A stretch of DNA of 64,000 bases from contig JAJOJU010000004.1 in the NCBI GenBank assembly GCA_021208265.1, positions 34,688-98,687 of the forward strand. The letters are read 5' to 3'. Below the pieces are notes generated by a model. The model saw only the letters and a list, made by a program, of their open reading frames with translations, searched no databases and was not told where the DNA came from. Within the stretch, counting starts at the first letter, position 1, and the number at the start of each line of letters is the position of its first letter. The position numbers and the translations under genes were made by a program. This DNA is from Alphaproteobacteria bacterium. GTDB taxonomy: Bacteria > Pseudomonadota > Alphaproteobacteria > Micavibrionales > Micavibrionaceae. Positions 1 to 64,000 of this stretch are shown in pieces.

Positions 1-92
1 TTGATTATCATTAATCCCGTTGCAAGCAACGGAATGTGCAAAGCACATTTACTTTTTCATTATTACCATCTTACTGCGGCAATGCTCTCTGG

Positions 93-129
93 AAGACATG
101 ATTCACCCACTAGGAATGAATCATGTCTT
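93..129. repeat. Perfect 13-bp inverted repeat AAGACATGATTCA / TGAATCATGTCTT with an 11-nt spacer
   Basis: Read directly: arms at 93-105 and 117-129, spacer CCCACTAGGAA. No T-tract follows, so it is not an obvious terminator. It lies in non-coding DNA of the AT-rich element. Confidence 0.6.
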
Positions 130-313
130 GATCATCTGCGTCTAAAGCTTCTATCAGACAGCGTATAACTCTAACCTTTTTGGGGTTGCGGGCGGTAAGC
201 CGATCTCCGCATTACTGAGCGATTCATCTTACGGTATCTCAAAGGTGCTATACGCTCGACATCCCATGAGATTGAAGGTTACGATTCCTTCGTCGTGACG
301 ATAATTATAGAAG

Positions 314-643
314 ATGAGGATTATAAGCAAGTCGAACAAACCTTTATTTTTAGTTCTTGCCGCTTATGAACCATCTTTATGGAAGGTGGATATTGATGAT
401 GACGCTCAGGTGGCTGGTGTATTGGTAAGCGGCTACTATGAGCAAGAGATACAGGGCGTCTCTGGCAATATCAGAGTTGTTAATTATTCATTGAACGATT
501 TGGATTATGCACTGAAGTTCTATGGAACGGGCGAAAAAAGATCGGAAATCAAAATGAAAAAAGTTGTAAACTCTCTCTTGGGCAGGGAGGTAGACGTTTA
601 TCACGGCCCAGATGAAGAGAATAAAGGCTTTGAAGTGAAATAA
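314..643 (+). CDS. Hypothetical protein (109 aa), island cargo
   Basis: Only an open reading frame in the AT-rich region. I recognise no motif. Confidence 0.35.
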   Translation: MRIISKSNKPLFLVLAAYEPSLWKVDIDDDAQVAGVLVSGYYEQEIQGVSGNIRVVNYSLNDLDYALKFYGTGEKRSEIKMKKVVNSLLGREVDVYHGPDEENKGFEVK

Positions 644-795
644 AGGATTTCAGCTTTCAAAATCATTTGATTGAAATCCAGACTTCATAAGCAGCAAAAC
701 CCTCCACTAGCTTCATTTTTGCGAATTAAAGTGCCTAGGAATTTTTCTATGGAAAAAAATCTTTATGCTCTAATGTCAGCTTAAAGGTAGTTCAA

Positions 796-2425
796 ATGGC
801 AAAAGCTCAAGAAACACTGCACATATACACGCGCGTTTCAACAGAAGCGCAGGAGGAAAAAGGGACTTCGCTTGACTCCCAAAGAGCTCTCGGTATCAAA
901 GAGGCGGAAAAGCTAGGGTTTAAGTATCAAATATGGAATGAAGGTGGCGCAAGCTCGCATTATGAGGATTTCTCTAACAGGCCAGAACTCCTGAATCTCC
1001 TTCATAAGATCGACGCTGGTCAAGTTAAGCATATATGGGTCTATAACAATGACCGGCTCTCCAGAAATGAAATAACTGCCCAAACTATTCGGGCCAAACT
1101 GCGGAAAAATGGGGTTACCCTTCATACCAGGGATGGAACGTTTGATTTAAACAACGCGCAGGATAACCTCATCAAAACAATTTTGGACGGGCTGGCAGAG
1201 TTTGATAATGCTTTACGGGCTGACAGAACGCGTCTTGGTAAGTTAAATCGCGTAAAAGAAAACTTTTGGATGGGCGGCCCACCGCCATATGGCTATCAGA
1301 TTAAAGAAAAAAGGCTGGTTATTCATCCTGAAGAGGCCAAATGGGTTGAACATATTTTCGCTTGGTATCAAACCGGAGTTTCTACTGAGAAGATAAAAGG
1401 GGCGCTAGACAAAAATGATGTTCCCACAAGACACCGAAAAGGTAATTGGACACTGGGGTCTATTCAAAAAATTCTGCAAAATACCCACTCTATTGGGCAT
1501 TACTATTACACGGACAAAAAATCAGTGAAACGATACAAAATGACGAGTGTCCAGCGATCATAAATTTCACCCTCTGGAACAAATGCCAAGAAATCCGGAA
1601 GGAGACTTTACTCCGAAAAGGCCAGAATAACAGGACAAAGAGATTCTATCTGTTGCGTAATTATCTATATTGCGGACATTGCGGTTCTGCTATGGCAGGA
1701 CGCGTTATCTCCTCGAAGAGCGAGAATTTATACTATTGTCCACATAAGGAAAGAAACTGGGTTAAAAAACGCCCCTAAAAAATGAAGATAAGTGGGTTCG
1801 CAGCAAGGGATGTACAATGGCTCGCTCCCTTAATATCGCTCAGACAGATGATTTGGTTTTAAAAGCTATACAAGAAACACAAGCCAACTCTAATTTTTAT
1901 CAGCATATTGCTAAGTCTTACTACGATTTCAGAGGCCATCAGCTAGAAAAAGAAGGAACTGATTTAATTCAGGCAACAAAGCGAAAAAAGGAAAGCTTCC
2001 AAAAAGAACTGAAGGGCGTGCTTCAAAACATTGCTGATGTTGAAACTGCCAAAATTTTACAGAAGCAAGATCCTTTTGTGGCAAAGAAGGTTCTGGAAAA
2101 TTTAAATTCACTCAAAGATGAGCTTATGCAAAACATTGAGCAGACTGAATTTAAGATACGAGAATTACATGACCAAAAACGGGTCTTTAACTGGCTCGAG
2201 GAATTCAAAAATGACATTGCCCTTCCTCCAAACAGCTCTGATTCGCAAAAACGGTCATATCTGAGCGGATTGGTTAAAAGAATAGACGTTTATTATGATT
2301 CTGAATTGAATGAACATAAGCTGGATATTCATTTTATGCTGCCTCTTGCAAACAGACCTGTAGGCGAAACCAAAAGTCCCTTTGAATATAAGAACACGTC
2401 CGTAATAATAAAAAAAAACCGATAA
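796..2425 (+). pseudogene. Large serine recombinase (resolvase domain, recombinase domain, zinc ribbon, coiled coil), interrupted by two 1-nt frame breaks
   Basis: Three consecutive ORFs (796-1563, 1446-1778, 1817-2425) join into about 540 aa. The N-terminus HIYTRVSTEAQ carries the catalytic Ser. GPPPYGY and a recombinase domain follow. The zinc ribbon is YCGHCGSAMAG...YYCPHK, followed by a C-terminal coiled coil. Breaks are near 1525 and in the A6 run at 1764-1769; A7 there restores VKKTPLKNEDKWVRSKGCTMARSL. Confidence 0.85.
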
Positions 2426-2485
2426 GGCTTGAGGAAAGCGGGAATGCCACCCCACTTACCACACAACTCAGTCACGGTGGAGTAA

Positions 2486-3396
2486 TCAGGCGCGCTTTAA
2501 AACAAGCGTTGTCCATTTACCGATATCGATACGGTTTTTTAAGGTAATCCCCAGCGCCGTATAGGCTGCCGCCACTTCATCGGCCTGTTCGTTCAGCATG
2601 CCGGAGAGGATTAGAATTCCATTATCATCCAGCACAGTAATGGCATCCCTTGCCATCTCGATCAATGGCCCGGCAAGGATATTAGCGATGATCAGATCAA
2701 ACGGCCCGCGTTCAGGCACCAGATCATCCGCAAACCCGTCACCCACATGCACGAAAATCCCACCCTTCGCGCCTTTGGGCACACCATTAAGTTCGCGGTA
2801 TTTGCGTGCACGCGGATCGATTCTTCTTCGATATCAACGGCCGTCACCGGCGTATCCCAAAGCTTATAAGCGGCGATGGCCAGAATGCCCGAACCCGTGC
2901 CCATATCAAGCACATTCCACGGGCAAAAACCGGAACCTTTTAAGTCCAGCATCGCCTGCAAACAGCCCTTGGTCGTACCGTGTTCACCGGACCCAAAAGC
3001 GGTGACAGCATCGATCAGCAAACCAATCTGCCCTTCCGGCACGTCATCTTCATAATGAGAGCCATAGATAAAGAATGGCCCTACGGAAAAGGGCTGGAAT
3101 TTTTGGTAAACCTGCTCCAGCCAATTCACATCAGGCAGTTCTTCGGTTGTGATCTGAGAGAGCGCTAACGGCGTATCGATGTCATATATATCGGCCTGCA
3201 CCAGAAGGCGGGCCAAAACATCGTTAGCGGCAGGCGGCGGATTTTCAAAAAACCATTCCAGAAGCCAGGGGTTCTGATGGTCGTTATCCTGACGCCGTGC
3301 GCCATAACTTGAAGATTCCTCGTGCAGGACCTGCCCCATATAGTCCAGCTTTTCATCCGGAAAATCAGCAGGCAAGGTCAAGCGGATTGCAAACAC
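2486..3396 (-). pseudogene. prmA: Ribosomal protein L11 methyltransferase PrmA, one frame break
   Basis: ORFs 2692-3396 and 2486-2782 join. SAM-binding motif VLDMGTGSGILAIAA. C-terminal DLIIANILAGPLIEMA. The frame break is near 2818-2830 (TAVDI...DPRARKYRELNGVPKG). Confidence 0.85.
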
Positions 3397-3402
3397 AGGG
3401 CT

Positions 3403-3825
3403 TTACCGGTCGTCTTCGTCCAGATCAGCATCGATATCGAGATCATCATCTTCATCACCCATGCCGTCGTCATCATCAAGATCATCGATATCAGCCAAAT
3501 CTTCAGCATCCATATCCAGATCGGGATCAGCCTCGTCATCCTCAACGTCATCGCCGTCATCACCTTCAGCAACATCGTCCAGACTGACCAGATCGTCATC
3601 GACTTCGATATCGCCCTCATCCTCAACCACTTTTTTCTTGGTTTCTTCCGCCAGCGCATCATTCACCACCGCGGCGCGGGAACGGCGGGTTTTTACCTTG
3701 ATTTCGCCGGTAAATTCCGTCTCACAATTGGGACAAACAATCGGGCGATTGTTCATATCATAAAACCGCGTACCGCAGCTCATGCAAATTCTTTTAAGAC
3801 CGCGGGGATCCAGTGCCAGAGTCAC
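3403..3825 (-). CDS. FYDLN-type zinc-ribbon protein with a long acidic tail (TIGR02300-like)
   Basis: The N-terminus CMSCGTRFYDMN...CPNC is a 4-Cys ribbon with the family-defining FYDxN. The C-terminal ~60 aa are almost entirely D/E. Its stop lies 6 nt (3397-3402) upstream of the prmA start, on the same strand. Confidence 0.75.
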   Translation of the reverse strand: MTLALDPRGLKRICMSCGTRFYDMNNRPIVCPNCETEFTGEIKVKTRRSRAAVVNDALAEETKKKVVEDEGDIEVDDDLVSLDDVAEGDDGDDVEDDEADPDLDMDAEDLADIDDLDDDDGMGDEDDDLDIDADLDEDDR

Positions 3826-3988
3826 GTTCTTCTCTCCTTTTTATAAATTATATTTCATGTCCTTAGCTGCATGATTTTTAAGGCCGTGTCAATTCGGTTT
3901 GCATTTTTCTTCACGGCAGGCATAGACCGGGAGAGCATAAGATTATATCTTATTTAAGTAGATATTCTTATTCACGGGAGACTTCCTC

Positions 3989-5116
3989 ATGCATACCCCT
4001 GTTGTAATTTGCGGCTTTAAACGATCCCCCATGCACTTTGCCAATAAGGGCGCTCTGGCAGGTGTCCGGCCTGATGATATGGCAGCAGCCGTTATCAAGG
4101 CACTGATCAAGGATACGGGCGTCAAGGCGGAAGATATCGAAGATCTTTTCATGGGCTGCGCCTTCCCGGAAGCCGAACAAGGTTTTAACCTGGCCCGCAT
4201 TGTTGTAAACCTTGCTGATCTGCCTATTTCCATCGGCGGCGCTACCGTAAACCGTTTTTGCGGATCAAGCATGACGTCCATCCATATGGCAGCAGGCGCC
4301 ATTCAGATGGGCGCGGGTGATGTCTTTATCTGTGCCGGAGTTGAGAGCATGAGCCGCATTCCGATGGGTGGTTTTAACCCCATGCCGAACCCGGCCCTGT
4401 TTGAGAAATATCCGCAGGCCTATATTGCCATGGGGGAGACCGCAGAAAATCTGGCGAATAAATACAAAATCAGCCGGGCAGAGCAGGATAAATTCGCTGC
4501 TGCCTCTCATCAGAAGGCAGCAAAAGCCGCAGCTTCGGGAAAATTTAAAGATGAAATTGTTCCGATTGGGGATGTGAAAGCGGATGGCACCATCCGCCCC
4601 GATACCACGGCCGAAACGCTGGCAGGCTTAAAACCCGCCTTCCTGGCGGATGGATCGGTAACAGCCGGAACATCATCCCCGCTGACCGATGGGGCTGCTG
4701 CGGTCCTGGTGGCCTCCGAAGCCTATGCCAAGAAACACAAGCTGCCCATTCTGGCCCGTATTAAATCCGTTGCCGTTTCCGGCTGCGCTGCCGAAATTAT
4801 GGGGATCGGCCCCGTACCCGCCACACAAAAAGCTCTGGCCCGCGCAGGCATCGCCCTGAAAGATCTTGATATTGTAGAGCTGAATGAAGCCTTCGCCGCA
4901 CAATCATTATCCGTACTCAAAGAGCTCGGCGTTGATGAAAAGAAAGTCAACCTTGATGGCGGAGCTATTGCGCTCGGTCACCCACTTGGCACATCAGGCG
5001 CCCGTATCACCGGTAAGGCAGCGAGTCTTCTAAAGCGCGAGGGTAAAAAATATGCGCTTGCCACTATGTGTATTGGCGGCGGACAAGGCATCGCTACCAT
5101 TCTGGAAAAAGTTTAG
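3989..5116 (+). CDS. Acetyl-CoA C-acyltransferase (3-ketoacyl-CoA thiolase)
   Basis: 375 aa. Thiolase signatures: NRFCGSSM (acyl-enzyme Cys), NLDGGAIALGHPLGTSGARI, and MCIGGGQG near the C-terminus. Confidence 0.9.
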   Translation: MHTPVVICGFKRSPMHFANKGALAGVRPDDMAAAVIKALIKDTGVKAEDIEDLFMGCAFPEAEQGFNLARIVVNLADLPISIGGATVNRFCGSSMTSIHMAAGAIQMGAGDVFICAGVESMSRIPMGGFNPMPNPALFEKYPQAYIAMGETAENLANKYKISRAEQDKFAAASHQKAAKAAASGKFKDEIVPIGDVKADGTIRPDTTAETLAGLKPAFLADGSVTAGTSSPLTDGAAAVLVASEAYAKKHKLPILARIKSVAVSGCAAEIMGIGPVPATQKALARAGIALKDLDIVELNEAFAAQSLSVLKELGVDEKKVNLDGGAIALGHPLGTSGARITGKAASLLKREGKKYALATMCIGGGQGIATILEKV

Positions 5117-5211
5117 GACAATATCCCTTTTTATTGTCTGGATTTGGTTTTTATTAAGAGTTATCGATCATTATATTCGTACAATTTATTTACAGGTTTC
5201 AATGTTAGCTC

Positions 5212-6372
5212 ATGCCCGTCAGTAGCACTTTACAAGTACTTGGTATAAAAGAAGAAACTGAACTGGGACATGCCGGTTCGATCGTTGTGGAACAGGTTAA
5301 AGATTATATTCAGAAATCGCAGGACGGTGCGTCTGAAAAAAATGCACAGAAAGAAGAAGACGCCCTGCGCACGCTTTATGAGCTGTTCTTTGAATATACC
5401 CTGTCATGGGTAGGAGCAGAACGTAAGAAATTTGCCAAGGAACCTAACCACCCCAAGGCCATGGATTTACGCAAGAAAGCCAGTACGGCCTTGGCTGATC
5501 TGCAAGCCGGCATGATTAAATACGCCATCTGTTACATGCGCCTTAGCCGCTCCGGGGGGATCGTCCAGCACGAGATCGAGACCACCACCGCGCCTGTCGA
5601 AAACGGCGTCCAGTGGACAGCAGAATCAGGTGTTCTTCTTGGGCGCTTCAGAAAAGAAAAGATTATGCTGGAGGAGGCCAATAAACGCCTGAACCAAGCT
5701 ATAAAGCTTTTGAAACCCTTTGAAGATGATTGCGCAGCCTTTGAAGAAGCCTGCAAGAGTTTTTACGGCGAAGAACCGGCAGAGGACTTGCTTCGCCCTA
5801 TGCGGTCTTCCCTGCGGACACAGGATTTTACCCGCGCAGAAAAAGCCTTGGCAGCCATTCCTGAAGCAAAAACCCGCTTCGGCGTTGATAAAAATAAGGT
5901 CAAACAGGCCTACGGCAAACTGATTCCCCGCATGAAAGCTTACATAAAAATCTTTAAAGACCAGCCTGAGACTTTTTTAAGCTCGGAAGCAAAATTGTTT
6001 TTACGCGGTTCGGAAATTCGTCTGGTGTTGCAGGCACAGGAAAAGGAAGTGGAACAGCGCCGTGCCTATATCAACAAATACCACCAGCCTTACCTGCATC
6101 ATAAAAAATCTTCCATCCTTCATTTACGGGAAAAGCTTCTGGTGATCGGCTCCATCGAAAGCCTTATGACACTTTACATACGGATGATGCGCGGCTTCGC
6201 CCTGCCCATCAAAGATGAAAAAGCCGTACGGGAATATGAACATATGGTGCTGGAAAATATTGATTTCCTGATGGCAGGTCAGTTTCAGGAAATTGACCGT
6301 ATTGAGGAGCGCAACACTGATGCTATGGAAGAATTCGCCAAGAGCGTCATGTCATACAATAAACACGGCTAA
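5212..6372 (+). CDS. Hypothetical protein, 386 aa, charge-rich (helical content not assessed)
   Basis: Long uninterrupted ORF with composition typical of the window. No recognisable motif. Confidence 0.5.
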   Translation: MPVSSTLQVLGIKEETELGHAGSIVVEQVKDYIQKSQDGASEKNAQKEEDALRTLYELFFEYTLSWVGAERKKFAKEPNHPKAMDLRKKASTALADLQAGMIKYAICYMRLSRSGGIVQHEIETTTAPVENGVQWTAESGVLLGRFRKEKIMLEEANKRLNQAIKLLKPFEDDCAAFEEACKSFYGEEPAEDLLRPMRSSLRTQDFTRAEKALAAIPEAKTRFGVDKNKVKQAYGKLIPRMKAYIKIFKDQPETFLSSEAKLFLRGSEIRLVLQAQEKEVEQRRAYINKYHQPYLHHKKSSILHLREKLLVIGSIESLMTLYIRMMRGFALPIKDEKAVREYEHMVLENIDFLMAGQFQEIDRIEERNTDAMEEFAKSVMSYNKHG

Positions 6373-6375
6373 CAA

Positions 6376-7152
6376 TTACCGCCCGATCTGGGATTCAAGA
6401 AGCTTTATCCGCCCCTCGTAAATCTGGCGCTGCTCTTCCAGCTTGCGCTCCGCGGCATTTACGGCATCTTCCATTTCCGCCAGACGCGCCAGCTGAGCTT
6501 CCTGCGTGACTTGCGGATCAAACAGCATGGCTTCCAGCTTATCTTTCTCTGCCTTGCACTGGGCACGTTCCTTCTGGATTTGCTGCCCCAGCCTGTCAAT
6601 CTGGCGCTTTGCTTCATTATAGCGAGAAGTAGATTGTTCCAGATTCCAGTTATCGGACTCAATCGCCACTTTTTCCTGTTTACCTTGTTCCAGCGCGAAA
6701 GACAGCTCGGCCTCCAGCTCCACATTTTCTTTGGTCAAAGCCGTAAGTTGCTGTTCCAGAATTTGAACCTTCTTTTCCAGAGCGCTTCCCGCCACGGGTG
6801 CCGCAGAGGCCGCAGAAGCCGGCGGCGTAGGATATAAAACCGGGCGCTTCGATGCGGCAGGTTGTGCAATCGGCGCAGGGGCAGAGGAGTTGCGCCCCGG
6901 CGCCACAGCAGGAACTTTATGAACTTCTATCATCCCCGAAACGGGAGATGGTTTTGCAGGAGCTTGCGGCACAAACGCAGGCTCCGCCACCGGGACCGGC
7001 ATAGGCGGAATATAGGCATCCGGCGCATCAGGGTCAGGAACATAAACCCCCATCGGCTCATCCGGCGTTAGCGGTAAATCAGCGGTGCTGTTTTGTGCTT
7101 CCTGTTTTTCACGCAATATATCAAGCCAGCTTTTACCACGGCGCGGCGGCAT
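6376..7152 (-). CDS. Hypothetical protein: Pro-rich N-terminal half plus a probable C-terminal coiled coil
   Basis: 258 aa. Residues ~30-120 are P/A-rich. The C-terminal ~135 aa have a heptad-like E/K/Q/L composition (LEKKVQILEQQLTALTKENVELEAEL...). Confidence 0.5.
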   Translation of the reverse strand: MPPRRGKSWLDILREKQEAQNSTADLPLTPDEPMGVYVPDPDAPDAYIPPMPVPVAEPAFVPQAPAKPSPVSGMIEVHKVPAVAPGRNSSAPAPIAQPAASKRPVLYPTPPASAASAAPVAGSALEKKVQILEQQLTALTKENVELEAELSFALEQGKQEKVAIESDNWNLEQSTSRYNEAKRQIDRLGQQIQKERAQCKAEKDKLEAMLFDPQVTQEAQLARLAEMEDAVNAAERKLEEQRQIYEGRIKLLESQIGR

Positions 7153-7186
7153 GACATCAGCGGGGCGGGAGGCTTATTGAAATCCG

Positions 7187-8983
7187 TTAAATCAACTTCC
7201 ATTGATTTTGTCTGGCGATTGACCTTGGGCTCAGCGTTTGAGCCGATGTCGGCGGATCTACTTTCAGAACCGGCGCCGGGTTTTCCACCGGAGCCATACC
7301 GGGGGCGTGCTGCGGAAGAACCGGGATGGGAGGCGCCCCCGCCGGAGGCGCCGGTTGGCTTAATATATCAGCCAGAGCTTTTTCTTCCGCCGAACCTCGC
7401 TTTACCAGCGGCGCCACAAGCGGTTTCAATTCATATTGCTGCCCGGCTTCCGGGATATCTTGCATCGGCGGCACTTCCAAACCGGGGCCGACAGGCGGGT
7501 TTTCTTGTTCCAGCTGCTGTTTGAGATCAGGCCGCAAACGACCCTCATCGCTCATTTCTTCGTATTGCTGCGCCATATCATCAGCCAACATTTGCGTCAG
7601 GCGCTTGTTGCTAATTTTTTCGCGGCGCGGACCGGGGGCAAGAACCCCGGAAGGCTGATAATCCCCTTCCGGGGTAATCACTTCCAGGGCTTCCGTTTGT
7701 TTGGGAATCTGGCGGGGCTCTGACCTTGCTGAAGGCGGCATTGTTGTTACCTGTAAGGCAGGTGTTTTTTCCGGCGCTTTCAGGCGGGTGGATAGACTGC
7801 CATCCGGCTGCGGCGGCATCACCATCATCATTTCCTGCTGATACTTATCCAGTGCAGCTCTCGATTTCGCAATCGCTTCAGGGGAAGGCGCGCCAATCAC
7901 TGGCTCGGAATCGGGGAAGGGCGACGGCGCTTGTATTTCATCCAAACGGCGTGGCGGCGGTGGCGGGGCACGCCCGGTTTCCTGATCCAGATTAGTGCTG
8001 CGTAAAACGGTATTATCCGGACCGTCCTGATCCTGACTGGCGGCATAAGGTGCCTGCGGTGCGTTCACAGCTTCGGGCGTGACAGTCTGCGCCGCACGAC
8101 GCATTCGGCGGCCCTTGGGCGCCCGTTCATCAACGGAATATGACGGAACAGGGACGGACGGTGCAAATTGCGGTTCCGGAGAGGAAGATAGAACAGGGCC
8201 GCGCACGGCATCCGGCGGCAAGGGCGGCAATGTTTCCGGAGGGATAGCCGGCACTTCATCCACCACCTCAACCTCTTCTTCAATTATCAAAGCCGGGGTA
8301 GGCGTTGGTAATGCAGGAGATACAACAGCTTGCGGCATAGAAGGCCGAATAGACTCGGCCGGCATGTCAACTGCCGCAGGCGGCTGCACCGGCATGACCG
8401 GTATATCCAATACCGGTACGGGAATATCAACAGAAGCCCGCGGGCTGGCATGGCTTTGCATACACTGCGCCAGCGTTGGCAAAGCCAGCGCGAAACCATT
8501 GAGATAAAAACGGAACTGGTTATCAGCGCCCATGCTGAAATCCATCACGCCCGCCGTTTTAATAGCATCAAACAGGGCCCCCTGACCCTGAAAATTAATC
8601 GCCAACAATTCAGGTTTAAATGCCACCGCAGGCAGAACGCTTTTTAAAACCCCCGGCGCGGAAATACCAACATTCGCGGTCGTACCTGCCGCAAAAACAT
8701 CCTGCCGAAAATTGATGCTAATGCTGTTGATTCCTTCCTGCGCTGCCGTCATCTGGATGAAAAACCCGTTATTAAACGGCGCGGCGATGGTACATATTTT
8801 GGCGCCGCTTTGTGGGTCCTGCAGGGATTTAACCTCCCACACGGCTGCCGGGTGGAAATAAACAGGGGCCGAGACCGCCGCAGAATCAGGCTTTTCCTGC
8901 GCCACAGCAGGCGCAAATCCACCCAGCATCCCAAGAGCGGAACACAGCATGCAAACCTTGCGGGCAGAATGTAAAATAGTCAT
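7187..8983 (-). CDS. Secreted protein with a ~160-aa N-terminal globular domain and a ~400-aa proline-rich, low-complexity (probably disordered) region
   Basis: Signal peptide MLCSALGMLGGFAPAVAQ. Beyond about residue 190 the sequence is a P/A/S/Q-rich low-complexity tract. Several antisense ORFs in this span are composition artefacts. Confidence 0.5.
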   Translation of the reverse strand: MTILHSARKVCMLCSALGMLGGFAPAVAQEKPDSAAVSAPVYFHPAAVWEVKSLQDPQSGAKICTIAAPFNNGFFIQMTAAQEGINSISINFRQDVFAAGTTANVGISAPGVLKSVLPAVAFKPELLAINFQGQGALFDAIKTAGVMDFSMGADNQFRFYLNGFALALPTLAQCMQSHASPRASVDIPVPVLDIPVMPVQPPAAVDMPAESIRPSMPQAVVSPALPTPTPALIIEEEVEVVDEVPAIPPETLPPLPPDAVRGPVLSSSPEPQFAPSVPVPSYSVDERAPKGRRMRRAAQTVTPEAVNAPQAPYAASQDQDGPDNTVLRSTNLDQETGRAPPPPPRRLDEIQAPSPFPDSEPVIGAPSPEAIAKSRAALDKYQQEMMMVMPPQPDGSLSTRLKAPEKTPALQVTTMPPSARSEPRQIPKQTEALEVITPEGDYQPSGVLAPGPRREKISNKRLTQMLADDMAQQYEEMSDEGRLRPDLKQQLEQENPPVGPGLEVPPMQDIPEAGQQYELKPLVAPLVKRGSAEEKALADILSQPAPPAGAPPIPVLPQHAPGMAPVENPAPVLKVDPPTSAQTLSPRSIARQNQWKLI

Positions 8984-9101
8984 GAGCCTTACGATAGATA
9001 CTTCGTTAGAAAAGACAATGTGGCTATCACTTTAACACCCCCTGTAATGCCCGACAATTTCTTTTGCCTATTATTAACAGGAACCATGATATGCTGATGA
9101 T

Positions 9102-9403
9102 ATGAGTCTCGACATGGTAAAAAGTCAGATCCAGCAAAAGCTTTCCTTCGCAGGGGCTTAAACGCTCGCGTCAAATTTGACTTTGGCGACAATGGGCGAA
9201 TTTTTGTCGACACCACACAAGCGCCGCCTGTCATTAATGATAGCGATGATGAGGCTGATGTAACGCTATCCTGCACGCTGGATACATTCGAAGGCTTCCT
9301 GAACGGTACACAAAACCCCAATCTGGCCTTCATGATGGGCAAGCTGAAGGTTAAGGGTTCCATGGGCCTAGCCATGAAGCTCAATGCCATATTGGAAGAT
9401 TAG
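9102..9403 (+). pseudogene. SCP2 sterol-carrier-like domain protein, one frame break; absent from the ORF track
   Basis: My translation: ATG 9102 gives MSLDMVKSQIQQKLSFAG, with a stop at 9159-9161. Shifting frame at the G4 run 9153-9156 gives GLNARVKFDFGDNGRIFVDT...TLSCTLDTFEGFLNGTQNPNLAFMMGKLKVKGSMGLAMKLNAILED, stop 9401-9403. MGKLKVKG-MGLAMKL is the classic SCP2 C-terminus. Confidence 0.6.
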
Positions 9404-9412
9404 AAAAATCTT

Positions 9413-10668
9413 TTAAAATTTATAGTTGAGCGCAGCCGCACCGATAAGCACATAGGCGTTATCTATATCCGCATTCACCCGTACGTTTCCGGCGCGTGAT
9501 TGCTTGATACGCTCTTCCTCGATATCGATATAACTGGCGCCCAGATCAAACGACAATTTGTCATTCCATTGATAGGTCAGCCCGCCGGAAAACCAATGGC
9601 GGTCGCCATCGGGGTTCAGGGCACTGCGCTCTTCAATCCGTGTCGGGGTCTGGTCGTATTGATATCCGGCCCGGAAGGTCCAGCTGTCGCTGGCTTTATA
9701 TTCCGCCCCGATACTGTATGCCCAGCTGTTCTGATAATTAAAGGTCAAGGTTGGGCCCACCGCAAAAGCAGTTTCAGGGATCACTTCCAGCGTGTCGAAA
9801 TTATTCCAGCCCACGCGGCTGACCTGCCCCAGCAGGGTCCAGCGATCACCAATATCCTGCGCGATTGCAGCCGTTGCAATATCCGGCAGCTTCAACTTTG
9901 CAGTCGCTGTGGTGTTAAGGCCCAACGAGCCTTCTTCCGTTGACTGCCGCCCACTCACATCGTGATTAATTTCAGAGCGGTAATCGAGGCCAATGCGCGT
10001 CCCTTTCAGGGGCGTCAGCATCAAGTCCAGATTATACCCCATGGTCAGATCGTCCCCCTGCAAACGCACAAGGTCTTCATTCGCCAGCTTTTGCTGGAAG
10101 TTGGCGCGCACCTGTTCAAACACAAGACTGCCGCCGATGGAGATATATTCATTGGGCCGCCAGGCGAGAGAGGGCTGGATATCAATCGTCTGCAAATCAA
10201 CTTTTGTGCTCAGGTAACGCCCGAAGAAATCGTCCTTATATTCCACGCCCAAACCAAATGGTGCCGAAAGCCCCACACCGAACCACCAGCTTTTATCCTC
10301 ATTCAACGGCATGGCAAATAAGCATTGGGCACGGGTGACAGGCTGCCGGGGTTACCGCCATCGCCATTATCGCGGCCCAGTTGGTCCAGCGTAAACCCGG
10401 AGATGGTCGTACCGGTATCTTCCATATCCACATGCGGGTAAATAAGCTCCACCCCCAGATTGACCTGACGCTGATCCAGATGAGCCATACCGGCGGGGTT
10501 AAAAAAGATGATGCTGGCATCGCGCGGCATAGCGGCCTGCCCGGCGTAAGAAGCGCCAAGACCCGAAACCGATTGTTCCTGAATATAGAACCCGGCAGCC
10601 TGCACCTGAACCAGAGGTAGAAAACAGAGAGAGGACACGAGAGCAGATACGCGAAGAAACTTGGTCAT
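9413..10668 (-). pseudogene. FadL/OmpP1/TodX-family outer-membrane hydrophobic-compound (long-chain fatty acid) channel, one frame break
   Basis: ORFs 10303-10668 and 9413-10312 join. A signal peptide is followed by AAGFYIQEQSVSGLGASYAG. The beta-barrel ends in ...AALNYKF. The break is near 10315. Confidence 0.8.
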
Positions 10669-10767
10669 GACATAGTCTCCTTAAATCTCAGGATGCTCGT
10701 GACACAACCTTACAGGGAAAATGAAGCTTCGTACAGGCGCGTTCTTTTTTGCGGCGCAAAATGAAGT

Positions 10768-11394
10768 CTACTGAATATTATTTTGAATATCTGCCGCGAT
10801 AATTTCAGCCGTATCGTTCACGCGGTATATACCAAGAACAGTTTCATCCGGCGCCAAAAAATAAATAAAACTTGAATGATCCATGGAATAATCGCTCATG
10901 CCTTCCTCTTCAACTTTGGCGGCATAGATACGATAAGCTTTTTTGACAGCTTCGATCTCTTCGACACTTCCCGTAAGGCCTGTAAAACGCGGATCAAACA
11001 ATGTCAGGTAGTCTTTTAAAACATCTGGCGTATCGCGCTCCGGGTCGACCGTAATAAATATCGGCGCCAGATTGTCCAACGCTTCCGGCTCATCCTTTTC
11101 CACCAGCTTGAGGGCACGGGTGATTTTCTGCAATTCGGTCGGGCAGATAGCTGGGCAATAGGTGAAACCAAAATAAATCAACTTGTATTTATCACTAAAA
11201 TCCGACTCGCTCACACGCGCACCATCCTGATTGCTCAAACTAAACGGCCCGCCAACCTGCACCCCGGCAATGCTGTTTGACGCTGTGCGGGTTTGCGTAA
11301 CGCCTTCCTGCTGCATCTGCCACAGCCCGATCAACCCACCGATGATCAGCCCCATAAGGCACAAAATAAACGTACGAAAAATCCGGTGTTTCAT
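10768..11394 (-). CDS. SCO1/SenC-family copper chaperone / thiol-disulfide protein
   Basis: N-terminal TM anchor. YFGFTYCPAICP (the CxxxC copper site). A downstream DHS histidine. Thioredoxin-fold length (208 aa). Confidence 0.85.
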   Translation of the reverse strand: MKHRIFRTFILCLMGLIIGGLIGLWQMQQEGVTQTRTASNSIAGVQVGGPFSLSNQDGARVSESDFSDKYKLIYFGFTYCPAICPTELQKITRALKLVEKDEPEALDNLAPIFITVDPERDTPDVLKDYLTLFDPRFTGLTGSVEEIEAVKKAYRIYAAKVEEEGMSDYSMDHSSFIYFLAPDETVLGIYRVNDTAEIIAADIQNNIQ

Positions 11395-11545
11395 GCTCTA
11401 TCTCATACAGAAATTCAGAGGACGATAAAAGCGCAAAAGTTGATATGTGTACTGAACCGGGAATTCTGAAAATATTAACTTCCTGTTAACTTTTTATGTC
11501 CTCTACTGGGTACACGTTGAGTAAACCACATACGGAGAAAAGTAT

Positions 11546-12508
11546 ATGACTGAAGTTACTGACCCTAGTATCTACACTACCCTTATTGACTCTATTCAAA
11601 ACACACCCATCCTTGAAACCATAAAAAATCTGCCCTTTATTGATGTATTAATAAGTGAAGACGCCAAGCGTTTATACACTTTCGGCCTGGGCGTAGTCGC
11701 AACATACGCCTATCAAAGGCTTAAAAATATAAAGAGCTTTAACCGTGCCGCATCGGGCCAGCGCGTTTCACCCGAGATAAAAGTATCCCTGCTACAGTGG
11801 GAAAAGGTCCAGGGCAAAGACGGCAAAGCCATCTATGATCTGCACAGTTCTACCAAGTCCATGGATTTGCGCAAAATATTGCCCGAAGAATATAAGGAAG
11901 AATTACCAAAACTGCTGATTGCCGCAGCGGAACAGGCTTCGATAGAAAGCCCCTTCCTTGTCGATCACATCGATTCGGCAGCCAAAAGTTACAGCAGCTT
12001 CTTCAAGCTTCCGGGCGCGAAAGAGGAATTTGCAAAGAAAATTCAAAACTTCATCGATGAGGAAACCAAGTACATTATCCAGGGCGAATGGGGTGGTGGA
12101 AGCGTTCTTCAGCAGGCTTATGAAGTTGGAGCGAAGGGCATGAAGGGTTTTTACGGCCTGTGGGTTCACCAAAGCTCGGATGATCTGGAAGAAATCAGAT
12201 TGCTGATATTGCCCGAAAAATACCTGCACGAACCACTTCCCTCACCTGATTTAGTCCGGGTACGCGAAGGGGCGAAAGGCGGCAATGGTTTCTATTTTGA
12301 TACCGATGGCAATCATGCGCACATCCAGCGCCTGAAAATCCTGCACATGGCAGCTGAAAGATTAAAATCCGACAGCACCTTCCGCGGCAAAGCCTGGATT
12401 TCCCTGCCTGTGAGAGACGCAGGAGAACCGTCAGCCAAAGATATCCCGCATCCGGCCTATATTGAGGCCGCTGCCACATCCCAAAAGATGGAGCCCGTTC
12501 CGACATAG
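11546..12508 (+). CDS. Hypothetical protein, 320 aa
   Basis: Long ORF. A GGAG-type RBS (acggagaaaagtat) sits just upstream of the ATG. No recognisable motif. Confidence 0.5.
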   Translation: MTEVTDPSIYTTLIDSIQNTPILETIKNLPFIDVLISEDAKRLYTFGLGVVATYAYQRLKNIKSFNRAASGQRVSPEIKVSLLQWEKVQGKDGKAIYDLHSSTKSMDLRKILPEEYKEELPKLLIAAAEQASIESPFLVDHIDSAAKSYSSFFKLPGAKEEFAKKIQNFIDEETKYIIQGEWGGGSVLQQAYEVGAKGMKGFYGLWVHQSSDDLEEIRLLILPEKYLHEPLPSPDLVRVREGAKGGNGFYFDTDGNHAHIQRLKILHMAAERLKSDSTFRGKAWISLPVRDAGEPSAKDIPHPAYIEAAATSQKMEPVPT

Positions 12509-12565
12509 GAAGCCGGATTTTTGTGTTTGCACTTGTTGGCATAAAGTTCTAATTTCGAGCCAAGT

Positions 12566-12645
12566 TAACCTTGGCGGTGCTTCGTAAGAAGCTGAGATAA
12601 GACGCCTCGAACCTGTGGGCTAATACCTGCGCAGGGAAAGGAAAG
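12566..12645 (+). promoter_or_regulatory. TPP (THI-box) riboswitch; its 3' P1 strand overlaps the Shine-Dalgarno of the ORF at 12649
   Basis: CCUUGGCGGUGC-UUCGUAAGAAG-CUGAGAUAAGACGCC-UCGAACCUGUGGGCUAAUACCUGCGCAGGGAAAGG contains the conserved GGxGUGC, CUGAGA, ACGCC (pairs with GGCG), GAACCUG, AAUACC and GCxxAGGGAA blocks in the canonical order. AAGGAAAG is the RBS, ending 5 nt before the ATG. Confidence 0.8.
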
Positions 12646-12648
12646 ACA

Positions 12649-12984
12649 ATGCCTCATATAATCGTGGAGTATACCGACCACCTGAAGGTCGGTATACCGG
12701 AACTTCTCAAAAAGCTGCACTTCACATTGGCGGATCAAGACACAGTCGCTCTGGAAGCCATTAAAACCAGAGCGATCCCTGTGCATGATGTTGTGATCGC
12801 CGATGGCAACGCGGGCGATAAAATGATTCATGTCACCCTTAAACTTCTGCCGGGCCGCAGTGATGAACTCAAAAAAACTATGGCGCAGGCCTTGTGGCAA
12901 ATAACACGTGATCACGTGGACGATAATACGATCATGCTAACCGCCGAAGTCACAGAGCTGCACGCCGCCAGCTACACGAAATAA
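12649..12984 (+). CDS. Tautomerase-superfamily protein, 5-carboxymethyl-2-hydroxymuconate isomerase (CHMI)-like
   Basis: 111 aa starting MPHIIVEY (catalytic Pro-1 after Met removal). IHVTLKLLPGRS parallels the VHMTLKIGAGRS of HpcD-type CHMI as I recall it. First gene downstream of the TPP riboswitch. Confidence 0.7.
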   Translation: MPHIIVEYTDHLKVGIPELLKKLHFTLADQDTVALEAIKTRAIPVHDVVIADGNAGDKMIHVTLKLLPGRSDELKKTMAQALWQITRDHVDDNTIMLTAEVTELHAASYTK

Positions 12985-13007
12985 ATTCGACCTGAAAGCA
13001 CAAAACC

Positions 13008-13412
13008 ATGAAAAAACTAGCCTGCCTTCTCTCTCTACTCCTCATCTGCGCTTGCGGCCCGATTTATGATACCCAGTATCGCTATGAAACACCGCCCACG
13101 GCTGAAGGAAAAATCTGCGCCAGCAGTTGTATCGACAAGCTGAATACATGCTCGGCCAACTGTAAAACCGAAGAAGCCAATTGCCGCCACATAAAAAGCC
13201 TGGAAGCTAAAAACGCCTATCTGGAATACGTGAATGAGCGTCAGAGAAAAGGCGAAAAAGTGAAAAAGAGCCAGAGCGATTTTGAATATTACGGCTCCTG
13301 CAGCAATAGCTGCCAAGATGATTGCGAAAACGTTCATCGCATCTGTCATTCAACCTGCGGCGGGAATGTGGTGGAACACCGCACCTGCACAGCATTTTGT
13401 AATCAACAATAA
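13008..13412 (+). CDS. Cys-rich lipoprotein (16 Cys in 134 aa), unknown function
   Basis: Lipobox LLICAC after a hydrophobic signal. Cys residues are spaced through the mature part. The gene sits 23 nt after the CHMI-like gene and 15 nt before thiC. Confidence 0.55.
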   Translation: MKKLACLLSLLLICACGPIYDTQYRYETPPTAEGKICASSCIDKLNTCSANCKTEEANCRHIKSLEAKNAYLEYVNERQRKGEKVKKSQSDFEYYGSCSNSCQDDCENVHRICHSTCGGNVVEHRTCTAFCNQQ

Positions 13413-13427
13413 ACCGGGAGAGTAACC

Positions 13428-15211
<1,784 letters not shown>

Positions 15212-15366
15212 ATGCAAAGCTTTTGGTCAAATGCGAAAGAGTATTTTAAGCAATTTCTTATAATACTTTTTTCATGTATTTTTACGCTATGGGCGACTTT
15301 TTTTAATCGCTCCATTCGTTTTTTTCTGAGGATGCAATAAGGCTAAATCAAATTGGCCCCTACTTT

Positions 15367-15924
15367 TTGAGTATGTCTTTAATAAGCCTGATATATGCAG
15401 TGGCTTTTATTTTGCCTATTTCGTTTGGGTTTTCGATTCTATCATTCGGCCTTACAAGATTCTTATTCTTTACTAAGCTTAAGAAAGTACTTCGATTTAT
15501 AGGTCCAGCGCTTCTTGGTCTGGTTCTTTTATATTTTCTATGTGGGTTTATATACTCACAGATTTATGCAGTAGTTGTACCCGCTAGTCCGATCAGCGAT
15601 TTATATAAAGTTCAATGGAAATCCAGAGAGATCAGTAAAGAAAAATCGACAAATATTTGCGGCGAAATAGAAAAAGGCTGGGATGGAAACCTGAAGAATT
15701 TTGAAGAAGCGAAGAATTTTTTGGATGGCTTCGTCAGCAAATGGGATTTAAATTTTAAAAGAGAATATCCTCGAAAAAATGGGTACATAACTTATTATTT
15801 TAGACCCCCAAATACTAAAAGCAATCTGGATCAAATCAAAAATGATTTGGATAAGGAATTCAAAAATAGTGGGATTGGCTCATCCTTCATTGGCTTGATC
15901 AAGAATGGTATAAGAAATGGTTGA
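15367..15924 (+). CDS. Hypothetical membrane protein (hydrophobic N-terminal region, probably 2-3 TM segments, plus a K/N-rich soluble domain) in the AT-rich islet
   Basis: 185-aa ORF. It is AT-rich and unlike the flanking genes. No recognisable motif. Confidence 0.4.
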   Translation: MSMSLISLIYAVAFILPISFGFSILSFGLTRFLFFTKLKKVLRFIGPALLGLVLLYFLCGFIYSQIYAVVVPASPISDLYKVQWKSREISKEKSTNICGEIEKGWDGNLKNFEEAKNFLDGFVSKWDLNFKREYPRKNGYITYYFRPPNTKSNLDQIKNDLDKEFKNSGIGSSFIGLIKNGIRNG

Positions 15925-16298
15925 TTGAGAACCCCGACCACTCAACTTTGATAAATCATATAGAAATACAAGAGCCTTTTGTGAAAGTGGCTTTTGAGAC
16001 CACATATCCAACTTTTGACAAATTTATTAAGGGGGAAATTTATTCACAGCCTCCCGAGTATGTCATAAAGGCGGCGCAATCTGCTGGACTGATTTTTGAT
16101 AAGGCTGAGGCTATGCAGCATTTAAATTTTTTATATTCAAAAGAGTTAGGATTTACCGCTTTTAATGCAAATCTTCAGCTTTGGGGTGTGCCCAATCAAA
16201 GCGATAATGAGAAGAAAAAAGTGATTTTGGATAAAGCTGAATGTAGCTTTGGCCAAGGTTGGTTTGGCAGAACTTTTACAATAAGAATCGATTTTTAA
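15921..16298 (+). CDS. Hypothetical protein, 125 aa, in the AT-rich islet
   Basis: ORF with a TTG start overlapping the stop of the preceding ORF by 4 nt. No recognisable motif. Confidence 0.35.
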   Translation: MIENPDHSTLINHIEIQEPFVKVAFETTYPTFDKFIKGEIYSQPPEYVIKAAQSAGLIFDKAEAMQHLNFLYSKELGFTAFNANLQLWGVPNQSDNEKKKVILDKAECSFGQGWFGRTFTIRIDF

Positions 16299-16346
16299 AA
16301 GGCCCACCATGCACGTAATCGTATTCATCAAAGCCACGGAAATTAA

Positions 16347-16694
16347 ATGACCACCCTTCCCCCCTGCCCGAAATGTTCCTCGCCTTACGTCTATGAAGAC
16401 GGCCCCCTCCTCATCTGCCCGGAATGCGCGCATGAGTGGAACCCGGAAAACGCAGGCGGTGAGGAAACGGCCCCTGTGATTAAAGATGCCGTCGGCAATA
16501 TACTGGCGGATGGCGATAGCGTTACCGTGATGAAAGACCTTAAATATCGCGGCGGGGTGGTGAAATTGGGCACGAAGGTGAAATCCATCCGGCTTGTTCC
16601 CGGTGCCTCGGACGGGCATGATATTGACTGCAAAATCCCGGGCGTTGGCCAGATGGGCCTCAAATCCGAATTCGTTAAAAAGATTACGGATTAG
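16347..16694 (+). CDS. yjdM: PhnA/YjdM zinc-ribbon protein
   Basis: N-terminus [13 protein letters not shown]...CPECAHEW. C-terminal domain [23 protein letters not shown]...[20 protein letters not shown] is typical of PhnA/YjdM. Confidence 0.85.
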
Positions 16695-17511
16695 GGTCCG
16701 GCTCATCCGCCCCCACGACATTAATAATCTCGCCCGTATCCTGCGCGCGCGGGGCGTTGAGATCGGCCTCATCCGCATCCGCCTTTGTTAGCGTTAAATG
16801 CGGGTCGATCAGCGGCACGGCATAGCTGTGGGTTTCGGCGTAATCCTTGAACACCGCGCCGGTATCAATAAAGAAACAATTGCCGCGCTGGCGAATTTGA
16901 TCACCCGCCGTATGCCCCATAAACACGCGGGTAATGCCGGGTACGCCGCTTTGGTCGTTATCCAGCACCCGCCTGCGGCTCCAGATCGCCTGATAAAGCG
17001 TATCCGGGTCGCCGTCATTGACCTTCTGCACGAATTCCTGCCACGACAGGCCCTCCGGCACATCAGCATGGACGATACCCACAACGCCGCTATCGGTTTC
17101 CAGCTCGATCAACACGGGTAAATCCTCGAACACCTGACGGATTTTCATGGCCTGATCATGCTTCAGTTTCCCCAGCCAGTTCAAACTGCGCGAATTGAAA
17201 TACTGGTAAAATTGTGGGAAGCCGAATTTGTAGAAATTATCGTTTGAACCCAGCATATGCATGACGACATCATCATGATTACCGCGCACGGAATACACGT
17301 AAGGACGTTGCAGGAAGTCATAGACCTCGTGCGATTCCGGGCCGCGGTCAACCAGATCCCCCACCACGATCAACCGGTCCTTGGTTTCATCGAACTGCGC
17401 GATTGCCAGCGCGCGGTCGACCAGGAAGAAACATCCGTGAATATCACCCACAACGAAATCGCGGCCTTCGGTATTTTTGGATAAACGCAATACCCGGTTT
17501 TTATGGCTCAT
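16684..17511 (-). CDS. Metallophosphoesterase, PPP-family Ser/Thr phosphatase (PrpA/lambda-phosphatase or ApaH-like)
   Basis: Motifs [16 protein letters not shown] and VRGNHD in canonical order. Its 3' end overlaps the convergent yjdM by 11 nt. Confidence 0.8.
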
Positions 17512-17631
17512 AGCCTGATCCTCCCCTTTTATAAAACCTCACACAGTTACGAATGGTAGGTGATTCCCACAACACTGACTAGGGTGAGATCGGGGATTGA
17601 TTTCGGCAGGGCAGAGTGAGAGGATCAGCCC

Positions 17632-17877
17632 ATGAAATGCCTGATGATTTTTACTGTTCTGCTCCTTGCATCCTGCGCCAATTTTAAGGGCCCGTCACAA
17701 AGCCCCGCGAAGATGAGCGCCGATACGCTGTGTTACCGCGCGGCCTACGCCAAAAACAACGAAGCCATTCATGATGAGATCGCGGCGCGGCGCCTTAATT
17801 GCCGCAAGCTTTTGGATCAGCAGGGCGCCATTGGCTCCGGCCCCGTAGGCGGCCCTGTGGCAGGCCCGTCATATTAG
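17632..17877 (+). CDS. Small lipoprotein, 81 aa
   Basis: Signal peptide with lipobox LLASC. GAGGA RBS upstream. Confidence 0.5.
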   Translation: MKCLMIFTVLLLASCANFKGPSQSPAKMSADTLCYRAAYAKNNEAIHDEIAARRLNCRKLLDQQGAIGSGPVGGPVAGPSY

Positions 17878-17879
17878 GC

Positions 17880-19119
17880 TCAGGTTTCCACCCGTAATTT
17901 CCGGAAATGAGGGGAAAGCGCTGCCACCAGCCCGACAACAATCAACGTACCCATCCCGCCCATAACGATGGAAGGAACAAGGCCAAACGCCGCTGCTGCC
18001 ATACCGCTTTCAAATGCACCGATTTCATTCGATGAAATAATGAACATGCTGTTTACCGCCGAGACACGGCCTTTCATATTATCCGGCGTCAGAATCTGCA
18101 TCAGCGTACCGCGGATTACAACGCTGACGCTATCAAATGCCCCCGCCAGAATAAGAAACACGAGCGCCGAAGCAAAGCTGGTCGAAAGACCAAAACCAAT
18201 CATAGCCACGCCAAAACCGCCCACCACAATTAACATCCGCCTTGCGGTAATAACACGCATGGGCCGGAGCGCGAAGAAGAGCGCTGTTAGCACAGCTCCC
18301 AGCGCGGGGGCAGAACGTAAGATACCAAGCCCTTCCGCGCCCAACCCCAGAACCTCATGCGCAAACGCGGGCAGAATGGCAATCGCCCCGCCAAACAAAA
18401 CAGCCAGCATATCAAGGCTCATCAATGATAACAGCGCACGGTTACCCAGCAGGAAACGCCAGCCTTCCACAATGCTTTTCGCGGCAGATGGCCGCGTTCC
18501 TGCATCGGTCTTTACGCGTTCCGGCACGTTAATCCGGGTACACAAAGCCAGCCCTATCATCATAATCGAAAGTGGAAAAAGCCAAGCCCCATGCGCGCCG
18601 TACCCACCGTAAATCAGCCCGCCCAAAGCCGGCCCGCCAATCAGCGCCATTTGCATGGTTGTCCCCTGCCAGGCGGCAGCGGCGGAAAATTCGGAGCGTC
18701 CCACAATCATCGGCAATAACGAAAACGCCGCCGGCATGATAAAGCTGCGCGCGAAGCCGGAAACAGCAATGCCGATATAAAGGGCTGCTAATATAAACTG
18801 GTCACTGGTTTGAATATACTGCCCGGCAATTACCAGCAATATCAGGGCGTTTAAGGTCAGTGTCGCGATGGCAGCGCGGTAGATTTTCTGCGGGGAATAC
18901 GTATCAACAAAATGTCCGGACACAAGGGCGCATAACAAGGCGGGAACCGCTTCCGCCAACCCCACAAGCCCCAGCATCAAGGGGCTATGGGTCAGCTCAT
19001 AAACCTGCCAGCCCACAACAACCGCCTGCGCCTGCATGGCGGACATCACACAAAGCCGTGTCGAAAATCAGGAAACGGAAGTTGTTATTGCGAAGAATGG
19101 CAAAGGAGAGAGCAGACAT
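17880..19119 (-). pseudogene. MFS transporter, frame break near the 5' end
   Basis: The 389-aa ORF has roughly 11-12 hydrophobic spans. The true N-terminus MSALSFAILRNNNFRFLIFDTAL starts at 19119 in another frame and joins near 19050. Confidence 0.75.
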
Positions 19120-19171
19120 GATCTTTTCGCATCTATGCGCCTGCGCCCCCATCTCTGTCAAGACAACTAAT

Positions 19172-19606
19172 TTATGCTGCCGCTTTCAGGGCTGTGCCGT
19201 TTGCCTGCAGGCTTACATCCACATTGCCGCGCGTGGCTTTGGAATAAGGACAAATTTGATGTGCCGCTTCCACCAGCTTTTCGGCATCAGCTTGATCAGC
19301 GCCAGGAATGGTCGCATTCAGCGTGACGGAAATGAAAAAGCCCTTCGCATCGTCCTTGTGCAACTGGACAGTGGCTTCCACTTCCACCGCATTCGGGTCG
19401 ATTGATACTTTGTGCTGACCCGCCATCGCCTTAATCGCCTGCCCAAAACAGGCAGAATAACCGGCAGCGAACAGCTGCTCCGGGTTTGTGCCGGGACCGT
19501 TTGATCCGGGCGGGGAAAGTTTAAGATTGATTTTACCGTCTTTCGAGCTGGCGGTACCTTCGCGGCCTGCCGTGGCAGAAGCTTGTTCGGTTGCGAGAAT
19601 AGTCAT
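19172..19606 (-). CDS. ohr: Organic hydroperoxide resistance protein Ohr (OsmC/Ohr family)
   Basis: GTNPEQLFAAGYSACF and ICPYSKATRGN carry the two conserved Ohr cysteines. The start is set at the internal Met (MTILAT), which has an AAGGA RBS. Confidence 0.85.
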   Translation of the reverse strand: MTILATEQASATAGREGTASSKDGKINLKLSPPGSNGPGTNPEQLFAAGYSACFGQAIKAMAGQHKVSIDPNAVEVEATVQLHKDDAKGFFISVTLNATIPGADQADAEKLVEAAHQICPYSKATRGNVDVSLQANGTALKAAA

Positions 19607-19745
19607 GGAGTAAGTTCCTTCATGGTTGATATGGTCATCCAAAATTAAGCCAGACGCGGTGAAAAAGCCACCAATCAATTACGCCTAGGCTCACCTTGAA
19701 AAATGACGTAGAATTCTAAATCATAAAGAAAAGGAGTTCCCTTTC

Positions 19746-22164
19746 ATGCCTGCCGCCAAGCCTTCGAAATCCAAAGCGTCCCCGATCAAAAAAAATTGCC
19801 GTGATCGGCTCCGGCGTTATGGGCTCAGGCATTGCAGCACAAGTGGCCAATGCCGGCATTCCCGTTGTGCTTTTAGATATAAAGGTGGAAGGCAAAAATC
19901 TGCCGGCTGACGCCGTTGCCCGCATGTTAAAGACAGACCCCGCGCCCTTCATGAGCAAGGAGAATGCCAAGCTGATAACAACCGGCAATCTGGATGATGA
20001 TCTTAAACTCATCAAGGATTGCGACTGGATTATCGAAGTAGTGCTGGAAGATTTAAAAGTTAAACACGCCACTTACGAAAAGCTGAACAAGGTCCGTAAA
20101 AAAAGGCTCGATCATATCCTCCAATACATCCACCATTCCGCTGGAACATCTGGTCAAGGGTCAGGGTAAGGATTTCGAAGCCGATTTCCTGATCACGCAT
20201 TTCTTCAACCCGCCGCGTTATATGCGCCTGCTGGAACTGGTGGTAGGCAAAAAAACGCGGCCCGATGCCGTTCAGGCCGTGCGTGAATTTTGCGATATCA
20301 ATCTTGGTAAAGGCGTTGTGAAATGCCACGACACGCCGGGCTTCATCGCCAACCGTCTGGGGGTTTACTGGCTGACGGCGGGAGTGAACGAAGCCATTAA
20401 ACAAGGTGTATCCGTAGAGCTTGCTGATGCCGTCATGAGCCGCCCGGTTGGTATTCCTAAAACAGGCGTGTTCGGGCTTATCGATCTTGTCGGCATTGAT
20501 TTGATGCCCAAGCTGGCGGACTCACTTCTTTCCACACTCCCCAAAAACGATCCGTATCGAAAATTATTTGTTGATCACCCTTTCATCCACGGCATGATCA
20601 AGGATGGCTACACGGGCCGCAAGGGCAAGGGCGGGTTTTACCGTTTGAACCCGGACAGCAAAGCAAAAGAAAAACAATCACTCACCATCAACGCCAAAAA
20701 ATTTGATGAAAGCCAGTATGCTAAATCTGAAAAAGCATCCGGCTTGGAATCACTCTCGGCACGCGGCCTCAAAAATGTTTTGACCGCGGATGATGAGGGC
20801 GGCAGATACGCCTGGGAAGTCTTGAATCAGACCCTTCAATATGCCGCCAGCCTTGTCGATGAAATTGCTGAAACGGTTTACGATATCGATGAAGGCATGA
20901 AGCTCGGCTATAATTGGAAATCCGGCCCGTTTGAGATGATAGACGCGCTGGGCCCGGAATGGTTTGCGGGTGAGCTTAAAAAAGCCGGGATGGATGTCCC
21001 TAAAATCCTGAAAGATGTCGGCTCAGGCACGTTCTACAAAATTGAAAACGGCGCGCTGCAGTATTTCGGTACGGATAAAAAATATCATAAAGTGGCACGC
21101 CCAGATGGCGTTCTGCTGCTATCCGATATCAAACTCGCATCGAAACCTGTTCTGAAAAACGGCTCAGCAAGTGTGTGGGACATCGGCGATGGCGTCCTGT
21201 GTTTTGAACACACATCAAAAATGAATACCTTTGATGATGGCACGTTCGAAATGCTGGGCAAGGTAAAAGCGTTTATTGAAGGCAACGATCAATATAACGC
21301 GCTGGTTGTTTATAACGAAGCCTCGAATTTCTCCGCCGGGGCTAATCTCGGCCTTGCCATTTTCATGATCAACATCGCGATGTGGCCGCAGGTGGAACAA
21401 TTCATCGCGGGTGGGCAGAAGATGTTTATGGATCTCAAATACGCGCCCTTCCCCGTGGTTAGCGCCCCATCCGGCCTCGCGCTTGGCGGCGGCTGCGAAA
21501 TCCTGCTGGCGAGTGACGCCGTGCAAGCCCATGCCGAAACTATACCGGCCTCGTCGAAGTCGGCGTTGGCCTCATACCCGGTTGGGGCGGCTGCAAGGAA
21601 ATGATCCTGAGATTCCAGGAAAAGGAAAAAGAAAAATTCGCCGCCGATATGGCAAAAATCGGCAAAAAGAATATCTGGATTTCACCTGACACCACCCCCA
21701 TGGGCGCAGTGCGTAAAGCCTTTGAAGTGATCGGCACAGCCACCGTTGCCAAGAGCGCCTTTGAAGCCAAGGAAATCGGCTATTTCCGCGAAAGTGACGG
21801 CATTACCATGAACCGCGACCGCCTGTTGTTTGACGCAAAGAAGCGCGCACTAGCGCTGGCGAAGGACTATCAGCCCCCGTTAAAACGCGAAGATATCCGT
21901 TTGCCTGGCCCCACAGGCAAGCTGGCCTTGGATATGGCGGTCAAAGACCTTCAGAAATCAGGCAAGGCCACACCTTATGACGGGGTGGTATGCGAAGTAC
22001 TGGCAACGGTGCTGTCCGGCGGCAAGCATGACTACACGGAAAAGCTGACGGAAGATGCCATTTTGAAGCTTGAAGTCTCCGAGTTCTCGAAACTGCTGCG
22101 CAATGAGGGCACGATGGCCCGGATTGAGCATATGCTGGAAAACGGCAAACCGTTGAGGAACTAA
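19746..22164 (+). pseudogene. Bifunctional 3-hydroxyacyl-CoA dehydrogenase / enoyl-CoA hydratase, FadN-type domain order (dehydrogenase N-terminal), three frame breaks
   Basis: MPAAKPSKSKASPIKKIAVIGSGVMGSGIA (Rossmann fold) is restored by reading the A8 run 19788-19795 as A7. KVRKKGSIISSNTSTIPLEHL and FFNPPRYMRLLEL are restored at the A7 run 20098-20104. The crotonase part has ASNFSAGANLG. A third break near 21541 restores ETYTGLVEVGVGLIPGWGG. Confidence 0.85.
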
Positions 22165-22178
22165 ACGGCAGCTTTAAA

Positions 22179-22207
22179 TTGACATAATTATATACATATG
22201 TCATATT
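22179..22207 (+). promoter_or_regulatory. Sigma-70-like promoter (TTGACA, 17 nt, CATATT) overlapped by a 7-bp inverted repeat; it would give a leaderless mRNA for the ORF at 22214
   Basis: TTGACA at 22179-22184, a 17-nt spacer, CATATT at 22202-22207. The ATG at 22214 is 7 nt after the -10 element and there is no SD. Dyad TGACATA (22180-22186) / TATGTCA (22197-22203). Confidence 0.35.
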
Positions 22208-22213
22208 CCCGCG

Positions 22214-22867
22214 ATGCTGACTCATGAGTTTGACATCACCGAAGAAGCCCATTTTAAAAGCCTCGCCCGCAGCTTCGGTCTGGCCATGCGGTTTTTTGAA
22301 AAGGAAAGCCGCACCGGCATTTCCTATGCCGGAAAAACGCTTTACCACCCCTTCCTGATCGCCATCGAAGGCCCCCCGGCAGGTGGCAAAAGCACCTTCA
22401 TTGAGCTGGCGGCACTGACTTTTGCCGAATTGGTTAAAGATCAAGGCCTTACCCTGCAGCAAGAACCCCTTAAAAAATACTGGCCGGATGATACAGGCCA
22501 CCGCGATGTGAAAGTGTGGATGCGCTGGCTCTTTAAGGATGTCCAAGGCAACCCGTTTGAAATTCGCAGCGATGACAGGCTGGCCGTTGACTGCCTTTAT
22601 GACCAGCATCCTGATGTAGCCTTGCCCACCATCGAAATGCCGCATGTCCGTTTCCGCGAATGGCCTGATGAAGACTTTCTGGAAAACAGCCGGATCGTCA
22701 TCACGATATTCCGAGAAAACAACCACCGCTTGTTAAAAATATCTATCGACCCTGAACTGGAAGCTGATAAAATATTGGATGTTCTGACTACAAACACAGA
22801 AGCTATCAGCACACCATGTTTAACTTCATCGATATTTACTGTGAACGAACCGGACCCGGCTTTTTAG
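22214..22867 (+). CDS. P-loop NTPase-like hypothetical protein
   Basis: 217 aa with a Walker A-like GPPAGGKST. I recognise no other family signature. Its 3' end overlaps the next gene by 52 nt, so the C-terminus may be affected by an indel. Confidence 0.45.
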   Translation: MLTHEFDITEEAHFKSLARSFGLAMRFFEKESRTGISYAGKTLYHPFLIAIEGPPAGGKSTFIELAALTFAELVKDQGLTLQQEPLKKYWPDDTGHRDVKVWMRWLFKDVQGNPFEIRSDDRLAVDCLYDQHPDVALPTIEMPHVRFREWPDEDFLENSRIVITIFRENNHRLLKISIDPELEADKILDVLTTNTEAISTPCLTSSIFTVNEPDPAF

Positions 22868-23460
22868 CCGAGCCTATAAACGCTTTTACCAATCTGGCAT
22901 TTTTCATCGCAGCGTTCTTAGCACTGCTTCTGGCCCGTAAAGAAAAGGCCCTGGACTGGCGTTCCGGCATCCTGATCGGCCTTATTGTTGTGATCGGTAC
23001 GGGCAGCACATTTTTCCATACCTTCGCGACATTCTGGGCGATGCTGAGCGATTCTCTGCCGATTCTTATTTATCAGATCACCTTCATTATTTTCTACGCC
23101 TGGCGGGTTATGGGCTGGAACAAATGGCGCATTCTGGCGCTGCTGGGAGCTTTCTTTTTCGTGCAATATCTGGCTGCCCTGGCCCCGCGGGACTGGATCA
23201 ACGGATCGATGGAATACGCCCCGGCCTTTTTATTCCTTTTGGGGCTGGCCGTATGGCACGCCAAAAACGCGGCGCGGGAAAACTGGAACCTTCTGGCTGC
23301 TGCCGCCATTTTTTCAGTATCGCTTGTTTTCCGCTCCATCGATGACGCCCTCTGCCCGCAAATCCCGGTGGGTACGCATTTCCTGTGGCATGTATTAAAC
23401 GGAGCTCTTTTATATCTGACGGCGCGCGCTTACCTGCTGAGCGCCCGCAAGCCCAATTAA
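22816..23460 (+). CDS. Ceramidase-like (alkaline ceramidase/PAQR-like) multi-pass membrane protein
   Basis: The N-terminus IDIYCERTGPGFLAEPINAFTNLAFFIAA resembles, as I recall it, bacterial ceramidase-domain proteins. About 6-7 hydrophobic (TM) segments by eye. Conserved His residues (FFHTFAT, HFLWHVLN). Confidence 0.5.
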   Translation: MFNFIDIYCERTGPGFLAEPINAFTNLAFFIAAFLALLLARKEKALDWRSGILIGLIVVIGTGSTFFHTFATFWAMLSDSLPILIYQITFIIFYAWRVMGWNKWRILALLGAFFFVQYLAALAPRDWINGSMEYAPAFLFLLGLAVWHAKNAARENWNLLAAAAIFSVSLVFRSIDDALCPQIPVGTHFLWHVLNGALLYLTARAYLLSARKPN

Positions 23461-23464
23461 CCGC

Positions 23465-24359
23465 ATGACCCTTCCTGCTTTTTTCATCGCCGGCGCCAGT
23501 TTCAGCGGAGCGGAAATATTACAAACCCTGCTGAAAGAAAACCCGGCTCTTTTCTTTCCGCAAGGCAAGCCATCCGCCTTTTTTTACCGCAGCGATTTAT
23601 ATGCTGCCGGAACAGATAAATACCAAACACTGTTTCATGATTGCGACCCGCACCGTCTGCCGGGTGATACCGGCATACAATATTTCGAACGTGGTATTGT
23701 TCTGGGGCCTGATAAAAAATACCTTTGGCAACCACAGGAGGATTGCGCTTTTCGTATAAAAAAGCATTGTCCTGATGCTAAAATCATCATCTGCTTACGA
23801 AATCCCTTAGCGCGTGCGGCAACACATTTCGAACATGCCAAAGCAGCATCACTTGAAAAAACCGGTACTCTCGCTGATGCCCTGCAAGAGGAAAAAGATG
23901 GAAAACGAACGCCGGAAAATCATCCACTTTGCTATCTCTACCGCAATAAATATTCCGAACATGTTGCCCACTGGAAGCGGTTATTCGGAGCCGGCAATCT
24001 GTTGATTGTCCTCTACGAAAACCTAATCGCCGATACTGAAAATGAACTAACACGGATTGCCCATTTTCTAAGCATTCGTCCACATGCCCTCGATAAGCTC
24101 TCTATCCTGAAAGCAAAAAGCGATATAACGCCATTCCTTTCCAAAATCTTTGAATTCATGGATCGCTTTCCATCCCTTAAACCGGTCCAGTTGTTTTTTT
24201 TTATCGCGTTTGCAGAGCAAATCGTCTTATTCAGAAAACCCGGCTGACCTCCCCGAACCAATTACAAAAGCGTTTTTAGACGATATATCCCCGCTGGAAA
24301 CACTGACAGACATTAAAGATTTACCCTCAAAATGGATGGCTGATAAAATTAATAGTTAA
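23465..24359 (+). pseudogene. Sulfotransferase-family protein, one frame break in a T9 run
   Basis: ORF 23465-24247 has LRNPLARAATHF (the 3'-phosphate-binding RNPxxRxx[ST] motif). The 5'-PSB position reads IAGASFSGAEIL, which is degenerate. Reading the T9 run 24194-24202 as T8 joins it to ORF 24150-24359. That supplies the typical C-terminus PADLPEPITKAFLDDISPLETLTDIKDLPSKW. Confidence 0.6.
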
Positions 24360-24403
24360 AATACTATGTAATATTTACAGCTGTTTAAACATGCGCTGAT
24401 ACA

Positions 24404-24712
24404 GTGGGGGCATGTTCTGGTTTAACAAAAAAAAATTCGGACAAACAGAAAGCCCAAAAAACGGCTTCAGGGTGTGAAGGGGGTTCATCGAAAGATGAAC
24501 AATCAAGCAAAAGCCAGCGTATCCGGGAGGAGGCGCTGGCCAATGCGCGTGCCGCAAGAATAGCGATCGGGGAAGAAACCCTCGACAAAATCGCGGCCGC
24601 CATGACAAAAAAACAACAATCCGTTATGGAACAGGCTAAACGCCAGATTAATACCGCCGACCCGGACAAAGTTCTGGACGAGCTTCTTTATATGATGAAG
24701 AACCGCAGCTAA
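24404..24712 (+). CDS. Hypothetical small charged protein
   Basis: 102-aa ORF with a GTG start. An alternative start is ATG 24412 (MFWFNKK...), joined through the A9 run that begins at 24427. No recognisable motif. Confidence 0.3.
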   Translation: MGACSGLTKKNSDKQKAQKTASGCEGGSSKDEQSSKSQRIREEALANARAARIAIGEETLDKIAAAMTKKQQSVMEQAKRQINTADPDKVLDELLYMMKNRS

Positions 24713-24733
24713 ACCACGGCTCTTCATTTCTCT

Positions 24734-25376
24734 CTAAAATCTGTAGGAAACACCGGCCCCGATAATGACAGGATCCAGATCCACGTTATCGGCTCTTAAG
24801 GCTGTGCCGTTCAGGCTGCTGTCAACGTCCACTTCCAGATTAATGTACTTAATATCAAGGTTTATACCCCAGCGGTCGTTAATCCAGTAATCAGCCCCGG
24901 CTTGCAGCGCATAACCGAACCCGCCATGAACATCCAGCCCCTGAAAGCCGGAATCATCATCTTCGCCATAAAACATGGAATAGTTAATACCAGCCCCCAC
25001 ATATGGACTGAACTTGTTATCCGGCGCGAAGTGATATTGCAGGGTCAGGGTGGGGGGTAAAATCCAAGGCACTGCCGATCTCATTAGCGCCCGCATTAAT
25101 GTCATGCTTTGATGTTGCGGCAATTAACTCAGCCGCAATGTTTTGAGTAAAGAAATATGTCAGGTCGATTTCAGGCGTAACCGCGTGATCAACATCCGTC
25201 TTAAGTCCTGTGACATTTTCATGGCCATCACCATCGGCAACCACATCAAGAACACGGCCCCGTATCTGGAAACGCTCCTTCGCCCAAACAGAGCTACCCA
25301 AATCCTTCGCCAGCACCGGAGATGCCGCCACCACCAAAACCGCTGCCAGCATGCTGCCATTCAAAATATTTTTCAT
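24734..25376 (-). pseudogene. ompW: OmpW-family outer-membrane protein, one frame break
   Basis: ORFs 25017-25376 (signal peptide, ...TPEIDLTYFF...ELIAATSKHDI) and 24734-25123 (LPPTLTLQYHF...PYVGAGINY...GAGVSYRF) join near 25060-25075. Confidence 0.8.
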
Positions 25377-25460
25377 GATCTAGATCCTTTTCGCACTGAA
25401 ATATTATGATTCACTTGCCATCATAATAAGGAACCAGATTGCGAAACGACTTGATAAGGG

Positions 25461-25616
25461 TCAATTCTTATTATCGTCATCATCATCCAGCAAGATACGG
25501 CGCGCCGCACCTTCCAGATCGTCATACTGCCCGGATTTTATGCTCCACACAAAAGCACCAAGCCCCAACAAACCCAGAAAAAGCGCAATGGGGATAAGAT
25601 AGATAAGCACACTCAT
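25461..25616 (-). CDS. ccoS: cbb3 oxidase maturation protein CcoS/FixS (51 aa); absent from the ORF track
   Basis: My translation: MSVLIYLIPIALFLGLLGLGAFVWSIKSGQYDDLEGAARRILLDDDDDNKN. Its start overlaps the ccoI stop as ATGA. Confidence 0.8.
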   Translation of the reverse strand: MSVLIYLIPIALFLGLLGLGAFVWSIKSGQYDDLEGAARRILLDDDDDNKN

Positions 25617-27817
25617 GTCTTCAGCCTTAGCCGGAAAGAATTGGCAATCACGAGCAGGGATGACCCCGACATCGCCAGCGCCGCAATCATGGGCGTTACC
25701 AACCCCGCCAGCGCAATGGGAATGGCGATGATATTATAAACAACAGCCAGCGCAAAATTTTGCTTTACCAGTTTCTGCGTAAAACAGGCTGTTTTATAGG
25801 TAAGCGCCACAGGGCTCAGTTGATCGCCCATAAAAATAATATCCGCCGCATTTTGTGCCATATCGATGGCGCTGCCGGGCGCCATGGAAACATCCGCCCC
25901 GGCAAGCACAGGCGCATCGTTTAGCCCGTCCCCTACCATCAGCACCTTATGACCCGCAGTTTTAAGGCCTTCCAGAATTTTGTATTTATCCGGCGGGGTC
26001 TGCTGCGCGTGGTATTGTTTGATGCCGCAGGCTTGCGCGACAGATGAAGCTGCCGACTGACGGTCGCCCGTCACCATGACGGGAGTAAGCCCACCGTTTT
26101 TCAGCTCGTCAACAACCGCCGCCGTGTCGGCACGCAAAGTATCGCTGAAGGTAAAACGCACGGGTTTGTCATCGGCAACGCTCAGCCATAGCTCCATCCA
26201 TTCATCCTGCGGGGCTGTTTCATCGCCGCACCATGTGCGGCTGCCGAGCCTGACCGCCTTGCCTTTATAAACGGCTTCCATCCCCCGGCCCGGATGATCC
26301 CGCACATCTGATAATTCATAGAGCGCTCCGTCATAAGAGCCTGCCAGCGCCTTGGATAACGGATGCGTGCTATGCGCCGCCAGTGATGCCGCCAGCCTCA
26401 GAGAATTCCCATCATAATCGCCTTGAAGCGCGGGATGCCCAGCTGTCAACGTGCCGGTCTTATCCAGCAGGACCGTATCAATCCCGGCCAGCCGCTCCAA
26501 CGCATCGCCTGATTTCACCAGCACGTTATTCTTCATCAGCTTGCCCGTGGCCAGAACCTGCACCACCGGCACCGCCAGCCCCAACGCGCACGGGCAGGTA
26601 ATAATCAATACCGTAATCGCGATCATCAAAGCTTCCTGCCAGACGATGCCGCCAAACACCAGCCAACCGATAAAGGCCAGCGCCGCCAGACTGTGTACCA
26701 CGGGGGTATAAAGCCGCGCCGCCCGGTCGGCAATACGCACATATTGCGCCTGCCCTTGCCCGGCTTGTTCCATCAGGCGGATGATATCAGCCAGCAGTGT
26801 ATCTTCGGCACGCTTCATAACCTTGATCTGAATGGGGGCGGCGATATTCATCGTGCCGGCATAGACATGGCTGCCGTTTTCAATCACTTGCGGTAAGGTC
26901 TCTCCCGTGATCAGGGATGTATCAATCTCACTGCGCCCTTCGGTTACAATTCCGTCAACCGGGCATTTTTCCCCCGCCATGACACGCACAGTCATATCCT
27001 CTTCCAGATCACGCACGGGCAAGCGCTGGATTTTGCTATCCTTTAGCACATGGGCAAAACCGCTCAGCGCGCTCAATAAACCCGTTGCCGTGGACCGGGC
27101 ATGCTTACGCGCCCGGAAATCAAAATACCGCCCGATAAGCAGGAAGAAAATCAGCATCACGGCGGAATCAAAATAAACGTATTCGCTGTGATTGATGGTG
27201 CCAAACAGGCTCATCGCCCCGGTTAATATGATGCCGATGGAAATCGGCACATCCATATTCGTCTGTCCCTTAGCCAGAACCTTGACGGCGGAACGGAAAA
27301 AAGGCCGCCCGGAAAACAGAATGGTCGGCAGGGCAATTATGGCGGACACCCAGTGGAATAATTCCCGCGTTGCCAGCCCCATGATCTCACTGCTCGCGCT
27401 CCACAACCCCACCGAGAGCAGCATGATATTACCCATGGCAAATCCGGCGACACCCAAGCATAGCAACAAAAATCGCTCTTCTTGCTGGGATGTGCTTTCC
27501 TCTTCCGCCGCATCATACGGCACAACACCAAAGCCCAGCGATTCAACCGTGCGGACGTAATCATTGGCTTCTTGCGCTTTGCCATCCCAATGCATCGACA
27601 AACGCCCGGTTGAATAATTTAAACGGGCGTCCCGGATATGATCTTCCCGGCGCAGCGCCCCTTCAATCTTCTGAATACAGGCCGCACAATGCACACCGCG
27701 CACCATGACAGAAAGGCTGTAACTGCCATCCTTTTCACGGCGGGCGAGATGGTCAAAGCCTTCCGTACTTAATGATTCACCAAGGTCAGGCTGGTCTGAT
27801 ACTGTTGCTGGTTCCAT
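25613..27817 (-). CDS. ccoI: Copper-translocating P1B-type ATPase CcoI/FixI
   Basis: HMA domain GVHCAACIQKIE. TM motif CPC. Motifs DKTGTLT and GDGLNDAP. Positioned within the ccoGHIS block. Confidence 0.9.
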   Translation of the reverse strand: MEPATVSDQPDLGESLSTEGFDHLARREKDGSYSLSVMVRGVHCAACIQKIEGALRREDHIRDARLNYSTGRLSMHWDGKAQEANDYVRTVESLGFGVVPYDAAEEESTSQQEERFLLLCLGVAGFAMGNIMLLSVGLWSASSEIMGLATRELFHWVSAIIALPTILFSGRPFFRSAVKVLAKGQTNMDVPISIGIILTGAMSLFGTINHSEYVYFDSAVMLIFFLLIGRYFDFRARKHARSTATGLLSALSGFAHVLKDSKIQRLPVRDLEEDMTVRVMAGEKCPVDGIVTEGRSEIDTSLITGETLPQVIENGSHVYAGTMNIAAPIQIKVMKRAEDTLLADIIRLMEQAGQGQAQYVRIADRAARLYTPVVHSLAALAFIGWLVFGGIVWQEALMIAITVLIITCPCALGLAVPVVQVLATGKLMKNNVLVKSGDALERLAGIDTVLLDKTGTLTAGHPALQGDYDGNSLRLAASLAAHSTHPLSKALAGSYDGALYELSDVRDHPGRGMEAVYKGKAVRLGSRTWCGDETAPQDEWMELWLSVADDKPVRFTFSDTLRADTAAVVDELKNGGLTPVMVTGDRQSAASSVAQACGIKQYHAQQTPPDKYKILEGLKTAGHKVLMVGDGLNDAPVLAGADVSMAPGSAIDMAQNAADIIFMGDQLSPVALTYKTACFTQKLVKQNFALAVVYNIIAIPIALAGLVTPMIAALAMSGSSLLVIANSFRLRLKT

Positions 27818-28278
27818 GTGCTTTTCAACTGTGCTTTCCAGAGACCTCGCATCGGCAGTGGCAGCGGGGCCTCATAAATACCGTCCCCTTTATGCATGAG
27901 TCGGGCCTCAAAATCGAGGCCATCCTGCACGGGCCGAATAATACGCGCGCTAACAAACGCATCCTTGATCGGCACGCCATTTTCATCAGCCAGTTGCCAA
28001 CGCAAAACACCGTCTTTAAATTCCGCCTTTTCTTGCAAGACCGGCTGGTTTTTGGCTGTCTCCAGAACCTGATTAAACTTAAGCCCCTTTTCATAGGCAT
28101 TGTCAGTCACAACACCCGTCTGGGTACTAACAGCCATATAGACGAAAATTCCATCCAGCAAAGCCACAACCGCAAAAAAGATCACAAAATAACGTGGGAT
28201 CCATTTATCCTTCGGGTTTTTGGGAACTTCCAGCGCTTCTTCCATGTCATTTCCGTTTCGTGATGAATTTGGCATCAT
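27769..28278 (-). CDS. ccoH: CcoH/FixH family protein
   Basis: An N-terminal TM segment (WIPRYFVIFFAVVALLDGIFVYMAV) followed by a periplasmic domain. Positioned between ccoG and ccoI. The exact start is uncertain (possibly the internal Met MEEALEV). Confidence 0.75.
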   Translation of the reverse strand: MMPNSSRNGNDMEEALEVPKNPKDKWIPRYFVIFFAVVALLDGIFVYMAVSTQTGVVTDNAYEKGLKFNQVLETAKNQPVLQEKAEFKDGVLRWQLADENGVPIKDAFVSARIIRPVQDGLDFEARLMHKGDGIYEAPLPLPMRGLWKAQLKSTWNQQQYQTSLTLVNH

Positions 28279-29692
28279 AGTCAGTGCGGATGGTTTTTTC
28301 CCGATCTTCCAGAATAAATTTTATATCACGCGGTTCATCCGGCGGCACATGGGCATGTAGATTGATATGATAAGACCCAACGCTATCAGCCGGGACAAAC
28401 AGATTATCGGCACCCACATCGCCTGCGGCGCTGACATCAATAACGGCGCCATCTAACCCCTCTACACTGATCATATATGTCTTGTGATCATGCGTTTTAT
28501 TTAAGATTTTAACCGTGTAACCATTACGAATTTCGCCGCTGGAAAGCTGAACATACAAGGGGTTGCGGTCATGCAGAATATGCAGCTCCGCCGGGGCGCG
28601 GGTGATCAGCGCATAAAGCATCACGCTTCCGACCAGCGCCAGAATGGCGGAATAATAAAACGTGCGGATGCGGAAAAATTTGAACTTCTCCGCCCCGCCT
28701 TTTACAGCTGCCGCCATGTGATTGGTGGTATCATAACGGATCAGCCCACGCGGGCGCTCTACCTGATCCATGATATTATTACAGGCATCCACACATAAAC
28801 CGCAGGCAATGCATTCCATCTGCAGGCCATTACGGATATCAATCCCCATCGGGCATACCTGCACGCAGGCCGTGCAGTCGATACAATCCCCGCGCCCATC
28901 CCAGCTTTCCCCTTTTTTATGTTTGCCGCGCGGCTCCCCGCGATCAAGATCATAACCAATGATCAGCGTATCCTTATCAAACATGGCAGATTGAAAGCGG
29001 GCGTAGGGGCACATATAGGTACAGACCTGTTCCCGTGCAAAGCCCGCCATCAGATAAGTGCTGAAGGTTAGCCCCGCAATAACCGTCAGTACGGTCGGCG
29101 ATACATCGAATTCAAAAAAGCTCCAGACCAATGTCGGCGCATCATTGAAATACAGCACGAAAGACCCCGCCGTACACCAGGCAATGATCAACCATATAAA
29201 ATGTGTCAGCCCAATTTTGCAGATTTTTTCAAACGTCCACGGCCCTTCATACAGTTTCTTCCGGGCATTGCGGTCCCCCTGCACAAAGCGTTCAACCCAG
29301 ACGAAAAGATCGGTCCAGACCGTCTGCGGACAGAAATATCCGCACCACACCCGCCCGAACATGCTGGTCACAAAAAAAAGAGCAATCGCCGCCAGAATAA
29401 GAATGCCGGTGAAGATATAAATTTCCTGCGGCCAGATCTCGATCCAGAACCAGTAAGCGCGCGGCCCGTTAAGATCGATCAACACTGCCTGATCCGGAGC
29501 ATTCGGCCCGCGGTCCCAGCGGATAAAGGGGACAAGATAATAAATCCCCAGCGTGACAATCATAGCCACCCATTTCAGCTTGCGGTATTTTCCCCAAACC
29601 CGTTTCGGAAAAATCTTTTCCTGCTTGGCGAAATACCCCAGCAGAGATTGATTACTCTGCTGGTTGCTGTTCTGGTTCTGCGTGCTGTCCAT
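28247..29692 (-). CDS. ccoG: CcoG/FixG 4Fe-4S ferredoxin-type membrane protein
   Basis: Two ferredoxin motifs, CIDCTACVQVCP and CIACGLCVDAC. An N-terminal TM region. A C-terminal Ig-like domain length. Confidence 0.9.
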   Translation of the reverse strand: MDSTQNQNSNQQSNQSLLGYFAKQEKIFPKRVWGKYRKLKWVAMIVTLGIYYLVPFIRWDRGPNAPDQAVLIDLNGPRAYWFWIEIWPQEIYIFTGILILAAIALFFVTSMFGRVWCGYFCPQTVWTDLFVWVERFVQGDRNARKKLYEGPWTFEKICKIGLTHFIWLIIAWCTAGSFVLYFNDAPTLVWSFFEFDVSPTVLTVIAGLTFSTYLMAGFAREQVCTYMCPYARFQSAMFDKDTLIIGYDLDRGEPRGKHKKGESWDGRGDCIDCTACVQVCPMGIDIRNGLQMECIACGLCVDACNNIMDQVERPRGLIRYDTTNHMAAAVKGGAEKFKFFRIRTFYYSAILALVGSVMLYALITRAPAELHILHDRNPLYVQLSSGEIRNGYTVKILNKTHDHKTYMISVEGLDGAVIDVSAAGDVGADNLFVPADSVGSYHINLHAHVPPDEPRDIKFILEDREKTIRTDYDAKFITKRK

Positions 29693-30671
29693 TATCTTCT
29701 ATCGCTTCCTCTGCCGTAGCCGGGATCAAAACAGGGGCATCATCCTTTTCTCCGCCGCCCAGTTGGTGCAGATAAACCGTCAGCTGCTTGATGGTGTTTT
29801 CATCCAGCCGCTCACCCCAGGCGGGCATCATGCCGCCCCGGGCATTATACACTGTTTTAAATATGGTTTCGCGATCGCCGCCATAAAGCCATATAGCATC
29901 GGTCAGGTTCGGCGCACCGAATTCATGCTTTCCCTTCGCATCAGGCCCGTGACAGGACGCACATTGCTGCTGGAAGATTTCAGCCCCCGCCGCCAGATAT
30001 TCTTGCGGTACATCGCCATGCGTTTCATCACCCTGATGGGGATGGGACAGACTGAGAACAAAATCGACAACATTATTCACTTCATCGCGCGTTAGCAAAC
30101 CTTCCTTACCGAAAGCCGGCATCTGCGAAACCCGTGTGTCTAAACCACCGGCACGAATACCATGGGTTAGCGTCTGGTGAATCTCATCCAGCTTGCCGCC
30201 CCACAGCCAATCATCATCGTTCAGGTTTGGATATCCTTTGCCGCCTTCAGCCCCCGTGCCGTGACAGGTAGCACAATTATCCTTAAACGCCGCCGCGCCG
30301 CCTGCTATCGCAAAGGCGTATAGTTCAGGGTCGTTCAGGATTTCATTCAAGGAAGCATTTTCAAAACGCTCCAGATACACGTCCTGACGCGCGCGAATTT
30401 CCGCCTGACTTTCTTCCAGTTCCTTATATTGAGTGTAACCGCCCATACCTTCCGTGGCACCGCCCGGAACAGGCCATGACGGGTAGACAACGAAATACCA
30501 GATGGACCAGATAATACATATGATGAACACCCATACCCACCAGCGCGGCAGGGGGTTGTTCAATTCCTTCAACCCGTCCCATGAATGACCTGTGGTTTCA
30601 ACACCGCTGACCTCATCAATATCCTTGTGCGCACCGGCAGAATTCTTATTAGATTTTTTATCACTCATCAT
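29652..30671 (-). CDS. ccoP: cbb3-type cytochrome c oxidase subunit III, diheme CcoP/FixP
   Basis: An N-terminal TM helix and two heme c sites, CATCHG and CASCHG. Confidence 0.9.
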   Translation of the reverse strand: MMSDKKSNKNSAGAHKDIDEVSGVETTGHSWDGLKELNNPLPRWWVWVFIICIIWSIWYFVVYPSWPVPGGATEGMGGYTQYKELEESQAEIRARQDVYLERFENASLNEILNDPELYAFAIAGGAAAFKDNCATCHGTGAEGGKGYPNLNDDDWLWGGKLDEIHQTLTHGIRAGGLDTRVSQMPAFGKEGLLTRDEVNNVVDFVLSLSHPHQGDETHGDVPQEYLAAGAEIFQQQCASCHGPDAKGKHEFGAPNLTDAIWLYGGDRETIFKTVYNARGGMMPAWGERLDENTIKQLTVYLHQLGGGEKDDAPVLIPATAEEAIEDNGQHAEPEQQPAE

Positions 30672-30819
30672 TTCTCTCCTTCAGGGGAATCTGCGCATCC
30701 TGTTCGTATTTTTTCTTTGATCCGGGGCGAAACACCCAAATCACAACCCCGATAAAAAAGATAAAAAAGAATATCAGGCCCGTAAGACCAAATACGGGGC
30801 TGGCAAATAGCTCCTTCAT
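30661..30819 (-). CDS. ccoQ: cbb3 oxidase subunit CcoQ/FixQ (52 aa); absent from the ORF track
   Basis: My translation: [56 protein letters not shown] overlap with the ccoO stop. Its 3' end overlaps the ccoP start. Confidence 0.7.
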
Positions 30820-31556
30820 AACACCCCCTCATCAACATCTTTCGCGGCTTCAAAATCGACCATGGTCCCTAAAACCTGAAGATAGGCAATGAGCGCATCC
30901 ATCTCCGAGACGATACCGGGCTGACCGTCAAAATCACGAGCAATCACTTTATCGCCGTAACGTTCTATCAAACCGCCGGTATCAGTACGTGCCTCACCCG
31001 TGGCCTGCACAGCGGCATCCTTGGCAGCCATTTTGATCATGTCATCCGTATAAGGCACACCCACGGCGCGCAGCGCTTTCAGGTGTTCAGGAAGATCATG
31101 CAACTTCGCCCCCTTATGCATCAGAAAGGAATAGGAAGGCATGATAGATTCCGGCACCAGATCACGCGGCTCAATCATATGCGCCACATGCCATTCATCG
31201 GAATATTTACCACCCACGCGCGCCAGATCAGGTCCGGTTCGTTTTGATCCCCACTGGAAGGGGTGGTCGTACATGCTTTCGGCGGCAAGGCTGTAATGCC
31301 CGTAACGCACCACTTCATCACGCAGCGGACGGATTTGCTGGGAGTGACAGTTATAGCACCCTTCGCGGATATAGATGTTATAGCCCGCCAGTTCCAGCGG
31401 TGTATAAGGACGCACGCCTTGCACAGGCTCAATCACCGTTTCCTGCCGGAATAGGGGTATGATCTCAATAATTCCGCCGATCAACACAACAACAATAATG
31501 AACCCCAAAAGCAGAAGGGAATTCTTTTCCAGTTTATCGTGGTTCATCCAGCTCAT
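30816..31556 (-). CDS. ccoO: cbb3-type cytochrome c oxidase subunit II, monoheme CcoO/FixO
   Basis: A TM anchor and the heme site CYNCHSQ. 4-nt overlap with ccoN. Confidence 0.9.
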
Positions 31557-32999
31557 GCTGTGGCTCCTTGTAATTGTGTACGTTGTTCTTTGGCGCTGAC
31601 GTCACCGCGTATGGTCCGCCAGAAATTGTAAACCATGATGAGGGCGCCCGTGAGGTAGAGTATCCCGCCCATGGCGCGGATCGCGTAGAACGGCTTCATC
31701 GCCATCACGGTTTCCACGAAGGAATATGACAGGAAGCCCATATCATCATATGTGCGCCACATCAGACCCTGCATCACACCGGCAATCCACATGGCGGCGA
31801 TGTAAAACACGATCCCGATCGTGGCGATCCAAAGATGCAGGCTCACCAGCTTTGTGGAATAAAGACGATCCCGCCCCCAAAGACGCGGCACCATGTAATA
31901 AAGTGCGCCGAAGGAAATAAACCCGACCCAGCCCAGCGCCCCGGAATGGACGTGACCGATGGTCCAGTCAGTATAATGCGACAGTGAGTTGACAGCGCGG
32001 ATCGACATCAGCGGTCCTTCAAATGTGCTCATCCCGTAAAAGGCCAGCGCGATAATCATGAACTGGATGATCGGATCCTCGCGCAGCTTGTGCCACGCAC
32101 CGGAAAGCGTCATGACGCCGTTGATCATCCCGCCCCAGCTCGGCATCCAGAGCATGATGGAGAACGTCATCCCCAAAGTCTGCGCCCAGTCGGGCAGCGC
32201 CGTATAATGCAAATGGTGCGGCCCCGCCCAGATATAAATGAAGATCAGCGACCAGAAATGGACGATCGAAAGGCGGTAGGAATAAACCGGACGCTCCGCC
32301 TGTTTCGGGATAAAATAATACATCATGCCCAGGAAACCGGCGGTCAGGAAGAAGCCCACGGCGTTATGCCCGTACCACCACTGGATCATGGCGCTTTGCA
32401 CACCTGCCCACGCCGAATAGCTTTTGGTCCCCATAAATTCAACGGGGATCGAGACATTATTCCCCAGATGCAAAACAGCCACAGTAATGATAAAGGCCAG
32501 ATAGAACCAGTTGGCGACATATAAATGCGGCTCCTTACGCTTGATGCAGGTCATCAGATAAACCAGTAGATAAGACACCCAGACGATCGTCAGCCAGATA
32601 TCCGCATACCATTCCGGCTCGGCATATTCCTTGGATTGCGTGACCCCGGTAACGTACCCCAAGGCCGCCATCACGATAAAAGCCTGATACCCCCAGAAGG
32701 TAAACATCGCCAGCTTGTCGCCCCAGAGCCGCACGCCGCAGGTCCTCTGCACCACATAATAGCTAGTGGCAAAAAAGTGCGTTCCCGCCAAAGGCAAAAA
32801 TCACCGCCGATGTGTGAAGCGGCCGCAGGCGGCCAAAGTTTAAGTAAGGTTCGATATTCAAATCCGGGAACACCATCTGCAGGGCGATGAAAATCCCGGC
32901 AGCGAATCCGACAATTGCCCAGAAAATGGTCGCCAGCGTGAAAAGCCGTACCACCTCGTAATTATAATCGGAAACCAGTTTTACATCAGAAGAGGCCAT
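31553..32999 (-). pseudogene. ccoN: cbb3-type cytochrome c oxidase subunit I CcoN/FixN, one frame break
   Basis: ORFs 32763-32999 and 31553-32797 join as ...[27 protein letters not shown] when the A6 run 32771-32776 is read as A5. Multi-TM heme-copper oxidase with conserved His ([29 protein letters not shown]). Confidence 0.92.
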
Positions 33000-33012
33000 T
33001 ATTTTTTCCTTC

Positions 33013-33723
33013 TTAAAAAATCATCAAACCTGCGGTCAGAAATAACCAGAAACTACTAAGAACCAGCGCCCCACGCTTCAGATAACCCCCGGCGTGAGGA
33101 AATTTGTGACGCAACGCACCACCTGCCCATGCCACAGCCACTAATGCGGGGATAGTCCCCAGTGTGAATGCCGCCATAGCCGCCCCCGCATAAATAGGTG
33201 ATGGCGCGCTAGCCGAAGCCATAAGCGCCGCCAATACAAGACCACAAGGCATAAACCCCAGCAAGACCCCCATACCATAGCGTTTCATGCTGTTTGGGTT
33301 ATTGCCGAGGCGCCCCAAGGCTTTAGATATAAACCTGTATGGCAGGCTAAGCCGTATGCCAGCCGTCCAGGGAAAGATCATACCAAACCTTGGAAAAGCC
33401 GTCACCAGGAACATAACCCCCGCTAACATAAGCAACGGCACACTGATCAAGATTTTTAAATCTGAAAACAAAAACGCCAGATTAATAAGGCTGCTCACCA
33501 GAATTGCCAACGCCACATAGGTCGTCATACGCCCCAAATGATAAGGCAGGAGAAGTGAAGAGGAGAGCCGGTTTAACTGCGGATTATCGCTGGTTTGTGC
33601 CAAGACGAAGGGGGCGCACATCCCCGCACAATGCGTAAAGCCGCCCACCAGCCCCGCCAGAAACAGGCTGAGCGGCAAACCATAAGACGTGCTGACGTCA
33701 TGTAGACATTGTGCAATTAACAT
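33013..33723 (-). CDS. DsbD_2 / TauE-SafE-like membrane protein with an HCxxMC motif, linked to the cbb3 cluster
   Basis: 236 aa, several hydrophobic (TM) segments, [13 protein letters not shown] in the first TM. Its stop is 13 nt upstream of the ccoN start on the same strand. Confidence 0.6.
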
Positions 33724-33780
33724 AGAGGCCCATGTGTTTATTATTCTCTCCCATTTTGCGCAATGCAGCAGCTTTGTGCA

Positions 33781-33794
33781 TTGACCGATGTCAA
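33781..33794. promoter_or_regulatory. FNR/FixK-type box TTGAC-CGAT-GTCAA
   Basis: A perfect TTGA-N6-TCAA dyad. Its centre is about 64 nt upstream of the start at 33723 (DsbD_2-like gene plus ccoNOQP) and about 66 nt upstream of the divergent ORF at 33854. Confidence 0.55.
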
Positions 33795-33853
33795 TTTATC
33801 CATGGCACAAAACCATTTGATCATTACGTAAACCATGTGCTAATGCTTGGCAC

Positions 33854-34998
33854 ATGATCATAAATACGGAAATAAAAACCTTAATTGCCACCATCGAAAA
33901 AGGCGGCCCGGATAACGACTCTCATGTAAAACAGCTAATTCAGGCGTTGAGCCAGTCGTTCGCGGATAATCAGGACCGCTACAAAAACTACCCCGCCAGC
34001 GCAGCCATTCCCGAAGCTTACCCGGTGGACGAAGATGGATATGCCGTAACCTTTGACCCCGTGGAAGATGAAGCCGGATTCTGGGATGCCTGGTCACGAT
34101 ACGGCATTGTTGTCGGCAAGAACATAGCGCCCCCGGAACTATGCGCGCAGACCGTAGCCCGCATTCATGAAATTTTTAACGACCTTAGCGGTAACAAATG
34201 CAATATTCTGGACCCCGCCACCTATGACGCCATGCCGGTGGATAAAGAAGGTACACCTATATTATCCCGCGGGTTTCTGGAGATATACCACGATGATGCT
34301 TTGGCGCAATTACGCCAGAACATCCGCAGCTATATTCACCATGCTTTAATCTGGGGCAGTCCCAAAATATGGACATCCTTGACCGGCTGGGTGTAAAATT
34401 ACCAAGCCATGAAGGCGGCAAGGCATTGCCACTGCATGTTGATCAGAACCCCACGATTGACCCGGATTTCAAAACATTGCAAGGCGTGCTGGCTTTGGTT
34501 GATTGCCCGGCAGAACGCGGTACATTCCGCGGTGTTCCCGGATCAAGGAATGTGTTCCAGCAATATGCCCAAATGCCGGGCGGCATTGGTGAATTTGTAG
34601 AGCTGGACCCTCAGCACCCCATCGCAGAAGAGCTGACCAATAAAGCACAAGCCTTCCCCTTACGCGCCGGTGATATGGTCTCATGGGATAGCCGCACAAC
34701 TCACGCCAATACGGAGAATATCTCTCAAGACCCGCGCATGGTATTCTATGTCGCCGCCGGATTGGCACAGGAAAATAATGCAGCCGCCGTTGCCGCCCGC
34801 AAGGATGCCTTCACAACAGGGCTGGCAACAAGCAAACTGAAGGTTCCGCAAGCCTTGCTGCGCGCTACGATCAAACCACGCTTTATTGATGCTGAGGCGG
34901 TATCGCGTATCCGCAAGCCTGAAAACCTGACCCTGCTGGGAAAACTGCTTTATGGCACCGAACGATATGACGACATCATCCCCCCGTCTGCTTCTTAA
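33854..34998 (+). pseudogene. Phytanoyl-CoA dioxygenase (PhyH)-family Fe(II)/2-oxoglutarate oxygenase, one frame break
   Basis: ORFs 33854-34396 and 34369-34998 join near 34375-34390. LPLHVDQ (HxD) and WDSRTTHANT (distal His) fit the 2-His-1-carboxylate facial triad. Confidence 0.65.
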
Positions 34999-36103
34999 TG
35001 CGGAACCTTTTGGGTTTGGCCCGGCAGCTGCCATTGCCGGCTTCTTTCCGCATCTGCGCCCGCACTTTGATGCGATCGGCTATGTCGGCAAACGCCACAC
35101 TCTCGATCTGCAACGCAGCCTTACTTACGATGCCATCCATGACGTGTCTGAAATGGGTAAGGAAGAACGCGCGGAAGTGCTGGCGCCTATTTTTGCGCAG
35201 TATGATGTTTTCCTTTCTGCGATGGATCACAAGATGGTCGAATTGGCAAAGAAGGCCGGATTAAAAGTTTTCTATTACGACGCACTGACATGGTACTGGC
35301 CCGAAATTCCAGCAAGCGTGCGAACGGCAGATCTTTATATGGGTCAGAATTTTTTCGGCGTAGAAGAACGCCTGCATGAAATTTTCAGAGAAAAATCTCA
35401 TGCTCACGCAGTCTCCCCGATTGTATCGAAAGTAAAACCAACACAAAATAAACAACATATTCTTATTAATCTCGGTGGTCTGCAAAACCCTTTCTGGCCG
35501 GTTGAGGAAATCACCGCCTTTGCCTCAAAAATCATTGATGCCATTAAAAGCGCGCCGCCTCAGGAAGAAAAAATTATTATCGCCAGTTCCTGCGCCATAT
35601 CTGAATGCTTAAAAGACCGCGGCGTAAAAACTTACTCCCGCGCTGAAATGGAAACACTTTTGGCAGAATCAAAACTGGCCTTCATGACGCCGGGGCTCGG
35701 CAATATATATGATGCTGCGGCTTATAATATACCCACGATATGGCTGCCGCCTGCCAATGACAGCCAGGGGCAACAGCTTAAATTGCTGCAGCAAAATGTC
35801 ATGTGCGATCAGGCATTGGATTGGCACGATTTCATGAATGGTGATTCGGTGAATTATAAAGCCGTACAAACAGATGTCCTTAAAACCATCGCCGCATTAG
35901 CTAAAACACTTGTCACAGATGATGATATTCAAAATCGTCTGGGCAAGGTAATCACACAAAAATACGAAACGTTAAAAGATAGGCATGACAGCCAAACACA
36001 GGCCTTAATAAAACGCTTTGGCACAGGCGGAGAAAAACAGGTGGCTGATTTGGTTACACAGTATTCCCGTATCACACCACTGGAAGATGGACCCGCAGGA
36101 TGA
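34967..36103 (+). CDS. Hypothetical protein, GT-B (GT1/GT28-like) glycosyltransferase-like
   Basis: Start set at MTTSSPRLLLNAEPFGFGPAAAIA. The pattern is two Rossmann-like halves (ILINLGGLQNPFW...; FMTPGLGNIYDAAAYNIPTIWLPPANDSQGQQ). The assignment is by pattern only. Confidence 0.4.
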   Translation: MTTSSPRLLLNAEPFGFGPAAAIAGFFPHLRPHFDAIGYVGKRHTLDLQRSLTYDAIHDVSEMGKEERAEVLAPIFAQYDVFLSAMDHKMVELAKKAGLKVFYYDALTWYWPEIPASVRTADLYMGQNFFGVEERLHEIFREKSHAHAVSPIVSKVKPTQNKQHILINLGGLQNPFWPVEEITAFASKIIDAIKSAPPQEEKIIIASSCAISECLKDRGVKTYSRAEMETLLAESKLAFMTPGLGNIYDAAAYNIPTIWLPPANDSQGQQLKLLQQNVMCDQALDWHDFMNGDSVNYKAVQTDVLKTIAALAKTLVTDDDIQNRLGKVITQKYETLKDRHDSQTQALIKRFGTGGEKQVADLVTQYSRITPLEDGPAG

Positions 36104-36972
36104 ACGAATATCATTTCCGCACAGCTGGTAATTTATGCGTCTGTTTTCGAACAGCCCATGACCTGTCTCATGATAAAAATGCCTTGCTGCAATTCGGAGC
36201 TTATATTCCAGGGTTTGAAATGATGGATCAAACATCTGTTCCGCCTGATATAGTTCTGGAGCATATTAAAGGGCCGAAAAATAAATTAGAAAGCAGCGGC
36301 AATAAACTTGCTCTCTTATCAAGTGACACTAATGGTATTCCGGCGGATGTTTATCATCTGCTTTATGCTGCCGTGCGAAAGGTGCTGCTATCGCAAAGAA
36401 ATATTTGCATCGTTCACAGCGCTTGCGTGGGAATAAAAGATCAGTTCCGTCTTGTCGTTGGGCATTCGGGGTCCGGAAAAACAACGCTGGCACAGCGGCT
36501 GATTGACCGTCATGGCATGACACTATTTTCCGGTAATAAAACTGCCCTGCGTTTTGAGTCTGATGGCACGATAACAGCCGTGGCAGGAACACGCACCATG
36601 ACGGCGCTGGATGATAATATGAACCGTTATACCTATGAACTAAAGCCAGAAGACTACGCAGAAAATTGTGAAGTAAAAATCACGAGCATTGATATCATCC
36701 GAGTCAATGACGGGGTGGAGGAATGCCAATCCTTATCCCCTTTAAGCGCCCTGCATACGCTCTACCCCTATTTTATGGATCAGGTAAATGCCGATGTGAT
36801 TGTATGCGGCAGCCATATTTTTGATGGCAATGTAGCGGTTGCTGCTAAACAAAAAATTGTAGATGGCCTCGGTGCTTCCTTACGCCAAACACCCGTTCGA
36901 AAAATATCCGGTACCATGGATTATATGGAGTCCTCGATTGGTAACTCACAAAAGCTCTTACCGGAAACATGA
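36100..36972 (+). CDS. HPr-kinase-C-like (HprK-related) P-loop protein
   Basis: IVHSACVGIKDQFRLVVGHSGSGKTTLAQRLIDRHGMTLFSGN matches the HprK C-terminal-domain style Walker A context. ATGA overlaps with both neighbouring genes. Confidence 0.5.
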   Translation: MNEYHFRTAGNLCVCFRTAHDLSHDKNALLQFGAYIPGFEMMDQTSVPPDIVLEHIKGPKNKLESSGNKLALLSSDTNGIPADVYHLLYAAVRKVLLSQRNICIVHSACVGIKDQFRLVVGHSGSGKTTLAQRLIDRHGMTLFSGNKTALRFESDGTITAVAGTRTMTALDDNMNRYTYELKPEDYAENCEVKITSIDIIRVNDGVEECQSLSPLSALHTLYPYFMDQVNADVIVCGSHIFDGNVAVAAKQKIVDGLGASLRQTPVRKISGTMDYMESSIGNSQKLLPET

Positions 36973-38092
36973 AACAAAAAACAAAAATATTATGGGGTGT
37001 TTGCGGAATTGGTCACGGTCACACATTCCGGCAAAAACCCTTGATCGAACATTTTTCAAAAGAAGCGGAAATAGTGATACTGGCTTATGGGGAGAGCTAT
37101 GACGTTTTCAACAAAATATTTCGATAAGCATAAAAATGTCAGCATTGAACGTGTCGCCGTACCCTTTTATGTCGGCAACCAATATGGGCTTGATTTTGAA
37201 GCCACAGCGATACACCCGGCAAATCAAAATATAAATTTCCGAAAGATAAATGCCGCAGCGTTAGATGCCGCCATCCAACGTCTGGGAAAACCTGATCTGG
37301 TGATCAGTGACTATGAACCCATAAGCGCGCAATATGCTTATCTTCATGATGCGCCCTTGGTCACCATAGATCAGCAAAGCAAATACCTGACCGGGCATTT
37401 TCCTCAGCCTTTGAATGGTCAATGGTTCAACGATGAAATTGAGCGTCTGCGTATGTTTTTTCCGAAGGCTGAAAAACGTCTGGCAAGCACGTTTTTTTAA
37501 AGTGGTGCAAAAAACCGATACATCAGAAAATGTCGATTTATGCCCTCCGGTTTTGAGTGATGAAATTATCTCACTGCAACGAAAATCAGCGCAGGGAAAT
37601 AAATCTATCGTTGTTTATATCTCTTCCCAGCAACCTTTTGGACAGAGCGTGGACGCGATTATAGAGGCCTGCCGGACGCAGCCGGATTATCAGTTCCACA
37701 TATTCGGCAAAGGGCTGAACATAGAAACACCGCCTGAGAACATTTTGAATATTCATTTTTATGATCAGGGTGATCCGGCTTTCCATGAACAACTCTCCGT
37801 TTGTGACGGCATCGTTTCCACAGCCGGTCATACGCTGCTGTCTGAAGCCATGTATCTGGGCATCCCTGTATACGCCATTCCCCTGCCCGTCTATGAACAA
37901 CAAATGAACGCACATATTATTCATGAAAACGGATTTGGAGTATCTCATCTTCACTTTGATAAAGATATTCTGGCATCGTTTATTAAAAACGTCCCGCGAT
38001 ACGCTGCCAATATTAAGGCGGATAAAAACGTTCTTTTGCGCACAGATGGCAGAGATCATATTATCGAACAGCTTAATGCCCAGCTTTCATGA
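36969..38092 (+). pseudogene. Glycosyltransferase, MJ1255/TIGR00661-like (GT28 C-terminal type), two frame breaks
   Basis: N-terminus MKQKTKILWGVCGIGHGHTFRQKPLIEHF from ATG 36969. It joins ORF 37087-37500 near 37105-37116, and ORF 37415-38092 at the T7 run 37492-37498. The C-terminus is STAGHTLLSEAMYLGIPVYAIPLPVYEQQMNA. Confidence 0.6.
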
Positions 38093-38146
38093 TATACCCC
38101 TAAGAAGGATTGATAGAAGGGGCATAATGATGCTACATTCATAGTC

Positions 38147-38473
38147 ATGAAGGCTGTATTCCTTTTCATATGTGTTGTTGCTATTTTCACCGCTGGAGTT
38201 ACATCCGGCGCGGGGGCAGTTCAAGCATCCTGTGCGCATCACATCACCGCTGCAGCGGATGACGGGGTAGATACCACAGCGGTTCCTGCACATAATCACA
38301 GCAAGACAAATGGCATTTGTAAAGATTGTTGCTGCCATCATAATCACGTAATGGCAAAACATTGGCTGGAAGTTAGCTATGCCCTGGCTACCGGCAAAAC
38401 CTTTTTGTTTGAGCTGCCTCAAGCCAAACATTCTCAATATTCTCCCTCCCTTTATAAGCCTCCCATAGCTTGA
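38147..38473 (+). CDS. Small secreted His/Cys-rich protein, CzcI-like
   Basis: Signal peptide, then CAHH, HNH and ICKDCCCHHNH. It sits directly upstream of the RND adaptor and pump genes. The family assignment is from memory of small CzcI-type proteins. Confidence 0.4.
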   Translation: MKAVFLFICVVAIFTAGVTSGAGAVQASCAHHITAAADDGVDTTAVPAHNHSKTNGICKDCCCHHNHVMAKHWLEVSYALATGKTFLFELPQAKHSQYSPSLYKPPIA

Positions 38474-38478
38474 TTTTA

Positions 38479-38502
38479 CAGGCGTAGTGCGCCTGCATTT
38501 TG
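38479..38502 (+). terminator. Possible intrinsic terminator or attenuator between the czcI-like gene and cusB
   Basis: A 6-bp GC-rich stem, CAGGCG (38479-38484) / CGCCTG (38490-38495), with a 5-nt loop, followed by CATTTTG. Confidence 0.3.
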
Positions 38503-38558
38503 ACGCATGCCAGATGTGTGGCATGTGATTATTTACATGTAAAATCAAAGGAATAGCT

Positions 38559-42625
<4,067 letters not shown>

Positions 42626-42723
42626 GGACGGTATCCGTTACTACAGAAAACTCTTCATCCTGACTTTCAATTCTGATAGCGTGAGCCGCAATCATAAGAA
42701 GAGACAGGATGAGGAGTAACTTT

Positions 42724-43830
42724 ATGGCCCAGAATCTAATTCAAACCATCAAACCCGGCGTTGTTACAGGTGCCGATTATGAACGGCTTGTTGAAGCCTG
42801 TAAGCAAGGCGGCTTTGCCTTGCCAGCGGTTAATGTCATCAGCTCGGAAACAGCCAGCGCTGCGATGGAAGCCGCTGCCCGCGCCGGATCTCCCATCATT
42901 ATTCAAGTCTCTCACGGTGGCGCCCGCTTTTATGCCGGGCAGGGCTTGAAGGATGATCTGCAGGCCAAGATAAAAGGGGCTGTTGCCTTGGCGCAGCATG
43001 TTCATCTTCTGGCGAAAGATTACGGCATTCCCGTTGTGCTGCATACCGATCATGCCAGCAAAGAACTTTTACCCTGGATCGAAGGGTTGATGGAATATAA
43101 CGAGCAGGCTTTTGCCCAAACAGGATCGCCACTTTTTACTTCCCATATGCTGGATCTCTCCGAAGAAACACTAGAAGATAATATCGCCATATCGTCCCGC
43201 ATGCTGGAGCGGATGAGTAAAATCGGCATGAGCCTTGAAATCGAACTAGGCGTTACAGGCGGGGAAGAAGATGGTGTCGATAACAGCCATGTTGATACCA
43301 GCCGTTTATATACCCAGCCTTCCGAAGTTCTGAAAGCTTACGAAGCCTTAAGCCCCCTTGGACATTTCACCGTAGCCGCAGCCTTTGGCAATGTGCACGG
43401 CGTATACAGCCCCGGTAATGTGGTGCTAAAGCCTTCCATCCTGAAAGACTCGCAAGACATGATTCAATGCACATATCGCGGCGAGAGAAACCCTTTGAAC
43501 TTCGTATTTCATGGCGGCTCAGGATCAGAACCTGCAAAAATTGCCGAAGCTATCACATACGGCGTATTCAAAATGAATATTGATACCGACCTGCAATTCG
43601 CTTTTTCTGAAGTGGTAGGGGAGTATGTGAAAAAGAACTCCCGCGCTTTCCAGTATCAGGTTGATCCTTTTGAGAAAGATTCAAAAGGCAAAGAGATTGT
43701 TTATAAAAATAAATACGACCCTCGCAAATGGCTGCGCGAAGGACAAAAAGGGTTTATGGACCGGCTTGATCAAGCCTTTACGGATCTCGGCTCCAAAGGC
43801 TGTTATGCCGCCCCTGCCGCAGACATGTAA
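42724..43830 (+). CDS. fbaA: Class II fructose-bisphosphate aldolase
   Basis: Start MAQNLIQTIKPGVVTG with a GAGGAG RBS. Motifs LPAVNV, IIQVSHGGA, VVLHTDHA, FHGGSGS. Confidence 0.9.
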   Translation: MAQNLIQTIKPGVVTGADYERLVEACKQGGFALPAVNVISSETASAAMEAAARAGSPIIIQVSHGGARFYAGQGLKDDLQAKIKGAVALAQHVHLLAKDYGIPVVLHTDHASKELLPWIEGLMEYNEQAFAQTGSPLFTSHMLDLSEETLEDNIAISSRMLERMSKIGMSLEIELGVTGGEEDGVDNSHVDTSRLYTQPSEVLKAYEALSPLGHFTVAAAFGNVHGVYSPGNVVLKPSILKDSQDMIQCTYRGERNPLNFVFHGGSGSEPAKIAEAITYGVFKMNIDTDLQFAFSEVVGEYVKKNSRAFQYQVDPFEKDSKGKEIVYKNKYDPRKWLREGQKGFMDRLDQAFTDLGSKGCYAAPAADM

Positions 43831-45279
43831 TTAGGGAACCGGGTTAAGCTCCGGCTCTAAAATATCAGGCTGCTGCCCTTCCAGATGCGGGCTTTGAAAA
43901 CCCAGATTATGGAGCGCCCGATGAATATCGGGTGACTTCATAAATAAATCCCACAAAAGGCCGGAGCGGTGATTTTCAATCATAACCACGATTGGTCCCT
44001 GATCAATCGCCAGATGCCCACTGGCTTGCCAGTCTTCCGTCTCGTTAAAAGCATCAACAAAGCCGTAGGCGCTCCAGATTTTATCACCATGATCTTCATA
44101 AAAATGCCGCAAAGCGCGCATCGATTCTTCGGGCGTATAGGGGAAGGATGAAAGCGCCGCCGTAGGGGTAATCACACCTAAATCATGTGTAGGGGCATGG
44201 GCGCTGTAACCCCGGTGATTATCACTTGCCGTAAACCCCCAGCACTGCGGGCCATAGCCTTCATAGTCATGAGGGTTGGTAAGCGCATGAGCATAATTGA
44301 TAAGTGTATGATTACGGTTTTGCTGCCAGTAATCGGCATAACGATCGTTCAGCCCCCTCGGGTCCAGCCCCAGAAATGAATAATGCGCGAGGAAAAGCGC
44401 CCCGCCTTTTTCCATGCCGAGCGGCAAGGTAATGCCGTCATAAGAACGGCCATTCCGCATATCACCGTTTCTGGCCCAACCCTGATGATACACTTCCGCC
44501 GAAATGGGATGAGTCGGTGATGCTGCCGCCAATACATAGGTAATAAGGGCTTCATTCCAGCCGCTAACCGGCATGCTCATCTGCCAGTCATGGTTAGGGC
44601 TCCAATGCCAGTAGAGACGGTTTTCACCTTTCGTATACCAATCCCATTCAACAGCCTCCCACAGCTTTGTAATTTTTTGCTGCAACTCCGCTTCTAGAGG
44701 AGAATGATCAGAAAGATACTCCCGCGCCGCTAATAACCCTGCCATCAGGAATGATGTTTCAACAAGATCACCACCATCATCATGGCGGGAGAACGGCATT
44801 ATCCGGCCTGTGCGTCCATCCATCCAGTGCGGAAAAGCCCCATGGAATGTATCGGCCTGTTCTAAAAAATTTACAATGCGGCCAAGGCGTTCCCGAAATT
44901 CCACGCGGGTTATCCAGCCGCGTTCCGCCCCGGCGATCATCGCCATAATACCAAAACCTGTGCCGCCCACAGTCACAACATGCTGCCCGCCCTCATAGGA
45001 ATGATTGCTGCGTTCCCGCGCCATACCGCTTACGGGATGAGCATAATCAGTAAAGTAACGAAGGGTCTGACGCTGCACAAGATCCAGAAGCTGTTCATCA
45101 CTCAAGCCTCTTATAATCTGTGCAGAATTTTCTGACATAGCAAACTGGTTGATAACAGGCGCAGCGGTTACATCAGAATGCATAATAGAAGCAGCAGAAA
45201 AAATGCTGCATAAGCCTAAAATTATGCCCATTTTTGCAGAATTTTTTGCAAGCCTCGCCCGCGTGTAAGCCCCGCCCAT
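43831..45279 (-). CDS. Secreted GH144-like protein (PF10091 'glucoamylase-like', endo-beta-1,2-glucanase family)
   Basis: Start set at MGGAYTRARLAKNSAKMGIILGLCSIFSAASIM, with a GGAGGA RBS ending 7 nt upstream and a signal peptide. LLDLVQRQTLRYFTDYAHPVSGMARERSN, GGTGFGIMAMIAGAERGW and HGAFPHWMDGRTG are, as I recall, typical of this family. Confidence 0.65.
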   Translation of the reverse strand: MGGAYTRARLAKNSAKMGIILGLCSIFSAASIMHSDVTAAPVINQFAMSENSAQIIRGLSDEQLLDLVQRQTLRYFTDYAHPVSGMARERSNHSYEGGQHVVTVGGTGFGIMAMIAGAERGWITRVEFRERLGRIVNFLEQADTFHGAFPHWMDGRTGRIMPFSRHDDGGDLVETSFLMAGLLAAREYLSDHSPLEAELQQKITKLWEAVEWDWYTKGENRLYWHWSPNHDWQMSMPVSGWNEALITYVLAAASPTHPISAEVYHQGWARNGDMRNGRSYDGITLPLGMEKGGALFLAHYSFLGLDPRGLNDRYADYWQQNRNHTLINYAHALTNPHDYEGYGPQCWGFTASDNHRGYSAHAPTHDLGVITPTAALSSFPYTPEESMRALRHFYEDHGDKIWSAYGFVDAFNETEDWQASGHLAIDQGPIVVMIENHRSGLLWDLFMKSPDIHRALHNLGFQSPHLEGQQPDILEPELNPVP

Positions 45280-45452
45280 ATTGTATCCTCCCCTTATATT
45301 TATAATTGAAGCCAGTATGGAAAAAATGCTGCGGTGCTGCAAGACAAAAGGTTGTATTTTTGATCTGCCTGTTATTAACTGAAACACAACAGGGACGCTA
45401 TCAGGCTGACAGATCGTGTACATAAATCCAGATATAAAAATCATAAGGACCG

Positions 45453-46373
45453 ATGCCCGCCGGAAAAAACAAATTTTATGCCGTATCGGCTATTTTTTTA
45501 CTCGTTACAGGAAATGTTATGGCTGAGCCGATAACACCACGCGATATTTATAACGGTCAGGCAGCAAAGATGCCTGCCTGCCAAACTTATGTATTCGGCG
45601 AAACAGAAGATGCTGACAAACATATGTCTGTGCTGGTCTATAAACCTGCGCAATCGGACTCACAAAAACTGGCTTTTGTACATCATGGTCGCAACGGCAA
45701 GGCCGATGCCCCGCATATGTTGCCTGTGATCAAGGCTTACTTGCGGCAAGGCTATACGGTTATTGCTCCCAACGCTCGTTATTCTGCTGCTAATGACAGC
45801 GCAGGCGAAGCACGTGATTTTACCATCAGCGCCCATACGGAAGATCTGGCTCGCAGTATTGAATGGGCCAAAAGTAACACAGAAATTTTAGGATGGGATG
45901 GCATCAGCTTTGCCCTTGCCGGACACAGTATGGGCGCTTATGCGGCAACATATCTGGCAGCAACCGATTATAAAGATAACACTGAACATGTTCTGGCAAT
46001 ATCGCCCTTCACCAGTGGAGAACGGCAAATTGAAGCACGCCGCAGTCACCCGAACGGCATCGAATTTTTGCAACGGGAATTACCGCAAGCCATGGCAGAG
46101 TGGCCCACGCACGATATCTTCACCGTCATTGATAATCTCACCATGCCGGTATCGGTATTGGTGGGGGAGATTGATAATATTACGCCATCTTATTTCGTGG
46201 CTGATTTTTATAACCGCCTGCCCAACCCCGGCACAATGGAGATCGTTAAAGGGCAGCATCATTGCATCATCAATAATGATTTTTCGCGTGTCGTGGAAAA
46301 CCATCTTACAGGGATGAATAATATAGCTGTTGCGCAGGCGAATGAGGTTCCCGATGCCAAGCCCGAGCTCTGA
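45453..46373 (+). CDS. Secreted alpha/beta-hydrolase (esterase/lipase-like)
   Basis: Signal peptide. Nucleophile elbow GHSMGA. Length and layout fit an alpha/beta fold. Confidence 0.7.
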   Translation: MPAGKNKFYAVSAIFLLVTGNVMAEPITPRDIYNGQAAKMPACQTYVFGETEDADKHMSVLVYKPAQSDSQKLAFVHHGRNGKADAPHMLPVIKAYLRQGYTVIAPNARYSAANDSAGEARDFTISAHTEDLARSIEWAKSNTEILGWDGISFALAGHSMGAYAATYLAATDYKDNTEHVLAISPFTSGERQIEARRSHPNGIEFLQRELPQAMAEWPTHDIFTVIDNLTMPVSVLVGEIDNITPSYFVADFYNRLPNPGTMEIVKGQHHCIINNDFSRVVENHLTGMNNIAVAQANEVPDAKPEL

Positions 46374-47699
46374 TCTTGGTAGTTGGATTGTCTTGCAAAA
46401 AGAGCGCAGCAAAAATTATCTGGCGGCAGCTGTTTCCGCAAACTCTCTCTCTCACGAACGATCTGTATTTGGACAGCGTGTGATGCCCATAGAAGGATCG
46501 GTTCTTGCATCGCCCGTATCCGCCCATTGGAACCCGGAACCCGATTATTTTTATCACTGGACACGCGATGCGGCAATTGTCATGGAAAACATCATCCCTC
46601 TATGCAAGGGCATGGATGGCGCCGCATGGCGCGCACATTTTCAGGATTATATTACCTTCAGCTTAAAAACTCTGGCGATTGATGGTAAATCTTTTTCTCC
46701 TAACCCTCTCACAGATAAGACCCCAAAAAACTATCTGCAATATGTGCGCCCGGCGGAAGAACTTAGCAAGTTGAACCGCGATGCTTTGATGGGAGAACCG
46801 CGCTTTAACCCTGATGCCACACCTGATTTACAAAAATGGGCACGCCCGCAATATGACGGTCCGGCGCTGCGGGCGATGACATGCCTTCATTATTTAGAGG
46901 AAACCGCCACAGAAAAATGGAGCCTACCGAAAGGGCTGGAAAATTTACTGATGCTGGATCTGGATTTCACAGCCCGCCATTCCGGAATGCCCTGCATCGG
47001 CCCGTGGGAAGAAGATAACGAGTTTTCTCATCATTATTTCACGGGCGTTGTGCAGCTGGGTGCACTTCAAAAAGGTTCGAAGTGGGCCGCAGGGAATGGC
47101 TATGACAACCTCGCTACGCGCTGTAAAGATGCGGCACATATTTTGGAAGCATCGCTCGATCAACATTGGTCACAAGAACACCGTACCTATAAGGCAATAC
47201 TCGAAAAACCCTTGATAAATGCAGAAGACGGCTTTGATGCCGCTATTTTAATGGGTGTGCTGCACACAGGCCGTGAGAATGGACGGCATAGCATTCACGA
47301 TGAGCGCCTGCACACCACCGTGCAGCATATGGAAGATTATTTTGCAAAAGCTATCCCGTTAATCACGGGCATGATACCCCTGTTATCGGACGCAGCAAGA
47401 GCGATCAATATTTTGGCAATAATCCGTGGTTCCCCACCAGCCTTGCCTTGACGGAATATTACTATGCGCGGGGGGAAATAACAAAAGGCGACAAGCTCTT
47501 GGAACGGCTTCGCGAAGTTACGCCGGATGATGGATCACTCTCCGAACAATTCGACAGAGCCAACGGCAACGCCGTTTCCGCCCGCCACTTAACATGGAGC
47601 TACGCTGCCTTTCTAAGCGCAGCCCGCGCGCGGGAAGAAGCGCTAACAAAGCAGAAACCTGCCGTTACACCGGCGCTTGATCCGGGCCATCCATCATAG
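46354..47699 (+). pseudogene. GH15 glycoside hydrolase (glucoamylase/glucodextranase-like, catalytic domain only), one frame break
   Basis: PDYFYHWTRDAAIVM and GPWEE. The frame break at about 47346-47350 restores ...SYPVNHGHDTPVIGRSKSDQYFGNNPWFPTSLALTEYYYARG. The exact start is uncertain (46330 or 46354). Confidence 0.8.
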
Positions 47700-48947
47700 A
47701 AATTTCAGGAGCATAAGGCGTTTCAAACTCCAAGATTTTAAGGCCTTCTTTTACTTCCGGGCAGCTCATGAACAAACGCCATAAAAGACCGGAGCGGTAA
47801 TTTTCAATCATCCCCACTATCGGGCCTTGATCAATCGCCAGATAGCTTTTGGCAACCCACCCGGCTGATTCATTAAAAGCATCCTTAAACCCATATTCAC
47901 CCCAGATTTTATTTCCCAGCGTGCCATAAAAATAACGCAAGGCCTTCATTGATTCTTCGGGCGTATAGGGGAAAGATGAAAGGGCCGCCGTTGGCGTAAT
48001 CACCCCGTGATCGTTCGTGGGGGAATGGGCATTATAGCCTTCATGATTATCGCTGGCGGTAAGCCCCCAGCATTCATCGCCATACCCTTTAAAACCGCCG
48101 GGGTTTTCTACGCAATGCGCATGATTAATCAACGCATGATGACGGTTCTGCTGCCAGTAATCGGCATGCTCATCTTTCAGCCCGCGCGGTCTAACCCCAA
48201 GAAAGAATAATGCGTAAAGAAGAGCGGGCCGCCCTTTTCAGGCCCCAGCGGCAATTCACGTTCGTGATAGGTATTGCCGTTTTTAAATTCAACCCCCGTC
48301 AACCAGCTGGCTTCATAGGCTTTGCGGCCTGTACCGTGTATGGGTGATGACGCCGCCAGAACATGGGTGATCAAACATTCGTTCCAACCCATAATGCCGA
48401 GATTATTATCACTCCAGGGGTGATTGGGGCTCCAATGCCACATCAGCTTGTTGTTATCGGGACGCATATATTTATCCCACTCCACCTTCTCCCACATCGT
48501 GTTAATGCGGACAGCAAGAGCCGGATGAGTATCCTTAAAATACTGCCGGGCAGTTAACAGCCCCATCATCAGGAATGATGTTTCAACGAGATCGCCGCCG
48601 TCATCCTTCTCTGAAAACGGGATAACCTTGCCCGTGCGCCCGTCCATAAAATGCGAAAAAGCGCCGTGGAACTGATCGGCTTTTTCCAAAAACGACACGA
48701 TTTTTTCCACTCTTTGTGCCACATCGTCTTTCGCAATAAAGCCACGCTCGGCCCCCGCAATCATCGCCATGATGCCAAAGCCCGTACCACCTGTGGTAAC
48801 GGTGTGTTCAGGATCGTAATGATAACTGCCCGTGCTGCGCTCCCGCGCCATGCCGCTTACGGGGTGACCAAAATCCCAGAAATATTTAAGGGTCTGGCTT
48901 TGTACAAGATCCAGTAATTCAGCATCGCTTAATGGTTTATCCGTCAT
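47665..48947 (-). pseudogene. Cytoplasmic GH144-like paralogue (no signal peptide), one frame break
   Basis: ORFs 48177-48947 and 47665-48132 join near 48189 (FLGLDPRGLKDEHADYWQQNRHHALINHAHC). Same motifs as 43831-45279. It begins 1 nt after the GH3 stop. Confidence 0.65.
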
Positions 48948-48948
48948 A

Positions 48949-51297
48949 TTATTTTACCTCCGGGGCCAGTGTTGCTTCAGGGGCAGGCTGTTTAGCCCAG
49001 TTCACGCGCAAGGTTTGCAGGTCGCGGCTGTTAGGCCCCACCATGATATCAAACGCGCCGCCTTCCCAGTCATAAGTGTAATCTGAAATTGTGCGCGCGT
49101 TATAAAATTTGAGATCATCCGGTGTGATGCGGAAGGTTACGCTGCGTTCCTCACCCGGCTCCAGCTTCACTTTCTGGAATCCTTTCAGCTCCAGAACAGG
49201 GCGGGAGATGGAAGCCACCAGGTCGCGGATATAAAGCTGCGGTGTTTCCTCACCGGCGCGCGCGCCTGTATTTTTGAGTGTGAAACTGATCTCCAGAACA
49301 TCACCTTCGCCTGCCAGCTGCGTTTTGTTTACCTGCGGCGCGCTATAGGAAAAATCAGTATAGCTAAGGCCGTACCCTGCCGGGTAAAGCGGCGTATGCG
49401 GCCCTTCAATGATGCAGGATGTCGTAAATTTCTGGAAGATACGGTTGCCTTTTTCATTCACTTCCTGATCACCGTCAGCCTGCGCCGGGGCGTTTCCTGC
49501 CGGGCGGCCTGTCGGCAGCTGTTCGGTTTTCAGCGGCAGCTGGCCCACATGACGCGGGAAGGCGACACTAAGGCGCGCCGAAGGATTGGCATCGCCAAAC
49601 AGAATATCAGCAATACCGTTTCCGGCTTCCGTACCGGGATGCCATGCCTGCAAAATGGCATCGGCATGCTGCGCTTCATGGGTGAGCGCCAAGGGCCGCC
49701 CGCTCATGGTTACAAGAATAAGTTTCTTGCCTGATTTTTTGGCATACTTCGCCATGGTATCAAACAGCGGACGTTGATCTTGCGGGATCGTGATATCCTG
49801 ACGCGTTGCCGCCTCGCCTGCATGCTCTTTCGCCTCACCCAAGCAAAGCACAATCGTGTCTGATTTTTTAGCGATCTTGAGCGCTTCCTTGATCATTTTT
49901 TCAGGACTGCGTTCATCGATGGAGGCCGGTTTATCATGCGGGTTAAACACATTAAGGCGCGCCGCCACATTGGGGTCGTTCACGATATTGGCGCCCTTGG
50001 CATGCAGAACGCGGCTACCCTTCCCCAAGGCATTTTGCATACCTTCCAGCAAAGTGATGCTGGTTTCAGGTTCTGCCGCCACAGACCATGTGCCTTGCAT
50101 ATTGATTTTGCTATCCGCTAGCGGGCCGATCAGCGCGATGGTTTTCCCGTCTTTTTTCAACGGCAGAGCGCTGTTTTTATTTTCCAGCAGCACGCAGGAT
50201 TTTGCTACAGCTTCCCGCGCCAGTGCCCGGTGTTCGGGTGTGAGTGTCACACTTTTTCTAAGCGCCTCATTCATGCCCATGAAGGGGTCGGCAAAAAGGC
50301 CCAGCTTATATTTGGCTTCCAGAACGCGGCGGCAGGCGGTGTCAATTTCCTCCTCGCTCACTTTTCCTTCCGCCACCAGCTCAGGCAGATAACGCATAAA
50401 GCCTTCACTCACCATGTCGGTTGTGATCCCGGTTTTGAAAGAAAGGTAACTGGCTTCTTTCAAATCTTCGACAACGGCGTGATTAACAACCTCCAGAATG
50501 GCGGTAAAATCGGTAACGGCGAGGCCGTCAAAACGCCAGTCTTTTCGCAGCACATCGTGCAGCAATTCCTGATGCACTGTGGCGGGAATATTGTTGATGG
50601 TGTTGAAGGAAACCATCAAACTGCCCACCCCGGCATCCACCGCCGCCTTGAACGGCACCATAATGGAATGAAGGCTAGAGGGCGACACCTCAACACTGCC
50701 GTAATCACGGGCGGAAAGGCCATAGCCCGCGAAGTGTTTCACCGTTGCCATCACGCGGTCGGGCCGCGCCATATCGTTATCCGGCCCTTGATAGCCGCGC
50801 ACCATGGCTTCGGCAATGCGGGCGCCCAGATAAGGGAATTCACCGTTACCTTCCGAAATACGGCCCCAACGCGCATCGTAACAAACATCCACCATCGGCG
50901 ACCAGTTAAGGGAGATACCTTCCGCCCGCGCTTCCCGCGCTGCCATCACAGCCGTGCGCTCGATCAAATCCGTATCCCACGAACAGGAAAGCCCCAGCGG
51001 AATGGGTAGCAATGTTTTATGCCCGTGAATAACATCCACGCCAAACATAAGGGGAATTTTGTTAGGCCCTTCATTCACCGCAATTTCCTGCATCTTGATG
51101 CGCGCCTCTAAATTCGGCTCCACAGTACTGCCTACTTCACCACGGCGAATGCGCACAGGCATATCAACCGCTTTGGCAATCCCGGTTGTATCCATGCCCT
51201 CGGACGGAGGATGATTAAGCTGACCGATTTTTTCCTTGAGAGTCATCTTGCTCATCAGATCGTCAATAAAACGGTTCATATCGGTTGTATCGGTCAT
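48949..51297 (-). CDS. GH3 beta-glucosidase (BglX-like), no signal peptide
   Basis: 782 aa. N-terminus MTLKEKIGQL. The catalytic-nucleophile region is GLAVTDF. A C-terminal fibronectin-like region is present. Confidence 0.88.
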   Translation of the reverse strand: MTDTTDMNRFIDDLMSKMTLKEKIGQLNHPPSEGMDTTGIAKAVDMPVRIRRGEVGSTVEPNLEARIKMQEIAVNEGPNKIPLMFGVDVIHGHKTLLPIPLGLSCSWDTDLIERTAVMAAREARAEGISLNWSPMVDVCYDARWGRISEGNGEFPYLGARIAEAMVRGYQGPDNDMARPDRVMATVKHFAGYGLSARDYGSVEVSPSSLHSIMVPFKAAVDAGVGSLMVSFNTINNIPATVHQELLHDVLRKDWRFDGLAVTDFTAILEVVNHAVVEDLKEASYLSFKTGITTDMVSEGFMRYLPELVAEGKVSEEEIDTACRRVLEAKYKLGLFADPFMGMNEALRKSVTLTPEHRALAREAVAKSCVLLENKNSALPLKKDGKTIALIGPLADSKINMQGTWSVAAEPETSITLLEGMQNALGKGSRVLHAKGANIVNDPNVAARLNVFNPHDKPASIDERSPEKMIKEALKIAKKSDTIVLCLGEAKEHAGEAATRQDITIPQDQRPLFDTMAKYAKKSGKKLILVTMSGRPLALTHEAQHADAILQAWHPGTEAGNGIADILFGDANPSARLSVAFPRHVGQLPLKTEQLPTGRPAGNAPAQADGDQEVNEKGNRIFQKFTTSCIIEGPHTPLYPAGYGLSYTDFSYSAPQVNKTQLAGEGDVLEISFTLKNTGARAGEETPQLYIRDLVASISRPVLELKGFQKVKLEPGEERSVTFRITPDDLKFYNARTISDYTYDWEGGAFDIMVGPNSRDLQTLRVNWAKQPAPEATLAPEVK

Positions 51298-51315
51298 AGT
51301 GGTTACTCCTTTACG

Positions 51316-53269
51316 TTATAAAAGTGTGGGCTGCCAATCGCTCTCCATCGGCGGCGGCAGGGGAAAAACAGGTTTCATCACGGCAGTGCCACCCTCTTCA
51401 AACTGTAAAACCGTGTCGTAAAACGGTTTCCCCTCGCGCGTGGAAGGCAGGTCCTCATCATGCAAGATGCTGATCACTGTGGCATCAGGGCAGTTCTCTT
51501 TCAACAGTTCGTGGAACAGTAATTTAGCTTCAGGGTCCAAAGCTGAAAATGCTTCATCCAGCAGAATAATATCGGGCTTTGCCAACAAGATGCGCGCCAG
51601 CACAAGGCGCTGTTTTTGCCCGCCGGAAAGAACATCTTCCCAGCGCTTGCCCTTATAATATTCTTCATGCAGATGGGTGATAAACTGGCCCAAGCCAACC
51701 TTACTTAAAACATCCGCCACATCGATATCGGAATATGTTTCTTCATCCTTGGAACCTGCCACCAGCTGCTTGAAATTGGTCTGCGTCAGCTTGATTTCCT
51801 GACAGGCATAAAAGGGAAGCGAATGTTCCGGGAAGCTGATATGCCCGCGCCCGTAAGGCCATTGCCCCACCAGCGATTTAATGAATGACGTTTTACCGCA
51901 GCCTGAAGGCCTTTCAGGCGGACCCACTGCCCCGGCTCAAAATGAATGTCATGCATGGTCACAAAGGCTTCCGCATCATGCCTTCATGCATTAAGGCCAG
52001 GTCTTTTACAGTCAGCCCCGTATCCGGTAGACTGACAGAATACTCAAATTCGGAAATACCGCTTTGCTTATAAAAGGCGCGCGCATCCTGCACCTTTTCA
52101 ACGGCTTCAGCCACTTCAATAATACGGTTGGAATTGGCACGCAAACTGGCAATGGCCGGCATCACATTAATCAGCCACGAACAATCACGAATGAATTCAC
52201 CGACCAGTTCCGCCGATGTTGCGTAATCCTTCAAGCTGATTGATTTTTGCATGTAGGCAGGCGCCGCCACCATATAAGAAAAAATACGGCTGGAAAATTC
52301 GTTGTAAAAATTATTTGTGCCCATGAAAACCGCATTAACGCCGTTTTGTTTATGCCAGGTTTTATCAACAGTGCCGTAGAGGTGCTTGTTGATTTTCTTT
52401 TGAACAGATTCCCCGGCAGAAGCAGAAATTTGAGCAGCGCGGCGCAGAAGCGTTGTTAATTCAGCGCGGAATGTGCCTTCGGCTTTTTGCATGGCGACAT
52501 CCAGTTTTTCCAGCACTCTGCCAATTTTATAAAACCCGTATGTCAGCACCGGAACATATAAAGCGCTGGCCCCGAATGTAATGGCAAGGCTGCCATAATT
52601 ACCCAGAAAATCGAGACCCTGAATAGGCTGCGAAATTTCGGCCAGCTTCATCATGACCAGCACGGATGATGTGACTACACCAAAAATCCCCATCGCCAGC
52701 CCTATACCGCCGCCAGTCATACTGCGTATGGATTCCTGCCAGCGTTGATCGATATTATCAGGCATCGCCTGTAAAGATGGCGAGCATGACTCTTCCGCGC
52801 CCCGGTTGGACTGAAGATGAAGCAATGTATGGCGGTCATTCAAAATGGCTTCGTTAAATTTTCCCGTCAAAAACCCGCGCCATTTACGGTGAAGCGTTTG
52901 AGAGAAAAAATGACGTGTGGCAATCAAACCGATTTTAAGAGCCACAGCCCCGCACAATAATTTGGCGCTATCGGAAAATTGCCCCGCCGGATCAAGGTTT
53001 TCCGGGTTGTGATAGGTGGAATAAGCATGCAAAAAACTTCCGGCTGACTCAGCAACCCATATACCGCTTTGGCTGATGGCATAGGTGAAGGCTGCTACCA
53101 GAAGTGAATACCCCCAGGCTTCTTTCCACTGTTCCGATGTCCAGAAAGAGGAGAGCATGCCCTTAAAGGTACGCATGCCTGATACAGGCGTGCTGAGGGA
53201 TGTGCCGCTGGCCAGTTGCTGGCGCAAAGCGGGCGGTAAAGCCGAAGTTACCTTGTTTTCTTGTGACAT
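51316..53269 (-). pseudogene. Fused ABC transporter (SbmA/BacA-like TMD plus ABCD/YddA-like NBD), two frame breaks
   Basis: After correction near 51960 and 51908 the NBD reads ...VTMHDIHFEPGQWVRLKGPSGCGKTSFIKSLVGQWPYGRG (Walker A), LSGGQKQRL (signature) and IILLDEAFSALD (Walker B). The TMD part starts at MSQENKV (53269). Confidence 0.65.
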
Positions 53270-53397
53270 CCCTGAGTATTCGCGGCTTTTAGCCTTATAT
53301 TTATGGATGCCGAAACGATAGTGTCCACAGAGCCGCTTGACAACCCGCCAGCTGTGCTGCAAGCGCGAAGATGCATATTAAATTCAGAGATTTTATA

Positions 53398-54620
53398 CTA
53401 GAATTCTGTGCTTTCGAGCCATGCCATCATTCGGTGCGCTGCATAAACAGCTGTGGACATTGTAGCCTGTAAAAGATAGCCACCCGTTGGGGCTTCCCAA
53501 TCTAACATCTCACCTGCGATAAAAACGCCTGGTTTACCGGCCAGCATGTAGTTCTGATCGAGAGACTCAAACCTGATCCCGCCGGCAGTTGAGATGGCAC
53601 GCTCTAATGAAAACGCTTCATACAGCCTGACCGGACAGGATTTGATAAGCCGTGCCAGCTCCGCGGGTTTATAGTCTCCCAATATTTTACGGTCAGGATG
53701 TTCCATCAAAAGCCCGGTTGCTAAAGGGGAAAAGTTAAGAGCCTTTCTCAGAAAATTCGAAAATGTATCGCGTCCGCGCGGTTTTTTAAGGCGGCTTTCT
53801 ATGGCATCCAATGTAAGATCCGGTTTTAAATCAAGTTCCAGAAAAACAGAATCGGAACTTCGCAATGCCTGTCTTAGCACGGAAGACAGAGCATAAATCG
53901 CGCTGCCCTCAATACCTTTTTCCGTGATCATGATTTCGCTTTTGATTTTGGTGCCCTTGAAAGCCGCGATAACGGGCTTTAAGGGGTGACCGGAAAATTT
54001 TTGACGAAAGATGTCAGACCATTCTACGGCAAAACCACAATTCGCTGGTTCCAATGGTGATATATCTATGCCTTCCGCCTTCAAAATCTGAGCCCATGAT
54101 CCATCGGAACCCAGACGCGGCCATGAAGCCCCCCCTAAAGCCAGCAGGGTTGCATCCGCCTTGAATGTGGTGTTTCCTGACGCTGTCTTAAAAATCAGGC
54201 TATCGCCCTGCCAGCCTTGCCAGTCATGCCCCATCATCAAACTAACACCTTGCTGCCGAAGCGCGCCAGCCACGCACGCAACAACGGCGAGGCCTTAAAG
54301 CTTTCCGGAAATACCCTGCCACTGCTTCCGATAAAAGTCTTTTCTCCCAGGCCATCACACCAATTGCGTAAACTCTGCGGCGAAAACTCCTGAAGCGGTT
54401 TTTTCAGGACATCAGCCCGGTCTCTATATTTTTCCAGAAAACTATCCCAAGGCTCCGAATGTGTCAGGTTAAGGCCGCCGCGACCCGCCATCAGAAATTT
54501 TCGTGCAGGCGAGGGCTTGCGTTCAAACACAGTAACTGAAAAACCACTCTGGGCAGAGATAATCTCCGCAGCCATCAAACCCGCAGGCCCGCCGCCGATG
54601 ATCGCAATATTTTTACTCAT
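53398..54620 (-). pseudogene. BaiN/RdsA (HI0933-like, TIGR03862-type) NAD(P)/FAD-dependent flavoprotein, one frame break
   Basis: MSKNIAIIGGGPAGLMAAE Rossmann motif. ORFs 54237-54620 and 53398-54273 join near 54260 (AWLARLRQQGVSLMMG). Confidence 0.75.
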
Positions 54621-54940
54621 GCCAATTTCTTTAATTCAAAATAGAAGAAGATATTACACTGCATGAGTACATACAGGCAATTCCATCAGATAATTGAATT
54701 GTATGAACTAATAAAAAACAGGCATCACTTAAAACACTGAATTCAAATACAAGAAAGGCAAGCCAGCACAGCTGGTTAGCTGCCGGGCATCGTCATACTC
54801 ATCGAAGACAGTTAAGTATGTCTTAGGACTTTTATTTTATAAAAGTTTGAATAATCCGATAATTTGTTCTCTCTTTCAAATTTCTTAAATAGCAGGTAAT
54901 TTGTGTCATAAGTCTAGGGAGGCTTTTTCAAGCACATCAT

Positions 54941-56650
54941 TTGAGCCGGTTATCTCATTTTTCAGCGATTCTTTGTCTGTGCGCGGTCTCCTGCCCCGCT
55001 CATGCTCAAATGGCTTTGGGACCGGCTGACCCCGCCCGTATTGACCGGCGCTTGCATACGCCTGACAAGGACTGGCAAAACCTGGAACCCGAAGAGCGCC
55101 CCGGCCAAGCCGTACCTGTTTTACCCGAAGGCTCGGACAACGTTATTTTCACTCTGAACAGTCTTACCATTGAAGGTATGAGCGCCTACACCGAGGAAGA
55201 GGTAGCAGGCTTCTACACCTCCTATATCGGTCAGGAAATCGCTCTTTCAACGCTGTTTGATATCATGGCCACCCTTCAGCAGAAATATCTGGAAGATGGC
55301 TACACCATCACCAAGGTTTTCATCCCCAACCAAAGCATTGAAAGCGGCGCGGCAAAGCTGGTGGTTGTGGAGGGGTATGTGGCAGAGATTGATATCGACC
55401 CTGCTATCCTGCCGGCCCCCATTATTGCCGACACAAAACGGCTAATATTGGCTATGCACCCCTTAAATATGCTGGAATTAGAGCGACTTATCCTTCTCCT
55501 GAATGATTTGCCTGATTTGAATGTCAGCGCTGTTCTGGCAAAACTTACCCCTGATGCGCCTGAAGCCATACCCTCCGGTGCGGTGCGCCTCAGGCTACAG
55601 AAAAACCCGGAAAAATATTCTTACGGCGAAGCCTCGTTTGATAACTACGGCTCTGTCTTCCTTGGCCCCTATGAGGTTAGCCTCACAGCACGCGCGCCCC
55701 ATATAGGCCCCAATTATAGCGAACTCACTGGCTCAACCGTTTTTACCACGTCAGCCAATGAACAAAAATATGGCTATCTGCAATACGACATGCCCCTATT
55801 CGGAGCTTCGGGTACCACATTATCCCTAGCAGCATCCTACGCCGTAACCAACCCCGGAGATGAGCTTAAAACGCTTGAAATTGAAGGTAATTCAAAAAGT
55901 TTAATAGCTAATATTAGCCATTATTTAATCCGGCAAAGGGATGAATCTTTAGCCATCAGCGCTTCTTTTGAATTCAAAAATTCCGAGACAGATATCTTGC
56001 AGCAGGATCTTTACAACGATCGCCAACGCATCCTGACCACCGAAGTGAATTACGGTTTTTCTGACAGCTGGGATGGTTTGAACGTCATCGATTTTCAATA
56101 CGGCAAGGGTCTCGATATTTGGGGAACGCGTGAAGCCGGTTCTGAGAATTTATCGCGGCTGGACGGGCATCCTGATTTTGACAAATTCAATCTGTTTTTA
56201 GCCCGCCTGCAAAACCTGCCCTATGATCTGGGGCTATATACATCCCTGCGCGGGCAATATTCCGCCAAGCCGCTTTTATCGTCTGAAGAGATGAGCTTCG
56301 GCGGACGCTCGTTAGGGAGAGGGTATAACCCCGCCGAAATCACAGGTGATCGCGGTATTGCGGCCAGCGCTGAATTGCGTTTGAACAACGCTGCCCATCT
56401 GGCAGGGCTGGATATCCAGCTCCAGCATTATGCGTTTTACGATGTAGGCAAGCTCTGGAATATCGACAATAACGACACCATCGGCATATCAGCTGCCTCA
56501 GCCGGTTTGGGAACCCGTTTTTTTGAAGGCGATAGCTGGAGCGGTGATATCAATCTGGCCTTCCCCTTAACGCGCGAGCCTGAAAACGCGCCCTCTTATG
56601 CCGAAAATTTCGGCCCGCGCCTGCTGTTCTCGGTAAGCCACAAATTTTAG
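54941..56650 (+). CDS. Two-partner-secretion outer-membrane transporter TpsB (ShlB/FhaC/HecB family)
   Basis: 569 aa. A signal peptide, a POTRA-like N-terminal region, and a C-terminal beta-barrel ending ...LLFSVSHKF. It lies directly upstream of a TPS-domain protein. The TTG start is as in the ORF track and is uncertain. Confidence 0.85.
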   Translation: MSRLSHFSAILCLCAVSCPAHAQMALGPADPARIDRRLHTPDKDWQNLEPEERPGQAVPVLPEGSDNVIFTLNSLTIEGMSAYTEEEVAGFYTSYIGQEIALSTLFDIMATLQQKYLEDGYTITKVFIPNQSIESGAAKLVVVEGYVAEIDIDPAILPAPIIADTKRLILAMHPLNMLELERLILLLNDLPDLNVSAVLAKLTPDAPEAIPSGAVRLRLQKNPEKYSYGEASFDNYGSVFLGPYEVSLTARAPHIGPNYSELTGSTVFTTSANEQKYGYLQYDMPLFGASGTTLSLAASYAVTNPGDELKTLEIEGNSKSLIANISHYLIRQRDESLAISASFEFKNSETDILQQDLYNDRQRILTTEVNYGFSDSWDGLNVIDFQYGKGLDIWGTREAGSENLSRLDGHPDFDKFNLFLARLQNLPYDLGLYTSLRGQYSAKPLLSSEEMSFGGRSLGRGYNPAEITGDRGIAASAELRLNNAAHLAGLDIQLQHYAFYDVGKLWNIDNNDTIGISAASAGLGTRFFEGDSWSGDINLAFPLTREPENAPSYAENFGPRLLFSVSHKF

Positions 56651-58349
56651 ATATTTGCCCCTCATTGTATGTTATAATTAACCACAGAACACAAAATGAG
56701 TCAGGGCTCCGTCCTTTCTTGCCGACTCTTTGCAGCGGTTGCTTTAGTTGCAATCCTCGTTGGAATACCATTGCATGTGTGGGCCGGGCCGGAAGGCGGA
56801 CAAGTCACAGGCGGGTCAGCCTCCATCCAGCAGGATGGTTCCACCACCACCATCAATCAATCATCGAGCCGCGCCATCATAAAATGGAGCAAATTTGATC
56901 TGGATGCTTCTGATCATGTGAAATTCCAGCAACCGGGACGCAGTTCCATTACGGTTAACCGGATTACCGATTCCAAGGCTTCCCGCATTAATGGAAAAAT
57001 CAGCGCCAACGGCAATATCGTTCTCATAAACCCTAACGGCATGGTGTTTGGCTCCACCGCCGTGGTGGATGTCGGCGGACTTGTTGCCACCACGAGCGAC
57101 CTGAAAGATGACGATGCGTTTTTGGCTGGCGGAAAAATGGAATTCACGAAACCCGGCAAACCGGATGCCCGCATCATCAACAATGGAAAAATCACAGCCA
57201 AGGATGCCGGGCTTGTCGGCCTCATCGCCCCGCATGTTGAAAACCACGGCGTTATTCAGGCAAAGCTCGGCAAAGTGCAATTGGCCTCCGGCGACATTCA
57301 CACGATCGATTTTGCGGGTGACGGGCTGATCAAGCTTGAAGTATCGGCAGACGTCCTTGCGCAATCCGTCACCAACACAGGCACGATTGAAGCTGATGGC
57401 GGACAGGTTTTACTAACAACCGCTCAAGCCCGGCATATCGTAGAATCCCTCATCACTAATACAGGCACCATCCGCGCCAATACCGTAAATGGCAAAAAAG
57501 GATCGATCAAAATCTCAACTAAAGGCTTGGAAGATAACCTTAAAAAAGGCAACGGCACCATCATCAACACAGGTGCGCTGATCGCCGAAGCCGTGCGGGA
57601 CAATAATATTTCTGCAGATCAACCATCATCCTCTCCCGTCATGAACGCGCTCGGCGGCGACATAACCTTACTGGCTGAATCAATTCAGCTGGGTGATGGT
57701 TCGGTGGTAAGCGCTACCGGCGATCATGGCGGCGGCATGATCCGCATCGGCGGGGATTATCAGGGCGGCAATAACGTGCCGACATCTGATTATATTTTTG
57801 TATCGCAACAAGCCATTTTGAATGCCAGTTCCCGCCGTTACGGCAAGGGTGGCACGATCATCCTGTGGTCTGATGAGAATACCGTTTTCTACGGCAATGC
57901 CTATGCCACGGGCGGAAATGAAGGCGGTGATGGCGGGCTAATCGAAGTATCCGGCAAGAATACCCTAACCTTCGAAGGGCATATTGATCTGCGTGCACCT
58001 CATGGTAAGAAAGGTGTCCTGCTGCTTGATCCAACCAACATCACAATCTCCTCCGGCGTTGATGCCGCTGTTACGGGTTCATCCCCCTTCACGCCGAATG
58101 CCGATAACGCCACATCCGTTTTGAACGCCACCACGCTTTTGAACGCGCTGGCAAACGGGAATGTGATTGTGCAAACACGAGCCACAGGCGCGCAAACAGG
58201 CAATATAACCGTTGATGCCGCGCTAAGCTGGAATAGCGGCAGCACGTTAACACTGGATGCCCACGCCAATATCATCGTCAATCAAGCCATTAACGGCGGC
58301 GGCCTCACCCTGATCGCCGGAACGGACGTGCAGCTAAACGCCAATATCG

Positions 58350-61300
58350 GTGGCACGGGCGCGCTCACCATGCAAGCCGCAGCGGATGGCACAACGATGG
58401 GGATCGGTGCCAGCGCCGTGGGCGTGTTTAACCTCAACACCACGGACCTTCCCTTCATTCAGGATGGCTGGTCTGACATCATCATAGGCCGCAGCACAGG
58501 CACAGGTGCCATTGATATTCGTGCCACTACATGGAGCGATAATCTGACTCTGCAAACAGGCAGCGGCACAATCAACATCAACGGTATCGTTAATACAGGT
58601 GCTAATAACCTTACCTTCATGACCGATGGTAATATAAACCTCGCCGTCGCAAACGGCATGAGCGGTTCCGGCACCTTAACCCTTATGCAACAAACAGCCT
58701 CCGCCGCCGTGGGGGATGAGCAGCGCGGCAGGTGCTATCAACCTTAACAATACCGAAATCGGACGCATCGCCGATGGTTGGTCGCAGATCAATATCGGCC
58801 GCGCCGATGGTTCCGGCACCATGACATTCGGCACATCATCCGCCACGTGGAAAGATAATGTTACCATTAATTCCGGCACAGGCGCGCTTATCGTAAGCGG
58901 CGCACAAACCTTTGGCGCGAATGCCGTCAACATTGTTACAGATGGCGATATCAGCTTGAACGTTACCAACGCGCTTTATGCGGCAGGCGGCACGCTTGCC
59001 ATCACACAGCGCAGCCCCGGCACATCGATTGGTCTGGGCGATTCACAAGCGGGCGATATCACCTTAAGCACCCTTGAGCTCACCCGCCTGCGTGATGGTT
59101 TTACGCAGATTACCATCGGGCGCACAGATGGAACAGCTGATCTGAACATCGGGAACAGCACCTTTACCGACCCCATCACCATTCAAACCGGATCAGGAAA
59201 AATCAACTTAAATACAGGCACGCTGACGACATCCACCAACGCTCTGGTACTAAGCACAAACGGGGCGGATATAACGATAGGCAGCACCATTTCACAAAGC
59301 TCCGGCGCGCTGACATTAAGCAGCGCAGGCGGCGCGATTAATATCAATTCCAGCATCACCGGTACCACCACCGGCACATGGAATTTCGATAGCGCAAACG
59401 GTGCTTTAACGGTCAGCGGTAACATCACCAAAACAGGCGGAACTGTGAATTTTAGCTCCGGCACGGGCGCGCTTATCATCAATAATGCGCTTAGCTTCGG
59501 GGCCGCTGCCAGCAATTTCACAACAAGCGGCGCGGCAGGCATCATCCTTCATAATACCTTATCTGCCAGCACCGGTGCCGTTACCATGAACACGGCGGGC
59601 GGTAATATCACTCTTAATAATGCGCTTAATTTCACCAGCACAGGCGCGCTGAATTTGAACAGCAATGGCGGTTCGATCACCACGCAAGGCATCACGCAAA
59701 CCACAGGCGCCACATCGATTAATTCAGGCGGCGGGCTTTTAACAATCGGCGGAACACTTACCAAAACAGGCGGTACAACCACAATCGACAGCGGCACCGG
59801 TCAGCTTACCTTGAACACAGTTACGCTGGGTGCCGGCAGTTTATCACTGATCACAGATTCCGATATCACCCTCAATGGTAACCTGAACGGTACCGGCACC
59901 TTCAGTTTGGCAGCCGCTAGCGACAATGTTTCCATGGCCGTCGGCACAGGCGAAACAGGTACAATTCTTGTCGATGATGATGAATTTTCACGCATTCTGG
60001 ACGGCTGGTCAAGCCGCACATTGGGCCGGACGGATAGCACGGCAACACTTAATGTAAAAGGCGGCCTTGATTGGTTGGATACGCTTATCCTGCAAACCGG
60101 CTCAGGCACAATAAGCTTGAACGGCGCGCAAACTTTTAATGCCAACAGCTTCACCATACGCACCGATGCCGATATCAATTTTGGCGGCAATCTATCCGGC
60201 ACAGGCACAGTAAACCTTACCTATTCTTCCCCCGGCACCAGCCTGGGTATTGGTGATGGACAAGCCGGAACCATCAGCTTATCCGATGCCGATCTTGCGC
60301 TGTTTCTGAACGGATGGGGCAGCCGGATTTTCGGGCGCACCGATGCCACAGGTGATATTAATATCGGCGCCATCACATGGGTTGATCCGGTTACCTTGCG
60401 AACAGGCAGCGGCCAGATCAATGTCAACGGCCCCATAGTCATGACCGGCGGAAATGCGCTCACCTTCAGCACGGATTCTGATCTTACTATCGGCGCGAAC
60501 GTCACGGGCAGCGGCTCCGGCGCCACGCTTACTATTGTCGGATCATCTGCCGCCACCACCATCGGTATCGGTGATGGACAAGCCGGTATGCTGCAACTGG
60601 ATAACACAGAATTAAGCCGTTTTGGTTCCACGTGGACAGTATTATTATCGGCTCCACTACCGCCACCGGGGAAATGAACGTGGGCGGCCGCACGTGGTCT
60701 CGATCCCCTTACACTACGTACCGGTACCGGCCAAATGAATATCAACGGCAATATCGTAATGGGCGGCAACAATCTTGCCCTTAGTACGGATTCTGATCTC
60801 GCCCTGAATGGCACCTTAAGCGGCACGGGTTCTCTGACGATTTCACCTGTATTAAGCACCACTGCCATCGGCCTTGGCAACGGGCAAGGGGGTGATCTGG
60901 TTTTAGATGATACCGAACTTGACCTCATTCTAAACGGCTTTAACGCCATCACCATCGGCTCTACTGCCAGCGCGGCCTCAATGAACGTTGGGGCCAGAAC
61001 ATGGAATGATCATGTAACATTACGGACAGGCAGCGGCGCGCTTAATATCAACGGCGCACAAAATACACAAACCAATAATCTGACGCTGACAACCAATTCC
61101 AATATTGCGATCAATGATATTTTGAGCGGTACAGGCACGCTTACCATTTCAGGTTCATCCAGTGCCACCAGCATCGGTGTAGGCACGGGCCAAAGCGGCA
61201 CCTTGTCGTTAAGCGACGGCGAACTCGATAATATCGCCACCGGATGGACCAGCGTTATTATCGGCACCACCAGCGTTACGGGCGCCATGAATATTGCAGG

Positions 61301-62600
61301 CCGTACATGGAATAACCCTATGGAATTTCGTACCAATACCGGCGCTCTCAATATCAACGGCGCACAAAATCTGGGCACCAATAACCTGACGATCCGTACC
61401 GCGACAGATCTTTCGATCAGCCAGATTCTGGCAGGAACCGGCACACTGACCATCATGAATTCCCAAACCGGGGCCGGCAACACCATGGCCATCGGCACCT
61501 CACAAACAGGGCAATTAAAACTGACGGATGCCGAGCTGGCCTTCTTCGCCGATCAGGGATGGTCAACCCTTTCCTTTGGTAACACGGGCTCCACAGGCGC
61601 TATCAATATCGATGCCAAAAGCTGGAATGCGAACGTGTTATTCCGCAATAGCACGGGCGGCATAAATATCAACGGTGCCCAAACACTCTCCGCCGGGAAA
61701 AATCTGACCATCACCTCAAACGGCGACATTGCGATTAATCAGGCGCTTAATGGTTCCGGCACACTCACACTGGGAGCGACAAGCGCCACAATCAGCATGG
61801 GTGTGGGTGACGGTGGCAGCGAGGCGGTGTTGATCAGCAATACCGAACTGGCCCGCATTTCCAGCGGCTGGAATGAGCTGGTATTCGGCATGACAGGTAC
61901 CACTACCAGCACTTACGGCACGCTCAATATCCGGAATTATGCATGGAATAATAACGTAAAAATACTGAACAATCTTCAACCAATAAATATCGCGGGCGCC
62001 ACGATGGGCACAAAAAACCTTACCATCACCACCAACGGCACGCTCAACATAAACGGTAATTTGAACGGCAGCGGCATCCTCACCATTGCACCGCAAGCTG
62101 TGGCAACGACAATCGGTGTCGGCGGGACGGGAACGCTTAATCTGACAGAAGCTGAAATGCAAAGATTTGTCGATGGCTGGAGCAGCATTGTTATCGGCCG
62201 AACAGACGGCACAGGCACCATGAACGTAGCCGCCCGCACATGGAATGACAATGTCACGCTTATAACAGGCACAGGCGCGATGAATATTTCCGGTGCCACA
62301 ATGGGGTCTAATAATCTTACCCTCATCACCAATTCCAATCTTGCCATCAACGGCAATATTACAGGCACCGGCAACCTTAAAATCAGAACAGCGAGCGGGC
62401 TGACAGGTATCGGGGTGGGTGACCTGCAAACCGGAACTCTGGCGCTTTCCAACGCTGAGCTGGCACGCATTGTTGATGGCTGGAACAACGTGACGATAGG
62501 CGATGCCGCCATGTTCGGCGCTATCAATATCGGGGCCTATAACTGGGTTGATCCCATGGTATTTGTTGCTCAGGGCAATATCGTTATCAACGGCGCGCAA
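58350..62600 (+). repeat. 12 divergent coding modules of about 105-110 aa inside TpsA
   Basis: The recurring pattern is IG.G.GQ.G.L.L...EL..I..GW....IGRTD.TG..N[IV]....W.D...L.TG.G.IN.NGAQ...NNLT..T..D...N..L.GTG.LT. I counted 12 [DNTSQ]G[WF]-type cores, the sixth (FGSTWT) falling at a frame break. A non-modular insert lies at about 59180-59900. Confidence 0.7.
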
Positions 62601-62849
62601 ACCACAACGGAAACATCGGGCACCACGCTTGTATATGCCACCACAGGCGGTGCCTTTATCAACAATGCCGGGGTCAGCGCGATTGATCCGAATACCGGAC
62701 GCTATCTTGTTTACTCCGTTGCCAGCGCCAGTGATACCCTGGGTGGGCTTACTCCGCTCACCATCGTGAATGATGAAAGCTTTACCAGCTATGCTCCGGC
62801 TGATGTCGTGGAAGCCGGAAACGTGTTTATCTATTCCGGCCTTGCCGCC

Positions 62850-64000
62850 AAAATCCTGTTCCTCGTAATTGATGATAAGGACAAAGTTTACGGCGATGCC
62901 AATCCCGCCTTTACCTATAGCTATCTCGGCGGCCTGCAAGGCAGCGATACGCTGGCAGATGTTGTGTTAACTGCCAATCTATCCGCGGCAGGCTCCACCG
63001 TTCTGGATGATGCGGGGGTTACACGCACCATCACGGGCGTATTTACAGCCGGGCTGGGCTATATCATTAATGTGATCGATGGCGTTCTCACCGTTGTTAA
63101 AGCAACGCTGACCGTTACAGCTGATTCCGATACACGAATCTATGGTAACGCCAATCCGGGGTTAGGCCTCACCTATAGCGGCTTTAAAAACGGCAATGAT
63201 GAGACGGATCTGGATACCGAAGCCAGCGTTTCCACACTGGCTGATGCTTTCTCGAATGTCGGAACCTACGCCATTACCGCCTCCGGCGCAGCTGATGATA
63301 ATTACGACTTTATATATGTGGACGGCACACTTAGCATTACCAAAGCCACCTTAACCGCCACCACACAAAACGCCACGCGTGAATATGGCGAGGCCAACCC
63401 AGCCATGAATATCGTTTATACAGGCTTTAAAAACGGGGAAACATCAGCCGTAATTGATACGCTCGCCACAGCATCCAGCGTGGCAAACGCGACATCAAAT
63501 GTCGGCAACTACGCCATTACCGGCACCGGCGCGATCGATAACAACTATAACTTTATCTACGCGAATACAGGAATTTTAAGCGTTACCAAAGCCACCTTAA
63601 CTGCCACCACACAAAATGCCACGCGTGAATATGGCGATGCCAATCCTGCTTTAAGCGTGGTCTATACAGGCTTTAAAAAACAGCGAAACATCAGCCGTAA
63701 TTGATACACTGGCCAGTGCCTCCACTATCGCCACACAAGCATCCAATGTAGGGCTATACAGCATCACAGCCACAGGCGCGACCGATAACAACTATAATTT
63801 CACTTACGTGAACAGCGGCAATCTGGACATTACAAAAGCCGCCATCACTGTACAGATCGAGGATAAATCCCGCATCTACGGCGAAGCAAATCCCGCCTTC
63901 ACACTCAGCTATAGTGGCTTTAAAAATGGCCAGGATTCTTCCGTATTCACCGCGCAAGCTACGGCTTCCAGCACGGCTGATGTATTTTCAAATGCCGGAA
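62850..64000 (+). repeat. Tandem MBG (YGX-type) domain repeats, about 246-nt period, continuing beyond the window
   Basis: Five units begin ...K[AV].[LI]TV/A... and contain [VIE]YG[DNE]ANP. The units starting at 63342 and 63588 share a near-identical first ~60 nt (AAAGCCACCTTAAC[CT]GCCACCACACAAAA[CT]GCCACGCGTGAATATGGCGA). Confidence 0.75.

Follow-up and report, generated by a model that had tools for sequence, protein, structure and literature searches.

A self-contained four-gene module encoding a PhyH-family oxygenase, a PEPCK/HprK-fold protein and two predicted GT-B glycosyltransferases

Closest described systems and layout of the cassette

Cytosylglucuronate (CGA) synthases of the BlsD/MilC type, from blasticidin S and mildiomycin biosynthesis, join glucuronate to free cytosine. 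A sister family of these enzymes is predicted to be encoded in a four-gene cassette that we analysed within a 64,000-nt window of an alphaproteobacterial genome (Micavibrionaceae; contig JAJOJU010000004.1). The remaining three proteins are closest to KanJ, SnoK and SnoN together with the uncharacterised YbiU/DUF1479 proteins, to ATP-PEPCK and HprK, and to the MJ1255/VC2487 family, for which we know of no established function and for which a literature search on the family names returned no functional study. The whole cassette occupies 33854-38092 on the plus strand as four tightly overlapping genes, listed here with two flanking features:

33781-33794, no strand assigned: FixK/FNR-type palindrome TTGACCGATGTCAA in the divergent intergenic region
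33854-34998, plus strand: PhyH-family Fe(II)/2-oxoglutarate oxygenase, 381 aa after repair
34952-36103 (alternative start 34967), plus strand: GT-B-like protein, predicted CGA synthase sister family
36100-36972, plus strand: 290-aa Walker-A protein of PEPCK/HprK fold, putative phosphotransferase
36969-38092, plus strand: Glyco_trans_1_3 (GT1/GT28-like) glycosyltransferase, 373 aa after repair
38147-38473: 108-aa Cys/His-rich ORF

The ATGA overlaps at both ends of the P-loop gene (36100-36103 and 36969-36972) are present as originally described, as are all of the motifs listed at that time (LPLHVDQ, TTHANT, HSACV...GHSGSGKTTLA, GIGHGHTFR, STAGHTLLSEAMYLGIPV and EQQMNA). The 32-nt overlap proposed between the first two genes (34967-34998) holds if the GT-B-like protein starts at ATG 34967, while the other candidate start, ATG 34952, extends the overlap with PhyH to 47 nt. 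Orthologous loci also keep tight junctions, ranging from few-base gaps to overlaps of 4-47 nt.

The three frame breaks reported within the cassette are real and were repaired by three single-base changes. The PhyH gene is one A short in an A-run (34364-34367), and the last glycosyltransferase gene carries one extra A in an A-run (37113-37116) and one extra T in a T7 run (37492-37498), all three breaks being ±1 within homopolymers. Because the same type of break splits ccoN (T6, 32771-32776) and cusA (G6, 42008-42013) nearby, we read these as assembly errors and not as decay, and the cassette is probably intact in this genome. A decaying pseudogene cluster with genuine frameshifts would fit the occurrence of three breaks within 4.2 kb and the annotation of a 209-aa PhyH fragment, but it is very unlikely given the identical defects in ccoN and cusA and the fact that, single-base shifts aside, the repaired PhyH and glycosyltransferase proteins retain their catalytic motifs and align end to end, as single segments, with intact orthologues from four loci. 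The frameshift stands in the public record since GenBank lists the C-terminal part of PhyH as a separate protein (P0204; sources ncbi, lgn and nr). The window has about a dozen more pairs of neighbouring, overlapping ORFs on one strand with a similar appearance, ccoN and cusA being the two that were verified.

Relatives of the four proteins

The repaired oxygenase matches PF05721 at 50 bits (cutoff 22) over profile positions 2-213 of 213, which bears out its earlier placement in the Fe(II)/2OG hydroxylase superfamily. Across an alignment of 33 orthologues (A2) D197, H284 and R295 do not vary and H195 is kept in at least 90 % of sequences. These residues comprise the HxD...H triad, represented at the iron site of the window protein by LPLHVDQ and TTHANT, and an Arg which, from the PhyH family, we take to be 2OG-binding. 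The AF2 model of a 76 %-identical orthologue (P0195; pLDDT 90) has YbiU/DUF1479, KanJ and SnoN as its best folds, with Foldseek probabilities of 1.00 to YbiU, KanJ, SnoN, PrhA and SyrB2 (double-stranded beta-helix fold) and YbiU as the top match (TM-score 0.59 normalised to query). By sequence, SnoK matches at 7e-9. The Gig2-like/DUF1479 profile (PF07350; cutoff 27) gives 25.1 bits with the repaired protein but 27.5 bits with its C-terminal fragment. As with KanJ, the oxygenase is encoded alongside two predicted GT-B transferases. In contrast to these relatives, with which it shares 16-19 % identity in fold alignments, it has extra N- and C-terminal segments (381 versus ~280 aa), and the cassette is without the aminocyclitol or polyketide genes of the KanJ/SnoK/SnoN systems. 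The likeness leaves hydroxylation, deamination, epimerisation and cyclisation all as candidate reactions for the cassette enzyme.

The GT-B-like protein, for which there is no Pfam model and no match in a PDB sequence search, had been assigned to its superfamily with less certainty. That assignment is probably right and can be sharpened, in that the CGA synthase model (TIGR04467) is the only model matched, by 34 of 34 family members (best E=4e-24). The window protein matches it at E=4e-13 over residues 84-369 (model positions 73-379 of 382), although its 49.3 bits lie far under the family cutoff of 300, which makes it a homologue and not a member. We therefore regard it, on sequence, as a CGA synthase sister family with a predicted GT-B glycosyltransferase fold. 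Its donor-site-like C-terminal motif (TPGLGNIYDAA...LPPANDSQGQQ) aligns with AGH...SEA...EQQMNA of its GT1/GT28-like partner, and in a profile-profile comparison the two align weakly, though colinearly (probability 28 %, E=6e-4). Unlike the CGA pathways, the cassette carries no CMP hydrolase, radical-SAM decarboxylase or aminomutase genes.

The third protein had been described as HprK-like. Its superfamily is upheld, but its likeness to ATP-PEPCK extends over both domains and exceeds that to HprK. The AF2 model (pLDDT 95) matches ATP-PEPCK at E=1.6e-10 (Foldseek; TM-score 0.53-0.61 normalised to query) and the HprK/P C-terminal domain at E=4e-6, and the motif GxSGxGKT is common to the P-loop protein, PEPCK and HprK. 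In a 33-sequence alignment H106 and GHSGSGKT are invariant, the His lying 21 residues before the Walker-A Lys, which is also the spacing of the metal-binding His of PEPCK. The Asp-Asp located ~15-17 residues past this Lys in PEPCK and HprK is missing, and S144-G145-N146-K147-T148 is found instead, with S144, K147 and T148 invariant and G145 and N146 at least 90 % conserved. All curated PEPCK, HprK and HprK-related models score the protein far under cutoff, including PF07475 Hpr_kinase_C (12.7 bits, or 25.1 for the best family member, versus 33.3) and the HprK-related kinases A and B (TIGR04352 and TIGR04355; 14.2 and 17.6 bits versus 200). It is also much shorter than PEPCK (290 versus ~530 aa), and the cassette is without the PTS and lasso-peptide partners of HprK systems. 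Because the Asp-Asp is missing, kinase activity itself is something that we infer, and we designate the protein a putative phosphotransferase. At 50 % identity the family comprises ~200 clusters in a set of 1.84 billion representative proteins.

The last glycosyltransferase matches PF13528 Glyco_trans_1_3 at 145.9 bits (cutoff 25) over positions 2-322 of 322. It shows full-length likeness to the MJ1255/VC2487 family and has the N-terminal G-x-G-H and C-terminal E-Q-x-x-N-A of GT1/GT28 enzymes. The MJ1255-type label holds as a relationship but not as membership, since TIGR00661 scores 113.4 bits against a subfamily cutoff of 195.9 (E=1.9e-36 for the best of seven tested sequences).

A self-contained and horizontally mobile module

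All four families occur in the same order at 32 of the 39 related loci having enough flank, so that the four genes clearly co-occur in related genomes, as the earlier proposal required, and form one functional unit. Carriers, many of them uncultivated, include Alphaproteobacteria, Melainabacteria (Obscuribacterales), Saccharibacteria and other Patescibacteria, and one Nanoarchaeia-labelled MAG, and the surrounding contexts are ordinary chromosomal ones. An adjacent PhyH gene is missing at three loci (L007, L011 and L027). Domain fusions in other organisms, in several different orders, reinforce this association. These include two-domain proteins (GT-B-like with P-loop, and P-loop with last glycosyltransferase), three-domain proteins in both orders and a 1412-aa chain (P0430) that contains all four domains in operon order. 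The surveyed neighbourhoods contained no additional conserved gene, and no membrane segments were predicted in the cassette proteins. The four genes form a self-contained, horizontally mobile module with soluble products. The L007 cassette is located between rplA and rplJ.

Beyond the four families, only nucleotide hydrolases recur, of the NUDIX and ITPase (PF01931) types and either adjacent or fused, in ~10 of the roughly 60 loci and proteins examined. NUDIX genes adjoin the cassette at three loci (L005, L014 and L053), and NUDIX domains form fusions with the P-loop protein (P0059 and P0322) and with PhyH (P0232). The PF01931 NTPase shares one chain with PhyH at L035, lies next to the cassette at L020 and L027 and is inserted into the operon on the P0028 contig. 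This recurrence leads us to favour a nucleotide-related metabolite over a lipid or peptide, although the hydrolases might instead remove side products or NDP-sugars.

Candidate product and flanking elements

Our literature and database searches found no described pathway, paper, defence-system model or phage family for the cassette, in agreement with the earlier failure to match it to a known pathway. We give an even chance to a reading in which the four proteins act together in a self-contained cytosolic pathway making a glycosylated small molecule derived from a nucleobase or nucleotide, which would be its most likely product. The four would work on one substrate, probably as a complex. Two NDP-sugar-dependent GT-B enzymes would add sugars, one of them being closer than any other known protein to the enzyme linking glucuronate and free cytosine, while the PEPCK/HprK-fold protein would carry out NTP-dependent phosphoryl transfer onto the substrate or an intermediate. 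The closest relatives of the PhyH-family oxygenase with solved structures modify sugar units within glycosides, and the oxygenase itself may oxidise the sugar or the aglycone. NUDIX or ITPase-type hydrolases would have been repeatedly recruited as a fifth component. The order first proposed, with hydroxylation preceding phosphorylation and glycosylation coming last, would be one candidate sequence of steps.

MurG and the MGDG/DGDG synthases glycosylate lipids, and the weak matches of the last glycosyltransferase to MurG and diglucosyl-diacylglycerol synthase, together with phytanoyl-CoA as the prototype substrate of PhyH, raise the question of glycolipid or lipid tailoring. Here the chain hydroxylated by PhyH would be acyl or isoprenoid, the GT28-like enzyme would glycosylate the lipid, and the pathway could serve to remodel scavenged lipids in small-genome organisms. 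We consider this quite improbable, as no neighbourhood contains an acyltransferase or lipid-carrier gene, membrane segments are absent, ~50 %-identical orthologues occur across lineages of very different lipids, the GT-B-like protein is related to a nucleobase glycosyltransferase and the recurrent partners are nucleotide hydrolases.

Modification of a protein or peptide, with residue hydroxylation, HprK-like Ser/Thr phosphorylation and addition of a disaccharide to a universal protein or an unlinked peptide, has precedents in the hydroxyproline glycosylation of Skp1, the hydroxylysine glycosylation of collagen and phosphorylated lasso peptides. A hydroxylase with two glycosyltransferases is what hydroxy-amino-acid glycosylation would call for, the fold matches include HprK/P, the P-loop domain of one fusion matches Pfam Hpr_kinase_C at 1.4e-5, and the L007 cassette has rplA and rplJ as its neighbours. 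Against this, ATP-PEPCK is the better fold match, small molecules are the substrates of the closest solved relatives of the oxygenase, and the NUDIX and NTPase partners are left unexplained. The lasso/RiPP partners that had been reported missing (PqqD protein and cyclase) were indeed not found beside the cassette in the surveyed neighbourhoods, nor were an ATP-grasp protein, protease, exporter or conserved small ORF, and we judge such a role to have only a small chance of being correct.

Hypermodification of DNA or RNA bases, in which a base is hydroxylated, phosphorylated and then glycosylated or substituted as in the phage 5-hmC/5-hmU pathways, would follow the same enzymatic logic and could draw on both the relative of a nucleobase-accepting glycosyltransferase and the associated nucleotide hydrolases. 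It is nevertheless highly improbable, since the cassette has neither a TET/JBP-type oxygenase nor a methyltransferase, DNA-binding or nuclease domain, is found in ordinary chromosomal contexts, matches no viral contig and gave generic P-loop matches only in PHROGs and PADLOC.

Within the favoured reading of a nucleobase- or nucleotide-derived product, a more specific and rather unlikely version is that of a CGA-like 'sugar nucleoside' (a hexosyl- or glucuronosyl-nucleobase) that is further oxidised, phosphorylated and glycosylated. The cassette would then belong to a small number of specialised-metabolite pathways that ultra-small Patescibacteria, Melainabacteria and uncultivated Alphaproteobacteria keep and exchange, with a new class of PEPCK-fold phosphotransferase for small molecules and a product that may act on hosts or competitors. 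The four genes are kept together and in order across very distant lineages including minimal-genome organisms, in which retained pathways are usually important, and the families of three of the four proteins are without a characterised member. The identity of the product would give function to several hundred 'hypothetical proteins' and could bring to light new nucleoside-type chemistry as well as a novel role for the PEPCK/HprK fold. The natural fusions, P0430 with its four domains and those with three, are ready starting points for reconstituting the whole pathway in vitro with a single protein.

Two features on the flanks are not supported as parts of the cassette. Oxygen control had been suggested from the FixK/FNR-type box, but TTGA-N6-TCAA is found upstream of PhyH at only 1 of 38 orthologous loci. 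The window has four matches to this pattern, versus 1.55 expected by chance. The box at 33781-33794 is common to the cassette and the divergent minus-strand DsbD_2-ccoNOQP operon, which it most likely serves, ccoNOQP being a classical FixK target. The 108-aa Cys/His-rich protein, noted earlier as following the operon, is not found beside the cassette elsewhere. It scores 20.4 bits (E=6e-4) against the CopL family (NF033807; cutoff 40), and its position before cusB/cusA-like genes suggests, by analogy only, a CopL-like protein heading the downstream cus-type efflux operon.

Gene layout and frame breaks of the cassette

Direct reading of 33650-38600 in combination with the ORF listing identified four overlapping genes whose junctions match those described in the original prediction of a four-gene operon, and all of the sequence motifs quoted there were found in the window.

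Genes of the cassette
33854-34998, + strand, PhyH gene
34952 or 34967 (alternative starts) to 36103, + strand, GT-B-like gene
36100-36972, + strand, P-loop gene
36969-38092, + strand, last glycosyltransferase gene

The PhyH and GT-B-like genes overlap by 32 nt, a figure that rises to 47 nt with the upstream ATG as start; ATGA overlaps link the GT-B-like gene to the P-loop gene (36100-36103) and the latter to the last glycosyltransferase gene (36969-36972). We rejected the idea that a break in the C-run near 34980 divides what is really a single PhyH/GT-B-like gene, as the orthologues are two separate overlapping genes. The three frame breaks noted previously are present, each inside a homopolymer.

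Frame breaks within the cassette
34364-34367, A4 in the PhyH gene, one base short
37113-37116, A4 in the last glycosyltransferase gene (break 1), one base extra
37492-37498, T7 in the last glycosyltransferase gene (break 2), one base extra

Three single-base repairs yield a PhyH protein of 381 aa and a last glycosyltransferase of 373 aa, each aligning with intact orthologues as one end-to-end segment. The frameshift also stands in the public MAG record (LRZ85_00715, LRZ85_00720), where a fragment of 209 aa represents PhyH. Nearby, ccoN and cusA each have a single point of breakage, with halves that abut on the Pfam profiles COX1 (positions 2-60 and 57-436) and ACR_tran (positions 1-821 and 823-1020) respectively, and removal of one base from T6 at 32771-32776 in ccoN or from G6 at 42008-42013 in cusA restores a canonical protein. 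Since these neighbours are also broken in homopolymers, the frame breaks of the cassette are probably indel errors of the assembly and not selective decay of the operon; a pseudogene cluster is less consistent with the data. On a stop-to-stop ORF map about a dozen more adjacent, overlapping same-strand ORF pairs in the 64 kb look similarly split (for example 7187-9399, 9413-10680, 13633-15211, 16146-17538 and 53398-54635). Such apparently split gene pairs across the window suggest an unpolished long-read assembly, and gene calls anywhere within it need checking for ±1 errors.

Identity and fusion of the four proteins

The PhyH protein scores 50 bits against Pfam PF05721 (cutoff 22), and an HxD...H triad and an Arg are kept across 33 orthologues. 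The best fold matches to an AF2 model of P0195, an intact orthologue 76% identical to the window protein (pLDDT 90), were YbiU/DUF1479 over the full length followed by KanJ, SnoN, PrhA and SyrB2, and the top PDB sequence-profile match to PhyH was SnoK (7e-9). The substrates of KanJ, SnoK and SnoN are sugar units of glycosides. No Pfam model matches the GT-B-like protein, its sole curated match being TIGR04467, the hydroxymethylcytosylglucuronate/cytosylglucuronate (CGA) synthase model, at E=4e-13, nearly full length and far below cutoff. All 34 of the 34 family members tested match this model and essentially no other. Profile-profile comparison of the GT-B-like protein with the last glycosyltransferase gave a colinear alignment in which the donor-site-like motifs line up, but a weak one (probability 28%).

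The AF2 model of the P-loop protein (pLDDT 95) retrieved ATP-PEPCK first in Foldseek (E=1.6e-10, query-normalised TM-score about 0.6, both domains covered) and the C-terminal domain of HprK/P next (E=4e-6). Against curated PEPCK, HprK and HprK-related models every score fell far below cutoff. H106 and GHSGSGKT are invariant in the family, which has a conserved SGNKT where PEPCK and HprK have Asp-Asp after the P-loop. Some homologues (P0010, P0026, P0027, P0029, P0030 and others) have a precomputed match to Pfam PF27840. The last glycosyltransferase scores 145.9 bits against PF13528 and 113 bits against TIGR00661 (MJ1255/VC2487), below the cutoff of 195.9, with weaker matches to MurG and macrolide glycosyltransferases. 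No membrane segments were predicted in any of the four proteins, and a lipid as the target of the cassette is less consistent with the data.

Source records name the cassette proteins 'hypothetical protein' or give generic labels, including 'phytanoyl-CoA dioxygenase family protein' and 'ectoine hydroxylase-related dioxygenase' and 'energy-coupling factor transporter ATP-binding protein EcfA2' for two P-loop homologues. Full-text searches by family names, accession numbers and gene combinations returned no description of the cassette.

Fused forms of the cassette proteins, by domain content, with three- and four-domain forms in domain order (L, related loci; P, homologous proteins)
GT-B-like, P-loop: P0111, P0337
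P-loop, last glycosyltransferase: L034, L039, L040, P0366 and others
GT-B-like, P-loop, glycosyltransferase: L035, P0346, P0379
P-loop, glycosyltransferase, GT-B-like: L037, L041, P0421, P0424
PhyH, GT-B-like, P-loop, glycosyltransferase (operon order): P0430, 1412 aa

That the domains have been fused independently and in different orders argues strongly that the four activities serve one pathway and probably associate physically, and they lend support to the coupled stoichiometry proposed at the outset from the gene overlaps. In one clade an unassigned domain of about 280 aa precedes the GT-B-like domain (L037, residues 760-1056 of a 1443-aa fusion; L039, 5695-6535; L040, 7110-7995), opening with a signal-peptide-like hydrophobic stretch in L039 and L040. 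By eye the domain looked CYTH-like, an impression that no Pfam or PDB sequence match backs.

Spread, neighbours and probable role of the cassette

On contigs with P-loop and GT-B-like homologues the four genes recur, tightly joined and in unchanged order.

Examples of loci with the cassette
L001, GCA_964351525.1, alphaproteobacterial-type genome
L003, JGI contig
P0028 contig, third and fourth genes separated by a PF01931 NTPase gene
L004, Obscuribacterales chromosome, the one locus among the matches listed in the P-loop profile search of genome contigs
L005, Saccharibacteria genome, cassette followed by a NUDIX gene
L006, groundwater contig, protein labelled Nanoarchaeia

A metagenome scan added 53 further loci. 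In an HMM census over 60 loci, with near-duplicate contigs counted separately, all four families were present in 32 of the 39 loci having enough flank; L007 and L027 are without PhyH only, L011 apparently also lacks PhyH, five loci are distant stand-alone GT-B-like paralogues, and the truncated contigs are all compatible with that gene order. The P-loop proteins form a small family: among 1.84 billion representatives, 204 clusters (50% identity) reach an E of 1e-30 or better. The cassette is a horizontally transferred, self-contained module, and its four enzymes are soluble. In the window G+C drops from about 51% in the surroundings to 44% at 36001-38000, over the genes for the P-loop protein and the last glycosyltransferase, which is compatible with horizontal acquisition. 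The cassette of L007 (6856-9962), a glycosyltransferase and a GT-B-like::P-loop fusion with no adjacent PhyH, sits inside a ribosomal protein gene cluster between rplA and rplJ.

Clustering of flanking ORFs revealed no gene conserved beside the cassette across divergent loci, and the sole recurrent extra neighbours are nucleotide pyrophosphohydrolases. NUDIX genes adjoin the cassette in L005, L014 and L053, and NUDIX domains form fusions with the P-loop protein (P0059, P0322) or with PhyH (P0232). PF01931, an ITPase/XTPase-type domain, occurs as a fusion with PhyH (L035), next to the cassette (L020, L027) and within the operon (P0028 contig). We found no conserved small ORF within 800 nt of the cassette and no partner gene, so that a RiPP/lasso context was rejected and the earlier statement that such partners are absent holds; a protein or peptide target is likewise less consistent with the data. 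Anti-phage defence or a phage origin was also rejected, PADLOC and PHROGs giving generic P-loop matches only and the viral contig scan being empty, and nucleic-acid hypermodification is a less consistent reading.

The four proteins would act together, probably as a complex. The pair of NDP-sugar transferases, with the phosphotransferase and the oxygenase, may build or tailor a glycosylated small molecule, for which a nucleobase or nucleotide derivative is the most likely substrate. Such a substrate is suggested by the exclusive relationship of the GT-B-like protein to CGA synthase, by the NTP and NDP-X hydrolases that recur with the cassette and by the oxygenase relatives that tailor glycosides. 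The parts belong to known superfamilies, and the cassette would be an orphan small-molecule glycosylation pathway.

A plasmid search did not recover the cassette: all its matches were GT-B-like paralogues that stand alone, beside DUF5937, on linear plasmids of Streptomyces.

GT-B-like paralogues on Streptomyces linear plasmids
11983-13110 of L061 (NZ_CP109020.1)
11989-13131 of L062 (NZ_CP109039.1)

These paralogues, from cultured hosts, have 38-39% identity and always adjoin a DUF5937 protein and an alpha/beta hydrolase; on one plasmid the paralogue lies 1.8 kb from two NUDIX genes. They may offer a tractable entry to the biochemistry of the GT-B-like family.

Regulation and flanking genes

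Oxygen control had been proposed from a FixK-type box upstream of the operon. The box is real (33781-33794) and lies in a divergent intergenic region common to DsbD_2-ccoNOQP-fixG, the ccoNOQP-type operon being a classical FixK target. Where chance predicts 1.55 matches, the window has 4, and 5 of 100 shuffles also reach 4. Oxygen control is not a property of the cassette, as a TTGA-N6-TCAA box is found upstream of PhyH in only 1 of 38 orthologous loci; in the source genome it may nevertheless operate. The TTGA-N6-TCAA pattern occurs a second time at 25451-25464.

Flanking regions of the window
25613-33723, - strand, complete cbb3 oxidase region: DsbD_2-family membrane protein, ccoN (split), ccoO, ccoP and FixG-type ferredoxin, with a further ORF (25613-27871) at its end
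38147-42625, + strand, CopL-like Cys/His-rich secreted protein, cusB-like ORF (identified visually by its His-rich ends) and cusA-like RND pump (two halves, each with ACR_tran, separated by a frameshift at 42008-42013)
56678-58747, + strand, ORF with a TPS secretion domain, then several large same-strand overlapping ORFs, perhaps to 64000

The 108-aa Cys/His-rich protein reported to follow the operon is present and CopL-like, with a score below the family cutoff, but it was not found beside the cassette in other loci and is not a companion of it. Its gene, with a separate promoter-like site at 38110-38139, lies upstream of the cusB- and cusA-like genes, and 38147-42625 is a predicted copper/silver-type efflux operon. 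The ORF following the TPS-domain ORF (58680-60677) has no Pfam match; together with the ORFs that follow, the TPS-domain ORF looks like a two-partner-secretion (filamentous haemagglutinin-like) exoprotein, apparently broken by frameshifts.

Follow-up and report, generated by a model that had tools for sequence, protein, structure and literature searches.

The window, a 64,000-nt stretch of DNA from an alphaproteobacterium (GCA_021208265.1, JAJOJU010000004.1:34688-98687), was analysed by ORF and Pfam searches. These confirmed the positions that an earlier note had assigned to six genes. Its family calls (two GH144 proteins, a GH3, a GH15 reduced to the catalytic domain, an alpha/beta-hydrolase and an ABC transporter) are likewise supported by Pfam matches. 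The features are as follows.

43831..45279, minus strand: GH144a, exported endo-beta-1,2-glucanase homologue, 482 aa; PF10091, 7e-78
45280..45452, no strand: divergent intergenic region of 173 nt, separating GH144a from the hydrolase-GH15 pair
45453..46373, plus strand: exported serine alpha/beta-hydrolase, probably a carboxylesterase, 306 aa; PF00561 and related families
46354..47699, plus strand: GH15, catalytic domain only, no signal peptide; PF00723, 2e-38
47665..48947, minus strand: GH144b, cytoplasmic endo-beta-1,2-glucanase homologue, 427 aa, no signal peptide; PF10091, 8e-78
48949..51297, minus strand: GH3 beta-glucosidase of the BglX type, 782 aa, no signal peptide; PF00933, PF01915 and PF14310 (Fn3-like)
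51316..53269, minus strand: ABC transporter with fused TMD and NBD, ABC_membrane_2 (Rv1819c-like), 651 aa; PF06472 and PF00005
53398..54620, minus strand: TIGR03862-family flavoprotein, 407 aa when intact; TIGR03862, 1e-145

The ABC gene has the same orientation as the GH3 gene and ends 18 nt upstream of it, and the ATG of GH144b lies 1 nt past the GH3 stop codon, in agreement with the compact ABC-GH3-GH144b unit described earlier. On the other strand, the end of the hydrolase gene and the start of GH15 (ATG 46354) overlap by 20 nt. The promoters of GH144a and of the hydrolase-GH15 pair presumably both lie in 45280..45452, where a promoter scan gave chance-level candidates only. ORF and Pfam searches of the window revealed no other sugar importer in the locus, and no outer-membrane uptake component was found there. 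The flavoprotein gene is the same-strand upstream neighbour of the ABC gene, 128 nt from its ATG. It is missing from the cassettes of Hartmannibacter and other carriers (see below), and it is doubtful that it belongs to the ABC-GH3-GH144 unit.

As assembled in the window, three of the six genes are out of frame: GH15 at 47350, GH144b at 48187, and the ABC gene at 51907 and 51979. Each of these four positions is one base short (at 48187, CCC is read as CC), as is position 54260 in the flavoprotein gene; GH3 is intact in the window itself. Such breaks, in a small genome with an estimated completeness of 79%, could mean that the locus is decaying and that GH15, GH144b and the ABC gene are pseudogenes in a shrinking genome. 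We find this hardly credible. The Logan contig SRR12390700_1637 (L098) aligns with the window over 17,145 bases with no mismatches and 11 gaps of one or two bases, and every gene of the locus is intact in this sister contig. GH144b is intact in contig L099 as well, and two more sequencing runs each repair one of the window breaks. The breaks differ between assemblies, most of them are shortened runs of two or three identical bases, and neither an in-frame stop codon nor a larger deletion was seen. Judged by this alignment evidence, the frame breaks in the window are assembly indels.

The placement of both paralogues in GH144 held: they match PF10091 with 261.6 bits (GH144a) and 261.3 bits (GH144b) against a gathering score of 27. 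In CpSGL numbering the family is marked by E211, which is the general acid, by D135, D139 and E142, and by F268 and Y330, which define the clan (PMC12102758). All of them are kept in both proteins. Residues D167, D171, E174, E243, F296, Y358 and D426 of GH144a correspond to D135, D139, E142, E211, F268, Y330 and D400 of CpSGL; the catalytic residues of GH144b are D115, D119, E122, E190, F243, Y305 and D373. GH144a aligns with CpSGL (5GZH) at 5e-158 over residues 51-467 and with 4GL3 at 6e-163. By family profile and conserved residues, both proteins are members of GH144 and homologues of endo-beta-1,2-glucanases. They are 63% identical to each other, and GH144b groups within a clade of signal-less GH144 proteins. 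The signal peptide of GH144a hinges on the choice of start codon, and the source gene call (450 aa, ATG 45183) omits it. However, the ATG at 45279 is preceded at 7 nt by a strong Shine-Dalgarno sequence, AAGGGGAGGA, whereas the later ATGs have none. From this start the N-terminus reads MGGAYTRARLAKNSAK-MGIILGLCSIFSAASIM-HSDVTAAP, with a 12-residue hydropathy peak of 2.33.

The GH3 protein scores 752 bits against the NCBIfam BglX equivalog NF011678 (cut-off 666) and has the three-domain architecture. Among solved structures it matches JMB19063 (3U48, 1e-224), BT_3567 (5XXL, 3e-198) and Lin1840 (2e-133). The nucleophile is D263, and the +1 subsite residues F264, R598 and F624 correspond to W271, R572 and Y583 of Lin1840; the four residues align with D261, Y262, R587 and F598 of JMB19063. 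In the GH3 clade of BglX, Lin1840 and JMB19063, the arginine and aromatic residues of this subsite bind sophorose or laminaribiose. The GH15 protein has 448 aa (ATG 46354) or 452 aa (ATG 46342), and its intact copy covers positions 21-426 of the 427 in the PF00723 profile (2e-38). Its nearest solved structures are the catalytic domains of fungal glucoamylases, 3EQA and 1AGM (about 1e-31). The WTRD, WEE (E223) and SEQ (E402) motifs are kept, the latter two aligning with 3EQA and E223 with the first Glu of the glucoamylase WEE motif; we take E223 and E402 to be the catalytic E179 and E400 of Aspergillus niger glucoamylase. The N-terminal beta-sandwich domain usual in bacterial GH15 is absent from these 448-452 aa. 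It is not a family-defining feature, so membership in GH15 stands. GH15 enzymes act on alpha-glucosides, and thus any role of this one in a beta-glucan pathway is a guess.

The hydrolase carries the signal peptide MPAGKNKFYAVSAIFLLVTGNVMA, followed by EP. The residues Ser159 (GHSMG), Asp241 and His270 and the HG motif are conserved among 32 family members: D241, H270 and G79 are invariant, and S159 is found in 90% of them or more. Thus both exported proteins, GH144a and the hydrolase, retain their catalytic residues. The family profile matches cinnamoyl, feruloyl and chlorogenate esterases and an MHETase-like enzyme (1e-19 to 2e-24), so the protein is probably a carboxylesterase. It had been proposed that it removes glucan decorations; given this family, it could plausibly take off succinyl or acetyl groups, whereas removal of phosphoglycerol, which is held by a phosphodiester, is unsupported.

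An ABC gene of the PF06472 type lies beside genes for a signal-less GH144 and a GH3 in five other lineages, three of which also have GH15. In Hartmannibacter diazotrophicus all five cassette genes are present in the same order and orientation as in the window (identities: ABC 47%, GH3 46%, GH144 63%, GH15 47%, hydrolase 41%). GH15, ABC, GH3 and GH144 occur together in a MAG labelled Micavibrio sp., whose ABC protein is only 25% identical. In two further alphaproteobacterial genomes (G129, G220) a PF06472/PF05992 ABC gene stands directly upstream of a signal-less GH144 gene, with GH3 divergent, and in contig L278 the cassette adjoins genes for glucokinase and PGI. Two ABC lineages, only about 25% identical to each other, thus occupy the same cassette position. 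The assignment of the ABC gene to one unit with GH3 and GH144, made earlier, is strengthened by this recurrence, and on the genomic comparison these genes are not neighbours by chance. Only the lineage of the window has the two exported proteins: none of the Hartmannibacter cassette proteins, the hydrolase orthologue included, has a signal peptide, and that cassette has no second GH144. A second, signal-peptide-bearing GH144 and the signal peptide of the esterase are therefore what distinguishes the present locus.

The ABC protein matches PF06472 (39.6 bits, cut-off 24.4) and PF00005 (69.8 bits) and has a Walker A motif GPSGCGKT, a signature LSGGQKQR and a Walker B motif ILLDEA. Of the solved structures, Rv1819c (6TQE) matches best, at 4e-26, the aligned part starting at the PDNIDQR motif and reaching to the NBD; the likeness is remote and detectable only from residue 170 onwards. 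It had been called an SbmA/BacA-type transporter. It belongs to PF06472 (the Rv1819c family) and not to SbmA/BacA proper, as a search with PF05992 stayed empty up to E <= 1; by contrast, PF05992 is matched by the ABC genes in the equivalent position of L109, L193, L194 and L278. The Rv1819c family is known to import bulky hydrophilic solutes. Mycobacterial BacA has been reported to work in both directions (PMC10960864).

The locus is real, and the earlier view that it serves the utilisation of beta-1,2-glucans is supported, none of the in-silico refutation tests having gone against it. On balance, we believe that the locus is intact and catabolic, and that the beta-1,2-glucans it breaks down are not products of the cell itself. 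From its gene content, intactness, family memberships, conserved catalytic residues, signal peptides and recurrence we infer the substrate, the direction of transport, the order of steps, what GH15 and the esterase do, and where the glucan comes from. Beta-1,2-glucans occur in other Gram-negative bacteria as their periplasmic and cyclic glucans. When released by prey or neighbours, they would be cut and de-acylated outside the cytoplasm by the exported GH144a and the exported carboxylesterase. A Sec signal peptide is evidence of export to the periplasm, not of release from the cell. The PF06472 ABC protein, of the family of the mycobacterial importer Rv1819c, would carry the oligomers over the inner membrane. 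In the cytoplasm, GH144b would produce sophoro-oligosaccharides and the GH3 beta-glucosidase would convert these to glucose. The glucoamylase-like GH15 may take off alpha-linked glucose; its target could be the single alpha-1,6 link of cyclic glucans of the Xanthomonas, Ralstonia or Rhodobacter type.

One alternative is that the GH144 name misleads and the enzymes act on another glycan, such as beta-1,3-glucan or laminarin oligomers, or on a glucoside. Indeed, GH3 enzymes of the Lin1840 type cleave laminaribiose about as well as sophorose (PMC4757417), one GH144 member (5Z06) is a sophorohydrolase and not an endo-glucanase, and GH15 is an alpha-glucosidase family. However, both GH144 proteins are 55-60% identical to enzymes near CpSGL, with all catalytic and clan-defining residues kept, and the characterised GH144 enzymes in the literature found all act on beta-1,2-glucans or beta-1,2-gluco-oligosaccharides, so that we regard a different glycan as very unlikely. 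It is also conceivable that the enzymes do degrade beta-1,2-glucan while the ABC protein is not an importer: it might export something or carry an unrelated hydrophilic solute (peptide-like or cobalamin-like), the oligosaccharides entering elsewhere. Transporters of this fold are mostly exporters, no sugar is among the known substrates of Rv1819c, BacA and BclA, which are cobalamin, bleomycin and peptides, and the closest homologues of the window protein (P0002 and P0003, 47-49% identity) occur in contexts without GH3 or GH144. On the other hand, a PF06472 ABC gene is found directly beside signal-less GH144 and GH3 genes in six lineages, the window included, at 23-47% ABC identity and with very short gaps here. 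Moreover, glycosidases in the cytoplasm depend on some route of import, and no second transporter is present in any of the six loci. A non-importing role thus seems unlikely, and the gene neighbourhood points to the ABC protein as a candidate importer of beta-1,2-gluco-oligosaccharides.

The glucan could also be the cell's own, the locus recycling periplasmic glucans, for example after an osmotic upshift. The free-living cassette carriers Hartmannibacter, G129, G220 and G049 all have OpgG/OpgD homologues, and the signal-less cassette proteins of Hartmannibacter fit import and internal breakdown of its own OPG; recycling is likely to be the role of the cassette in these carriers. The search for cgs and opgGH proposed earlier was run for opgG and for cgs (via its GH94 domain), and neither was found in the present genome. 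This 79%-complete assembly also yielded no glucokinase, ROK kinase or PGI. Since PGI is present in 25 of 25 relatives, the assembly is incomplete, and little can be read into what is missing from this genome alone. Across the order, 41 genomes were compared, of which 37 are 90% complete or more: OpgG occurs in none, and a GH94/Cgs-like gene in one only (G038), whose PF10091 match sits in a 2900-aa frame. For this reason the substrate glucan is most likely foreign. Of the harvest and recycling options that had been left side by side, the former is favoured; the two exported enzymes added in this lineage also speak against recycling, which we consider quite improbable here.

Returning to the harvest of foreign glucan, a more specific scenario may be outlined, although we think it rather unlikely in this full form. 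That the organism is a predator is an assumption based on its kinship to MAGs labelled Micavibrio (GroEL identity 88% and 83%). A Micavibrio-like predator might have remade an internal glucan-recycling cassette for prey harvest by adding a signal peptide to the esterase and gaining an exported GH144. Osmoregulated or cyclic beta-1,2-glucans of the prey would be stripped and cut, oligomers of DP 5 or more imported via the Rv1819c-type ABC transporter, and alpha-1,6-linked glucose of alpha-closed cyclic glucans removed by GH15. If true, this would provide the first carbohydrate substrate for the Rv1819c-type family and a new role for GH15. The locus matters because no PF06472-type transporter has been described for beta-1,2-glucans, and no publication linking PF06472/Rv1819c-type transporters to these glucans was found. 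The pairing that had been called unusual is thus unusual against the literature, but it is no peculiarity of this genome, since the cassette recurs in other lineages.

Like the ABC protein of the window, Rv1819c (mycobacterial BacA) and BclA have a PF06472 transmembrane domain fused to the NBD; no carbohydrate substrate is reported for the family in the literature found. CpSGL (Cpin_6279), the founding GH144 enzyme, and its Bacteroidota kin are about 55-63% identical to the GH144 proteins of the window, with all catalytic residues conserved, and in the GH144-GH3 pairs of Bacteroidota (Hymenobacter loci) the GH3 neighbour is 46-49% identical to the window GH3. However, the Bacteroidota GH144 proteins have signal peptides and form a clade of their own, and the ABC, GH15 and hydrolase genes were found in none of the 80 genome loci, nearly all from Bacteroidota, fetched with GH144b as the query. 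The Listeria innocua locus lin1839-1843 resembles the present one in that its cytoplasmic GH3 belongs to the same clade, shares the +1 subsite Arg and is coupled to an ABC importer (PMC4757417, PMC3960220), but that importer is binding-protein-dependent, a GH94 phosphorylase takes the place of GH144, and there is no endo-glucanase, GH15 or esterase. The cluster Chy400_4165-4178 of Chloroflexus aurantiacus differs in its uptake system (type I ABC importers with the solute-binding protein Chy400_4166, against a fused PF06472 ABC protein and no binding protein here) and in its partner enzymes (GH94 and GH35, against GH15 and an esterase). Like the present locus, it combines two GH144 proteins, one with and one without a signal peptide, with a cytosolic GH3 (PMC13731917). 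The logic proposed for both is the same: cleavage outside, import of large or cyclic beta-1,2-glucans, in Chloroflexus even of whole cyclic glucans, and breakdown in the cytosol (PMC13731917).

All six genes of the putative beta-1,2-glucan locus are present at the coordinates given in the earlier note, and Pfam upholds the family of each.

Genes of the locus in the window, with Pfam assignments
43831-45279, minus strand: GH144a, the signal-peptide GH144 (PF10091, GH144 domain)
45453-46373, plus strand: alpha/beta-hydrolase
46354-47699, plus strand: GH15 (PF00723)
47665-48947, minus strand: GH144b, a second PF10091 gene
48949-51297, minus strand: GH3 (PF00933, PF01915 and an Fn3-like domain)
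51316-53269, minus strand: ABC transporter (PF06472, ABC_membrane_2, and ABC_tran)

On the minus strand, 18 nt lie between the ABC stop codon and the GH3 ATG, and 1 nt separates the GH3 stop codon and the GH144b ATG. The two plus-strand genes overlap by 20 nt at the hydrolase stop, and the ends of the convergent GH15 and GH144b genes share 35 nt. A promoter and terminator scan yielded counts near chance. A TIGR03862-family flavoprotein gene (53398-54620) lies directly upstream of the ABC gene on the same strand. Past a 320-nt AT-rich spacer, positions 54941-64000 contain a two-partner secretion system in divergent orientation, with tpsB and a giant tpsA. Orthologues of fbaA and of the flavoprotein are far apart in relatives, leaving no usable synteny for the island ends.

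As written in the window, GH15, GH144b, the upstream flavoprotein and, twice, the ABC gene are out of frame. Exact-protein look-ups retrieved independent Logan and NCBI assemblies of the same strain, which were used to judge these breaks. The Logan contig SRR12390700_1637 (L098) aligns with window positions 44158-61292 over 17,145 columns with no mismatches and 11 one- or two-base gaps. In it the flavoprotein (407 aa), GH3 (782 aa), GH144b (427 aa), GH15 (452 aa), the hydrolase (306 aa) and the ABC protein (called as 682 aa, or 651 aa when started at the ATG of window position 53269) are all intact. Comparison with this contig places the GH15 break at a C or G lost at 47350-47351. Contigs of SRR12390694 and SRR12390697 restore one break each, a different one. 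The NCBI MAG contig JAJOID010000021.1 (L099) reads through GH144b and GH15 without a break but has breaks of its own, such as an additional C within GH144a. Five of the indels relative to L098, each a base missing from the window, fall in the locus and the flavoprotein (47350 in GH15, 48187 in GH144b, 51907 and 51979 in the ABC gene, 54260 in the flavoprotein). Further ones lie between genes at 54632 and 54646 and within tpsA at 58711, 60635 and 60701, with an additional base in the window at 58711 and 60701. Since the differences are indels only, mostly in runs of two or three identical bases, and vary between assemblies, the frame breaks are, judging from these alignments, technical errors and not pseudogenes. 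Gene decay, initially rated at least as likely as sequencing error, was dropped because L098 is intact and shows no substitutions.

GH144a is strongly similar to CpSGL, the founding GH144 enzyme (5GZH, 5e-158), and to Bacteroides homologues (up to 6e-163). In CpSGL, E211 is the general acid, mutants of D135, D139 or E142 are inactive, and E211, F268 and Y330 are the clan-defining residues (PMC12102758). All of these positions are kept in both GH144a and GH144b. A strong Shine-Dalgarno box precedes the GH144a ATG at 45279, and none precedes the two later in-frame ATGs. Read from 45279, the N-terminus consists of a basic stretch, a 17-residue hydrophobic core and then HSDVTA-AP. The database call takes the third in-frame ATG (45183, residue 33 here) as its start, giving 450 aa and missing the signal peptide. 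No signal peptide was found in GH144b, GH3, GH15 or the flavoprotein. In the maximum likelihood tree the signal-less GH144 enzymes, GH144b among them, form a clade with support 93/95, just below the star threshold. GH144a is sister to this clade (97/92), and the secreted Bacteroidota enzymes fall apart from both. No relative of GH144a with more than 67% identity was found. GH144 genes also occur on contigs L007, L133 and L152. Those on contigs binned as Janthinobacterium lividum fall within the Hymenobacter clade on very short branches, and one on a contig binned as Williamsia clusters with Mucilaginibacter; mis-binning is probable for these contigs.

The GH3 protein clears the NCBI equivalog cut-off for BglX, and its best solved relatives are JMB19063, BT_3567, Pseudomonas BglX and Lin1840. 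The sophorose-binding +1 subsite of Lin1840 is formed by R572, Y583 and W271 (PMC4757417), whose counterparts here are R598, F624 and F264. GH15 has a full catalytic domain and lacks the N-terminal domain. As its nearest structures are fungal glucoamylases and it retains both catalytic glutamates and the WTRD and RPQ.DGPALRA motifs, it looks like an exo-alpha-glucosidase. A classic signal peptide ending VMA-EP opens the hydrolase, whose family is small (267 of 1.84 billion representatives). In this family Ser159 is nearly invariant, and Asp241, His270 and the glycine of the HG motif do not vary. The family profile matches cinnamoyl, feruloyl and chlorogenate esterases. Given the conserved triad and these matches, the protein is probably a carboxylesterase. 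The suggestion that it strips decorations from the glucan fits such an enzyme for O-succinyl or O-acetyl groups, but not for phosphoglycerol.

The transporter had been described as of the SbmA/BacA type. An ABC transporter does lie beside the GH3 and GH144 genes, but its family is PF06472, and it has no match to PF05992 (SbmA/BacA). Its best solved relative is Rv1819c (6TQE, 4e-26), and the ATPase motifs are intact. No orthologue was found in 40 other genomes of the order, the best match having 35% identity, and the closest homologues outside the cassette stand in unrelated gene contexts. The cavity of Rv1819c is large and water-filled, and this transporter carries hydrophilic solutes of 1-4 kDa. 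By analogy, a cavity of this kind would suit long oligomers as cargo.

The neighbourhood recurs in every case in which a close relative of GH144b could be located on a contig. A pattern-based genome search with GH144b returned nearly exclusively Bacteroidota; the alphaproteobacterial cases were recovered through the protein database and through a genome search at class level. GH144 was found in 5 of 400 sampled genomes of the class.

Cassettes outside the window
Hartmannibacter diazotrophicus, LT960614.1: ABC, GH3 and GH144 on one strand, GH15 and hydrolase converging on them, as in the window
MAG labelled Micavibrio sp., GCA_028290825.1: GH15 adjoining ABC, GH3 and GH144
Logan contig SRR22387849_396728 (L278), 1281-10851: GH15, GH3, two-gene PF06472 ABC and GH144, adjoining PGI and glucokinase
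Genomes G129 and G220: PF06472/PF05992 ABC directly upstream of signal-less GH144, GH3 divergent

In L278 the transmembrane and ATPase parts of the transporter are separate gene calls. The ABC proteins of the other cassettes are only 23-47% identical to that of the window, and thus divergent family members occupy the same cassette position. None of the ABC, GH15 and hydrolase genes was observed in the 80 genome loci fetched by GH144b, nearly all from Bacteroidota. The PGI and glucokinase genes beside the L278 cassette fit release of glucose in the cytoplasm. In another MAG labelled Micavibrio sp. (GCA_007693615.1, contig L111, 7747-13799), GH3 and a signal-less GH144 are followed by an MscS-type channel gene, with no ABC gene; this ties beta-1,2-glucan enzymes to an osmotic-stress gene.

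The window genome, G000, comprises 1.80 Mb in 53 contigs, with an estimated completeness of 79%. GroEL served as the kinship marker, as fbaA gave only 53-59% matches from mixed phyla. GroEL is 88% and 83% identical to that of MAGs labelled Micavibrio sp. and 74% to that of a MAG labelled M. aeruginosavorus. Obligate epibiotic predation is the way of life of Micavibrio aeruginosavorus (PMC3189940), and by analogy the organism may be a bacterial predator as well.

The glucan could be the cell's own or foreign. Hartmannibacter, G129, G220 and G049, all free-living, have OpgG/OpgD and none has a GH94/Cgs domain; in these bacteria the cassette could recycle their own periplasmic glucan. As for the opgGH and cgs genes raised in the earlier note, G000 contains neither OpgG nor GH94. 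Absences in G000 alone are weak: PGI (PF00342), glucokinase and ROK kinases were not found in the assembly, and PGI is present in 25 of 25 relatives, so part of the genome is missing. The absence of OpgG does not rest on this assembly alone, since a survey of 41 genomes of the order, of which 37 have a completeness of 90% or more, found it in none. PF10091 turned up in no genome from 24 other genera in the family and in one of 16 others of the order (G038), in a 2900-aa frame that also contains GH94, as expected for a cyclic glucan synthase. Judging from the region G038:C3:601482-605882, glucan synthesis is thus not lacking throughout the order. In Hartmannibacter the hydrolase lacks a signal peptide and the cassette contains a single GH144, so the window lineage has two exported components missing there. 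Together with the lack of OpgG and GH94, this favours a foreign glucan as the likely substrate.

From gene content and homology we infer that the locus functions in beta-1,2-glucan catabolism and that the ABC protein transports inward. The glucan would be cleaved and de-acylated outside the cytoplasm, imported, and then degraded to glucose inside. CpSGL requires a degree of polymerization of 5 or more. A cytoplasmic endo-glucanase makes sense only if sufficiently long oligomers are imported. No outer-membrane uptake gene was found in the locus. One conjecture, prompted by the conserved alpha-glucosidase active site and the presence of GH15 in four of six cassettes, window included, is that GH15 removes alpha-1,6-linked glucose of alpha-closed cyclic glucans.

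In many Gram-negative bacteria, beta-1,2-glucans protect against osmotic stress and act as factors in symbiosis and virulence; to our knowledge, hardly anything has been established about their uptake by other organisms. The conserved link of Rv1819c/BacA-type transporters to cytoplasmic GH144, GH3 and GH15 suggests a testable natural substrate for this puzzling family, and GH15 and the small esterase family, singled out here, may have new specificities. If the organism is a predator, the periplasmic glucan of its prey would be a nutrient, and the glucan locus would adjoin an adhesin or exoprotein system. The same cassette is present in Hartmannibacter diazotrophicus, which can be cultured, so the hypothesis is directly testable.

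The beta-1,2-glucan transporters studied so far are binding-protein-dependent type I importers and the Brucella exporter (PMC13731917, 2026). Literature searches yielded no paper tying BacA/Rv1819c-type transporters, GH15 or the esterase family of the hydrolase to these glucans. Clusters for beta-1,2-glucan utilization as such are already known. In Listeria, GH3 is accompanied by a GH94 phosphorylase and by a type I ABC importer that has a binding protein, and the clusters of Chitinophaga and Bacteroides contain GH144 and GH3. The Chloroflexus cluster has GH3 and two GH144 genes, with and without a signal peptide, and its importer is a type I ABC system whose binding protein binds cyclic glucans. 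To the core cassette the window adds its Micavibrio-like host together with a GH144 and an esterase that are both exported.
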